A stretch of 63,092 nt of DNA, the filler included, from Kipferlia bialata (lineage: Eukaryota): assembly GCA_003568945.1 (NCBI GenBank). It is 4 parts of 4 records of this genome, joined end to end, with 100 filler letters (N's around TTAATTAATTAA, not from the genome) between each part and the next. Parts side by side here need not be neighbours in the genome. Positions count along the whole stretch, not along the records: positions 19,300 to 38,485 come from BDIP01000440.1; 3 more parts are not named here. One strand, 5' to 3'. Positions 1 to 63,092 of this stretch are shown here, piece after piece. Made by a program: the position numbers and the translations under genes. Below the pieces are notes generated by a model. The model made no database searches, was not told where the DNA came from, and worked only from the letters and a program-made list of their open reading frames with translations. Positions within the stretch are counted from its first letter, which is position 1. Every line of letters begins with the position of its first letter.

Positions 1-3000
1 TCATCCTCGGACCTGTCCCTCTCTGTGTGCAGTCCAGAGAGCATGGAGGCTACTACATAGGCCCCACCCTTGTCGACCACCACGCCGTCAAGTTCACTGC
101 CCAGTGTGGCTTCGTCCATCTGTACAGCCCAGAGAGGCCGCACAGGGTAGGGGGAGAGGTATGGCACCAGAGCACCAACAGCCAGATTGGGGTGTGCCCT
201 ACATACATTGTGCCACATCTGCTCTACCAGAGACAGAGGGGTACCAGGCACCAGGAGAGGGGGCAGGAGGGAGTGGGCAGTGATCAGTGCGGCATAGGTG
301 GGGGCATAGACCTGGTCCTCCTCGGTGGTACCAATGCTAGTGCGACCTACCATGGCGAATGTGTTTTCGCGCTTACACAGGAAGGTGGACTGAGATTAGT
401 TAACACAATCAGTACAATAATACTCTTACTAACTTGTGTGAATTCTCTATACACAGTGAAGCAGTTAATGGTACCTTCAGGACCAGTGTGCGGTGGGCGT
501 TGACGCGTTGCAGGTGGGGCTGACGCATGCTGAGAGTGGGGGGGCAGTCCAACCACTCCACGCAGACACCGAAGGGGTATTGCTCTGGGTCAAAATGTTG
601 ATCACCACTCTCGAGGGCTCTCTCCAATGCAGATGACATCACTCGAGGGACAGCCTATAGTCAAACAACGGCAACTACATATATACTACGAAAAATCGGC
701 ACAAGTAGATATCAGAGTATAATGTCGGCTTCCTACCCAGCCACCCCATTGTGAATCATATTTACAGTGCCGATATCTCTAATACACGATGGACTGCTCA
801 TTGTAAGAAGTGAATAAGATATGGCTGATGGGAGCAATATGATCACACGATGCAGCACTGTGCAGTAAATTATGTGAGAATACGTACAACAGATAACTCA
901 TAGGTGGTGTATCCGATCGGTCCAAACGTCTCTGAGTTGAACTCCTCTGAACGCGGTTCACGGCAGGATGCTATGCTCGATCTGACAGTGGGTAAAAGCG
1001 GAATGCAAATAGTCAGTGAAGATATACTAATATAAGTTGTATCGCCACACATCCACAACAATTGGACTGTTATGTGTGGTGTGTAAATCAAAGAATGAGA
1101 GAGAACACTCTGGATACAGTGAACAAGACGCACGTACAAGAGAGTGTTGCCAAATAGAATGCTCAGGAAGCCAGCAGTGACAGGATCCGCATGGGCTGGT
1201 TCAATTGCATCTGGGGGAACGTCACACGTCCTGGCAGTCTGGGTCAGCAGAGGCAACTATCATAAATGTAGATGGATATATCACTGAACTAACAGGGAAG
1301 AAGACAAAACGCCAGAAGCGTGGAAGGACTAGAATATCGAGGTGATATGATCACGACATCCTAGACACACGCAATGACTCAGTCTCAGTGAGTGGTTTAC
1401 TAAGCATACCTCAAGCAGTTTGGCCATTCGGCCGAAGGATGGCTCCTGACGGTGAGCATCGGATACAAAATACGTAAAATGTACTCTGTGCTGCATAATC
1501 ATACTATGTATGTACAGTGGTATCTTACCTCTGGATGGTGTTTCTCGGCCATTTCCACCACATCTTGCAAGTCCTGCAGACAGGAGCGGTCTGAAAATGA
1601 GAGGAGAAACTCACACACATACGTATACATGCAAATGTGTATATATATATACATTGGTATGAATTAGAATTTCATTATTGAGGTCGTACCATTCGCATAG
1701 AGGGTACCGATGATGGTGAAGAGTGTTGTGATGATGAGAGGTGCCACTCCCTCCCCCTCTGTGTCGTCCAGGGTGGACAATAGGTTGAAGAGGGAGGTGA
1801 GGGTCACAGGATCGGCGATGAAGGCCTGGGACTCGGGGGCTGGGATGAGTTGAAAACATTGGAAAGACAGTATTGGAAAGAATCGGGTTCTTTGATCCAA
1901 CGTAAGAGTACTACCTTGCACCAATACCCTGGCCATGTATACGACCACCTCGGCCGTGGTCTGTCCATCCTGGGTGAGTAAGGATTTCACATATATAGAA
2001 CACATGGGGAGTATGTTAGTCTATATGCCTTGTTATAGTTTGACTCTCTTACCCACCTGAGGACATGTGCTTACAGTGTCCAACACGTACTGGGGAACAC
2101 CCTCGCTATAGAGGGCAGAATCATCCTTGACTGGTGGAAGAGTGGAGTATACAGGTGTATCTAGAGACGTTCATATCTAGCGTCGTGACAAGGTCTGACT
2201 ACAAAATGAAAAGCGAGTACCAACTACTTACGTGACATCAGGAGAGCAAGGGTGGTCCCAACAAGAGCAGTGTTCTGAGTGAGTACAATAGATAAGAGCA
2301 TCAGTACTAAAAAATATCCCATATGAAGACCACAACCATCGTTCAAGCCTGACCAATTCAATACCCTCCGTACCTTTGGGTATCTGCCAATGACACCCCG
2401 GCATGCCTTGACGACTCCTGCTGCTAGAAAGGCAGCACACACCTCTGGCTCACTGGCTAGGGTGAGCACAAGTAGTGTTAAGAATCAATTAATATACTTT
2501 ACTTACCCTTCGCCATGAGGGTGAGCAGCTTGAGAGCTGGAGTCATGGACTCTAGCTCTGGGAATGCATTGAGAGCCCTAACACACAGGGTGTGCAGCTT
2601 CTTGTTGACCAACCGAGCCGACATGTCTAGGGGTGGATGGAAGATACATACTCGCACTCAACAGACGATATCTCGTCTTGGACAGAGAATAACCCCACGA
2701 TATACCCCTTACCTGGCTTCACCACCATCAGGATGGCATTGAAAGCAGCCAGGGAGACCTCCCTGCTATCAGCACTAATATACCAAACCAGAGAGGCCCT
2801 GAGTAACACGTGATACAAATGTATAGAACCTAGTGCCCATACCTGTCCTTGGTGTGGATCAGTATCAGTATCAGTATCAAATACTATGTACAACGCAATA
2901 CACACAGTAGTCTCTTAGCACCTGTCCTTGGCATGGATCAGTATCAGTATCCGTATCAAGTAATTGACCTAGTGATCATAGCATACAGTACTCATACCTG

Positions 3001-5562
3001 TCCTTTGTGTGGATTCCCATCCTGAGAGATGCTATCAGGATGTTGAGGATCTGAGTGGCATAGGAGTCAGCGGCCCGGGGGTTATCTAGGCGGTAAGAAG
3101 AGACCTCTCGGTCTATACTGTAAAGGAGTAAATAATACACACAAAGCATACCCCAGCGAAGACAGTTGCAGATCTTGTGGTTGATGTAACCAGCATGCTC
3201 GACAATGGCGGCATCCATCTTGTGTCTGGAATGTGAGTCAATATATACATATGCAGATATATATACTGTTATTAGACAATTGCCCTATGTATATAGTATA
3301 TCCACTATATAGTGTAGCGTACCTCTTCAGCACCGACCCCATGAGCTGTCTGAAGGGTATCAATGCATATAGTAGTTCAATACAATAGTATAGGATGCCA
3401 AATGATTAGACAATAGTCCATAATCACAAAGTATCGGTACATTGGAGTCGTGACAAACCTCTTCAGCACCGACCCCATGAGCTGTCTGAATGGAGTCAAT
3501 TCACATATACTAATAACACATTACCCATTATGTAGTAGCTAGTGATGTTGTACCTCTTCAGCACCGACCCCATGAGCTGTCTGAAGGGTGTAGCACAAAG
3601 AATAGGATTGGATAGAGCTGGGGGTGAGTACATACCAGGTACTAAGACTAGTACCAAGTACCGCCCAATAATGTGAGACGGATAATGATGTGGTACTACA
3701 TAAGGGGTATCATCCTTACCCGAGAATGAGAGACACCCGATAACCATGATGATGATGTTCACTGTCTTGGGGTCACAGCTGAAGTTAGCACATGTGAGAG
3801 GGAGTGGTCCCCTGCTGTATGTGGGGGCATATGTAGGCAGATGCACATAGCGTGGCATGAACAATCTCATATCTGCGTGTTAAGAAGGTTATGGAAACTA
3901 CGTACTCTGGCGACTCGTGCTCGTCCCTGAGCGTGTCCATTAGTACAGTCAGTGCACCACCCTCAGATATGCACCCATCCATGATGATCTTGTCTGGGGT
4001 GAGGCTGAAGTCCCATTATTCACACTCAACAGAATGTAAATACTACACTGGATTATACAAACTGTCACTATGGGCGTGTCGATACTGTAACTCATTCATG
4101 AATGGCTGAATAGTCGAAAGTGTCTGTTCAGTTGCATTAATGTCACGTACTGAGTCTCTCTGTCTCTGCCTTGTGCTTGGGGTTGTCTCTGCACACATGG
4201 TCACCTGGGGTAAGACACTGATACTGACACCATATACAATAGATGTGAAATACTAGACCATACTTCTAAAAGGCATTAATCAATGCTTATGAATACCGAC
4301 TAATGGCCTTGCGGCCCCAAAGTCTATTTATACAATATATACAGTACGCTCAAGCTATTCATAGGTCAATATGGCGTTGAGTGCCCACCTCATGCAGTAC
4401 TATCTCATTCAATAGAAGACTATGACACACTGATATTAGTACTATATAAATACACTGATATTAGTACTATTTATAAACTGATAATCGTACTATTATACAC
4501 TGATATTAGTACTATATATACACTGATACTAGTACTATCTATACCTGCGATTATGGCCTTGAGGGACCATAGTGTCGTACGGACCCCCAGTGGGGTGCAT
4601 ATCTAGGTTCAGGAGCACAGAAAATGAGCACCAAACACACACGAACACAATCTACAGAAAACAAGGATAATGCAGTCTATATATACTATCTATATATACT
4701 TATATATACTTCCACTAATGAGTGAAGGATGTACCTTCTCCTTCAGAATCTCGAGAAGAACACGGTGAATGTTCTCTGCGTAGAGACCGTATGCGCCTGG
4801 GACATAAGGCGTGAAATATATTAATAGTAAGAATAATTATAAGACAATAGATATGAGGCAAAAGGTATTGATCATGCCCAAGCACAAAGTATCACAGAGG
4901 CAGAAGATACTAGGCCTAGCAAACTGGCGTAGTACGTTGTGTATGATTGGATCTCATGAATAGAGGAGCGACAGTGAGGTTACCTATATAATAGAGAATC
5001 TACTGGAGTATATAGCAATCGAGAGCGATACATTAAACAACATATACACTAAATATTATATGTACATACTCACCAGCACTGACATAGTCCCAGTACACAA
5101 GATATGGAATATACATGATACAGTATACAATATGTAATATATAGTATATATACACCCTCACCAGCACTGACATATTCCATGTAACTGACATTAAGTATAT
5201 ATTATTATATACAATATAGTTATACAATTAATACATCTTATAAATAGATACTCACCGGCACTGACATAGTCCATGTAACTAGGCTCGGTGAACTGGTCCG
5301 CGGGGAACATACTGGGTGAGGATAGAGAGGCAGAATGGTTTGGGCGGGGGGGGATAATAGAAGTATAATACATAGTAATAGTAATAATAGTAATATGTAC
5401 AATACAACAATACCTCATTACTGGGTCACCCGCCAGTCTCTGGTGGAAGCTTATAACGTCAATCCTCTTCTGCCTGTCTCCAAAGCCATCCTGAGGGTGA
5501 GAGGAGGGGTGGGAGACTTACAATTCGGGGGGGGGGGGGGGGGGGGGGAAAAAAAAAAAAAA

Positions 5563-5595
<33 letters not shown>

Positions 5596-6369
5596 TCATA
5601 AGAGAGAGAGAAAGAGTACTTGTCCATGTTGAGCGCGATTGACTAATTGAGAGAGAGATTCTCTCAGGGAAAAACAGAGAGAGAAGGACAGAGAGAGAGA
5701 AAGACACTCCCCTCCTACTATCAGTGCATTCGTGACACCTCCTCAGGGTCGAGACAGACAGACAGACAGGGAGGGAGATAGAGAGAGAGAGAAGGAGAGA
5801 GAGAATGAGAGAGGTTACGAGACAGACAGAGAGACAGGGAGGGAGAGAGAGAGAGAGCATACCTTTTCAGGGTCAAAGCAGTATGTAGCACCCCGCTCGA
5901 AGTATCTGCAATGATTGGTGCCTATTTTCCAGAACTGGAGCACCAAGTAGCAGCGGTTGTCGAGGGTGAACCAGAGGTGAGTGTCACTCTCTCCGGTCTT
6001 GGCACTGGAGTCTGGACCAGGTAAGGAAGCGCGGAACGAGGAACTGGGAGAGCGATCAAGGGGTACACAGGTTACTTCTGTCCCCTGGTACCGGTATATG
6101 ACACCACCTACACACCACAAGGCATCATACGATCCATTCCAGCGGGTGGTACACCATTCAATTTCTTCCTCTTCCACTTTGTGGATGACCTCTTGTCTGA
6201 TGGAGCCGTCTTCTAGGAGGGTGTCTGTCCTAAGGCACGACCCACTGTAGTCACCGTACAGGAGAGAGTCGTGTCCAATGCCATCCAGGAAGAGATAGGC
6301 GTCTCTCGTTTCAGCAAGGACCTTGTTGGTCTCGCACTCCTCAACGAACACAGTTAGCTTCTTCACCAT
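1..6369 (-). CDS. Large multi-exon hypothetical protein, probably ARM/HEAT-like helical repeats in the C-terminal two-thirds; runs off the left edge
   Basis: Proposed ATG at 6369 opens a long first exon (MVKKLTVFVEECETNK...CFDPEK|gtatg). GT-AG exons then chain in phase: ...AYGLYAENIHRVLLEILKEK|ICTPLGVRTTLWSLKAIIA|GDHVCRDNPKHKAETERL|NKIIMDGCISEGGALTVLMDTLRDEHESPE|...ALSNPILCATPFRQLMGSVLKR|HKMDAAIVEHAGYINHKICNCLRW... The exon at 1-389 (STFLCKRENTFAMVGRTSIG...) stays open to the edge. The fold call rests on amphipathic helical patterns only. Confidence 0.6.
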
Positions 6370-7362
6370 TGACAGAGCCAGATGGGAGGGCAAGGAGTAG
6401 TGTTTAGAGGTTATGGACCCCGAAATAAGGGATGCGATACAGAGATAGGATGCCGAAATGTATGGATATATCCGGTGAAGAATCGGAGACCGTTTCAGTC
6501 CGATCGGAGATGCCGTTCGATGGGTTTCTAATGCAGTATCAGTATCAAGAATTTATTGTGTTTATGGGAGGTATGGTGTTGATCTTTCTCCCTCTGTGGC
6601 CCGGTTATTGGCTCCGTTCTCCCCTTGTGGCACAAGATCCTGACAAACACGAGTTCTTGAGATTAAGGGTGCAGGTGAACAAGTACAAACTCGCTTTCTC
6701 TCACCACACCCTGTTCAGACTGGCATGTGGAGTACGTTCAAGGAAGGCCACGGGCCGTGGATGTGCTGGGTGGGGGGCCCCCACTGGGGGCCCTGCCCTT
6801 CCCGCAGGCACCTCCCTTGTGACTGGGGGCGACGCCCTACGCCACTTACTCAGCAATATGACGCGAAGTAGTAACAAAATACTATATTTTGATAATATAC
6901 AATGAAACAAAGCATTTTAGCTCTCCCCGACCTGTCTCTGCCCGTAGACAGGGTGGTTAGGGTGATAACCAGGGATCCCAGACTGGGAGGGGAGGACGCG
7001 TGGGTGGGGGATGTGGTGGACGGCGTGTATTAGAGAGAGAGAGAGTACTACTACCAACAACTGCCAGCAGGCGCTCTGCTAGCCCTCTGAGGTGACTAAA
7101 GTCTTACACGTTGTATCAGTGTATGTCCCTCTTTGTTACAAAGAGGCTCTTTGTACCTCTAGCATACAGTTTGAATTGATACTTTCCTCGTCGCGTCTTG
7201 GCAACAATCTAGAATAGATATGAAAATGAAATTATGAGTGGTTGGATCATCAAATGTCATGGTGTGCCATATACTGGTACATGTGATCTCTATGATTTAC
7301 TGATTCTCTTTCGTCTCCCTAATTCACATTCCTCTACTTTAGGAGGTTTCTGAGCTTTGCGT

Positions 7363-9443
7363 TCATAAACACTCCTCTCTCTCTCTCCCTGTCAGGTCCT
7401 AGACCTGTCCCTCCTAGGCCACCCCTGGCTGTGTACAGTCTGACATGAGTGCAAGTATCAATGAACGAATACTATTTACATGCACTACTATATATATACA
7501 TGCACTACTATACAAACAGTATCTAATCGTTACCTAGCCAATGTCCTTACTATGACCTCGGTATTAATACATGATATGGAATGGAATGATGTGTTCTACG
7601 GTATCACCTAGCCAAATTTCTTACTCAGTAGGCATTCCCTTTCCAACAAATACTAGGACAACTACAAATAGACTTAGTCTATATAGTACATATTGTCCAT
7701 TATTACCTAGCCAGAGTCCTGACCAGCTCCTCCGAGGGTTCCATGCTGACAACGACATCAGACGCCATGGCGGCACACCTAGAGTGAGACTATCAATACA
7801 TCAAATAATATGATACTATAGGTAATCTCTGTCATGATAGTGTTATACATACGACATCAGACGCCATGGCGGCACACCTGGAATGAGATGCAATATCATG
7901 AATATATACGATCGTATCTACCAAGGCGTGGCACTCAGCATCAGCCTGATCAGTGCACATTGTATATACAAACACACTCTATACATTGATACTTCGGTAC
8001 TATACTTACAGCATATATATATATATACCTAGGCGTAGCACTGAGCATCAGCCTGATCAGTGCTCATTGTATACAAATCCAGTCATATACTTATACTGAT
8101 GCTATTCTATACATATGTGAGCCAATGTATCGCATCTACCTGGGCGTGGCGCTGAGCATCAGCCTGATCAGTGCCTGCTGGAGGGGGAACGAGTGCATAC
8201 AGGGGTGCTTGACACTTGGCGCCATGTTGCACACACAGACTAGCACCGCGTAGATTAGGGAGTCGGCGTGTGGCTCTGTTTTATCTGCGCACCCCTCGCA
8301 TATCTCTGCCACCTAAGCATCAGGCTGAGCAATGCTCATTATCAATATATTCATACCTATACTGATGCTATACTATACATATCTCTGCCACCTTGAGTCT
8401 GATGAATATACAGTATAGGTATAGAATATAATATGCAATACATAATACATAATATATAATATATATAATATATATAATATACTATACATGTCATCAGCCA
8501 CCTTGAGTCTGATGAATATACAATACAGTATAGGTATATAATGTATATATTTATATATGCTATAACAAATATATATACATATATACTATACATATATTAT
8601 ATATACTGTACATATCTGAGCCACCTTGAGTCTGATTGTGTCCCTGTCCCTGGCCTCCTCTGGGTCGATAGAGGCACTCATGGACTCTAGACGTGCACTG
8701 GCATGGGATCTGAGAGGTTAGACAAAGAAGGCATCTTCACAACTTTTCTGGATATATATATATTCATAGACAGATGATATAGAGGCACTCATCGACTCTA
8801 GTCGTGCACTGGCACTAGACCTATGATAATCTTCCCATAAACATTGTATATATAGAGAGAGATATATAACAGATGAAGAGCCACTCCTGTCGTGCTCTGG
8901 CACTAGATCTTAGGTTATATGTATTATACACATTGATATGTATGCTCACAAATGTAAATTGAAATGCGTTCCCCACCTAGCCATTGAGGGAGATATAGGG
9001 ACTGAGAGTGCAGCCAAGAGTGACTCATGCACAGATATCGAAGTATATATATAGAAAGGGAGAGAGTCCTGGTCTAGATATATATACCTTGCCACTGAGG
9101 GTGAGAATGGCACAGACAGTGCAGCCAGGAGTGACACCACATGCTCTGAGACGGCAGTGAGCTCAGACACAATGGTATCCACAGCATCTGGGGATACCAC
9201 TGTATTGCCCTCATCGTCCATCCTGTCCTGGTGCCAGCGGTGAGTCAGAGGGGTAAAGTGACTACTTACTATATACTAATTGTATATATATATATATACA
9301 TATATACGTATACTATATACTGATTATACATATATACATGTATATACACATATAACTATATATATATACAAACTCGTCATCCATCCTGTACTGGTGCCAG
9401 CGGTGAGTCAGAGGGGTAAACTATCCACTAATACACTTACTCA

Positions 9444-9500
<57 letters not shown>

Positions 9501-12500
9501 ACGTATACAAAGACCCTGTCCTGGTGCCAGCGGCGAGTCAGAGGGATACCAAATGAAAGAACATACTACAGAAAGTAACTAGAGTTGAGGCTCAAGAGAA
9601 CCCACCACTTCTCCAACTCATACAATGAAGAGTCATGCAGATGTATACCTATGGAAGTCCAAGTGTCCATCACTGTGCAGCACTGCCTCCAGTGACTGTA
9701 CACTCCCACCAGAGTAGACAGTGTTGGCCATCAGCTGCAGGCACCTGATCTGTTGGTTAGCTCACGGGATACTTGCTCCACGATTATGCCGAAGAGTGTA
9801 ATACCTGCACTGAAGGGTGTGAAACAGACATATATACTTATACATATACACAAATTGTAAATTGAATATATATAATATTGTATATATTGTATTGTGTATA
9901 TATTTATATATAAGGATTATATAGATAATCTCCCACCTGTACAGGGTGGTGTCCTCGGTGGATTAAGCATATATACATAAATATACATAGTGTATCTATA
10001 TATGGATTATGTATACATTCACCCACCTGTACTGGGTGGTGTGGATTAGACATACTTATACAAACATATATATATAGTGTGTCTATATCTATAAGGCGCT
10101 TATCAAGTATAGTACCTGCACTGGGTGGTGTGGACTAGCCAGTAGTGACATCAGCAGTGTCCCTAGGGGTCCAGAGGAAGGTGGCAGAGTGGCCCTCCAG
10201 CCCTGGTGTCAGTATATCATCGTGTAGGAAAATATTGCGTTGAAGGCTCTTTCTTCATAGTAATGCATCGTGTAGTAATGTAATGTACCGCGTAGGACCT
10301 GCAGTCCATCTGCCACCAAGCTCCATGTAGGTGAATACTGCGTAGACGAGTCTCTAAAGTACTGCATCATGTCGAGTAATGTACCGTGTAGAATCTTCTT
10401 ACCTGCAGCCCATCTGCCACCATACTCCATGCCGGTGCAGAGTTAAAAGGCTGTATCAGAGAGGGCATGTCTGTCAGGAGTGTCACTCTGTCCCCCTTGG
10501 TTGTCTTGATGATGGCATGGGACAGGGCAAAGACAGTGGCCTCACACAATGGTGGGTCTCCGTCTACGGTTAGTGTTGATGTATGTATGTATGGGGAGAG
10601 CGTAGGTGCATATAGTATGGCAAGAGGATGTTGATGGTATGGGACAGGGTAAAGACTGTAGCTTCACAGAGAGAGGTAACCACCAAGAGTTAGGATGTAT
10701 ATATATCAGAACAGAGAGCATTTGGGTGTGTAGAGAGGGGTCTCCGAATGTGATGCAGAGAGGGAGTGTAAGAGTGGAAATAGCAAGTCACCTGGCAGTG
10801 ACTCTGTGTAAGCAATGTGTCCCAGAGCTGCCACCAGAGGCACACTCTGTATGTTCTGAGTGTTGCCTGATACTGATACACTCTGAGTGTTCTGAGTGTT
10901 GCCGTCTGTGCTTGGGAGGCTGGTGGGCATGTGGTACCGGACCTTGAGGGACCTGGCGTCAGAATACATCAGACTAACCCATATCATATATAGAAGACTA
11001 CTAGTCAGTGTAGTACATGCCATATATACAAACGTCATCTGTACCATTACTAATTGGTAGTGTATATATAGTAGTGTATGTATGGTAGCAAATATGGTAA
11101 TGGACTTGAGCGCCACAATATCTGAGTGTATTGATAGAGACATAATACACACTGTATATTATACACGATGTCTATACCTTAGTGCCTGGCTCTTTGACGA
11201 CACCGGTGTCAGCAGGTTACACAGTACCCGCATGGCCTCTGTCCTCACTCTCAGCCACTGTCTACTGCTGTTACTCTCCTCTCTCCCTCTCCCTCTCCCT
11301 CTCTCCATACCCCTTCCTCTCCCACTTACAGCTAGGCCTACCACGGCTTGTACAATGTCATCACTCAGGGGATCATTAAGAAGCCTAGAGTTAAGAGTAG
11401 CAATATATACATACTAGAGTCACATGCACCTACTGATACGACTAAGTAACAACCTACTCCCAAATAGAGTATATATATCATACAGTATAAATATATTATT
11501 GTGCATATATATCAATAATTGTAACTAACCTAGCCACGTTGTGGGTCAGGTTCCGGCAGCATATGAGGGACCCTAGTACCAAGGTGGTGTAGTCAGACCT
11601 GGGGTTTGAGTAACACGTCACAAATGTTGTATGTATTAAGAACATACATATGTGCCAAGTATACAAACTGTTCAATTGTCACATACGAACCTGAGGGTGG
11701 TGAGAAGTGTCTCCTGGAATCTGCCCATTGGGGTATGTGACCCTGCTACACCTCCACCACCCACAGACAGGGAGAGGGAGAGGGAGGGTGGGAGGAGGGG
11801 GTGGGAGAGTACAGAGCCGAGGGCGCTCAGGAGGTGGAACCTACGCAGTGAGTAGAGTTGTGTGTAGGGAGAGAGATCTACTCGATGCGTACCTCGGTGC
11901 TAGTGGGATCGATGGTGCACACACTCTGTCGATGATCGAGTTGTGGATGCCGGCCTCAACCACCAGTGCCCTGACTCTACATGTCAGATACATCGGAACA
12001 TATACACACATATATATATATGCCAGTGCCCTGACTATAGAGGTATCAGATGTATTACACACACAACCAATATATACTTCTATACTTATACTATATATAC
12101 ATAGGCCTCAACCACCAGTGCCCTGACTCTATACATCAGAGACATCAGAACACAAACATGAGTATAGGTATATATATATGAGGTATTAGATGTGTCAGAT
12201 GTATCAGCACCAATACCCCAGATGACTATGGCTATAGAAATGATACAGTATCAGTGAATCAAAAGGATCTACAAAGTGTTACATACCTGGGCTCTACACA
12301 TAGAATATTAGTTAGAATAGAATGATAGTATCAGTGACACTCCTACAATATATGTGTCTTGTCATTTACCTGGGCTCCGCACATAGCTCAGAGAGCACTC
12401 TGGCCGTCCGTGGCATCAGGAGCTGACGTCAAACAACAACGCTACGCGATATGCTGATTGGACAGGGAGTACAATACCTCATTGTTGAGCCCCCTCTGTA

Positions 12501-15500
12501 GTAGTGGCGCTGCCTCTCTCAGGAGTCTGTCCCACTCCCTGTCAGAGGCCTCAGCAACCTGAAGATAAGTGTATGTATACGTTGTATACTATATATAGAG
12601 TATATNNNNNNNNNNNNNNNNNNNNNNNNNNNNNNNNNNNNNNNNNTATATAGAGTATATATATAGTGGCGCTGCCTCTCTCAGTAGTCTGTCCCACTCT
12701 CGGTCAGAGGCCTCAGCAACCTATAGGTAAGGATACACTCACATATATATATTATCTATATGTAGTTGGTTAGTATATATACACAAATATACTTATTATC
12801 TATATGTAGTTGGTATACATATAATAGATAGATAGTACAAGTATGTCCCTTCCTGTCAGAGGCATCGGCAACCTATAGGTAAGTGTATACATACAATGCA
12901 TATATAAATAGTGTAGTATATAGTATATATATAAAATATATATATTGATAGAATAAGTCTGTCCCACGCCCGGTCAGAGGCCTCGGCCAACTAGTCTGTT
13001 AGTTGACATCTATATACTATCCATATAATTAGTATAAATAGAGCTGGTATAACAGTCTGCCCCCTCACGGTCAGAGGCCTCTGCAACCTGACAATTAGCA
13101 CGGACATAGTATAGACTACACACTCTAAAATACATAGGATTACAAAAGAAGAGAAGACATGCCAACTGTGACACGCTTGGGCGACCTGTTAACATGTACC
13201 ACTACAGTACATCATACTACGTACAACAGTAGTCTCGCACTACCCTCTAACCTCTCTCTGCCTACTAGTATTAGAGCTCTCAGTGTCAGTGGCGACGTCA
13301 GCCAGAACCTGCACAAGCACCTGGGATCAAACCGCGTCGAAAGAGAATGTATGCATCTACTCTGATAGTGTAGTCTCACCTGTCTCGCCCCCTCTCTCAT
13401 CTCCCTCTCCCTCTCACTAGCCGCACCTCGGGATCTATCCCCGCCATTGAGAGAGGAACCCGATACAGAAAGCAGTGGCTGTACCTGTAGGGTCAGTAGA
13501 GAGTATATAAATGTATGAAGACACCGTCTGGAGAATATCGTGTAGAAATGTACTATAACGCGTACCTGCCCTATCTGTGCGATATGTGTATACTGTGTAG
13601 AATCCACAACCATCGTGTAGCTGTATTATACCTGCCCTGTCTGTGCTATGTCCCCTCTGATCTTGAGCATGTACCTCCCCAAGAGTACAAGTTCTATCTT
13701 GAGGTTGTCTGGTGCACGGTGCATCAGCTGGGTCAGGGTCCTGATAGGTTAGTATACAGCATATATAGTACAAGAGTTACTAGCATAGTAATATGTATAT
13801 CTGCATGTCAGGGGCACGGTGCATCAGCTGGGTCAAGGTCCTAGAGTTAGAGTATAGTGAATAACTGAGTGGTATATATTTACATATCAATATATATACA
13901 GTGTATATGGTTTCCGGTACATCAGCTGTACGGTTAGAGTATAGTGTGCACTATAGGAACACATATGCAGTTTACTAGGAGAGAGGTCGAGCGCCTTCAC
14001 TAGTGTGTTGAATGACAGCACTAATATACACCAGTGCATATATGGTATGTATATATATATATAATTACCTAGGAGAGAGACCCAACACTTCCACCAGTGT
14101 GTTGAGTGACAGTGGCAGTACATACATATATATACATAACTATATCGTGGATATATATAGACAAAGTACCTAGGGGAGAGGTCCAACACTTCTACTAGTA
14201 TGTTGAGTGACAGAGGCAGTACATACATGTATGTATACATATATATATATGTGAGTGTGTGTGGTGTATATATATATATAGAATACCTTGGAGACAAGTC
14301 TAGCACTTCTACTAGTGTGTTGAGTGACAGGGGCAGTGTTCCTAGGAAGCGGCACAGAGCCCTGCATGCCCATGCGCCCACTGCCACAGGATATGAGTGC
14401 AGAGTGTTGAGCACAGCAATGGCAGCACTGTACAGTCAGTGTAAACATAATACGAATGTATATATATATGGTAATACACAAATACAATAGAATACATAAA
14501 TAGAATACATACACATGTACCTGCACAGTGCATCAGTCAATATATACATAATGAATCAGTATATTGGTATCAGTATATCAGATACTGTCAGCATGATACT
14601 GATGTATACATATACATGTACCTGCACAGTGCATCAGTCAGTGGATGGGTCAGTCTCACTCTGACATGTAATAGTACAACACAGTGCATCAGTCAGTGGA
14701 TGGGTCAGTCTCACTCTGACATGTAATAGTACAATATATGTATCAATGTATGTATAATGCGTATATAAATGTATTAGTAGTATGTATATATTATATATAT
14801 ACCTACACAGTGCATCTGTGAGTGGGTGGGTCAGTCTCACTCTGTCTTTATATAATATATAATAATATATATATAATAATAGTATTATATATATATATAT
14901 ATATGTATAATATAATATAATATATATACATATACTACATATATATGTACCTGCACAGTGCATCTGTCAATGGATGGGTCAGTCTCACTCTGACATGGGC
15001 GTTCTCTCTCTCTCTCTCCTTCCCACCCTCGCAGGTGCACTCTTCCAGCACCACTAGCACCTCAGGCAGAACCTGGAAGTAAGGCCTCATATGAATCGCG
15101 TTATTCAATATTAGTATTCTATCTATAGTAAGTCGCGTCATTCTATGTTGAAGCCCTACCTGGAAGACCAGGCCTACAAGGAGCACGTCTCTCTCTCTCC
15201 CTGTCTCTATCTCTCCATCTATGCTGATGGGGACAAGGGATGATAGGGTGTGGGGACAGTACCCGAAGGAGGGCTCGGCCTACAGATGAGTTGGGATACA
15301 CATATTGAAAACAGATATATACGTTCATGTAACTACACATTGACAGATATAGTCTGGAAGGAGTAGCCAAAGATGGGCTCGGCCTGATGTGTGAATAGCA
15401 ATAGAAATCATGTATATGAATATATATATATATATCTATATACATATATCCCGAGAGTGGGTGGCACGTACATGTGTGTATAAGGAGAATACGCGCTATG

Positions 15501-16635
15501 ATATGTATATATATGAATACATATAGGTACCTGCATGCCCCTCACTGCAGCACAGACGGTACATCAGGGTAGGTGTATATACTAGAATCCACATACCCAC
15601 ACCCACCCTCTATATAGGATGTTACACTCATCTAGATAGCTAGTTACATACCTGCATGCCCCTGACTGCAGCACAGACGGCGTCTCTGAAGATGGCCCTG
15701 TCCTGAGGTCAGGAGAGAGGTAGAGAATCAATAGAGATATATGTCAGAGATCAACATAACAGGTAGGGTACCAGCATGCAGCTATTTATGGGAGAGAGAG
15801 ACAAAAGGATGAGTGCTCTCGATATTGCTAACAAGTAGAGTGGAAACTGTCCTGATATCAAGAATGTGCCAAGCATCAGGATATATATAGAAACATAACC
15901 ATGTACAAATATTGATGTATGAATGTATGTATGTATTCACCATACGTTGTCTATTATCAGCCTTAACATAGGATATCCATACCTGAGCCAGTGTCCGTGC
16001 ATAGAACAGTAGTGCTCTGATGAGAGTGGGCTCTCTCTCCCTCTCTCTCTCGACATCCACCTTCTCTCCCTCTGCCTCTCCCCCTGTGAAGAGGTTGGCT
16101 ACTAGGAGAGTCATCAGGAGGGTGGGAATGTGGAGAGACACCTGCCTAAGAGTGCCCTATGGTAAGTAAACAACATTAAATAGTATAGTGAATAGTATAT
16201 ATTGCAGTGTATCTTTAAGGAGAGTCAGCAGGGTGAGTATGGGGAGGGAGACTTCCTAACAGTGCCCTGAAGTGAAAGCCCACCTATATACTTATATAAG
16301 AATAGTACAATTATTGTACAGCTACTTATTACACATATTGTGTAATAAGTACTATCATATGCATATGTTGAGTACTGATACCTGCCACAGCATCGACAAC
16401 ACAATACTTGTGTACATACAAATACATTATTTCATTGTTATTGAATACTGTTGTACATACTCAGTTTACTGATACCTGTGACAGCATCCCTGAGAGACAG
16501 GTGACAGCGAGGACAACAATGTCTGGTGGTTAGATATATATATATATGGCACATAGACACACACACACAGAGAGAGAGAGAGAAAGAGAGATATACAGGT
16601 GACAGCAAGGACCATAATGTCTGGGGATTAGATAT

Positions 16636-16676
<41 letters not shown>

Positions 16677-19199
16677 GGTATGGGACACAGTGCTGCGATA
16701 TATAATACTAGACATGTATAAATGTACCTGTGTTTGATGTATCCCCCTGCGACGCTATATACTATATACTATATACTATATATATATGGACATTGAATCA
16801 CACTATACATACCTGTGTTTGATGTATCTCCCTGCGTGATATATGAGTGTGTGTGGCCAGGTACAGGTACATACACCCACTCCTCACTCTCGTATGACAT
16901 GGGCACATCACCCTCACTCTCACTGTCAACCGCCTCTCTCTCCCTCTCCCTCTCCCTCTCCCTCTCTCTGGGGACTAGTTGGACAAGGGGGGTCAGGATG
17001 TCAAGCAATACCTAACGTGAGTATGTACTATCGTGAATGAACTATCATTAATACTCTACTATACTGTTGATAATTGGGTACTACTTGGACGAGGGGGGTC
17101 AGGATGTCAAGGAGGACCTGAGTGTTAGTAGATAGAGTAATATAGTATATTATGAATGTCAAAATATGCAGTATGGAACAATAATATATGTAAAGAGGGA
17201 TGTCAAGAAGAACCTGAGGTTAACGACAATATGTCTCTATAGGTAGTAAATATTCTTTATCTATATATACCACAGTATTCATACCTTATCAGCCTCCAGC
17301 TCCACCATGACCCGTCTATACATATGGTATACATAGTATATAGCATATATATACAGAGGGTATATACCATAGTATCCATCCATACCTTGTCTGCCTCCAG
17401 CTCCACCATGACCCGCCTCCTGGCCTCCATACCACACACGCCGTCCCTGAGGGTTAGTATATATATAGGTTTGTATATATATACACACATACATACATAT
17501 ATATATGGATAGATATACATAGAAGGAGAGAGAATGAGACTGTCTCCTTGCCTCCATGCCACACACACCGTCCCTAGGGGTAAGGAAGAGGATAGAGTGA
17601 ACAAGTATATATTCCAAGAGATTATTACTGGACTGTCTTCTGGCCTCCATGCCACACACACCATCCCTGGGGGAAAGTAGTATATATGCATATATATACA
17701 TATATGTATATATATACATAAATATAGAGAGAGAAGGAGAGAGAATGCGACTGTATCTATGCCACAAACATCATCCCTAAGGGAAAGCATATATGTATAC
17801 ATATAGAGAGAGAACATAGTGTGTCAGTATATATATATACTTTTGTCCTGTGTGTACCTTAGTGCCTTCAATGCCTGGCTGAGTGTGTCAGATGTGGAGT
17901 ATACATGTATATATACAGAGTTACTACACTGTTTATATATATGTGTATATACTATATACTATTCTGTACCTGAGTGCCTTGAGTGCCTGGCTGAGAGTGT
18001 CTGATGTGGAGTATACAAAAGGTCTATACTAAATACTATATGCATAATATACTATATACAATACATACTATCCCAACCTCAATGCCTTGAGTGCCTGGCT
18101 GAGTGTGTCTGATGTGGATGCAGACACCACAGAGGATAGCAGATCCTGACTGACCTAGTGGTTAAAAAATACAGTGGCGAGAGAGAGGGGGAGGGAGGAA
18201 GGAAGGGGAGGAGACAGAGAGAGAGAGAGAGTCAGATGTGGATGCAGACACCACAGAAGATAGCAGATCGTGGCTGACCTAGAGTGAGGGTATATAGGGG
18301 AAAAGGGGGATGCACAGAGACAGAGACAGAGAGACAACAGAAGGTCCTGGTTACCCTTTGATAAGAGTCTATATACTAAAGGAGAGAGAGAGAGAGAGAG
18401 ATGTGGATGCAGACACAATAGAGGATAACATGTCCTGGCTCTCCAATGAGGTAAGTACATAGAAAGGATAGGAGAGGGAGAGGGAGATAGAGGGAGATAT
18501 ATATATATAGAGAGGGGGGGGGGGGGAGTGAAAGACAGTTGAATGCAGAGGGCTGAACCGACCTGTGATAGGATACTAGCTTACACTCAATCCAGTCACT
18601 CAAAGTCAAGTACTTAGAGAGAGGGAGTCTCACGGGATACTATTCTATTCTGTAGTATACTATCAGACACTCACCCTTCTCAGCATGGACTCATCCAGAC
18701 TTATTGTACAGAGAGAGGGAGTACCAGTACCTCAATCACTAGATACAATACTAACTCTAAGTACTCACCCTTCTCAGCATGGACTCATCACCCAGACTCA
18801 TTGTAGGTTGGTATACAACTCAACTATCTAGATACTATATATAAGTACTTATACTTATATATATATAAGTACTCACCCTTCTCAGCATGGACTCATCACC
18901 CAGACTCATCCTACAGAGAGGGTACTGGTATGTATATATTACTATAGAAGGCTGTACTAAACACTATCATATAGTGAGAACTCACCCTTCTCAGCATGGA
19001 TTCATCACCCAGACTCAGGGACATCTCTCTCTCTCTCTCAGTGTCTCTCTCTCTTGCTGTGAGAGAGTGAGCAAGACTACAGCTCAACACACACTTGAGG
19101 AGAGAGAGAGGGCTCCCTCTCGGCCTTCAGCCACTGGCATTCCTCCACTACAGTCCTCAGCCACTGGCATTCCCCCACTACAGTCCTCAGCCACTGGCA
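7363..19199 (-). CDS. Large multi-exon hypothetical alpha-solenoid (HEAT/ARM-like) protein, 5'-truncated by the contig end
   Basis: Many GT-AG exons with CTNACCCCCAG-type acceptors, e.g. VSLHIPTLLMTLLVANLF...PTLIRALLFYARTLAQ, AVLNTLHSYPVAVGAWACRALCRFLGTLPLSLNTLVEVLDLSPR, RVRTEAMRVLCNLLTPVSSKSQALR and DSLIYAVLVCVCNMAPSVKHP...LIRLMLSATPR. The last exon LYTARGG...EECL ends in TGA at 7363-7365. No family recognised. Confidence 0.6.
19127..19199. repeat. 30-bp tandem repeat (about 2.5 copies) at the contig end
   Basis: Unit cagccactggcattcc(t/c)ccactacagtcct repeats up to the N gap. On the minus strand it reads CQWLRTVV(G/E)E, in frame with the flanking exon. Confidence 0.8.
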
Positions 19200-19299
19200 N
19201 NNNNNNNNNNNNNNNNNNNNNNNNNNNNNNNNNNNNNNNNNNNTTAATTAATTAANNNNNNNNNNNNNNNNNNNNNNNNNNNNNNNNNNNNNNNNNNNN
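19200..19299. other. Artificial contig-join spacer
   Basis: N run, TTAATTAATTAA (stops in all six frames), N run; exactly 100 nt and the same design as the two other joins. Confidence 0.97.
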
Positions 19300-19329
19300 T
19301 GGTATATATATCATATATATCATATATCA

Positions 19330-19471
19330 TATATATCATATATATATATACCTTTGGTGCGTATGTGTTGGACCCTATGCTGACCCTGAAGGCAGCAGGG
19401 CGCATGTCACTGAGTGAGTAAGCGTCATACCAGTAATAGCATGTAGACTATATTCAAAGTGTAGTGTATAT

Positions 19472-19504
<33 letters not shown>

Positions 19505-20885
19505 AATATCAAGTGTGCTGACCCTGAAGGCAGCAGGACGCATGTCACTAGGGGGTGAGTAAGAGTCATACCAGTAATAGCATGTAGACTATATTCAAAG
19601 TGTAGTATATATATACATACATATATATAAATATCAAGTGTGCTGACCCTGAAGGCAGCGGGACGCATGTCACTGGATGTAAAGACGACAGAACCACAAT
19701 ACACACTGTATATACATAGTATACAGATGAATACAAATATGTATGTATATTGAGTGTACTGACGCAGCAGGGCGCATGTCACTAGGGAGTCATACGGATA
19801 GAACATATATATGTAAGTGTATGTAAAGGTATACAATCTAAACTATTGAATACCTCGTGTACAGCAGAGGGAGTCTGTATAGTATATATAGTATAGTATA
19901 GTATATACATAGTATAGTATAGTGTATATATATTCCAGTTAGTACACCTTGCATACAGCAGAGGGAGTCTGATTTCAAACACCCATTATATATACAATTA
20001 CATATAGAGTAAAGTATACTATATATATAGTACTATAAAATATGTATAAGTATAGTATTAACACCTTGTGTACAACAGAGGCAGTCTGATCTCAAACACC
20101 CTTCCATTATTCACATATATATAGTTATAATTACATATAGAGTTAAGTATACTATATATATATACTATATATAGAGTACAATATACATATGAATAAGTAT
20201 AGTAGTGTGTACCTAGTGTATAATAGAGGCAGTCTGATCTCAAACACCCTCCCATTCAGTCTGGGTGCCCTGTACAGATCGACAGGGATGTCGACGAGGG
20301 CGGCCTCACTTGGGGTTAGGGTATATATACATACATATAGGGGGGAGGGAGAGTTGTCAACAAGAGTGGTCTCACATACATACAGTGGTCTCACATACAT
20401 ACATTGGATAACCCTGGTATCTGACATAAATGCAAATACCTGTCCATGACCGCTGGAATAGCCACCCTTGCCAGTGACACAGACATACATATATAGACCC
20501 CTACCGCTATATAGTAAATAGTACACACGCATATATATATACTATATACTATATATATATACTATATACCTGTCCATCACTGCTGGTATGGCCACCCTTG
20601 CCAGTGACACAGAGAGACGGGAGGACGGCTGGATGATGTCGCTGGAGGGTAAGGGACAGAGGGTGAGAAAATGGGATAACACACTATACAAGTACACTAT
20701 CCCAATGATGTGCAACATATATCAAAATACAACTGTACCTATGAGTGACTGGCCGGAGCAGCTCTGCCAGCAGAATCTGGTACATGCTGCCCTTGCCAAC
20801 ACCTAGGTATTAAGGGTGTAGAGGGAGAGAGAGAGAGAGAGAAATTCTAATATATATATACTGAGGAATGAGTGTATAGGGGTGT

Positions 20886-20916
<31 letters not shown>

Positions 20917-23900
20917 AAGATACCTGGCTCTCCCATAATATATATATGTGAACATGTATACATAATTGAATATACCTGGTTCTATATACATGTGTGAATA
21001 GTGTAGATATGTATGTGTGTATAGATATATATTGAGCTTAATATACCTGGTTCTCCCATGGACAGCACTGGCACCTGGACATATACCTATATATACATAC
21101 ATATACCAAAGAGTGTAGATATATATATATATATATGCATATCTATCTATACACACATACCTGGTTCTCCCATGGACAGGACTGGCACCTGGGCACCCCT
21201 CAGGTTGATGGCATCGATGAACCTAGGGGGTGAGATGTATATGAATATATATATACGTAAACATATATACATAAAGGGAGAGAGAGAAAGACAGGTATGG
21301 TACCTCTGCAGAATGGCCGGTGTCACATTGTACCCGTGGCGTCTGATGATCTTCTCGACCTGGGGGTAAGGGTATAAGTATATATATATATAGACATAGA
21401 TATACATATATAGATAGATAGAGAGAGAGAGAGAGAAACAAAATAATAGTGTCATTGTACCCGTGGCGTCTGATGATCTTCTCGACCTAGGGTTATGAGT
21501 ATATATAGAGCATACACAGACACACACACATATATACATATACCATTAGAGTGGAGTATTGAAGACGAATCATGTGTGAGATCTCGAAGTGTCCTCACCT
21601 CCAATCTCTGAGCAATCTCCCTCTCCCTGTCCTCCGACTCACTCTTGGAGGCACGGCTGGATGTCAGAAGACAATATATATAAGAGAGAGAGAGAGGTAT
21701 AGGAAAGGGGACGTTATTCATAATACATTATATACATATATCTCCCTGTCCTCCGCCTCACTCCTGGAGGCACGGCTGGGGTGAGTAATGTATACATATA
21801 TGAGAGAGAGAGGTGTATATAGACAGCTAGATGCTTAGGGATATAGAGAGATGAGTATCCATATATCTTCATGTCCTCTGCCTCCTGGAGGCACGGCTGG
21901 GGGTTAAAGCATGGTAAATACTAAACACTGCTCATCATACAATGTAGTACTCATAGAGGCAGGGTTAGGGTGAGGGGGCGGTATAGTAATAACTGAAGTG
22001 TATACACACCTCTTTGCCACTGGGTGTGTCATTGGCATATGTATATATGTATGTGTGTGTGTGTGTGTATATATAGTATCAATATGCACTATGTACTATA
22101 CATGTACCTCTTTGCCACCGGGTGTGTGTCATTGGCACTGAGCAGAGCAGCAAGGAGCTTGATCATCATGCGGTAGTCCTGGGGGTTAACCATTGTATAT
22201 TGATAGTATTACATATCTAATATATGGCATGCATCAGTGTGGTAGTCCTAGGGGTAACAGAGTACTCAACAAGACAAACAGAGAGACAAAGACTGCTGGA
22301 TACGCATGGGACAGATATCTGCACACAACCACATATATACATAGGTACTTCAACACACTAGATACATGTACAGTATACATACATACATACCTGCTCCGGG
22401 TCTCCCCCCAGTCTGTACAGGGGCACAGAGCGGAACTTCTTCTAAGGGGTTAGATGGGTACCATATCCACACTATATACACATAGTACATATATACTATA
22501 TGTATATACTAATGTACACTACATATACATACTATATATACCTGTCCAAATGTGAATATGCCGGATGCCTCCATGGACGGGTCCTGCTCGATGCAGTATC
22601 GGGACATCTTGCACTCCTAGGGGGTTAGATACATATATAGGTATATATGAATATCAATTATGTATATATTTACGATATAGTAATGGGAGATGTGCTCGAT
22701 GAAGTATCGGGACATCTTGCACTCCTCGAGGGTTAGAGAGAGAGATAGAGATATAGAGAGGCAATTGGTAAAGTAGTGGAAGGTCTGTCACTCCATACTA
22801 CTCGAGGGTATACATTAATACACACATATATACACTATATACAATCTCCAACCTCGAGTGTCTGTCCGAGTGGAGGGCAAGAAGTTACACTACTCATTGA
22901 ATATGTATATACCATAGATATAGATTAACTATATATGCTCTATATATAGTGTATCATCCACATACCTCCAGGATAGACGTGTCTGTCCGGGTGGAGGGCA
23001 GGACCATGACAGCCTGGGGGTCAGGAACATATATACATATATATGAATATATATATATGTATACATGTATATATAATAATACTATCATGTGAAAGTGTGA
23101 TAGTTGTGTATATGGGCAAGACCATGACAGCCTGGGGGTGAGGAACATATGAATACATACCATTTCAAGAGAGAGACAACAGCAAGAATGATCAACATAT
23201 TCGTTCACTGACCAGCTTCACATACTCCCAGAGTCACTAACCTGTAGCTTTACTTTAGCACTCATTGGATTGGGGTGGGGCAGGAAGACCAGCCTCATGT
23301 TGACATCCTCCAGCAGAGGCTCAGTCTCTCTCTCTCTCTCTGTCCCTGTCTCTCCCTCTCCATCTGAATATGAGAACAAACACAGTGAGGGTGTAGACTA
23401 AAGAACTCAACGGGGGTAGAGAGAGATCCTATACCTGCAGCCTTCCCAGTCACTGGGGAGAGCCTCTCGCCCTTGATTAGGGCAACCCTGGAGTGAGACA
23501 ACCTCAATACGTAGTTGGAATGCATTCATATATATACTATGTTTACTATGTTTACAGTACAGAAACTCTACTACTACTTCTTGGATGTTTCCACTGTGAG
23601 GAGTATATCGATAAATACAATACACAAAACATACCATACCCATACATACACAGTATACAATGCCCATCTATCTATACCTGTTCTTGAACGTGTCCACTGT
23701 GGACACACGCACAATATACATACTAGTCCATATATATACATATACCTCAGTATATATATATGTACATATATACACACACATATACATATATCTAGATACA
23801 TATATATATACCTGTTCTTGAACGTGTCCACTGTGAGCACTGTGGACACACGCACAAGGGCGTCAAACAGACCCCTGGAGAGTTAGCACGTATACTAGAG

Positions 23901-24085
23901 GTGGACATATACATATATATACATGGAGTTATCTATGTATAGATATAGGCACAAGGGCATCGAAGAGACCCCTGGAGAGTGAGTGGAGAATAGTGATAGG
24001 TTGAGGCACATAGCGACAGCGAAATATGTCAAATGAACGAGAATACAGAAGAAACACTGTCCCCTTACTGTATATAAAATAAATA

Positions 24086-24131
<46 letters not shown>

Positions 24132-26366
24132 TGATGTGGTATATGTCCACTGTGTTGATGATGCGGAAGAAGGTACATATATATACATATATACATATAT
24201 TTATATATATATACACATATATAGTAGTGTCCCTATACTCTATCATGTGGCATATACAGATAGTACCATACCTGATGTGGTATATGTCCACTGTGTTGAT
24301 GATGCGGAAGAAGGTGTGGCCCAGGATCCTGGGGGTAAGAATAGGGCATATATATATGGATAGATAGATAGATATATAGACAGGTAGAGAGAGAGAGAGA
24401 GAGAGATGCGGAAGAGGGTGTGGCCAAGGATCCTGGGGGTGAGTACTAGAAGAGTAATGCATGTGTGTATATATAAAGAAGGTCCAGACCATATGGCACA
24501 TAGAACACAGTATATATATACATGTAAATACCTGATGAAAGTGTCAATCTCAGTTAATGATAGGCCCCTCCCACACTCCACAGACAGCCTTGAGAGGAGA
24601 TCGAGACCAGCCTTGACAACGTCATCAGAGACACGGCCACCCTGGACCTATGGTTAGTAGTCTCTCTCTCTCCTACATGTAGAAGACTTGAAGTACAAGG
24701 ACTGGGGGATAGTAATGATGATTCTAACCTGTGGCCCCATCTCATTCTTGATCTGCTGCATGTGCTATTCAGCAGAATACACCTATACTCTGTACTAACA
24801 TATATATAGTATATATATATATATACTTGGTTACATAGTGTATATACTTGGTTATATACTCACTTGGGGTCCCATCTCATTCTTGATCTGCTGCATGTGC
24901 TTCTCGGCAGAATACACATATACTCTGTACTAACATTATATAGTATATATAATAGTATACATATATATATATATACATACATATATATACCTGTGGTCCC
25001 ATCTCATTCTTGATCTGCTGCATGTGCTTCTCAGCTGCATGGGCACTCTTCTTGACAGACTGCTTGAAGGACTAGATGTTAGTATATGTATATAAGAAAA
25101 ATGTATATATATATAGAGAGAGAGAGAGAGCGAGAGAGAGAGAGTAGTATGGGCACTCTTCTTGACAGACTGCTTGAAGGACTGGGTATTAGTATACATA
25201 TATAGATAGAGAGAGAGCGAGAGAGAGAGAGAGAGAGAGAGAGAGTAGTAGCATGGACACTCTTCTTGACAGACTGCTTGAAGGACTAAGGGTAAGTACT
25301 ACATGTCTGAAAAGAGAGAGAGAGAGAGAGAGAGACACGTACACTCATCGCAAGAGAGTACATACACATATGAATATACCTTGGTCTGTACCAACTGATG
25401 GCACGTGGCCACCACCACAAAGCATATCCTGGACCACTGGGAGATGGGGGAGTAGGAGGTGCCAATAGCCTAGGGGTGAGGTATATGTATATACTGTATA
25501 TACTATGTATATACATATATATATTATGTATATCCTGGACCACTGGGAGATGGGGGAGTATGATGTGCCGATATCCTAGAGGTAAGCAACGAACGAATGA
25601 TATATATACAGCGAATACAGTATATACCTCACTGTCTGCGTCCTTGTCCCCTGCATGCACCCCCACTCTATGTATAGTGTATATACTATACTATATACAC
25701 TATCATATATAAATATATAGTATATATACCTCGCTGTCTGCGTCCTTGTCCCCTGCATGCACCCCCACCCTGTGTACAGTGTATATACTATACTATATAC
25801 ACTACTATATATATAGATGTATATACTGACCTCACTATCAGCGTCCCTGTCCCCTGCATGCACCCCCACCCTGTGTATGGACACATAGGACTGGGGCTTG
25901 GCCTTGTACTTGGCAGCTGTGGAGCCTAAGGGGGTAGAGAGAGAGAGAGAGAGAGAGGTGACTGGGCCTTGTACTTGGCAGCAGTGGAGCCTAGTAGGGT
26001 CAGAAGACATATACATATATACACTTGTATATATATAGTTATATATATATATGTATATATATATATAGGACTGGGCCTTGGATTTGTACTTGGAGGCTTT
26101 CGATCCTAGGGGGTTAGAGAAGAGAGAGTGGGGGGGAAGATGGAGGGAGAGAGAGGGGGGGGAGAGAGAGAGAGATGACTGGGCCTTGGCCTTGTACTTG
26201 GCAGCAGTGGAGCCTAGGGTTAGAGAGATAGTTTGGGAGTATCCAGAAATGGACATAGCAGCTATGTATATAGTACACACACATACCCAGCAGGAAGTGT
26301 GACACTGGAAGGAGTGTGTCGAGGTAGGCCTCGGGGGTCATGTCCACATCAGGCTGATATAAGGGT

Positions 26367-26400
<34 letters not shown>

Positions 26401-27184
26401 GCCTCTGGGGTCATGTCCACATCAGGCTGATATAAGTGTGTATAAGGGTGTCGACAGAGAGAGAGAGAGAGAGAGAGAGAGTCCAGAGAGGTCCCCACCA
26501 GGCTCTGGGGGGAGACGTGTACAGTAATACTAATACAACAGAATAACCATTTAGTGTACAATGAACTACCCCTACCTCCTTTGCCTCCCCCTTCTTCCCC
26601 TTTCTCTTCTTGGCCTTCTTGGGCTTCTTGCCCCGGTTGGCTATGACCTAAGGGTAAGGAACACATTAATATATCATATATACTATATATATACTATATA
26701 TATACTATATATTCTATATAGTAGCATATGTCTATATACAATATGACCTTCTTGGGCTTCTTGCCCCGGTTGGCAATGACCTAAGGGTAAGCGAATATTG
26801 AGTTGGTGAGTGTGACTATGTATATACACTATATGTATGGTATATCAATAAACCTGTTGGCGTGTCCTGAGGACATGGAACAGGTATCGGTACAAAGTAT
26901 ATATATACCACTATACACAGTATATGTAATACATATAGTATAACGATACAAATTATAATGTGTAGAAAATGAGCACCTGCTGTGGTGTCCTGAGTACATG
27001 GAACAGGTGGTATACATACTATACATATATAATATACTCTATCCACTGAATATACATACACTATATATACAGTATATATACAGTATATATACCTGCTGAG
27101 GTGTCCTGAGGACATGGAACAGGTGGTATATATTACCATACTATATATGAATACTAATGTATTTTACAATACTCTGGGCACAGC

Positions 27185-27215
<31 letters not shown>

Positions 27216-27316
27216 TATATCTATATACACCTGCTGTGGTGTCCTGAGGACATGGAACAGGTGGTAGTTGGGCACGAGGGACTGGGGGACAAGGGCTGAG
27301 ATAAGGATATATGAAT

Positions 27317-27356
<40 letters not shown>

Positions 27357-28431
27357 TTGGGCACAGGGGACAAGGGCTGGAGGGTGAGGATACAGAAGCA
27401 TGCACATACACTATATGTAGGCATCACACACATATATATAGTAACTGGGTCTGTCTTGACTGGATCCATATACACACATATCAGATAGATACTACATTAT
27501 GACATATACACCATATACAATATGTATATGTATACACACACATATATACATATATATACAGTACCTGGGTTTGTCTTGACTGGATCCACCGAGCACAGGG
27601 TCCTGTCAGACAGAGAGCCTGGGGGTCAGTGTGTATATACTCATACTGTACAGTGTATATACATATATTATATATATATACCGAGCACAGTGTCCTGTCA
27701 GAGAGGGAGCCTGGGGGTCAGAGAGGTACATATCAGAGGAAACAGCAACAGCTAAACGTATGTAGAATTCACAAGTATAGGGTTTCACACTCTATGCATA
27801 GTATACCTAGTGCTGGTAGTTCTAGGAACAGGTGCATCTTGCACCCCACCCTGAGACAGGGGCTGAAGGTGTACAGGCCAGTGTCATCTGATATCAGAGA
27901 GAGAGAGGAAGAGAGAGAGGGAGGGAGAGAGGGAGATGTATACAGCATATACTCTAGTTGTATAGAGTACATATAGATACAATAGAAATAGGCTGAAGGT
28001 GTAGAGGCCAGTGTCATCTGGAATGAGATACATACTGTATACAATACAAGTGCCATATGTACAAAGAGTACAGGGAGAGGGAAAGACAGTCACTAACCTG
28101 TCACACTTCCAGTGAGCAATAGGTTGGTCAGCACATGGTGTACAGCGATGTATATAAACACATAAATATATAGTATACTCACATACCTGTCACACTCCCA
28201 GTGAGTAATAGGTTGGTCAGCACATGGTGCACAGCAGTGGGTATATTGTGAGTAATAGGTTGGTCAAGACGTGGTGGACAGCAGTATGTATATATATATA
28301 TATATAGTATATAAATATACGTTTATAAATAAATATATATACCTGTCACAGATCCTGTCAACAGCAGGTTGGTCAGCACATGGTGCACAGCAGTATGTAT
28401 ATATATATATATATAGTATATATATATATAC

Positions 28432-28472
<41 letters not shown>

Positions 28473-29221
28473 GGATATATACCTGTAACACTCCCTGTCA
28501 ATAGCAGGTTGGTCAGCACATGGTGCACGGCGGTGGGGTCAGCAAATAGACTCAGGTCCTGAGGGGGTTAGATACGGCGTATAACATATACACTGTGTAT
28601 AATGTAGTATATAATCTAGTATACATATATACTAACAGACACACATATATATAGACAGCGGTGGGATCGGCAAACAGACTCAGGTCCTGAAGGTTATATA
28701 ACTGATGCTTACAATACATTCTGGGTGTGTAATAGTGTAGTATACAAATACATGTACTAATATGTATATAGTATATATGCACAGTGGGGTCGGCAAATAG
28801 ACTAAGGTCCTGGGGGGGGTTAGATACAGATATGGAGGCGTGGGTTTCTATATAAATTTTTTTTCTATATATATTCATATTTGTGTATTCACACACCATG
28901 TGGAGTCCAATGTTCTGCTTGTTCTCTAATTCTCCCTCTCTCTCTCTCCCTCCACTATCTCTCTCTTTCCCTTTCTACATATACACATATACATATATAT
29001 ATACATACATATATATACATGTTACATACCATGTGGAGTCCAATGTTCTGCTTGTTCTTGGGGGCAGCTGGGCTGAAGGAGGCCTGGGGTGAGGGGGATA
29101 TACACATTTATACATAGAGTATATACATAAAGAGTATATACGATATTCATATACACATACAGCTGGGCTGAAGGAGGCCTGGGATAAGGGGGGTGGAGAA
29201 TATTAGTATATACAGCAATAT

Positions 29222-29257
<36 letters not shown>

Positions 29258-29853
29258 GAGCATATTATGTATATCAGCTGGGCTGAAGGAGGCCTAGAGT
29301 GAGTCTTAGCACTTAGACAGAGGATACAACTAATATAAATAGAGTATATACATCAGAGTTTATACTGTAGGGCTGAAGGAGGCCAAAGACCATACCTGGT
29401 AGAGCTCTGAACAGGGACCAAGGGCCACAGTATATATATATTGAATGTACATATATGACATATGACACTGATTGAATAGTACATACATACACTTAAAAGT
29501 ACCCTATATATATATGCTGTACCTGGTTGAGCTCTGAACAGAGGCCTAGTGCGACGCATGAGTTGTAGGACTCGTCAAAGATAAGCCTGGGGTCAATCTA
29601 TACACATAGATATACATATATACTTATAGATATATACATACATATGTAGATATACATAGAAAGACAGAGAGATGCTGTAGGACTCATCGAAGATAAGCCT
29701 GGGATAAAGTCTAATCAAAATAGATTAAATGACACCAAATAATACTGTATCGCAAAATATGGAGAGCGATATACATATCCACATATATACCTCCTTCTGC
29801 ATGCACTCCCCAGACTTCATACATGCAACATAGTATACTGTATACATATTGTA

Positions 29854-29897
<44 letters not shown>

Positions 29898-30127
29898 CCT
29901 CCTCCTACAGGCACTGCCCAGTCTCAATAGGGCACTCCTCATCAGGACATGGTGGATACACATAGTATACTGTATACATAATGTATATATATATATATAT
30001 ATATATATTAGTATATATATACCTTCTCCTACATGCACTGCCCAGTCTGAGCAGGGCACTCCTCATCAGGACATGGTGGGTCTTGCCACTGCCAGGGGCA
30101 CCTAGGTATAAGGTATACATATATATG

Positions 30128-30159
<32 letters not shown>

Positions 30160-30492
30160 CATGGTGGGTCTTGCCACTGCCAGGGGCACCTGGAGGGTTA
30201 GGTATACATATATATATATATATATATAGGGAGAGAGAGAGAGAGACATGGTGGGTCTTGCCACTGCCAGGGGCACCTGGATACATAAGTATGCATATAT
30301 ATGTACATATATAGGTACATTACTGTATATATATATATATATAGGGAGAGATAGAGACATGGTGGGTCTTGCCACTCCCAGGGGCACCTGAGGTTAACAC
30401 CATATATGTATACAACACTATGAATGCGGGTATATATATAGGGGGGGGGGGACTGCCAGGGGCACCTAGGGGGTTAAAGAGTATATACGTAA

Positions 30493-30527
<35 letters not shown>

Positions 30528-31386
30528 TGGTGGGTCTTGCCACTGCCAGGGGCACTTAGAGTTAAAGGTAAAGGATCATATACACACATGGGATATATAG
30601 AGAGAGATAAAGCATGTTGACTCTATATGTACAATATAACACAGTACCATAAATATATATATAGAGAGAGAGGGTGTATACCTGCCACTATCTCCGTTGT
30701 GATGGACGTGGACAGGATGTTATACAAATAGTACATATAGTATAGGACAGTGTACCGGACATATGTATACTATTAGATATACATATAATGCAGTACCTGC
30801 CACAATCTCTGTTGTGATGGACGGGGACAGGATAATGTAGAGAGACTATACTCATTCATATATACCACTACATATATGCCACTATATACATATACCAGTA
30901 TAGTGCATACCTGCCACAATCTCTGTTGTGATGGACGGTGACAGGATGTTGGGTCGGGCCTTACCAAGCTGCTTGAGCTGGTATTAGTGTATATAGTATA
31001 CTAATAGAATACTTGAATAGAGTATATACACATAGGAGAGATAGAGAGAATGAGATTTAGGAAGGGATGTTGGATCTGGCCTTGCCAAGCTGCTTGAGCT
31101 GGGGGTGAGTGTGAAGTATCATACACATGTGGTGAAAATAGGGTACAATGTGTAGTACGCCATGTATCGATTGCAATCCCAACCTGCACTTCCATCTTGG
31201 CCTTGTCAGGCACCACCTCGGGGTGGAATGATACTATACATCATATACATATATATGTACATATATATATATTACATTGTATATACTCATGGTATAGTGT
31301 GTATATATAGTAATATATATATATATACCTGCACTTCCATCTTGGCCAGGTCTGGCACCACCTCTGGGTGGTATGATACTATAAAT

Positions 31387-31417
<31 letters not shown>

Positions 31418-31995
31418 CATATATATATAACATATACACTATACACTCATGGTATACTATATACATATATATATATTGTATTTACCAACCTGCACTTCCA
31501 TCTTGGCCAGGTCTGGCACCACCTCGGGGTGGAATGATACTATACCCACACTTCCATCTTTGCTAGGTCTGGTACCACCTCGGGGTGGTATGATACTATA
31601 CATCATATATATATTTATATATATATCATATATATATAACATATACACTATACACTTATGGTATACTATATTTATACCTGCACTTCCATCTTGGCCAGGT
31701 CTGGCACCACCTCGGGGTGGTATGATACTATACCCAATACATCATATACATATATATCGTATACACTATACACTTATGGTATACTACATATATACCTGTA
31801 CTTCCATCTTGGCCAGGTCTGGCACCACCTCGGGGTGGTTGAGGAGCTCAAGCACACCAGAGAGAGACTGGCTGGTACTGATATTAGTGGATATAGAAAT
31901 CTATAGTTAGTATATATAGAGAGAGAGAGAGGGATCTGGGTGGTTGAGGAGCTCAAGCACACCGGACAGGGACTGACTCTTGCTAGAGTAAGAGT

Positions 31996-32026
<31 letters not shown>

Positions 32027-35000
32027 TCTGGGTGGTTCAGAACAGACACCGGACAGGGACTGGCTGGTGCTAGAGTTAGTCAATAGACAAAGAGTGAGAG
32101 GTGTAATATCTACCTTCCCACTACATAGCACAGCTTCCCCCTCAGTGACAGAGTGGTGTCAGGTAGGACTGACACCAGGTCTGGGTTGACTGCTGTGTTG
32201 TCAGAGGACCCAGCAAGAGGTCGCCTCAGAAGGGCACGCTGGAGGCGCTCAATCTGCTATTAGACACTGTTGTATATATATGACTATTGTACATATATGA
32301 CTATATATATATACAGCAAGGGGACGTCTCAGAAGGGCACGCTGCAGACGCTCGATCTAAAGAGTCAGATGAAACATGAAAATAACGAAGTCTATACATA
32401 CATTAACCAACACACCTCTGTACCTTATACCTCTGTATTAGTATATATAGTAGTATACATATAGTATATACACATATCTCCATACCTCTCTGACCAGTCT
32501 GTGGCTGAGGTAGTCAGGTGATAGAGCATTTCATTTATTGCATATACATGTACTGTATATGTATCATATATACCATAAGTATTACATAACATACCTCTCT
32601 GACCAGTCTGTGGCTGAGGTAGACAAGTGATGATAGTAGAGGATAGCATACATAGTATATATATCCTGTATTATATACATTTAGTATATCCACACACATA
32701 CCTCTCTGACCAGTCTGTGGCTGAGGTAGTCGGGACGCAGCAGGAGGACACGCCTGAGATGAGGTACACGTTGAACAATATCCACATATACTAGTATACA
32801 TACCTAGATGCATAACCAGGAGGTACCACACAGGTATATAGATAGAACAGCAGAAGAACACACCATGGGTAAGGTATGGCATAGTACAGTTTACGTATGG
32901 TACATACACACAAATTAAGATGGAGGGCATGTGAAACAATTCCTGTTTGTGTGTGACTCACTCGTCATGCACATATATGCATAGAATACGGTATCACTAA
33001 CCTGTTGGTATGTGCCACACTGGCAAACACCCTCCTCAGATCAGCTATATATTATATATGCAAATATATAATGAATTACTCAACCTGTTGGTGTGTGCTA
33101 CACTCTGGAAGACCCTCCTCAGGTCTGCTGTTGTGGTATGGGGGCCACACCAGTAGAGCTGGCTGGACCTGGGTCTGTACCCAAACACAAGATGCAGGGT
33201 GTATGTGAGAGCGTCCTGGAGTAAGGGATATACATATAGAGCGAGAGAGAGAGTATATGGGTCTGTACCCGAAGACAAGGTGCAGTGTATAGGTCAATGC
33301 ATCCTATAGTGAGGGAGGGGGGGAGCTGACGATATATATATATATATATACACAGCATATACACCTCATGAGTATAGGACATTGCCTCTGTCTGACTCAG
33401 TGGGTACTGGGTATATAGTGTATAGGTATGTATAATGTGTATTCATATATATATACATACAGTATACACCTGGTGTGTGTATGGCATGGCCTCTGTCTGA
33501 CTCAGTGGGTATAGGTAGACTACTAATGTATGCACATGGCATATACATATATATATATATATGCATATATACACTAATACATATATAGTATATAGTCTAT
33601 ATATACCTGGTGTGTGTATGGCATGGCCTCTGTCTGACTCAGTGGGTCCTGTGTCCCTGCTATACCAGGGGGTAGACGCACAAACAGCTGCTGGGCACCT
33701 ACATGTAAGATAACACTTACAGCAATAATCACACCCAGATATAGCGACAGTAATAGATGTGTGTATAAGTATGTACACATACCTGGTCCACCAAGGTCTG
33801 TTGCAAACTGCATCAGGGAGCGTCTCATGAACTTTCCAACGGTGTGGGGGATGCATGCACTGGAGGGGGGGAACTGGGGTAAAGAATGGCCTGTATATAT
33901 ATATATATATATATACAATACATATACGTTATATCAAAATTGTAATGTGTATTGGGGAGTGCATGCACTGGAGGGGGGGAACTGGGGTAAAATACGACTA
34001 TAGTATATATATATATATAGATACAATACATATACGTTATATTTAAACTGTAATGTGTACTGGGGGATGCATGCACTGGAGGGGGGGAACTGGGGTGAGA
34101 CATGGCTATATATATATGTATATACTATATATATATACACTATATCAAAATTGTAATGTGTATTGGGGGATGCATGCACTGGAGGGGGGGAACTGGGGTC
34201 AGTATCTCTCTACAACATATATATCATACACAACGTATCAATCAGAAGTACATCTCAGTATACAGAACATCTACATACCTTAGTCACTGTGACTAGCCCA
34301 TGTATACAATGATATACATATATATATATATATATAGTGAGTATATATATAATGAGTAGATATATATCTAGTGTACCTTAGTCACTGTGACTAGGCCTGT
34401 TGCCTGGATGCCAGCCAACAGATGCCCAATCTCACACAGACACTCGGAGACCTGGATTAGACAGACATATAAGCACATATAGATGTATACACACACATAT
34501 ATATATTCACAAATATATATGTGTAAATACTTGGCCAATCTCACATAGGCACTCGGAGACCTGGGGGTCAGATATATATATATCAGATACAAATACATAT
34601 ACGTAAGTACTATGTATAGATATGTACAAATATATACCTTGTGCATTCCTAGCAGGAGGTCCCACTGGATGGGCAGGTCGGTATCACCCCTGCTCCTCCT
34701 CTCTCTCTCCCTCTCCCTCTCCCTCTCCCCCTCTGTAATGCCAGTCTCTATCTGCTTGGCCTTGGCGGCCCTAAGCATCTTGCTACGGTGCCTCTGGAAG
34801 TTAGAGATACAAACGGTACTCGTGGGGAAGAGAGAGAGAAAAAAAAATTGGTACCTGCACCCTTTCTAGCTCCATCTGCTTCTCCCTCTCCTCGCTGTCC
34901 TCATTGATGGTGTATATACATGTATATATATATGTACATATACATAGTATAAAGCTAGAGCATCAAAGACAAGTACCTGCACCCTTTCTAACTCCATCTG

Positions 35001-36499
35001 CCTCTCCCTCTCCTCCTCACTGTCCTCATTGATAGTGTATATACATGTATATATAGTATATATATACATAGTATATACATATACCATAGATATGTACCTG
35101 TACTCTCTCTAGCTCCATCTGCCTCTCTCTCTCCTCCTCACTGTCCTCATTGATGGGGGGGAGGGCCTCTGCTGGTACCTCTTCCTCTGGTATCTAGAGT
35201 TAGTGACACACATATATATAGATTGATAGACAGAGAGAGAGAGAGATTAGTCATTGATGGGGGGGAGGGCCTCATCTGCAGGGGTATCCTCGGGTATCTG
35301 GTGTTACTATATACGTGTGAATTTACAGATATTAATGTACATACAGACTTTACCTCTATTGGTAGCATGTTGTCTGGCCTGAGACTCTCTCTCTCTGTCT
35401 CTCTCTCTCAATNNNNNNNNNNNNNNNNNNGGCCTGAGACTCTCTCTCTCTGTCTCTCTCTCTCAATATATATATATATGTATATATATATATGTATGTG
35501 TGTGTATATACCTCTATAGGCAGCATGTTGTCTGGCCTCAGACTCCTCTCCAGCTGGGGGGACCTGGCCTCATAGGCTGCAACACTGGGGTTAGTATACA
35601 TATATATGTATACTAATTAGTACATATATATATATACACTGGGGTTAGAGGGTATATACATATATATGTATACGTATTAGTACATATATAAATATACAGA
35701 TACAGATACATATATAGAGAGGGAGCTGTGGGGGACCTGGCCTCATAGGCTGCAACACTGGTATTATAGGGTATATACATACATATACATATATATACAT
35801 ACACATAGGTATATAGAGAGAGGGCGAGAGGGGGGGGGGGGTATGGGGGACCTGGCCTCATAGGCTGCAACACTGGGGTGAGAGGGTATATACATATAAT
35901 TGTGGACATATTGGTGTATACATTATATATATATAGTATATATAGAGAGAGAGGGGTATGGGTGGGCCTGGCCTCATAGGCACATATAGATAGATAGATA
36001 TACTTATATATATATATAGACAGAGAGAGAGAGAGATACCTGTATATGTCAGTCTCGCACAGAGGCTTGGGGGGCAGGACAGGGGATATATACATACATA
36101 GAGTAATACTACTACATATATACACACACATGTATATAGAGTAACACTAGCATATGTATATACCTGTATATGTCTGTCTCGCACAGAGGCTTGGGGGGCA
36201 GGACAGGGGTGAAGGCAGAAAGTCCCTGGGAGGTAAGAGTATAGGGAGAGGAAGAGAGAGATGGGGGTAAGGAGAGATGTAGAAGTTGAGAGGGGGGGGA
36301 GAGAAAAGAGGTAATGAAGGTGAAAGCAGACAGGCCCTGGGGTAAGCTCTTGTATGTGCGCTGAAATATATAATTACATTTATATACTTATGTACATTAG
36401 AATACCTGGTGTGCCGTCACAAGCTCTTGGATGTGCATGACATTGGGTGTGTGCCTCCTAAAGTACTTGTCAAGGGAGCCCTAGGAGTCAATACATATA

Positions 36500-36532
<33 letters not shown>

Positions 36533-37053
36533 CATAGATATTCATATATATATGTAGAGAGAGAGGGAGAGAGAGATGGATGGATGACATAGGGTGTGTG
36601 CCTCCTGAAGTGTTTGTCAAGGGAGCCCTGGAGTCAATATACAGATATATATATACAGATATATGTAGACAGATAGAATCGTACCCTGACCCTTCTGAGT
36701 GTGTCTGGCTCAACCTCCAGGGGGGTGTCGCTGATGCACCTGAAATTAAGCAGTGTATGTATATAGTGAGAGAGAGAGAAAGGAATACATGGTATATATA
36801 TGCATATATATATGTGTGTGTGTCTGGCCCCAGAGGGGTGTCACCGATGCACCTAGAGGTAAGTGTAGTCACTTAGATACACACAGAGACTGGTGAGTAA
36901 GATGGTATACAATTAACTCACTTGAATACATGAAAGAACAATACACTATCCCACCTCATGAGTGACACTATGTCCAGCATTGGCTCAAGGACTGACTGGT
37001 GATATATATATCATACTATATATACATGTATGTATCATGATATATCATAACTG

Positions 37054-37084
<31 letters not shown>

Positions 37085-37810
37085 CTCATGAGTGACACTA
37101 TGTCCAGCACTGGCTCCAGGACTGACTGGTGATATATATAATAGCCACATATATATATATACATCATAACTACTTATACATGTATGCATCATGATATATC
37201 ATAACTGTATATATATATGTATATATATATATGTCATACCTCATGAGTGACACTATGTCCAGCACTGGCTCCAGGACTGACTGGTTCCTGTCACACTGGG
37301 CACGGTAGTGCAAGGCACTGAGGTAAGTTAAATAAATATATATATATATAGAAAGAGAGAGAGCACTGGGCACGGTAGTGCAAGGAACTGGGGTAAGAGA
37401 AATAAGGGTGTAGGGAGAGAGAGAGAGAGAGATAGGTGTACTATAGATCAACTGTATACATGTCCATAACCAACAGGGCCTTGCTCACTGACAGGAATGA
37501 CAGTAGAAGGTGTATATATACATAGCATACTATATATATATATATACAGTATAAATATATTTACCTGTCCATCACTAGCAATGCCTTACTAACAGGCAGG
37601 AATGATAGCAGAGGGTGTGTGTCCATGACAGCAGCAAGACATGCAGGCCACTCAGTACGGACAGTGTCAAGCTCCTGAAGGGTTAGATATACATAAGGAA
37701 AGTCTATAATACATTACAGAACCAATATAGTACAAGTGTGTGTAATGTATACATAGACATGCAGGTCACTCAGTACGGACTGTATCTAATTCCTAGGGTA
37801 AGAGCGACAT

Positions 37811-37843
<33 letters not shown>

Positions 37844-37937
37844 CGTACAGCTATCACATCCGATAAGAAGTCTGCATCGATGTCTGAGTCCAACAGATAT
37901 ACATAGATATTATATACTCATATACTTAAATACATAC

Positions 37938-37968
<31 letters not shown>

Positions 37969-38485
37969 CATACCGCAATGACATCCGATAAGAAGTCTGC
38001 ATCGATGTCTGAGTCCAACAGATATACACAAATACTATTTACATATGTATACATATATTATGTATATATATATATATACGTATAGTGTAGATATACACTA
38101 CTATAACACACTACATACCGCTATCACATCCGATAAGAAGTCTGCATCGATGTCTGAGTCCAACAGATAGGCACGGCGGAAGGCAGCAGGGTAGCCTGAA
38201 GATGAGAGAGAAGAGACGCAGATAGATAGAGAGAGAGAGAGTATACATATACATCATTCATACATACTATATTACTACAACTAGATTACGTATATATATT
38301 CTACACGGTACCTATATTGTGTAGCCCAGCCAGTGTGTCAGGAAGGGTATATATATATATATACACAAATATGTATACATATGCATGCATTCCTATATAC
38401 TACAATAGTACTATTGTACTACGTATGTATATTCTACACGGTACCTATATCGTGTAGCCCAGCCAGTGTGTCTGCCAGGTGTGTC
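19330..38485 (-). CDS. RNF213/mysterin-like (dynein/midasin-related) multi-AAA+ protein, internal fragment with dozens of small exons
   Basis: The spliced translation has blocks in the same order as the RNF213 AAA core as I recall it: PRSSQLYWCGPHTTTADLRRVF, LLLRPDYLSHRL, Walker A GAPGSGKT (exon 30023-30101), IGLHMDLSLFADPTAVHHVLTNLLLTGSVTDDTGLYTF...HLFLELP, and GYNVTPAILQRFIDAINLRGAQVPVLSMGEPGVGKG (exons 21161-21222 and 20739-20802; compare RNF213 YELTTDNMLKILAIEMRFRCGIPVIIMGETGCGKT). Neither end is in the contig. Confidence 0.72.
28097..28811 (-). repeat. Exon-echo array around exon 28483-28558
   Basis: Two upstream copies carry acceptor plus 5' half (about 28657-28690, 28780-28811). Three downstream copies carry 3' half plus donor (about 28342-28393, 28186-28240, 28097-28147). 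All encode parts of DLSLFADPTAVHHVLTNLLLTGSVT with different codons. Confidence 0.9.
29789..30560 (-). repeat. Exon-echo array around the Walker A exon 30023-30101
   Basis: Five upstream copies of the GAPG(SGKTHH) exon start, one truncated and one with an altered acceptor. Two downstream copies of ...LGSACRR|gt. Spacers are (TA)n/(GA)n-rich. Confidence 0.9.
31182..31870 (-). repeat. Near-identical tandem exon-echo array (EVVPDLAKMEVQ|gt, about six copies)
   Basis: acctgcacttccatcttggccaggtctggcaccacctcggggtgg recurs near 31182, 31327, 31488, 31549 (partial), 31675 and 31794 (complete exon). Part of the spacer (tatgatactata...) is duplicated as well. Confidence 0.9.
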
Positions 38486-38585
38486 NNNNNNNNNNNNNNN
38501 NNNNNNNNNNNNNNNNNNNNNNNNNNNNNTTAATTAATTAANNNNNNNNNNNNNNNNNNNNNNNNNNNNNNNNNNNNNNNNNNNN
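38486..38585. other. Artificial contig-join spacer
   Basis: N run, TTAATTAATTAA, N run; 100 nt. Confidence 0.97.
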
Positions 38586-38640
<55 letters not shown>

Positions 38641-38709
38641 GCCCAGTTGTTGCTGATAATACACCCAACTTGTGTATATATATATACTATATGTATACCC
38701 TAACCCCAG

Positions 38710-39139
38710 CTCCGCAGTGACTGCCACATCAGCGATGCCACGTGGGCTGGTCTGGGTGAGACCCTGTCTCAGAAGCAGCTGATGGATGTCATATTCACAG
38801 TGGGCCAGTACACAATGGTCTCGATGGCACTCAGGTGCTCTATTACATATATATATGCATGCATAGTGTATATGAGTATCATTAGAGTGGGCCAGTACAC
38901 AATGGTCTCGATGGCACTCAGGTGGGTAGGATATATGCAGTATATACAGATACAATCAATTGGTATCACTTTTCACTGAGTGTTTATATAGAGTCTGTAT
39001 GTATTTATAGAGCGGCAAAACAGTTGTGTGACTTACCACTCGTTTTACTTATACACTATATACTGCAGCCTCTTCCTGACCCTCCAGGTCCATGGGTGTG
39101 CCTCTGGATGAGGGACTGGAGGGAGGATTCACAGTGTAA
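38710..39139 (+). CDS. Carboxymuconolactone decarboxylase / AhpD-like family protein, last two exons
   Basis: Exons 38710-38834 and 39088-39139 give LRSDCHISDATWAGLGETLSQKQLMDVIFTVGQYTMVSMALRSMGVPLDEGLEGGFTV*. This matches the C-terminus of bacterial CMD/AhpD-like proteins (ISDATW..L...S.QQLMD..FTVGQY..VSMALNS.GV.LD). Confidence 0.8.
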
Positions 39140-39418
39140 GGACTGAGACACAAGTCGACCAGTCCTCTTGACCCAGATGGAGTGTTACCTTCCTCTCCCT
39201 CAATCCTTGTCAAAGACTTTTCGAGTAATAGACGCACTCCAAAAATTGAATCGATAAATCTATTGTTGATATTCAATAGGGTCCACACAATTGTACTAAC
39301 ATTGCTTGTCTATGTAATTATTATAGTGACAAGCACTTGATATAGGATTGCCAGTACTATATCCTCATTCTGTCAGTCTATAACATACTACGTCCTCTAT
39401 TCTCACACATTACATCTA

Positions 39419-42400
39419 TTATGTGGTGTCAGTAATCCCCGTGTCCTCGTACCCCTCTGCCTGTCCCTGCCACCTGTCTCTGTTGGCACAGGCAGTGTCC
39501 AGGAGACTAGAGACCAGGGAGAGTCCTCTTCGCACTCCAGTCTGCAGTTAGAGACTCTCAGAGCTATATCTTCATTGTGTACACATCAAAGAAACCATGA
39601 CCAATATTGAGAGTACCTGCTTCAGATGTGATCGCAGAGCCCTCAGTAGCGGTGTCACTCTGGTGTCTATGAACATGACCTGTGCAAGACAGGCAGTTCG
39701 ACTGTACTCACGATCCTTTCGCTGCTTACAGATGCGTCGAAAGGGTACGATCAGACCTGAAGGAAGGTATACTCACTAACAGCTCCGATTCTGTGGTGGT
39801 TATGTTATCATTACAGTCTGTTGTACCGTTACAATACCAACCTGCCCCCGCCTCCCTGTCTCCCGAGTCAAAGGTCTCACGCATGGCGCAGCGGCCAAAC
39901 CTTCGGGAAGAGGTGGAAGTCATGTAATGGTTTCATGAGAAGGATAATCTTCAGGATAGTATAGCACCTCGCAGCTGTTGGCCATGGCCTTGCAGCATTA
40001 CCATAGTATGCGATAGTGACAATGGATCTCGCTAGAACGATCTGATAGTGACCTGAGGTAAAACTTGTCTCTTTGACTGTAGCTGCAAACCCAATGGGAC
40101 CAAGTTACCGCGGATCTGGTGTCCGGTAGAGAATTGGATGCAATATGAACAGTCCTAAATGAACGTCGAGTACTAGGCTACGTCATTACTCCCTAGTACC
40201 TAGGTCGCTCTCTGGTTCTGACAATGCACTGGGCAGTATCAGTTGGGCTCTAACCCTGTCAATGGGGAACCTAGTGGCAGGGAGCCGCCTCAGTTGGAAG
40301 CGTGTCTCGCCCGGGTTGTTGGTGCATACAATGAGATCCCTGGCTAACTTGACTGCTCCCTTGGGGCCAAGAGGGACCTTGCACCCCATAAGAACAGACA
40401 CAAAGAGAGATGCAGCCTGAAATTAGGGTAACTATCGTGACCTAAAGAGTTGACTAATAGTAATCCTTTCCTGATTCTGAATTGGATCTCTGAGTCCATG
40501 CATTGTGACAATTGGGTTGTCAGTGCCAGTCAGGTAGTCTCTTGTCACACCAGGATGGTCCATGTCTATAGATGCGGATGCAGCTAGGATCATGAACTGA
40601 AGCAGTGGCGGCATCACAACATATCCTGCTGGAGACGCCTGGGTAAGAGAGGAGAATATCTCAGATACTCAGTATTATGCAGATTAGATAGATTAGATCC
40701 AATGCACACAACGACTGACTGACCTGAATTGCTTTGCACAGCAGTATTGCTGTCTGCAGAGTATCCAATGAGTGGACAGGGTTGTGGAATGGGCGCGCGT
40801 GGTGCAATCTACTGTTAGGGATACCGTTAGCTCAAATAGAACGATATGTATTGACTAATGGAATATATTGAGTATAATATTCAATGAATATATCAATATC
40901 AATACCTGTATATACTGAACATCCCCTTGACCACGGCCCTGACAGATATGTGAGACGCCATAGAGGGACCATCATTCTGCATCTCCTGTGTGTATAGATA
41001 CATGAAGAGCCATCCGAAACCAAAGCCCCCAAACTGAGTCTCAAAGGCCACTGCATCAAAACATGTCTCTGAAAGGGCACTGTCAAGGATGGAGCGGGAG
41101 GTACGATCAGCTGTAATTAGGCCTGTATGCGAAAGCTTGTACACACATTGAGTCTATGTAGTATGCTTGGCATACGAACAAGTTGCAACTAGCGATGGTT
41201 AGGAATTTGTATGGGATCCTCTTACCATAGATGGAATGGAACCGAGACATCAGGGAATCCGCACAGTAGTCACAGGTAACCAGAACCCTATAGGGACGAA
41301 AGAGATCCCTTGGCAGTGTCGCGTATTGTTTCTGTTCTAGCTTGGTAGCATGCGGTAGGAAGTAGTCCCCAAGCTTGGTGACACACTTAGGGGGAGACAC
41401 ATTTAGGCTTCGTGATGGAAGGGACTCTGTAACATCCAAACCCTGGTTGTCACTGTTGTGTCCAGTGTCCAGTGTGCTAGACCTGCGATAGTTCTGAACC
41501 ATTCTACGTGGAAGTCGCTGTGCATATCCGGCCACCAGGGCAGGCTCACCACTGTGACGGTAGCGTACTATTGAGCTGGGATAGTTAGTAGGTTCTGTGG
41601 TTGTAAGAAGAACGACCTTGTATCGCCAGATGCAGTAGTGTTTCCAAACCACTTGACACTACGTACCCATACGACTGCATGTACACATACGACCCATTTG
41701 GTAGCAGTTGCCTATATACTGCATCGTATGGGCCACCCTCTATAGCCGTGGAAAGGGCTTCGTACAACTGAGTTCAGACGAGTTACTGGTACCTACATTC
41801 ATATGTGATAGCGTCGATGAGCCTATACTCAAGACTTACATAGTGTATGTCCTCCGGGTGCATATTCTTAGGCATGGCCAGCATTTCAGCTGCCTCTCCC
41901 TCCTTGGTGTGTATTCCAAGCAGGTTGAGCCACGACTTGTAGAGATTGATGTGGGTGTCCAATCCACGACCTAGAGATAAGAGGAGTGTCATGCGACTAT
42001 TGAACACAAGTTAAGCGGCAAGGAATTCTGCAAGTTGAATTGAGGTACCTTTTGGTGGAGTTCCATAGAAGCTGCATCTTAATGGCCTCTGGTTGTCGCC
42101 GAATATCTCACTCATTGTGTCTCCGTCTGCTGCAGCTACACAGTCCCTAACATGGTGGTTAAATGTGCCACAGGGAATCTCTTTGCTGGAGTGAGAATAA
42201 GATTCAGGTTCAAGAGAGAACAAAGTGTCATCTTACCTTGGATATGGGATCTTATAATCACACATTGCATCAGGAGAAGGACTTTCAAGAACAGTTGTGT
42301 CACTCTCTTGACTAGCGGATCCTGGGATTGCAGTGTGAGACTCCGTTGGCGATGAGGAGAAAGGGGCTGAGAATGAGGGACCTGATAAAGAGCTGGTGCC

Positions 42401-55700: not shown

Positions 55701-56723
55701 TGAGGCCATATAAGGGGATAATGTATTCTATTAATAATACACTTATGGTTATATAGAATTACACTCAGTCTACATCACTGCCTATACTATATGTATATGC
55801 TTATATACGACCAAGTGTACCACCCCCCACCTGAGTGCCGTCTGGCAGTGCATATATATACTATGATTATGGATATACTATATCTGTGCATACATATGCT
55901 ATACACCATACCACCCCATACCTGAGTGCCGTCTGGCAGTGTATATATTACATCTATGGATACTATGGATACACAACACATATATATATACATTTACTGG
56001 TTCTAGCCCTACCTGAGTGCCGTCTGGCAGGGTGTACACTGCACTGTTGTAGCTGGGGGTGAGGACGGGTGAATGACTAAAAGTACAGTGGCATAGAGGT
56101 ATAGTTGGATACACAATTCCATGTGGTGCAGAATCATTGTATCTATTGACCACTCACTTGCATGTCCAGTCACTGAGAAGCAGTATGTGTAATCATACGA
56201 ATATTTACTATATATATATACAATTTAATATATACACATATACGCATACATATATATACTCACTTGTACGTCCAGTCACTGTCTGCTGACACCATGTATG
56301 GGGTGGTGGACACACGGGAGGCCATCGAGACATGGGAGTGAGACATACACAAAGTGTATACACTATGTATAGACAATGTATATACTTAGTATCATATTGA
56401 GATACACTTCATATTCTCTGTCCATACCTCGTACGTGACTGCCCCAGGTCTAGTTCCCATGACAACTAGACCAAGGAGGACAAGCAGAGAGGCACCTGGG
56501 GGGAGATTTGTACGCCATGATATACCATATATATATATATATGTATGGCCATGTATGGAGAGAGAGTGAGAGAGAGAGAAAGAGAAAGAGAAAGAGAAAG
56601 AGAGAGAGAGAGAGCGAGAGAGAGAGAGTAAGACCACATACCGACTGCCACTATAAAGACTGCGTAGTGCCTCTTGATGTATCCCATCACAGACTGGTCC
56701 TTGTGGGAGGACGGGTCCATCAT
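51726..56723 (-). CDS. Glycoside hydrolase family 130 (five-bladed beta-propeller, beta-mannoside active) with an N-terminal membrane anchor
   Basis: Spliced translation: MMDPSS...YAVFIVAVGASLLVLLGLVVMG (TM), WTYNYNSA, GAEDPRIWQDETTGAYYMYYTAV, LALATSLDGETWEQRG, WSKSGA, LLWGDSSISIATTED, PRPGMFDDHLCESGPPPMRLSDGNWFFLYNSA, YNLGWAVL, TPNVVFVEG, LVYQGCD. TAA at 51726-51728. The start codon is tentative. Confidence 0.85.
53585..53594 (-). promoter_or_regulatory. Representative 3' splice site with fused branch point (CTGACCCCAG)
   Basis: Plus-strand ctggggtcag. The related forms ctggg(g)gtcag, ctggg(g)gtgag and ctagg(g)gttag precede most minus-strand exons in the window, and ctcacccccag / taaccccag / ctgaccccag precede plus-strand exons. 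Confidence 0.8.
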
Positions 56724-56805
56724 GTACTGATGAGTCAGGTATGTATGTATAGAGTAGATGTATAAGTATATATATATACATTTATAGAGAGAGAATGAGA
56801 CAGAG

Positions 56806-56844
<39 letters not shown>

Positions 56845-57468
56845 TCCTTACTCATATAGTGAGAGGGGTCCATCACGGTGATGGGGAGAACACCAGCAAT
56901 GTGTGTATTGGTAGGCAAATATATATATGAGAGAGGGGGGGGGGAGATACTAAGCTAATGATATGGAGGTGCAAAAGAGAGTGGTGCATGTGTGGAAGAG
57001 AGAACCCATGCAACATATGCTTCATAAGGCATACCATCACTCCATTGACCAGAGGGAACTGTCTCTGCAATACACATATAGCACCAACGCCAACACATCA
57101 TAGACTGAGAGACAAGTAACCAGATAGGACGCATATGGTATAGCTATTCTTGCAGTTTCCTGGTTGTATGATAGGGAGAGAGAGTAGTACTCAATCAACG
57201 TTAGGTGATTCCAAACATTAGTGACCTTCCATAGCACTACTCAGCACATAAACACACATATATATATAATGTATGCATGCATGTACTCAGCATATACATG
57301 CCCCCACCTGCGTGACGTCGGGGTGTGTCATACCAGAGCACACAAGGTGAAAAGGACATCAATACGTAGAAGTCGAGATCGGTGTGCGGGTTTATGATCT
57401 AGGGTCCAAAAGTACATCTAACTCTCTTGACTACTTTTCTTCTCACATTCAGTTTCTCTATTGACGCC

Positions 57469-57592
57469 ATGGCGTCCCACTTCCTCACCTCCTACATACC
57501 TGGGACCCTCTGGCAGGAGAGGTATGGGACTGTGGAGGAGTTGGTACAGGCAGTGGCAAGGGGGGCAGGGGGAAGATGGGCCAGAAAGGAAG
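57469..57592 (+). CDS. Probable first exon of an unknown gene, divergent from the GH130 gene and cut by the contig end
   Basis: gccATGG context, reads MASHFLTSYIPGTLWQERYGTVEELVQAVARGAGGRWARKE, followed by a gtatg donor; exon-like GC content. Confidence 0.45.
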
Positions 57593-57708
57593 GTATGCAT
57601 ATGGATATGTACGGAAAGATATGTGTCTTTGCCTATGTATATTTCATTGACGTAGAGGGGATATACAGGGAAACACGGGCCAGAATCACAGGATTACATG
57701 TATGTATC

Positions 57709-57756
<48 letters not shown>

Positions 57757-57856
57757 NNNNNNNNNNNNNNNNNNNNNNNNNNNNNNNNNNNNNNNNNNNN
57801 TTAATTAATTAANNNNNNNNNNNNNNNNNNNNNNNNNNNNNNNNNNNNNNNNNNNN
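57757..57856. other. Artificial contig-join spacer
   Basis: N run, TTAATTAATTAA, N run; 100 nt. Confidence 0.97.
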
Positions 57857-57905
57857 TATATTCTATGTATATGGCATGCCCCCCCCCCCCCCCCCCTCAC
57901 CCCAG

Positions 57906-59226
57906 GGTTGCATCCCCCTCCTTGGATACTGTCTGGGCCAGCACATGCCACACAGGATGACAAGGGTAAGGGTGCTGTCTCTCTCTCTCTCTCTCTTGCA
58001 CTCATCCCCTATTTGTCACTATGCACATATAGTTGTTACTCTGTCTCCCACTGACTGTCAGGCCACCAAGTACGTCGCCCTCTCCGCCCTGACCTTTGCC
58101 CTCGTATGCACCGCACTCTGCCAGGTAAACGATATTTATATATGCATGGATATATATATATATATGCACCGCACTCTGCCAGGTATCCCTCGCTCTCTCA
58201 AGTTCTTTCTCTTAGGGGTGGTTCCTCTCAATACTGATATCGAGCAACAACTCGTGTTGGCACTACATCCACTCACCTCCAGACATTCCCGGCCTACCTC
58301 GCGTCCATATTCTCGGATGACCAGGTACACCCAGTATCTATGTATGTATACACCCAGATGTATTGATTGATAATGGATATACTGGTGCTGATTACTTGGA
58401 TGACCAGGTGCCACCCCACCATAGCAATATTGGGGTCTTTCTCTCTGTACCTGCTCTACTCACTGTGTCTTTGCAAGTGATAACGTATTTGCCTCACCCC
58501 AGGCTGTGGTTGACACAGCTGTCACTCAGATCCACCATATATTTGCTTTCACATGGCTGCAGTCCATCACATTCATAGCAGGGGCCGTCACACAGGTGGG
58601 TGTTTGTACGGGTATTGTGCGGCGGCTGTCCATGACACACATGTATGTGTATGTCTATGTTCCTCAGCTGTGATATACCACAGATTGTCTCTGTGCCTCC
58701 ATGTCTCTCTTATCTCACCCTATCCCCTCTACCCCCTCATTCCCAGGTCTCCAGACACATCCGTGCCAACCTCGTCTCCAACATGGCCAAGCCCGTGTGT
58801 CTGCTCACATTCATCCTCCTGCTGCCCACATTCAGAGGCGTCAGTGGTACGTGGTACAGTGTATATGATACCACTTGTGTGTATATGCATATTCCAACTT
58901 CTACATCTAGTGTGTCATGGTTTCTGACCCCTCCCCTCACCCCCAGGAGTCTGGGAGGCCTACCTCGTGTCTGACATTCTGTCCAACTCAGCAGGTGAGA
59001 CTATGCATATCCAGTAGGGTATCCCATCGGGATGTGGGTGTTTCTTTCTATTCTCTCATGCTACTGTGCTCTTCTCCCTCTGACCCCAGGTATTGCTGTC
59101 TTCCTCAAGTTCTTCTTTACAATGAGGAGAGGAGACCTCCGTCTAGGTGAAGATATCACAAAGGATGGAGGAGAGACAGTGGATGAGGGAGAGGCAGAGG
59201 AGGATGGAGAGGCAGTGGATGTCTAG
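57906..59226 (+). CDS. MATE family transporter, C-terminal half (second paralog)
   Basis: Exons GCIPLLGYCLGQHMPHRMTR, ATKYVALSALTFALVCTALCQ, TFPAYLASIFSDDQ, AVVDTAVTQIHHIFAFTWLQSITFIAGAVTQ, ...LLTFILLLPTFRGVSGTW... and GIAVFLKFFF...EAVDV*. These fit the second MATE domain (G.xPI.GYN.G and P..L..IFS.D..V). Confidence 0.75.
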
Positions 59227-59546
59227 GTGTGGGGCCTGTCTGTCTAGGTGCCACCAGATTGTCACAGACCCCCCGGTGTCACCCTATATACTACTATAAC
59301 AACATCAACAACAGAGCAGAGAGTTTCTATAATATATGCTGTACCCCTTTCTATAGCATCTGCTCTGTACGACTTCAATAGATTGCGATCGGTGGTGATG
59401 GTCATTATGGTACTGGAAGAGTACTATTTAGCAGTCATCAGTTAACGGACACAATGCACAAATTCATAGCTTGTAGTGGATGAAATACACTATCGCAATG
59501 GCCACAAACTGAGTACAAGCAACCATGGTCCAATCTATGCAATCGG

Positions 59547-62500
59547 CTACTCCCTGCCCCTCTTCTTGCCAGTTGTGACATGCTGTCTGATGTCAGTCTG
59601 GGTCAGCCTCTGCCTGGGGTGTGCCTTTCTGGGGCTGGGGCTGGGTGCATCCCTGCTAGACTCCACCAGGGAGTTGTTGAGCCACGAGAAGACGTCGACC
59701 CCTGCCTTCTTGCCTAGATCCATGTTGAATGCGTCCTTGCATAGTACATGCACACGGGCAGGGAGGTAGTCGCCCTGGGGTTAGAGAATAGTGAGAGAAC
59801 ACCTCGTGTAGAGTATTGGGTGTTACAAAAGGGATGTGCAAGTGCGATACCTCCTTATCCCACTTGAGGTCACAGGGCAGCTTGGGGGTGCCGATGAAGT
59901 ACTGGGGGTGCACTATGTGTAAGGGAGGGAGATAGGGGGAGAGAGAGAGAGAGAGAGACTCCATGCCATGCACTATATTAAGATAGTAACCACATGCTAC
60001 GCACCCATCCCCTCCTCTCTCTCCTGACATGCTGTGCCCAGCATGACATCGTGTACCATGCTTTCATTCTTGTGGTCCATACCTGGGCGTGAGGGAGTGG
60101 GGGGTACATACCGATAGTACAGACAATACACAGATATACCGTACCCTGGTTGATCTCGTCGACCACTCTGAATGGGAACTCACACACACAGTGTGCAGCG
60201 GCAGACATGCACAGCGAGGAGACACTGTTCTCTCCCCCAGACCTGCCCACAGTGGAGGTCGCATCCTTCCTGATGTAAGGGCATGGGTATATATATACAT
60301 ATCTGTATCTAAATATACAGGGAGAGTGGAGTGTCGCATCCTTCCTGGGGGTCAGCAGGGGACACGTATGTACTTATGTAGGAGCACACAAACATATATA
60401 TCCATATATATATGTATGTTACCTGAAGTTTGTCTCAAGTGACAGTCCTAGGTCTGTGAGGGTGAGCTCTGCGTGTCTGGCACTGTCCATCCAGGGGGGG
60501 AGGGGGACAACGCCAGCATCGACAGAGGGCTCGCAGTCCTAAGGTGAGACATGAGGGATACGAATAGAGATAAGGGTCAGAGCACTACACCATACCCTCA
60601 TCTCCTGCAGCGTGTCCTTGTTTGTCTTGTGCTCCAGGGCTATCCTCTCGAGGGCTGGCATGGAGGTGCCCTGGCCGAGGAACTGGGCCTGACACGGTGA
60701 GGGGGAGGAGGGGTATACGTATATCATCAATGTATATAACACATACTATATATGTATATACATACTGGCACTGATATGACCTTGGAACTGGGAGGGTGAG
60801 AGAGAGGGGAGGTATGTATATACAGAGACATATCCCTTGACATCACCGTACCTCGTTCATGAGCACCCTGCCTGTGACCTGGAACTGGCTCATCAGCAGG
60901 CCAAGGGACTTAGAGACCTGGGGGGTTAGCATTACATTACACATATATATACACATTCAAGGATACTCCAAATTCCCCCACCTTCTGGCATATGGGCTGT
61001 GCCCTTCTGTACCACTGCAGGAACTGCTCGATGAGGTTGGCCCTGCCCTCGTACTCCTCAGCTGCAGAGGCATAGAAGGTGGAGGCCTCGTCCTTGAACG
61101 ACTGCTCGATACTAGAGGGTCAGCAGGGGGGGGGGGGGTAGTATATGCTATAAATGAAGGAAGATAATACACCAATACCCGTACCCCTCGTATCTGACGA
61201 GGTCCTCTGCCCCCTCATTCCCTGTTGCCTCCAGGATACCCTTGAGTCTCACCACCTCTCTGTCCAGTCTGACGATGGGCAGGACCACACCCTCCCACTC
61301 ACCGGGCTTAGGCACAGTGGCAGGGTCGGACAGGTGGGCAAAGCCGGGCTCAAGCTGGGGGTCAGCACAATGAAATTACAAATATCAATACCAACAATAT
61401 AGAGTAGGCGTAGACTATAGTAGATACCTTGCACTCGTCGAGTATGGCCTGGTCCTGGAGACATGCATCGATTGCCTCCATGCCCTCATCCTCAGACCCA
61501 ACGGCCTTGTCGATGTACTTCAGCTGGGGGTCAGGGGAGAGGGAGGCATGGTATATGGGGTATGGTTGACATGTAGGGGATCCACGTCGGTATGATTAGA
61601 CACAGCATACCTTGACTTGCTGGATTGTCTTGAGGTTCCTGTCCACGTGTGTCTGTTCCGTCACTAACCGGTTGTGTCTCCTGCTCAGATCACGCCTGAG
61701 GTGAGAGAGGAAGAGCACTCACTCGATGACCAATACTCCATAGTCTCTCCGTACGTTCTGTCTGCTGCCTTTGTGTGCTCCCCCCTCTTCTCCCTGATGG
61801 GTGCGATGCCCTTGATATGGGATGAGAGCTGTCTAACAAGGGACAGACACTGCAGACGGCACTCGGGGAGGGCACCGGCCACAGTCCTGCCCTTCCGCTG
61901 GATCCAGTGTCTCTTGCGCTCAACCTCACCTCCCTCCTGCAAGGTGAGGGGTGGGGGGGGGGAGAGAGAGAGAGAGAGACAGAGAATCAGAGAGAGAGAG
62001 AGAGGGATGTACTGACTCTGAACACTTCACACCCACCTCGCTCTCCTCGTCATCATCGTCGTCCTGCCCTGCCTTGGCCTGGGCATGGTGGAGAGAGCGC
62101 TGAGGGTGAGATATGTACATACTGATAAGGGAGGCGGCAGTATTTGAAAGAAATGTCATGATGCGTATATGAACCGTGTTCCCCATACCTTTAGTGTGAC
62201 TGCCCTGTCCCTGCACCTCTTCTCGTGGTCTCTGACCTCTGATGCCTCCCGTCTGAACTGGGCATCCTCGTCCATCAGAGGGGTCAGGGAGGCATTGATG
62301 CGGTCAATGTCAGACTGGATCTCTGGGGGTCAGGCTTCATATACAACTCTCTTACTCTACAATATGTATATACATATAATCCATACCTGGCAGCCGTGAG
62401 TCAATCTCCTCTGGCTTGAACTGACCCCACCTGTTACCAGTGTGCAGGTGCATGGCAGACTGGGGGTGAGACAGAGCTCAAGGTACTATACCATACACAT

Positions 62501-63001
62501 GTATGTATACATAGTGACGGTGCCCCCCTAAGTGTATATAATCGTGTATTTGTATGCATTAGCCCACCTGACCCGCATAGTCCCCTGTGTGGGGGTGGAC
62601 AGAGATGGTGTATCTCTTGCGAGCGGTGAGGATGCACTGGAACCGGGGCTTACGGCTGTGGGTGAGTGAAGTATATGAACGCGTCGACATGCAGCGGAGA
62701 CTCCAGAGTATATTGGTACTAAAGTGGTGACGTACCAGTTGACCAGATAGTCCTCTGGCCTGAGTCTGAAGAGTAGCTCCACCACCTCCTGCTCTGTCCT
62801 AGGCTCATGGTCCAGCACAAGCATCACTCCCGCATTGGACCTGGGGTAAGGCAGAGAGGTATGTATATATACGTATATATATATCCACTGTACCTGTCGT
62901 CGAGTGCCTTCTTCACCATGGGGTCTCCGTCCACACAGTCCAGCACAGAGCCAACAACACCCATCTGTCTCAGCTGGTCGGGGACAGCACCGCCTCTCCA
63001 C
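59547..63001 (-). CDS. SMC5: Structural maintenance of chromosomes protein 5, C-terminal coiled coil and ABC-ATPase head
   Basis: RSGGENSVSSL (signature motif), FPFRVVDEINQG|MDHKNE (Walker B and D-loop in the SMC5-specific form PFRVVDEINQGMD) and QYFIGTPKLP. Charged coiled-coil exons lie upstream. TAG at 59547-59549. Confidence 0.9.
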
Positions 63002-63092
63002 CTGACAGTGAGTATGTATATAGCAATGATGGTACATACACATATACTAGCCTCCCCCCCCCCCCCCCCCCCCCGCGGCTGTTTTTTTTTAT

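What the first reader, a model, noticed from the sequence alone, without database searches (positions are those of the whole stretch)
28097..28811. Intronic 'exon echoes' that keep the protein sequence but change the codons
Seen: the complete exon (28483-28558) ends AAC CTG CTA TTG ACA GGG AGT GTT ACA G|gt. Three incomplete downstream copies read AAC CTG CTG TTG ACA GGA TCT GTG ACA G|gt, AAC CTA TTA CTC ACT GGG AGT GTG ACA G|gt and AAC CTA TTG CTC ACT GGA AGT GTG ACA G|gt. All encode NLLLTGSVT, including a two-base Ser switch (AGT/TCT) and TTG/CTC Leu switches. The two upstream half-copies both encode DLSLFADPT with different third positions. Each copy has only one splice site and a different microsatellite-rich flank. 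Established: neutral intronic duplicates should decay equally at all codon positions. Inference: each echo was once a working exon half. One model is one-sided recombination or repair from a divergent allele (homology in the exon, exit in a TA/GA microsatellite) that installs a new half-exon with its intron flank and displaces the old half, so introns become an archive of past alleles. The alternative is that echoes are still used by an unusual splicing or template-switching route. I know of no described system like this.
Basis: partly seen in the sequence, partly recalled or inferred. Interest (0 to 1): 0.93.

Follow-up and report, generated by a model that had tools for sequence, protein, structure and literature searches.

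The report
Introns storing halves of old alleles
In the protist Kipferlia most exons examined are flanked by half-copies of themselves, which the main transcript skips where tested and which differ from the working exon almost only at silent positions, likely because they are halves of other working alleles left behind by misaligned recombination in a very diverse population.

Summary
The gene's 45 exons translate exactly to a public Kipferlia bialata protein. Across five gene models, 70 of 95 exons carry 158 half-copies: 5' halves with acceptor upstream, 3' halves with donor downstream. Differences by codon position are 71:35:310, and pN/pS is 0.10 (0.08-0.13); simulated neutral copies give 0.50-0.54 at 0-fold over 4-fold sites against 0.11 seen. 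In a 1.3-kb test stretch, a public run's DNA contigs carry copies and exons together at single-copy depth, and a spliced contig skips every copy. The few replacement changes look like recent unselected decay; the silent ones do not, and the intron flanks rarely match. Best reading (0.6): copies come from other working alleles, about 0.25 apart at silent sites, through mis-registered recombination. No second allele was seen, so that step is inferred. The scan noted a weaker, neutral-looking case in a sea urchin gene. My paper searches found no description of this.

The parts
28483..28558 (-). Complete working exon (exon 21 of 45), DLSLFADPTAVHHVLTNLLLTGSVT
28655..28686 (-). Upstream copy 1: acceptor plus exon bases 1-32, 4 silent differences
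28784..28809 (-). Upstream copy 2: acceptor plus exon bases 1-26, 2 silent differences
28343..28394 (-). Downstream copy 1: exon bases 25-76 plus donor, includes the AGT/TCT serine switch
28250..28285 (-). Downstream copy 2, cut at both ends, no splice site; 6 silent differences in bases 25-53
28187..28241 (-). Downstream copy 3: exon bases 22-76 plus donor, 7 silent and 1 replacement difference
28098..28150 (-). Downstream copy 4: exon bases 24-76 plus donor, 9 silent and 2 replacement differences
19352..38195 (-). Host gene fragment, 45 exons, 1170 aa, equal to P0001 (NCBI name: K. bialata hypothetical protein KIPB_002591, partial); probably a dynein-related AAA+ protein; 90 copies at 39 exons
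32035..33325 (-). Read-test stretch: three exons and their copies; DNA contigs match without differences, spliced contig skips the copies
7707..19056 (-). Second gene model (own curation, other contig): 35 copies at 17 of 24 exons, pN/pS 0.13
45146..49530 (-). Third gene model (membrane protein; MATE-like by recall only): 11 copies at 7 of 16 exons, pN/pS 0.21
49664..50555 (-). One exon (50381-50456) with one upstream and six downstream copies, 19 silent and 1 replacement difference
51898..56052 (-). Fifth gene model: 15 copies at 6 of 9 exons, pN/pS 0.12

Best explanation
The introns hold tandem units of about 112 nt, each half an exon plus its splice site plus a piece of intron, which the main transcript skips where tested; the exon halves likely come from other working alleles of a very diverse population and were likely put there by mis-registered recombination. 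Inferred steps: alleles are alike only in exons, so strand exchange starts there. Sometimes only one end of a break pairs with the other allele, copies half an exon and most of an intron, and is then end-joined, which leaves a half-exon inside the intron. Later unequal exchange or conversion between a copy and a working exon of yet another allele multiplies or refreshes copies at the same cut point. Selection removes products that duplicate coding sequence, so only outward-facing halves survive. Once in the intron a copy decays without selection (at most about 0.026 changes per site so far), about ten times less than the distance between alleles (0.29 at 4-fold sites). The spliceosome would pick the splice sites closest to the whole exon.
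For: Shown: geometry never reversed and intron order never broken, 0 of 20. pN/pS 0.103, interval 0.077-0.133; 0.129 in the 58 single-copy arrays; nearest copies alone reject a ratio of 0.5 at p=1e-23. Simulated neutral copies under the same boundary rule give 0.50-0.54, minimum 0.35. Copy against copy: 111 of 503 4-fold and 55 of 1982 0-fold sites differ, so copies are about as far from each other as from the exon. Changes in a nearer copy where a farther copy equals the exon: 33 of 326 4-fold, 10 of 1259 0-fold. 20 of 32 informative site pairs fail the four-gamete test, 17 of them in the focal array. 0-fold changes run GC to AT (45 of 1723 against 21 of 1640, p=0.006) and 4-fold changes do not; replacements are no milder than random, p=0.19, with 2 stops. 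Only 8 of 150 copies match the exon's own next 15 intron bases at 13 or more, and 0 of the 23 copies identical to the exon do. DNA and spliced contigs as. Context: crossovers fall in exons in a hypervariable fungus (PMC4209137, abstract); fornicates lack Ku end joining and Rad51A and carry two Dmc1 paralogues (PMC8516963, section 8).
Against: No divergent allele was observed: none among proteins, none as other letters in X1 or X2, none in metagenomes. The implied silent diversity (0.25 uncorrected) exceeds the 0.20 reported for Schizophyllum commune (PMC4576712, abstract). Junctions show no microsatellite excess. The model does not by itself explain why the exon part (median 30 nt upstream, 40 nt downstream) and the intron piece (median 79 and 78 nt) are each so uniform and uncorrelated. 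Flanks are nearly unalignable while 4-fold sites are only 0.29 apart, which needs introns to change much faster than silent sites. Young identical units could be collapsed by a short-read assembly and so be under-counted.
Confidence: 0.6

Rival explanations
1. Silent-cassette cycling: old same-chromosome duplicates exchange sequence with the exon in both directions, and harmful copy variants are purged whenever they are converted into the exon, so copies stay coding-clean without foreign alleles.
For: Copies identical to the exon still have unlike flanks, 0 of 23 matching, as expected if conversion is confined to the exon part. 0-fold differences are rarer near the splice site, 21 of 1136 against 65 of 2122, p=0.04.
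Against: My own rate argument (inference, not run): conversion frequent enough to purge replacements would also erase silent differences, giving a ratio near 0.5 or more unless population size times mutation rate is extreme, which returns to the best explanation. Single-copy arrays show the same bias, 0.129.
Confidence: 0.15
2. Copies are still translated through a rare or unusual splicing or template-switching route and are kept by selection on protein.
For: Splice dinucleotides are kept in 66 of 71 upstream and 75 of 79 downstream copies; acceptor scores equal those of true sites; 3 of 7 internal indels keep frame. Contigs drop rare variants, so minor use is not excluded.
Against: The one X2 contig joins exon to exon across both introns with no other letters, and the loose end at 32114 is the working exon, not its two upstream copies. 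Use of the nearest copy's site keeps an open frame in 5 of 97 arrays. No GT or AG consensus at cut points, 17 of 76 and 11 of 82. Retention of 94% is what 0.026 decay per site gives. Two stops and four frameshifting indels.
Confidence: 0.08
3. Silent sites in working exons change much faster than intron DNA, so each copy is a snapshot of the same lineage's exon at an earlier time.
For: Farthest copies are more often the more diverged, 22 against 8; 19 4-fold sites have all copies agreeing against the exon.
Against: Changes that break a ladder are just as silent-biased, 33 of 326 against 10 of 1259; four-gamete failures; intron flanks are more, not less, diverged than silent sites; pS hardly rises with rank, 0.25, 0.26, 0.23, 0.23.
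Confidence: 0.07
4. Assembly or library artefact: haplotypes stacked in tandem.
For: Only short-read contigs were available, from one sample; copy lengths stop at 57 nt and the unit is close to a short read's length.
Against: X1 contigs of 476 and 624 laid bases run through copy, flank and exon with no difference, at depths 436 and 417; the 35-nt piece common to three copies has depth 1140. The 19-kb contig has one 18-base gap. A join from mid-exon into intron DNA needs words present in the reads.
Confidence: 0.05
5. Ordinary neutral tandem duplicates; the silent excess comes only from selection on the working exon.
For: The geometry is that of tandem duplications across a splice site; an earlier scan note explained a sea urchin case this way.
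Against: Expected ratio 0.5 or more, observed 0.11; copy-against-copy ratio 0.13 where about 0.5 to 1 is expected; flanks not shared.
Confidence: 0.02

Closest known systems
Human F7 intron 7 37-bp VNTR (PMC1557585, abstract read)
   Same: Tandem repeats whose unit spans an exon-intron boundary and leaves silent decoy donors behind the true one; the most upstream donor is used.
   Different: One locus, donor side only, identical pseudo-sites. Here both sides, 70 of 95 exons, units of about 112 nt, unlike flanks, codon-patterned divergence. On the acceptor side the last, not the first, site is used.
Internal gene duplication and intron gain by tandem duplication (Gao and Lynch 2009, not held, seen only as cited; PMC4974935, passages read)
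   Same: Short tandem duplication inside genes that includes exon-intron structure.
   Different: Those cases add an intron or coding sequence and start from identical copies. Here gene structure is unchanged, copies are skipped, and differences are ten times rarer at replacement sites.
Crossing-over in hypervariable Schizophyllum commune (PMC4209137 and PMC4576712, abstracts read)
   Same: Alleles 0.13-0.20 apart at silent sites, with exchange concentrated in exons: the setting the best explanation needs.
   Different: The abstracts report no duplicated half-exons; here diversity is inferred from one genome, not measured.
Tandem exon duplication with mutually exclusive splicing (recalled)
   Same: Neighbouring exon copies with a silent excess.
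   Different: Those are whole exons with both splice sites and are used; here all but two copies are halves and are skipped where tested.
Silent donor cassettes for segmental gene conversion, such as vlsE, pilS, chicken immunoglobulin pseudogenes (recalled)
   Same: Unexpressed partial copies that keep coding features.
   Different: Those vary amino acids at one locus; these vary silent sites in unrelated genes.

Membership tests
Neutral junction-spanning tandem duplicate (F7 type) | Direct repeat spanning an exon-intron boundary with a decoy splice site | tested here: met
   Geometry never reversed; sites kept in 141 of 150
Neutral junction-spanning tandem duplicate (F7 type) | Decoy sites silent in the main transcript | tested here: met
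   Two introns and one loose end in one contig; public model P0001 skips all copies
Neutral junction-spanning tandem duplicate (F7 type) | Intron part of the unit as alike as the exon part | tested here: not met
   8 of 150 flanks at 13 of 15 or better; 42 of 158 detectably related
Neutral junction-spanning tandem duplicate (F7 type) | Replacement to silent divergence of 0.5 or more | tested here: not met
   0.10-0.11 against 0.50-0.54 simulated
Mutually exclusive duplicated exons | Whole copies with both splice sites | tested here: not met
   Only 2 near-full copies, of one 38-nt exon, neither reaching the acceptor
Mutually exclusive duplicated exons | Copies appear in mRNA | tested here: inconclusive
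   Absent from the one contig laid; contigs drop rare forms
Intron gain by tandem duplication | Duplication creates a new spliced intron | tested here: not met
   Units lie inside one skipped intron; no GT or AG consensus at cut points
Silent gene-conversion cassettes | Copies donate sequence to the expressed exon | not testable with these tools
   Needs several isolates or lineages
Allele relics from mis-registered recombination (proposed) | Copy variants occur as working alleles in other isolates | tested here: inconclusive
   No other isolate found
Allele relics from mis-registered recombination (proposed) | More than two source sequences, mosaic site patterns | tested here: met
   6 of 113 variable third positions show three or more bases; 20 of 32 pairs incompatible, mostly one array

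The most novel reading that the evidence does not exclude
Across the Kipferlia genome most intron DNA is a layered record of past alleles: a non-canonical recombination system routinely leaves half-exons of other individuals beside the working exon, so one genome preserves a sample of a population more diverse at silent sites than any eukaryote in the papers I saw, and the spliceosome ignores a decoy site beside most exons by choosing outward from the whole exon.
Probability: 0.5. Interest if true: 0.9.

Novelty: new variant of a known kind. Interest (0 to 1): 0.8.

Why it matters
If true, a single genome records sex or allele exchange and extreme diversity in a free-living fornicate, a group in which these are hard to observe. 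It would add a route of intron growth: 10,502 of 15,331 intron bases of the host gene lie in these units. It also offers a large natural set of decoy splice sites of near-normal strength in a species with a reduced spliceosome (87 of 174 proteins, no snRNA candidates found; PMC6679479, passages), which makes exon definition against scanning directly testable. The layout and the silent bias stand whichever mechanism holds.

Tried and rejected
No whole genome was held, so counts rest on the window. One insertion splitting an exon into both halves: rejected, since presence of upstream and downstream copies is independent (p=0.41), cut points do not coincide (permutation p=0.37) and copy numbers are uncorrelated. 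Fixed copying length: exon and intron parts are not negatively correlated. Microsatellite exit: no excess at junctions. Second allele or other isolate: none; the search with an exon of the second gene found no protein at all, not even its own, so that model lacks outside support. No RNA holder is on record; X2 is a guess, though its contig is spliced. Pfam and solved structures gave nothing for P0001 or single exons. The first automatic gene model wrongly took in copies and was replaced by hand curation. Three exon ends were off; they were corrected, whose figures I quote, while searches ran before all three were fixed (one 58-nt exon was out of frame, which works against the silent excess). 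16 of 174 hits were dropped before counting (far from the splice site, GA-rich or under 18 nt). Exons of uncertain boundary in the second and fifth gene models were left out.

Full report
Setting. The window is four joined contigs, with spacers at 19200-19299, 38486-38585 and 57757-57856. The finding lies in the contig 19300-38485. I curated a minus-strand chain of 44 GT-AG exons without stops. With the last exon added, its translation equals P0001 at 1170 of 1170 residues; NCBI names P0001 a partial hypothetical protein of Kipferlia bialata. The Atlas places it near dynein-related AAA+ proteins, best score 0.96, with AAA_5 on 35% of that cluster; Pfam and solved structures gave nothing. The gene's function does not bear on the finding. 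The published draft genome of this species was built from short reads with SPAdes and annotated with transcript hints (PMC5874029, passages and section 7). I did not establish that the window comes from it.

The observation. A self-search of the window gave 212 direct repeat pairs, 211 of them within 1 kb. Scanning the introns beside 95 curated exons of five gene models on three contigs gave 174 hits. I kept 158 (76 upstream, 82 downstream) at 70 exons and dropped 16. The same rule applied to foreign introns gave 1 hit in 1849 pairs. Only the host gene's model has outside confirmation; the others are my own curation.

Anatomy, shown. Upstream copies hold the acceptor and the 5' part; downstream copies hold the 3' part and the donor. 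The reverse never occurs, and in 0 of 20 introns with both kinds is the order broken. Steps from splice site to splice site have a median of 112 nt (quartiles 101-127), and copies are 18-57 nt even for exons over 110 nt. The intron piece has a median of 79 nt upstream and 78 nt downstream. Splice dinucleotides are kept in 66 of 71 and 75 of 79 copies. Exon plus nearest unit would be 150 nt or more in 92% of arrays, a size only 7% of real exons reach; a limit on exon size may be what makes the units tolerable (inference).

Real DNA, skipped in RNA. In 32035-33325, contigs of run X1 cover 32035-32510 and 32702-33325 without a difference, each through exon, flank and copy, at depths 436 and 417. 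The 35-nt piece shared by one exon and two copies has depth 1140, near three times. No other letters were listed. One 6190-nt contig of run X2 joins the three exons, skipping 331 and 448 nt at GT-AG, and its loose end at 32114 is the next working exon rather than either upstream copy.

The silent bias. Differences fall 71:35:310 on codon positions; pS 0.255, pN 0.026, ratio 0.103 (0.077-0.133 by bootstrap over 97 arrays); per gene model 0.09, 0.13, 0.21, 0.12, 0.015. A neutral copy beside a constrained exon should give 0.5. Simulation with the same boundary rule gave 0.50-0.54, never under 0.35, against 0.107 at 0-fold over 4-fold sites. The bias holds with one copy per array (0.11-0.14), in single-copy arrays (0.129), between copies (55 of 1982 over 111 of 503) and for changes that break a ladder (10 of 1259 over 33 of 326). 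The earlier scan note e1-9861148 reported 43 of 107 silent changes in a sea urchin gene and called them neutral (unchecked AI note, its data not seen). That explanation fails here.

Two layers of difference. The 0-fold differences run GC to AT twice as often as the reverse (p=0.006), and the 4-fold ones do not (contrast p=0.011). Replacements are no milder than random (p=0.19) and include 2 stops; 4 of 7 internal indels break frame. I read this as a thin layer of unselected decay (0.026) on a thick layer laid down under selection (0.29, corrected). The flanks agree: only 8 of 150 copies match the exon's next 15 intron bases at 13 or more, and none of the 23 copies identical to the exon does. 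A duplicate from the same chromatid with 0.026 decay would match. Copies are about as far from each other as from the exon, 6 of 113 variable third positions show three or more bases, and 20 of 32 site pairs are incompatible with one tree, 17 of them in the focal array. This points to many sources rather than two.

Mechanism, inferred. Alleles that are alike only in exons can pair only there, as reported for S. commune (PMC4209137, abstract). One-sided invasion followed by end joining (the pathway is recalled) gives exactly one half-exon with its own splice site and flank. Metamonads lack Ku-type end joining, and fornicates lack Rad51A and have two Dmc1 paralogues (PMC8516963, passages and section 8). 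Shared cut points (36 of 61 neighbours within 3 nt, 21% expected) with unlike flanks (10 of 61 related) call for a second step: unequal exchange or conversion between a copy and another allele's exon. Whether the resident or the incoming half ends up as the copy cannot be told; the outward rise in divergence (22 against 8) fits displacement. Against this reading: no second allele or isolate was found; the implied diversity passes the 0.20 of S. commune (PMC4576712, abstract); junctions show no microsatellite excess; and the uniform lengths are unexplained. Exchange among cryptic species would serve as well as one very diverse species.

Comparison with what is known. The unit works like the F7 intron 7 repeat, whose decoy donors stay silent because the most upstream one is chosen (PMC1557585, abstract). 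It fails two tests of a neutral duplicate: shared flanks and a ratio near 0.5. It is not intron gain by duplication (PMC4974935, passages) and not mutually exclusive splicing. Gao and Lynch 2009 could not be read and may hold related cases. Searches listed no paper that describes half-exon copies with a silent excess, in Kipferlia or elsewhere, judged from titles and abstract openings; the K. bialata genome paper has no occurrence of 'duplicat' in its main text. The library lacks most subscription journals, and I read no supplements, which could bear on this.

Verdict. The feature is real, general in this window and not explained by neutral duplication or, as far as tested, by assembly. The allele-relic mechanism is the best fit at about 0.6. 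I class it as a new variant of a known kind, interest 0.8.

Noticed in passing
window 48853 (minus strand) and copies at 48953, 49039, 49131: The exon's 3' splice site reads AT, not AG, after a normal branch-like motif, and all three upstream copies carry the same AT; a GT-AT intron is likely. No RNA check.
   Followed up: partly
window 38600-44000: Block poor in microsatellites and free of local repeats, with long open stretches at 41110-41658 and 42236-42751; no Pfam match. May be a mobile element or an intron-poor gene.
   Followed up: partly
window 14625-14734: Perfect 55-bp tandem repeat with an intron piece of only about 11 nt, an ordinary recent duplicate among the copies.
   Followed up: no
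window 5818-6552 (minus strand): Open stretch of 245 codons without a Pfam match.
   Followed up: partly
window 9089-9250 (minus strand): Exon whose acceptor could not be placed in frame with a normal context; two upstream copies share the same start; left out of the counts.
   Followed up: no
window 50565-50876: Long C-rich and CT-rich run between two exons of the gene with the six-copy array.
   Followed up: no

What the first reader, a model, noticed from the sequence alone, without database searches (positions are those of the whole stretch)
29789..30101. Second synonymous-only echo series, on the Walker A exon
Seen: the complete exon ends GCC CTG CTC AGA CTG GGC AGT GCA TGT AGG AGA AG|gt. 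The echo near 29898 reads GCC CTA TTG AGA CTG GGC AGT GCC TGT AGG AGG AG|gt. The more distal echo near 29789 reads CTG GGG AGT GCA TGC AGA AGG AG|gt. Every difference within the aligned segments is silent. This independently replicates the signal at another exon.
Basis: seen in the sequence. Interest (0 to 1): 0.8.

Follow-up and report, generated by a model that had tools for sequence, protein, structure and literature searches.

The report
Introns built from retired exon ends
In two genes of the free-living flagellate Kipferlia, most exons are flanked by short intronic copies of their own ends that differ almost only at silent positions, likely because DNA repair swaps in exon ends from other, very different working alleles, which would make one genome a record of hidden sex and extreme diversity.

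Summary
The exon (30101-30023, minus strand) belongs to a 45-exon gene identical to Kipferlia bialata KIPB_002591. Its two downstream echoes change 9 codons, 8 silently; five upstream echoes were missed. Gene-wide, 99 echoes flank 39 of 45 exons: pS 0.246, pN 0.022. A second gene gives 0.265 and 0.036. Each echo is a partial copy with one splice site in a head-to-tail unit of about 110-125 nt; such units make up 73% of intron DNA. A duplicate decaying in one lineage would give pN/pS near 0.5 or more, and echoes also differ silently from each other, so they come from several separately selected versions. Their replacement changes look like random decay. Silent divergence doubles towards the splice site, where the intron flank is also least conserved. 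Best reading (0.55): real duplications whose splice-site ends are swapped with diverged alleles during break repair. Rivals: echoes still used (0.15), assembly stacking (0.1). No reads could be examined, and the allele diversity required is very high.

The parts
30023..30101 (-). Complete exon 18 of 45 (AG|...|GT), carries the P-loop motif GAPGSGKT
29956..30022 (-). Spacer 1: true donor GT, (TA)n, then junction into mid-exon sequence with no AG
29899..29955 (-). Donor echo 1: last 57 nt of the exon plus GT; 4 codons changed, 0 residues
29817..29898 (-). Spacer 2, homologous to spacer 1 (shared 20-nt non-repeat stretch)
29791..29816 (-). Donor echo 2: last 26 nt plus GT; 5 codons changed, 1 residue (at the broken edge)
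30158..30189 (-). Acceptor echo (AG plus first 32 nt), identical to exon
30245..30276 (-). Acceptor echo, identical to exon, different intron flank
30356..30387 (-). Acceptor echo, one silent change
30452..30465 (-). Short acceptor echo (14 nt)
30524..30555 (-). Outermost acceptor echo; AG lost, one edge replacement
29523..29586 (-). Next exon (19); has its own acceptor echo at 29676-29698 with two silent changes
30911..30977 (-). Previous exon (17); donor echoes at 30797-30833 and 30682-30721
31184..31721 (-). Five donor echoes of exon 16 with a shared junction; clearest tandem array
28098..28394 (-). Four donor echoes of exon 21; four synonymous Leu codons at one site and an AGT/TCT Ser switch
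19352..38195 (-). Host gene, 45 exons, partial at both ends, = KIPB_002591 (likely multi-AAA+ protein); 99 echoes at 39 exons
11178..18154 (-). Second gene on another scaffold, 18 hand-curated exons without a stop; 30 echoes at 13 exons

Best explanation
The echoes are partial exon copies with one splice site each that sit head-to-tail in the introns, and they are likely retired ends of once-working exons from several diverged alleles, likely brought side by side by break repair that copies from a homologue and would finish by microhomology joining. Steps: (1, shown) a unit of about 110-125 nt spans a splice site: part exon, one GT or AG, about 80 nt of intron. (2, inferred) A break in an exon is extended on a sister or homologue and then end-joined, which gives a short tandem duplication; only those that leave one complete exon survive, and splicing must pick the copy that has both sites. 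(3, inferred) Later repair replaces the splice-site end of the exon or of an echo, with its intron flank, by another allele's version, while the junction side stays. (4, shown statistically) The differences therefore arose mostly under protein selection; after retirement a copy decays by only about 0.01-0.02 changes per site before it is refreshed or lost.
For: pS 0.246, pN 0.022 over 99 echoes, p=2e-72 against neutrality and 6e-37 against 'exon selected, echo neutral'; second gene 0.265/0.036, p=2e-20; frame-free 3-nt periodicity on three scaffolds: 42 of 68, 79 of 111, 16 of 29 against 38%. Echo-echo pS 0.222, pN 0.030 against echo-exon 0.207 and 0.018 on the same columns, which fits about 0.012 decay plus about 0.195 selected silent distance. 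Changes private to one echo: 45 silent, 8 expected from decay. Three or more versions in 11 of 50 triples; 4 of 72 variable codons with 3 or more synonymous states. Replacements look random: BLOSUM -0.24 against -0.51 expected, p=0.17; 2 nonsense, 1.2 expected. pS 0.344 in the splice half against 0.165 in the junction half, p=4e-5, pN flat (79 echoes). Junction-side flanks are better conserved among units than splice-side flanks (18 against 5 of 51 pairs in the top 5%). K. bialata has PolQ, Spo11, Msh2, Mlh1 and no Ku70; fornicates lost Rad51A and keep two Dmc1 (PMC8516963); Dmc1 residues aid repair from templates 20% diverged (PMC6719624); end-joining of aborted repair makes tandem duplications in worms (PMC8654963).
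Against: No second allele was seen: KIPB_002591 is a one-member cluster, no shorter fragments, nothing in metagenome contigs. The silent distance needed (0.30 corrected, 0.46 near splice sites) exceeds the highest within-species values I recall (about 0.2; recalled, one search gave no figure I read). The flank asymmetry is only p=0.06 per array (17 of 25) and the gradient p=0.08 in the second gene. Three-state nucleotide sites are few (3 of 103). Spacer length near one whole intron is not explained. Sex has not been observed in metamonads. No reads were examined.
Confidence: 0.55

Rival explanations
1. The echoes are still used: they are spare exon ends kept under selection in place, joined into the message or the gene by a non-canonical route (template switch in the repeat, or frequent repair from the echo).
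For: Low pN, 86 of 91 splice dinucleotides intact, echoes at 39 of 45 exons; needs no extreme allele diversity if use is at RNA level; no spliceosomal snRNA candidates were found in K. bialata (PMC6679479).
Against: No canonical path: AGGT in both copies in 8 of 99; echo lengths mod 3 are 32/27/40; donor and acceptor echo counts match in 12 of 44 introns, uncorrelated, so no nested splicing. Replacements look random, with nonsense changes, and 3 of 6 indels shift the frame. Repair from the echo would homogenise splice ends, the reverse of the gradient. The deposited model uses none of them.
Confidence: 0.15
2. The short-read assembler stacked or mixed haplotypes of a heterozygous or mixed culture.
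For: The genome is a SPAdes assembly of Illumina reads of a probably diploid culture (PMC5874029); unit size is near read length; artefact-like duplicates exist in the window (exact 55-nt tandem at 14625; N gaps at 12606 and 35413).
Against: No 55-mer is repeated in the scaffold and the longest exact exon-echo run is 50, so a k=55 path (SPAdes default, recalled) cannot loop; all 99 junction 55-mers are unique; units of one array share a junction with diverged but homologous flanks; a diploid gives two versions, some arrays hold four; donor echoes precede acceptor echoes in 21 of 21 introns, unlike stacked bubbles; assembly size equals the k-mer estimate although echo units are 73% of intron DNA here.
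Confidence: 0.1
3. One clonal lineage expands and contracts the arrays, so echoes are dated snapshots of a fast-changing exon.
For: Clear tandem arrays; outer echoes carry slightly more replacements (0.017 against about 0.029, p=0.04).
Against: It predicts pN/pS of about 0.5 or more against 0.09 observed and 0.135 between echoes; pS does not rise with distance (0.240, 0.262, 0.243; rho -0.10); third-position changes show no decay direction (75 GC>AT, 66 AT>GC).
Confidence: 0.05
4. The donors are diverged chromosome sets inside the same lineage (past hybrid or polyploid stages), not outcrossing alleles.
For: Would explain the large silent distance; most variable sites have two states (100 of 103).
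Against: No such copies on record; the only relative is 26% identical; k-mer peaks suggest a diploid; some arrays need four versions.
Confidence: 0.12

Closest known systems
Tandem duplications from aborted synthesis-dependent strand annealing closed by polymerase theta (C. elegans helq-1 and brc-1; PMC8654963, passages read)
   Same: Head-to-tail copies with a unique junction; host has PolQ and lacks Ku70.
   Different: Here about 110-125 nt, standing at most exon ends of wild-type genes, and copies carry codon-level constraint.
Intron gain by tandem genomic duplication (PMC3443670, passages read)
   Same: Short direct duplication of gene DNA tolerated through splicing.
   Different: That model duplicates an exonic AGGT and creates an intron; these units span an existing splice site, lengthen an intron, and 91 of 99 lack a shared AGGT.
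Duplicated mutually exclusive exons such as Dscam (recalled)
   Same: Neighbouring exon copies with low pN/pS.
   Different: Those are whole exons with both sites; echoes have one site and at most 77% of the exon.
Silent cassettes of antigenic variation: vlsE, pilS, VSG mosaics (recalled)
   Same: Unexpressed partial copies beside an expressed gene, linked by gene conversion.
   Different: Those vary the protein at one locus; echoes conserve it and occur along unrelated genes.

Membership tests
Intron gain by tandem genomic duplication | AGGT in both copies of the duplicated segment | tested here: not met
   8 of 99 blocks
Intron gain by tandem genomic duplication | Duplicated segment exonic, giving a new intron | tested here: not met
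   Units span an existing GT or AG; the deposited model keeps one exon
Mutually exclusive duplicated exons | Each copy has acceptor and donor | tested here: not met
   One site per echo; at most 77% of the exon
Mutually exclusive duplicated exons | Protein-level constraint between copies | tested here: met
   pN/pS 0.09
Mutually exclusive duplicated exons | Copies appear in transcripts | not testable with these tools
   No read data were obtained
Repair-derived tandem duplication (SDSA plus PolQ) | Direct head-to-tail unit with one junction | tested here: met
Repair-derived tandem duplication (SDSA plus PolQ) | 1-5 nt microhomology or templated insert at the junction | tested here: inconclusive
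   Junctions inspected by eye only; flanks are eroded and low in complexity, no count was made
Repair-derived tandem duplication (SDSA plus PolQ) | PolQ present, Ku absent | tested here: met
   Literature table, not my own search: PMC8516963 Supplementary Data 2 rows
Repair-derived tandem duplication (SDSA plus PolQ) | Formation depends on PolQ | not testable with these tools
   Needs genetics
Antigenic-variation silent cassettes | Excess of amino-acid change among cassettes | tested here: not met
   Echo-echo pN 0.030, pS 0.222
Antigenic-variation silent cassettes | Confined to one variable expression locus | tested here: not met
   Three scaffolds, at least two unrelated genes
De Bruijn haplotype stacking | Exact repeats of at least k between stacked copies | tested here: not met
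   0 repeated 55-mers; 18 of 99 runs reach 33, 54 reach 21; k values recalled
De Bruijn haplotype stacking | Junctions unsupported by reads | not testable with these tools
   No read data were obtained
AAA+ P-loop ATPase (host protein) | Walker A GxxxxGKT in frame, conserved in a relative | tested here: met
AAA+ P-loop ATPase (host protein) | Profile or structure match | tested here: inconclusive
   No significant Pfam or PDB hit; language-model neighbours with AAA_5/AAA_7 at 0.82-0.90

The most novel reading that the evidence does not exclude
Kipferlia keeps spare, still-selected copies of nearly every exon end inside its introns and routinely recombines them into the working gene or its RNA: a genome-wide backup cassette system for splice junctions in a cell without Ku and Rad51A.
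Probability: 0.15. Interest if true: 0.92.

Novelty: new variant of a known kind. Interest (0 to 1): 0.72.

Why it matters
If the best reading holds, one assembly stores a sample of past working alleles at most exon ends. That gives a route to measure recombination and diversity in a metamonad, a group in which sex has not been observed (PMC8516963), and implies silent diversity at or above the highest I recall for eukaryotes. It also explains most intron length in the only intron-rich fornicate (73% in this gene) and predicts exon-definition splicing that ignores strong decoy sites 100 nt away. If the echoes are in use, it is a new kind of genetic system.

Tried and rejected
Automatic exon chaining mixed echoes with exons; replaced by hand curation checked against the deposited model. 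The first frame-free test failed its own positive control because ends were untrimmed; redone. Dropped rows: 2 of 101 hits (one second block of an indel-split echo, one 11-nt chance hit); 8 of 99 not reaching the splice site; 13 of 99; echoes under 24 nt (20 of 99). Protein search with an exon of the second gene found nothing, so its frame rests on an 18-exon stop-free chain. Nested inside-out splicing, in-frame spacer removal and AGGT re-splicing were rejected. A distance gradient in pS was looked for and not found. No whole genome is held. Earlier scan notes held nothing. Six paper searches listed no description of such echoes; I judged most hits by listing and abstract start only, and subscription papers are not covered.

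Full report
Setting. The window is four scaffolds joined by N linkers. The finding lies on the 19,186-nt scaffold 19300-38485. I curated 45 minus-strand exons by hand into a stop-free chain. One exon found a single protein, KIPB_002591 of Kipferlia bialata, on a 19,186-nt contig, and the chain equals it at 1170 of 1170 residues. The protein has no significant Pfam or PDB match. Its only relative is a K. bialata paralogue, 26% identical, that keeps the P-loop in the same frame, and language-model neighbours are multi-AAA+ proteins. 'Walker A' is therefore reasonable, but the motif has no bearing on the echoes.

The observation. The exon is 30101..30023. Echo 29955..29899 copies its last 57 nt and the GT, with 4 changed codons and no changed residue. 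That is 8 of 9 silent, p=1e-4. Neither echo has an acceptor. Five copies of the acceptor and first 14-32 nt lie upstream.

Generality. A codon-blind local alignment of every exon against its two introns gave 101 hits, 99 kept, at 39 of 45 exons. Differences fall 40/21/189 on codon positions; pS 0.246, pN 0.022; shifted frames reverse the result. Several silent changes need two or more bases (AGT/TCT, TTG/CTC, AGG/CGA), which points to selection on the protein. A second gene gives 30 echoes at 13 of 18 exons, pS 0.265, pN 0.036 (frame from my chain only, and four of these echoes lie across an N gap). A test that uses no gene model shows 3-nt spacing of mismatches on three scaffolds; the fourth, short piece had one pair.

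Anatomy. Upstream echoes are AG plus 14-47 nt, downstream echoes 16-57 nt plus GT; first-copy offsets are 65-173 nt. Spacers have a median of 79 nt, about the length of echo-free introns (71-212, n=6). Echo units cover 11,136 of 15,332 intron bases. Units of one array often share the junction and its flank. Donor echoes precede acceptor echoes in 21 of 21 introns with both, as local tandem duplication gives. No echo is a whole exon, so the spliceosome must choose the copy with both sites; that is inferred.

Where the silent bias comes from. A copy that decays after duplication in one lineage gives pN/pS near 0.5 or more; this null is rejected at p=6e-37. Echoes differ silently from each other (pS 0.222, pN 0.030 over 62 pairs), and 45 silent changes are private to one echo where decay predicts 8. 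So each echo's lineage spent most of its history under selection. The small replacement load behaves like decay: it is higher between echoes than between echo and exon, its amino-acid spectrum is not distinguishable from random, with 2 nonsense changes (37 codons), and 5 of 91 splice dinucleotides are lost. The simplest split is about 0.012 decay on top of about 0.195 silent distance between working versions. More than two versions are needed in 11 of 50 triples; against this, only 3 of 103 variable sites have three bases.

Clue to the mechanism. Silent divergence is twice as high in the splice-site half of an echo as in the junction half (0.344 against 0.165, p=4e-5; pN 0.019 and 0.026). The intron flank at the splice site is often unalignable even when the exon part is identical (25 of 91 flanks in the top 5% of controls), while the junction-side flank is better kept (p=0.0005 by pair, 0.06 by array). 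This fits replacement of a block centred on the splice site by another allele's block, ending in mid-intron repeats. The repair set fits: PolQ, Spo11, Msh2 and Mlh1 present, Ku70 absent, Rad51A lost and two Dmc1 kept in fornicates (PMC8516963: passages, section 8, supplementary rows). Dmc1-type residues improve repair from 20%-diverged templates (PMC6719624: abstract and one section). Aborted strand annealing closed by PolQ yields tandem duplications (PMC8654963: passages). That these enzymes make the echoes is inference.

Weak points. No second allele is on record, so the sequenced strain would have to be largely homozygous here or its other allele lost in assembly. The needed silent distance, 0.30 corrected and 0.46 near splice sites, is above the roughly 0.2 I recall as the eukaryote maximum. 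Diverged chromosome sets from past hybrids would do the same job. Fresh identical units may be under-represented because the assembler collapses them.

Artefact. The genome is a SPAdes assembly of Illumina reads, probably diploid, 51 Mb against a k-mer estimate of 49-54 Mb (PMC5874029: parts 1-3 of 6 and passages; no mention of duplication in the main text). Stacking would need long exact repeats and would supply two versions. There is no repeated 55-mer, all 99 junctions are unique, and arrays hold up to four versions with homologous but diverged junction flanks. True artefacts in the window look different: an exact 55-nt tandem copy and copies across N gaps. Without reads I leave 0.1 on this.

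Present use. I found no canonical route: AGGT in both copies in 8 of 99, no length-mod-3 bias, donor and acceptor echo numbers unrelated. A non-canonical route is not excluded, and no snRNA candidates were found in this species (PMC6679479: passages).

Known systems. It works like repair-derived tandem duplication plus gene conversion. It is not intron gain by tandem duplication (PMC3443670: passages), not mutually exclusive exons and not an antigenic cassette system (both recalled). Searches listed no description; PMC11787283 (passages) cites only the intron count.

Verdict. Real, general in this window, apparently undescribed. Best reading 0.55, novelty 'new variant of a known kind', interest 0.72; the in-use reading has 0.15 and would merit 0.92.

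Noticed in passing
window 19200-19299, 38486-38585, 57757-57856: Artificial 100-nt linkers (N runs around a short stop-in-all-frames motif) join scaffolds of about 19.2 kb; the window is a concatenation.
   Followed up: yes
window 14625-14734: Exact tandem copy of 55 nt, likely an assembly artefact at k=55, unlike the diverged echoes.
   Followed up: partly
window 35413-35430 and 12606-12646: Short N gaps inside introns with duplicated flanks; echoes beyond them are not proven to be in cis.
   Followed up: partly
window 19352-38195: Spacers between copies are about one whole intron long (median 79 nt) and echoes never exceed 57 nt even in 120-156 nt exons; unexplained.
   Followed up: partly
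window 21161-21222 and 20739-20802: A second P-loop-like motif (GEPGVGKGS) spans two later exons and aligns to the paralogue, consistent with a tandem AAA+ protein.
   Followed up: partly
window 26480-26504: An acceptor followed by an exon-like piece resembling exon 26 but with a shifted acceptor and several replacements; perhaps an old echo showing a splice-site shift.
   Followed up: no
window 38800-45400 and 1-2800: Long stretches without detected echo pairs and with long open frames; echoes seem confined to intron-rich genes.
   Followed up: no
window 19127-19199: 30-nt tandem repeat inside exon-like sequence at the scaffold end.
   Followed up: no

What the first reader, a model, noticed from the sequence alone, without database searches (positions are those of the whole stretch)
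30101..30560. Decoy acceptors: strict polarity of echoes implies strong exon definition
Seen: five copies of the exon start lie upstream of the only complete exon. Some have a better branch-point/acceptor match (ctaaccctccag|GTGCC near 30190) than the complete exon (ccttatacctag|GTGCC). In the arrays examined across the window, acceptor-bearing halves are upstream and donor-bearing halves are downstream. Inference: the spliceosome must skip several consensus sites and pair the innermost acceptor and donor across the exon, or remove the intron recursively. That would be unexpected for a lineage whose well-studied relatives (Giardia, Trichomonas) have few, mostly short introns.
Basis: partly seen in the sequence, partly recalled or inferred. 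Interest (0 to 1): 0.72.

Follow-up and report, generated by a model that had tools for sequence, protein, structure and literature searches.

The report
Retired allele half-exons stacked in introns
In the free-living protist Kipferlia, 36 of 44 introns of one gene hold leftover half-copies of the neighbouring exons with working-looking splice signals; the spliced RNA skips them in the five introns tested, and their mostly silent sequence differences suggest they likely are retired versions of the gene from other alleles.

Summary
Observation confirmed (minus strand, Kipferlia bialata gene KIPB_002591): five copies of the exon start precede the one complete exon; four keep AG and two outscore the used acceptor. 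Polarity is strict (124 of 124 half-copies) but is a geometric necessity of head-to-tail duplication across a splice site, so it does not itself imply exon definition. A spliced RNA contig joins only innermost sites in five neighbouring introns of the same gene; the finding's own intron has indirect support only. Recursive or nested removal cannot be general (4 of 26 acceptor arrays start with GT). Such repeats are known as amphioxus 'mirages'. New here: density (36 of 44 introns) and a coding signature. Half-copies differ from the used exon almost only silently (pN/pS 0.087; 0.092 in three further exon chains), keep AG/GT (39 of 40, 34 of 35) and branch motifs, while their intronic parts are nearly unrelated; outermost copies are most decayed. 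So they likely were once functional alleles, displaced outward by unequal recombination or one-sided repair. Site strength does not predict choice, so exon context likely does, in a spliceosome with no detected U1-70K or U2AF35.

The parts
30023..30101 (-). Complete (used) exon 18 of gene C, 79 nt, encodes the Walker A-like motif GAPGSGKT
   Evidence: Chain of innermost exons equals P0001 letter for letter; only this acceptor keeps the frame; motif aligns with paralog P0002
30158..30189 (-). Acceptor half-copy 5 (innermost), 32 nt identical to exon start, intact AG, matrix score 11.4
   Evidence: use adds 88 nt and shifts frame
30245..30276 (-). Acceptor half-copy 4, 32 nt identical, intact AG, weak branch context (3.2)
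30356..30387 (-). Acceptor half-copy 3, 32 nt with one synonymous change, intact AG (7.3)
30452..30465 (-). Acceptor half-copy 2, 14 nt, intact AG (9.4)
30527..30555 (-). Acceptor half-copy 1 (outermost), 29 nt, acceptor reads AA (dead in register)
30102..30910 (-). Intron 17 as annotated (809 nt): two donor half-copies, core intron, five acceptor half-copies
30911..30977 (-). Complete exon 17 (67 nt), upstream donor
30797..30833 (-). Donor half-copy 1 of exon 17 (37 nt, intact GT)
30682..30721 (-). Donor half-copy 2 of exon 17 (40 nt, intact GT; 3 of 4 changes synonymous)
31065..31098 (-). Acceptor half-copy of exon 17 (34 nt; 2 of 3 changes synonymous)
29899..29955 (-). Donor half-copy of exon 18 (57 nt, intact GT; 4 of 5 changes synonymous)
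29791..29817 (-). Second, more diverged donor half-copy of exon 18, below the finder's threshold
   Evidence: seen (family D12); not in the counts
19352..38195 (-). Gene C, 45 exons (median 73 nt), 44 introns (median 327 nt), 75 site-bearing half-copies in 50 arrays; = KIPB_002591 (P0001)
25072..25379 (-). RNA-verified intron 28 (308 nt) skipping two intact acceptor decoys; no donor decoy, exon does not start with GT
24329..24531 (-). RNA-verified intron 30 (203 nt) skipping one intact acceptor decoy with two distinguishing letters
7707..19056 (-). Exon chain D (27 exons, 1000 aa, no stop), likely the continuation of gene C across the assembly gap; 26 site-bearing half-copies

Best explanation
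The array is a mirage-type stack of intron-end plus half-exon copies that the cell likely skips here as the RNA shows it does in five neighbouring introns, and each copy likely was once the working splice site of a diverged allele that was pushed outward by unequal recombination or one-sided repair. Shown: structure, polarity, frameshift or stop from 71 of 73 intact decoys, innermost use in five neighbouring introns, synonymous bias, intact signals, more decay in outermost copies. Inferred origin: a break or crossover inside an exon is mended from a homologue whose exon is about 95% alike but whose intron is not; one side joins by exon homology, the other by non-homologous joining into (TA)n/(TC)n intron DNA, so the new intron end and half-exon take over and the old ones stay outside as a relic; later unequal exchange within the exon part adds further relics next to the exon, oldest outermost. 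Inferred splicing: the site is chosen by the exon context that follows or precedes it (pairing across the short exon, or exon enhancers against microsatellite intron sequence), not by its strength or by the shortest intron; copies holding too much exon would be spliced in and are purged.
For: Echo versus used exon in gene C: 105 synonymous, 30 non-synonymous differences, 103 of 135 at third positions, pN/pS 0.087, alike for transitions (0.12) and transversions (0.08). Replicated in three other chains: 75 vs 21, 0.092. An identical duplicate that decays neutrally predicts 38-47% synonymous; observed 92 of 120 unique changes, P at most 3e-11. Changes placed on echo branches: 22 vs 12, P at most 5e-5. 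Outermost copies pN/pS 0.21 vs inner 0.05 (Fisher P 0.025). AG intact in 39 of 40, GT in 34 of 35; branch motif YTNAC in 30 of 40 decoys vs 31 of 45 used and 50 of 619 other intronic AGs, while 40 nt of intron beside the site is near background (0.69 vs 0.62; 0.68 vs 0.66) and the exon part is 95% identical. Direction of synonymous change is balanced (37 GC-to-AT, 31 AT-to-GC), as between two functional versions. RNA: one 6190-nt contig covers only complete exons and carries the used copies' letters. For the finding's stretch, the run holds 0.12 of words and the innermost chain alone predicts 0.122. No whole-exon copy among 50 arrays (28% expected) and half-copies capped at 46 and 57 nt (P 1e-9, 2e-5) under random duplication. 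Context: diploid by k-mer analysis (PMC5874029); metamonads lack NHEJ and lean on homologous repair (PMC8516963).
Against: No RNA was laid on the finding's own intron. RNA is one run of assembled contigs, which drop rare forms, so decoy use is unmeasured and NMD could hide some. No second allele or strain was seen: only one contig was laid at 90% likeness and no related locus was found, so the donor alleles are inferred, not observed. Intron divergence near saturation against about 18-21% synonymous divergence needs much faster intron evolution, which is assumed. In the finding's own array the exon parts are nearly identical (one synonymous change in five copies), so the signature there is weak by itself. 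The length cap could be set by the repair mechanism instead of selection. Donor decoys are on average weaker than used donors (9.25 vs 11.66, P 0.013), so strength contributes on that side. All from one short-read assembly.
Confidence: 0.62

Rival explanations
1. Ordinary mirages: identical sister-chromatid tandem duplicates that were never functional and decay neutrally.
For: Polarity, tandem spacing (median unit 118 nt) and silence in the RNA fit; some units are nearly identical to neighbours including intron parts.
Against: Predicts pN/pS of about 0.5 or more; observed 0.087 and 0.092, and 0.16 on echo branches. Predicts equal decay of exon and intron parts and loss of AG/GT; observed a sharp step at the splice site with signals kept.
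Confidence: 0.1
2. The copies are under selection where they lie: frequent deletion between a copy and the used exon (somatic or each generation) or a minor splicing route puts outer copies into protein.
For: Would keep signals and coding sense intact; amphioxus mirages are reported as somatically unstable (PMC3087553, passages).
Against: The RNA contig carries inner letters at every distinguishable site (4 of 5 acceptor decoys, 4 of 5 donor decoys in five introns); breakpoints lack GT/AG; outermost copies do decay, with one nonsense change.
Confidence: 0.12
3. Assembly artefact: pieces of diverged haplotypes in the culture were strung together in tandem.
For: Echoes look like other alleles; unit length (65-296, median 118 nt) is near read length; the published assembly is fragmented short-read SPAdes of a diploid.
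Against: Junctions run from mid-exon into intron microsatellite with no long shared word, which a de Bruijn path cannot invent (established knowledge); up to five distinct versions per exon; only one RNA version seen; assembly size matches the k-mer estimate of 49-54 Mb; an SMC-like gene in the same window has none at the threshold.
Confidence: 0.08
4. The long introns are removed stepwise (recursive AG|GT ratchets or nested inside-out removal), so decoys are used.
For: This array's exon starts with GT, so splicing to a decoy leaves AG|GT; core introns between outermost decoys are of normal size (median 112 nt).
Against: Only 4 of 26 acceptor arrays start with GT (9 of 45 exons overall); regenerated donor here scores 2.5, below all used donors; 10 introns have acceptor decoys with no donor decoy and no GT start, one of them RNA-verified.
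Confidence: 0.05

Closest known systems
Amphioxus 'mirages' (globins BflGb6 and BflGb9, Adh3, troponin C, PGBD5): PMC3087553 (abstract, passages, supplementary file 4) and PMC3902484 (passages)
   Same: Tandem duplications of exon-intron boundaries, on both sides, units of about 60-160 bp, many keeping AG/GT, normal splicing reported. By eye, many exon-part differences in the BflGb6 alignment also fall on third codon positions (not counted).
   Different: There a few loci; here 36 of 44 introns of one gene and three further chains. BflGb6 units align along their intron parts (81-100% identity reported); here intron parts are near background. The passages read call the mechanism unclear and mention no coding signature.
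Human minisatellites whose first unit spans an exon-intron boundary (F7 intron 7, CBS, LMNB2, PDGF, 6-16): PMC1557585 (abstract, passages)
   Same: Reiterated donor pseudo-sites that are functional but silent; the most upstream donor is used.
   Different: Rare loci, donor side, near-identical units; F7 units hold only 4 exon bases. Here both sides, 14-57 nt of exon, diverged units, most introns.
Intron gain by tandem duplication of AGGT (Rogers model; PMC3265369, passages)
   Same: Short intragenic tandem duplication creating duplicated splice signals.
   Different: No new intron arises: breakpoints carry no donor or acceptor; existing introns lengthen (used median 327 nt vs core median 112 nt).
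Duplicated splice-site experiments in globin genes (described in PMC1557585 passages; Reed and Maniatis 1986 recalled, not held)
   Same: Competition between identical sites decided by context; as recalled, shortening the exon beside a site shifts use to the site with the full exon.
   Different: Artificial constructs in mammalian systems; here natural and dense, in a spliceosome with 87 of 174 proteins detected and no detected U1-70K, U2AF35 or SF1 (PMC6679479 section 11 and supplementary file 9).

Membership tests
Mirage repeats | [quoted passage not shown] | tested here: met
   75 site-bearing copies in 50 arrays, unit median 118 nt
Mirage repeats | Both 5' and 3' exon boundaries can be duplicated | tested here: met
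   62 exon-start and 62 exon-end copies
Mirage repeats | Many but not all units keep AG/GT | tested here: met
   39 of 40 and 34 of 35; 19 of 21 and 25 of 27
Mirage repeats | Normal splicing is not disturbed | tested here: met
   Major contig uses innermost sites in five neighbouring introns; finding's own intron indirect only; minor forms not measurable
Mirage repeats | Units alike along their whole length (concerted evolution) | tested here: not met
   Exon part 95% identical, intron part near background
Mirage repeats | Copy-number instability between haplotypes or somatic cells | not testable with these tools
   No second haplotype, strain or DNA run available
Recursive splicing | Acceptor immediately followed by a usable regenerated donor (AG|GT) | tested here: not met
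   4 of 26 arrays start with GT; score here 2.5 vs weakest used donor 2.8
Recursive splicing | Intermediates or lariats at the ratchet point | not testable with these tools
   No raw or nascent reads listed
Nested (inside-out) intron removal | A donor decoy to pair with each acceptor decoy | tested here: not met
   16 introns have more acceptor than donor decoys without a GT start, 10 have no donor decoy
Exon definition | Short exons; the pair across the exon is preferred over the pair giving the shortest intron | tested here: met
   Exons 48-156 nt; used intron is the longest option in RNA-tested introns
Exon definition | Acceptor use depends on the downstream donor (donor loss causes skipping) | not testable with these tools
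   Needs mutants; local enhancer or silencer context fits equally
Exon definition | U1-70K and U2AF35 bridging through SR proteins (recalled as the animal mechanism) | not tested
   Published table lists SR proteins and U2AF65 as present, U1-70K, U2AF35 and SF1 as not detected in K. bialata; not re-searched here
Rogers-type intron gain | Duplication inside an exon yields a new GT-AG intron | tested here: not met
   Breakpoints run into microsatellite without splice signals

The most novel reading that the evidence does not exclude
Kipferlia continually swaps splice sites and half-exons between highly diverged alleles by one-sided homologous repair, leaving the displaced versions stacked in its introns in order of age. 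Its introns would then be a genome-wide fossil record of past alleles that roughly triples intron length, and its reduced spliceosome, without detectable U1-70K or U2AF35, would pick the right site among consensus-quality decoys at better than 95% per array by an undescribed exon-recognition route. The same allele-capture process may underlie amphioxus mirages.
Probability: 0.45. Interest if true: 0.82.

Novelty: new variant of a known kind. Interest (0 to 1): 0.66.

Why it matters
It gives a likely mechanism for a repeat class whose origin the amphioxus paper calls unclear, with a test that needs only sequence (synonymous bias, age order). It offers a very large natural competition experiment on how identical-strength splice sites are chosen: with 49 decoy-bearing arrays in one gene and 71 of 73 decoys giving premature stops, even a 10% yield needs about 95% accuracy per array, in an organism whose usual exon-bridging factors were not detected. 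It also shows a route of intron lengthening and splice-site turnover without intron gain, and warns that gene finders can take echoes for exons (my own DP did).

Tried and rejected
No whole genome was held, so the census is limited to this window. No run on record as RNA was listed; one run with RNA as a guess was; its GT-AG joints show it is spliced. No relative of P0001 in metagenome contigs. Pfam gave nothing significant for P0001 or P0002; the only other hit in the representative search was a K. bialata paralog, so the gene's family is unnamed; 'Walker A-like' is my recalled label. Automatic exon prediction included echoes as exons and was replaced by hand-built chains; several chains had coordinate slips, corrected; chains E, G and the plus-strand gene kept unresolved frames and are left out of the pN/pS figures; one 14-nt match without an in-register acceptor context (29383) is in the polarity count but dropped from site and codon counts. 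Rejected: a single event inserting a whole new exon into the old one, because acceptor and donor echoes do not co-occur more than chance (20 exons vs 17.5, P 0.42) and their breakpoints coincide only weakly (P about 0.08-0.09). Rejected: polarity as evidence for exon definition. Ten literature searches listed no paper describing these repeats in Kipferlia or a synonymous signature in mirages; most subscription papers are not covered, and Canestro 2002 and Reed and Maniatis 1986 were not held. Supplements of PMC5874029 and PMC8516963 were not read and may bear on ploidy and on repair genes in K. bialata.

Full report
Identity. The window is intron-dense eukaryotic DNA; the finding lies on the minus strand. 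One exon retrieved a single protein at 100% identity, Kipferlia bialata KIPB_002591 (P0001, 1170 aa). A chain of 45 exons built by hand from the innermost acceptor and donor of each exon (38195 to 19352) translates to P0001 exactly, with AG and GT at every border. The deposited models were made with AUGUSTUS and transcript hints (PMC5874029, passages), so this agreement is support but not proof. A paralog (P0002, KIPB_000973) aligns through the GAPGSGKT motif that the finding's exon encodes and on into later exons.

Observation. Five copies of the exon start (30555, 30465, 30387, 30276, 30189) precede the complete exon 30101-30023. The outermost has AA instead of AG and one is 14 nt long. Two of the five outscore the used acceptor. 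Every in-register decoy shifts the frame by one base. In gene C, 41 exon-start copies all lie upstream and 35 exon-end copies all downstream; three more chains add 21 and 27; none of 124 is reversed. 36 of 44 introns of gene C hold at least one copy, and in all 14 introns with both kinds the donor copies precede the acceptor copies.

Polarity is geometry. A head-to-tail duplication over an acceptor leaves only the last copy joined to the rest of the exon; over a donor only the first. So polarity is expected under any splicing model. What is informative is what is missing: random duplications of the observed unit lengths would give whole-exon copies in 28% of arrays and half-copies over 46 nt (acceptor) or 57 nt (donor) in 54% and 37%; none occurs in 50 arrays. 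That points to purging of copies with too much exon, or to a mechanistic length limit.

Which sites are used. One run (X1, RNA by the tool's guess, contigs only) was laid on 24000-25478. A single 6190-nt contig at depth 73 covers only complete exons, with joints skipping 308 and 203 nt at GT-AG ends and contiguous record positions across a third intron; its loose ends match the complete exons 27 and 32, not their copies. Over five introns it passes five acceptor decoys and five donor decoys; four of each differ in letters from the used copy, and the contig carries the used letters. For the finding's own intron the evidence is indirect: the run holds 0.12 of the words of 27000-36000 and the innermost chain alone predicts 0.122; the contig's length places its start in a low-complexity repeat of exon 9 if no decoy is used (weak). 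Contigs drop rare forms, so decoy use is not measured.

How the site is chosen. Decoy acceptors score as well as used ones (8.99 vs 8.33, P 0.35; other intronic AGs -3.15), decoy donors somewhat lower (9.25 vs 11.66, P 0.013). The used acceptor is the top scorer in 9 of 26 arrays (11.2 by chance), the used donor in 14 of 23 (9.9). The shortest-intron rule would pick the core (median 112 nt), yet the used intron is the longest option (median 327 nt). Recursive removal needs AG|GT, present in 4 of 26 arrays; nested removal needs donor decoys, absent in 10 such introns, one RNA-verified. 71 of 73 intact decoys give a premature stop, so with 49 arrays a 10% yield needs 95% accuracy each. Exon context therefore likely decides; cross-exon pairing and local enhancer or silencer context are not separable here. 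A published table finds SR proteins and U2AF65 but not U1-70K, U2AF35 or SF1 in K. bialata (PMC6679479, section 11 and supplementary file 9), which may reflect divergence or an incomplete assembly.

The copies are not neutral duplicates. Against the used exon they show 105 synonymous and 30 non-synonymous differences (pN/pS 0.087, pS 0.18), replicated at 75 and 21 (0.092) in three other chains. An identical duplicate decaying neutrally predicts at most 47% synonymous (P at most 3e-11 on 120 unique changes). Changes that can be placed on an echo's own branch are still 22 to 12. AG survives in 39 of 40 and GT in 34 of 35, branch motifs as often as at used sites, while the intron beside them is barely more alike than unrelated introns. 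Outermost copies are the most decayed (0.21 vs 0.05), as in the finding's array, whose outermost acceptor is dead. The simplest reading is that each copy diverged while it was a working splice site in another allele and was displaced later.

Mechanism (inferred). Exons are the only well-matched stretches between such alleles. A break or crossover inside an exon can pair there, while its other end joins without homology into (TA)n or (TC)n intron DNA, which is what follows or precedes most breakpoints. The incoming intron end and half-exon take over and the old ones stay outside; repeats of this, and unequal exchange in the exon part, add relics beside the exon and push older ones outward. K. 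bialata is reported diploid and metamonads lack NHEJ and rely on homologous repair (PMC8516963, passages). A coupled insertion of a whole exon was tested and not supported. No donor allele was observed: one RNA version only, no related locus.

Known relatives and novelty. The structure is that of amphioxus mirages (PMC3087553, abstract, passages, supplementary file 4; PMC3902484, passages) and of human boundary-spanning minisatellites (PMC1557585, abstract and passages). An earlier-findings look-up pointed me to mirages; I read the papers myself. It differs in density, in near-unrelated intron parts, and in the measured coding signature; by eye the BflGb6 alignment also has many third-position differences, so the process may be shared. 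Ten searches of the held library listed no description of these repeats in Kipferlia.

Verdict. Real in the assembly, silent in the RNA where tested, a new variant of a known kind. The polarity argument fails, the skipping claim stands, and the allele-relic signature is the more surprising result. Interest 0.66.

Noticed in passing
window 48853 and 56331 (minus strand): Two introns appear to end in AT, not AG, after a canonical branch motif. Both chains are open only this way (454 and 408 aa, no stops; no in-frame AG nearby), and three upstream echoes of the 48853 exon (49131, 49039, 48953) all keep AT. No RNA check.
   Followed up: partly
window 19352 to 19056, across the gap at 19200-19299: Gene C and chain D are probably one gene: the RNA contig runs 3372 nt past exon 45 and chain D sums to 3004 nt plus unassigned ends.
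   Followed up: partly
window 59667-63001 (minus strand): An SMC-like gene (weak SMC_N match, E 0.024) has no half-copy of 14 nt or more in 17 introns, against 75 in 44 introns of gene C; echo load differs strongly between genes.
   Followed up: no
window 19200-19299, 38486-38585, 57757-57856: Contigs are joined by N runs around a 12-base linker; adjacency across them is not guaranteed.
   Followed up: no
window 19352-38195: All 45 used donors of gene C have G at -1 and 41 have A at -2; the branch A lies mostly 7-9 nt from the exon start. The protein has two Walker A-like motifs and no Pfam match.
   Followed up: partly
window 44878-50456 and 51750-56726 (minus strand), 57906-59220 (plus strand): Two MATE-like transporter genes and a glycosidase-like gene (labels recalled from the translations, not from a call) also carry half-copies; the plus-strand gene has two donor echoes downstream.
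   Followed up: partly
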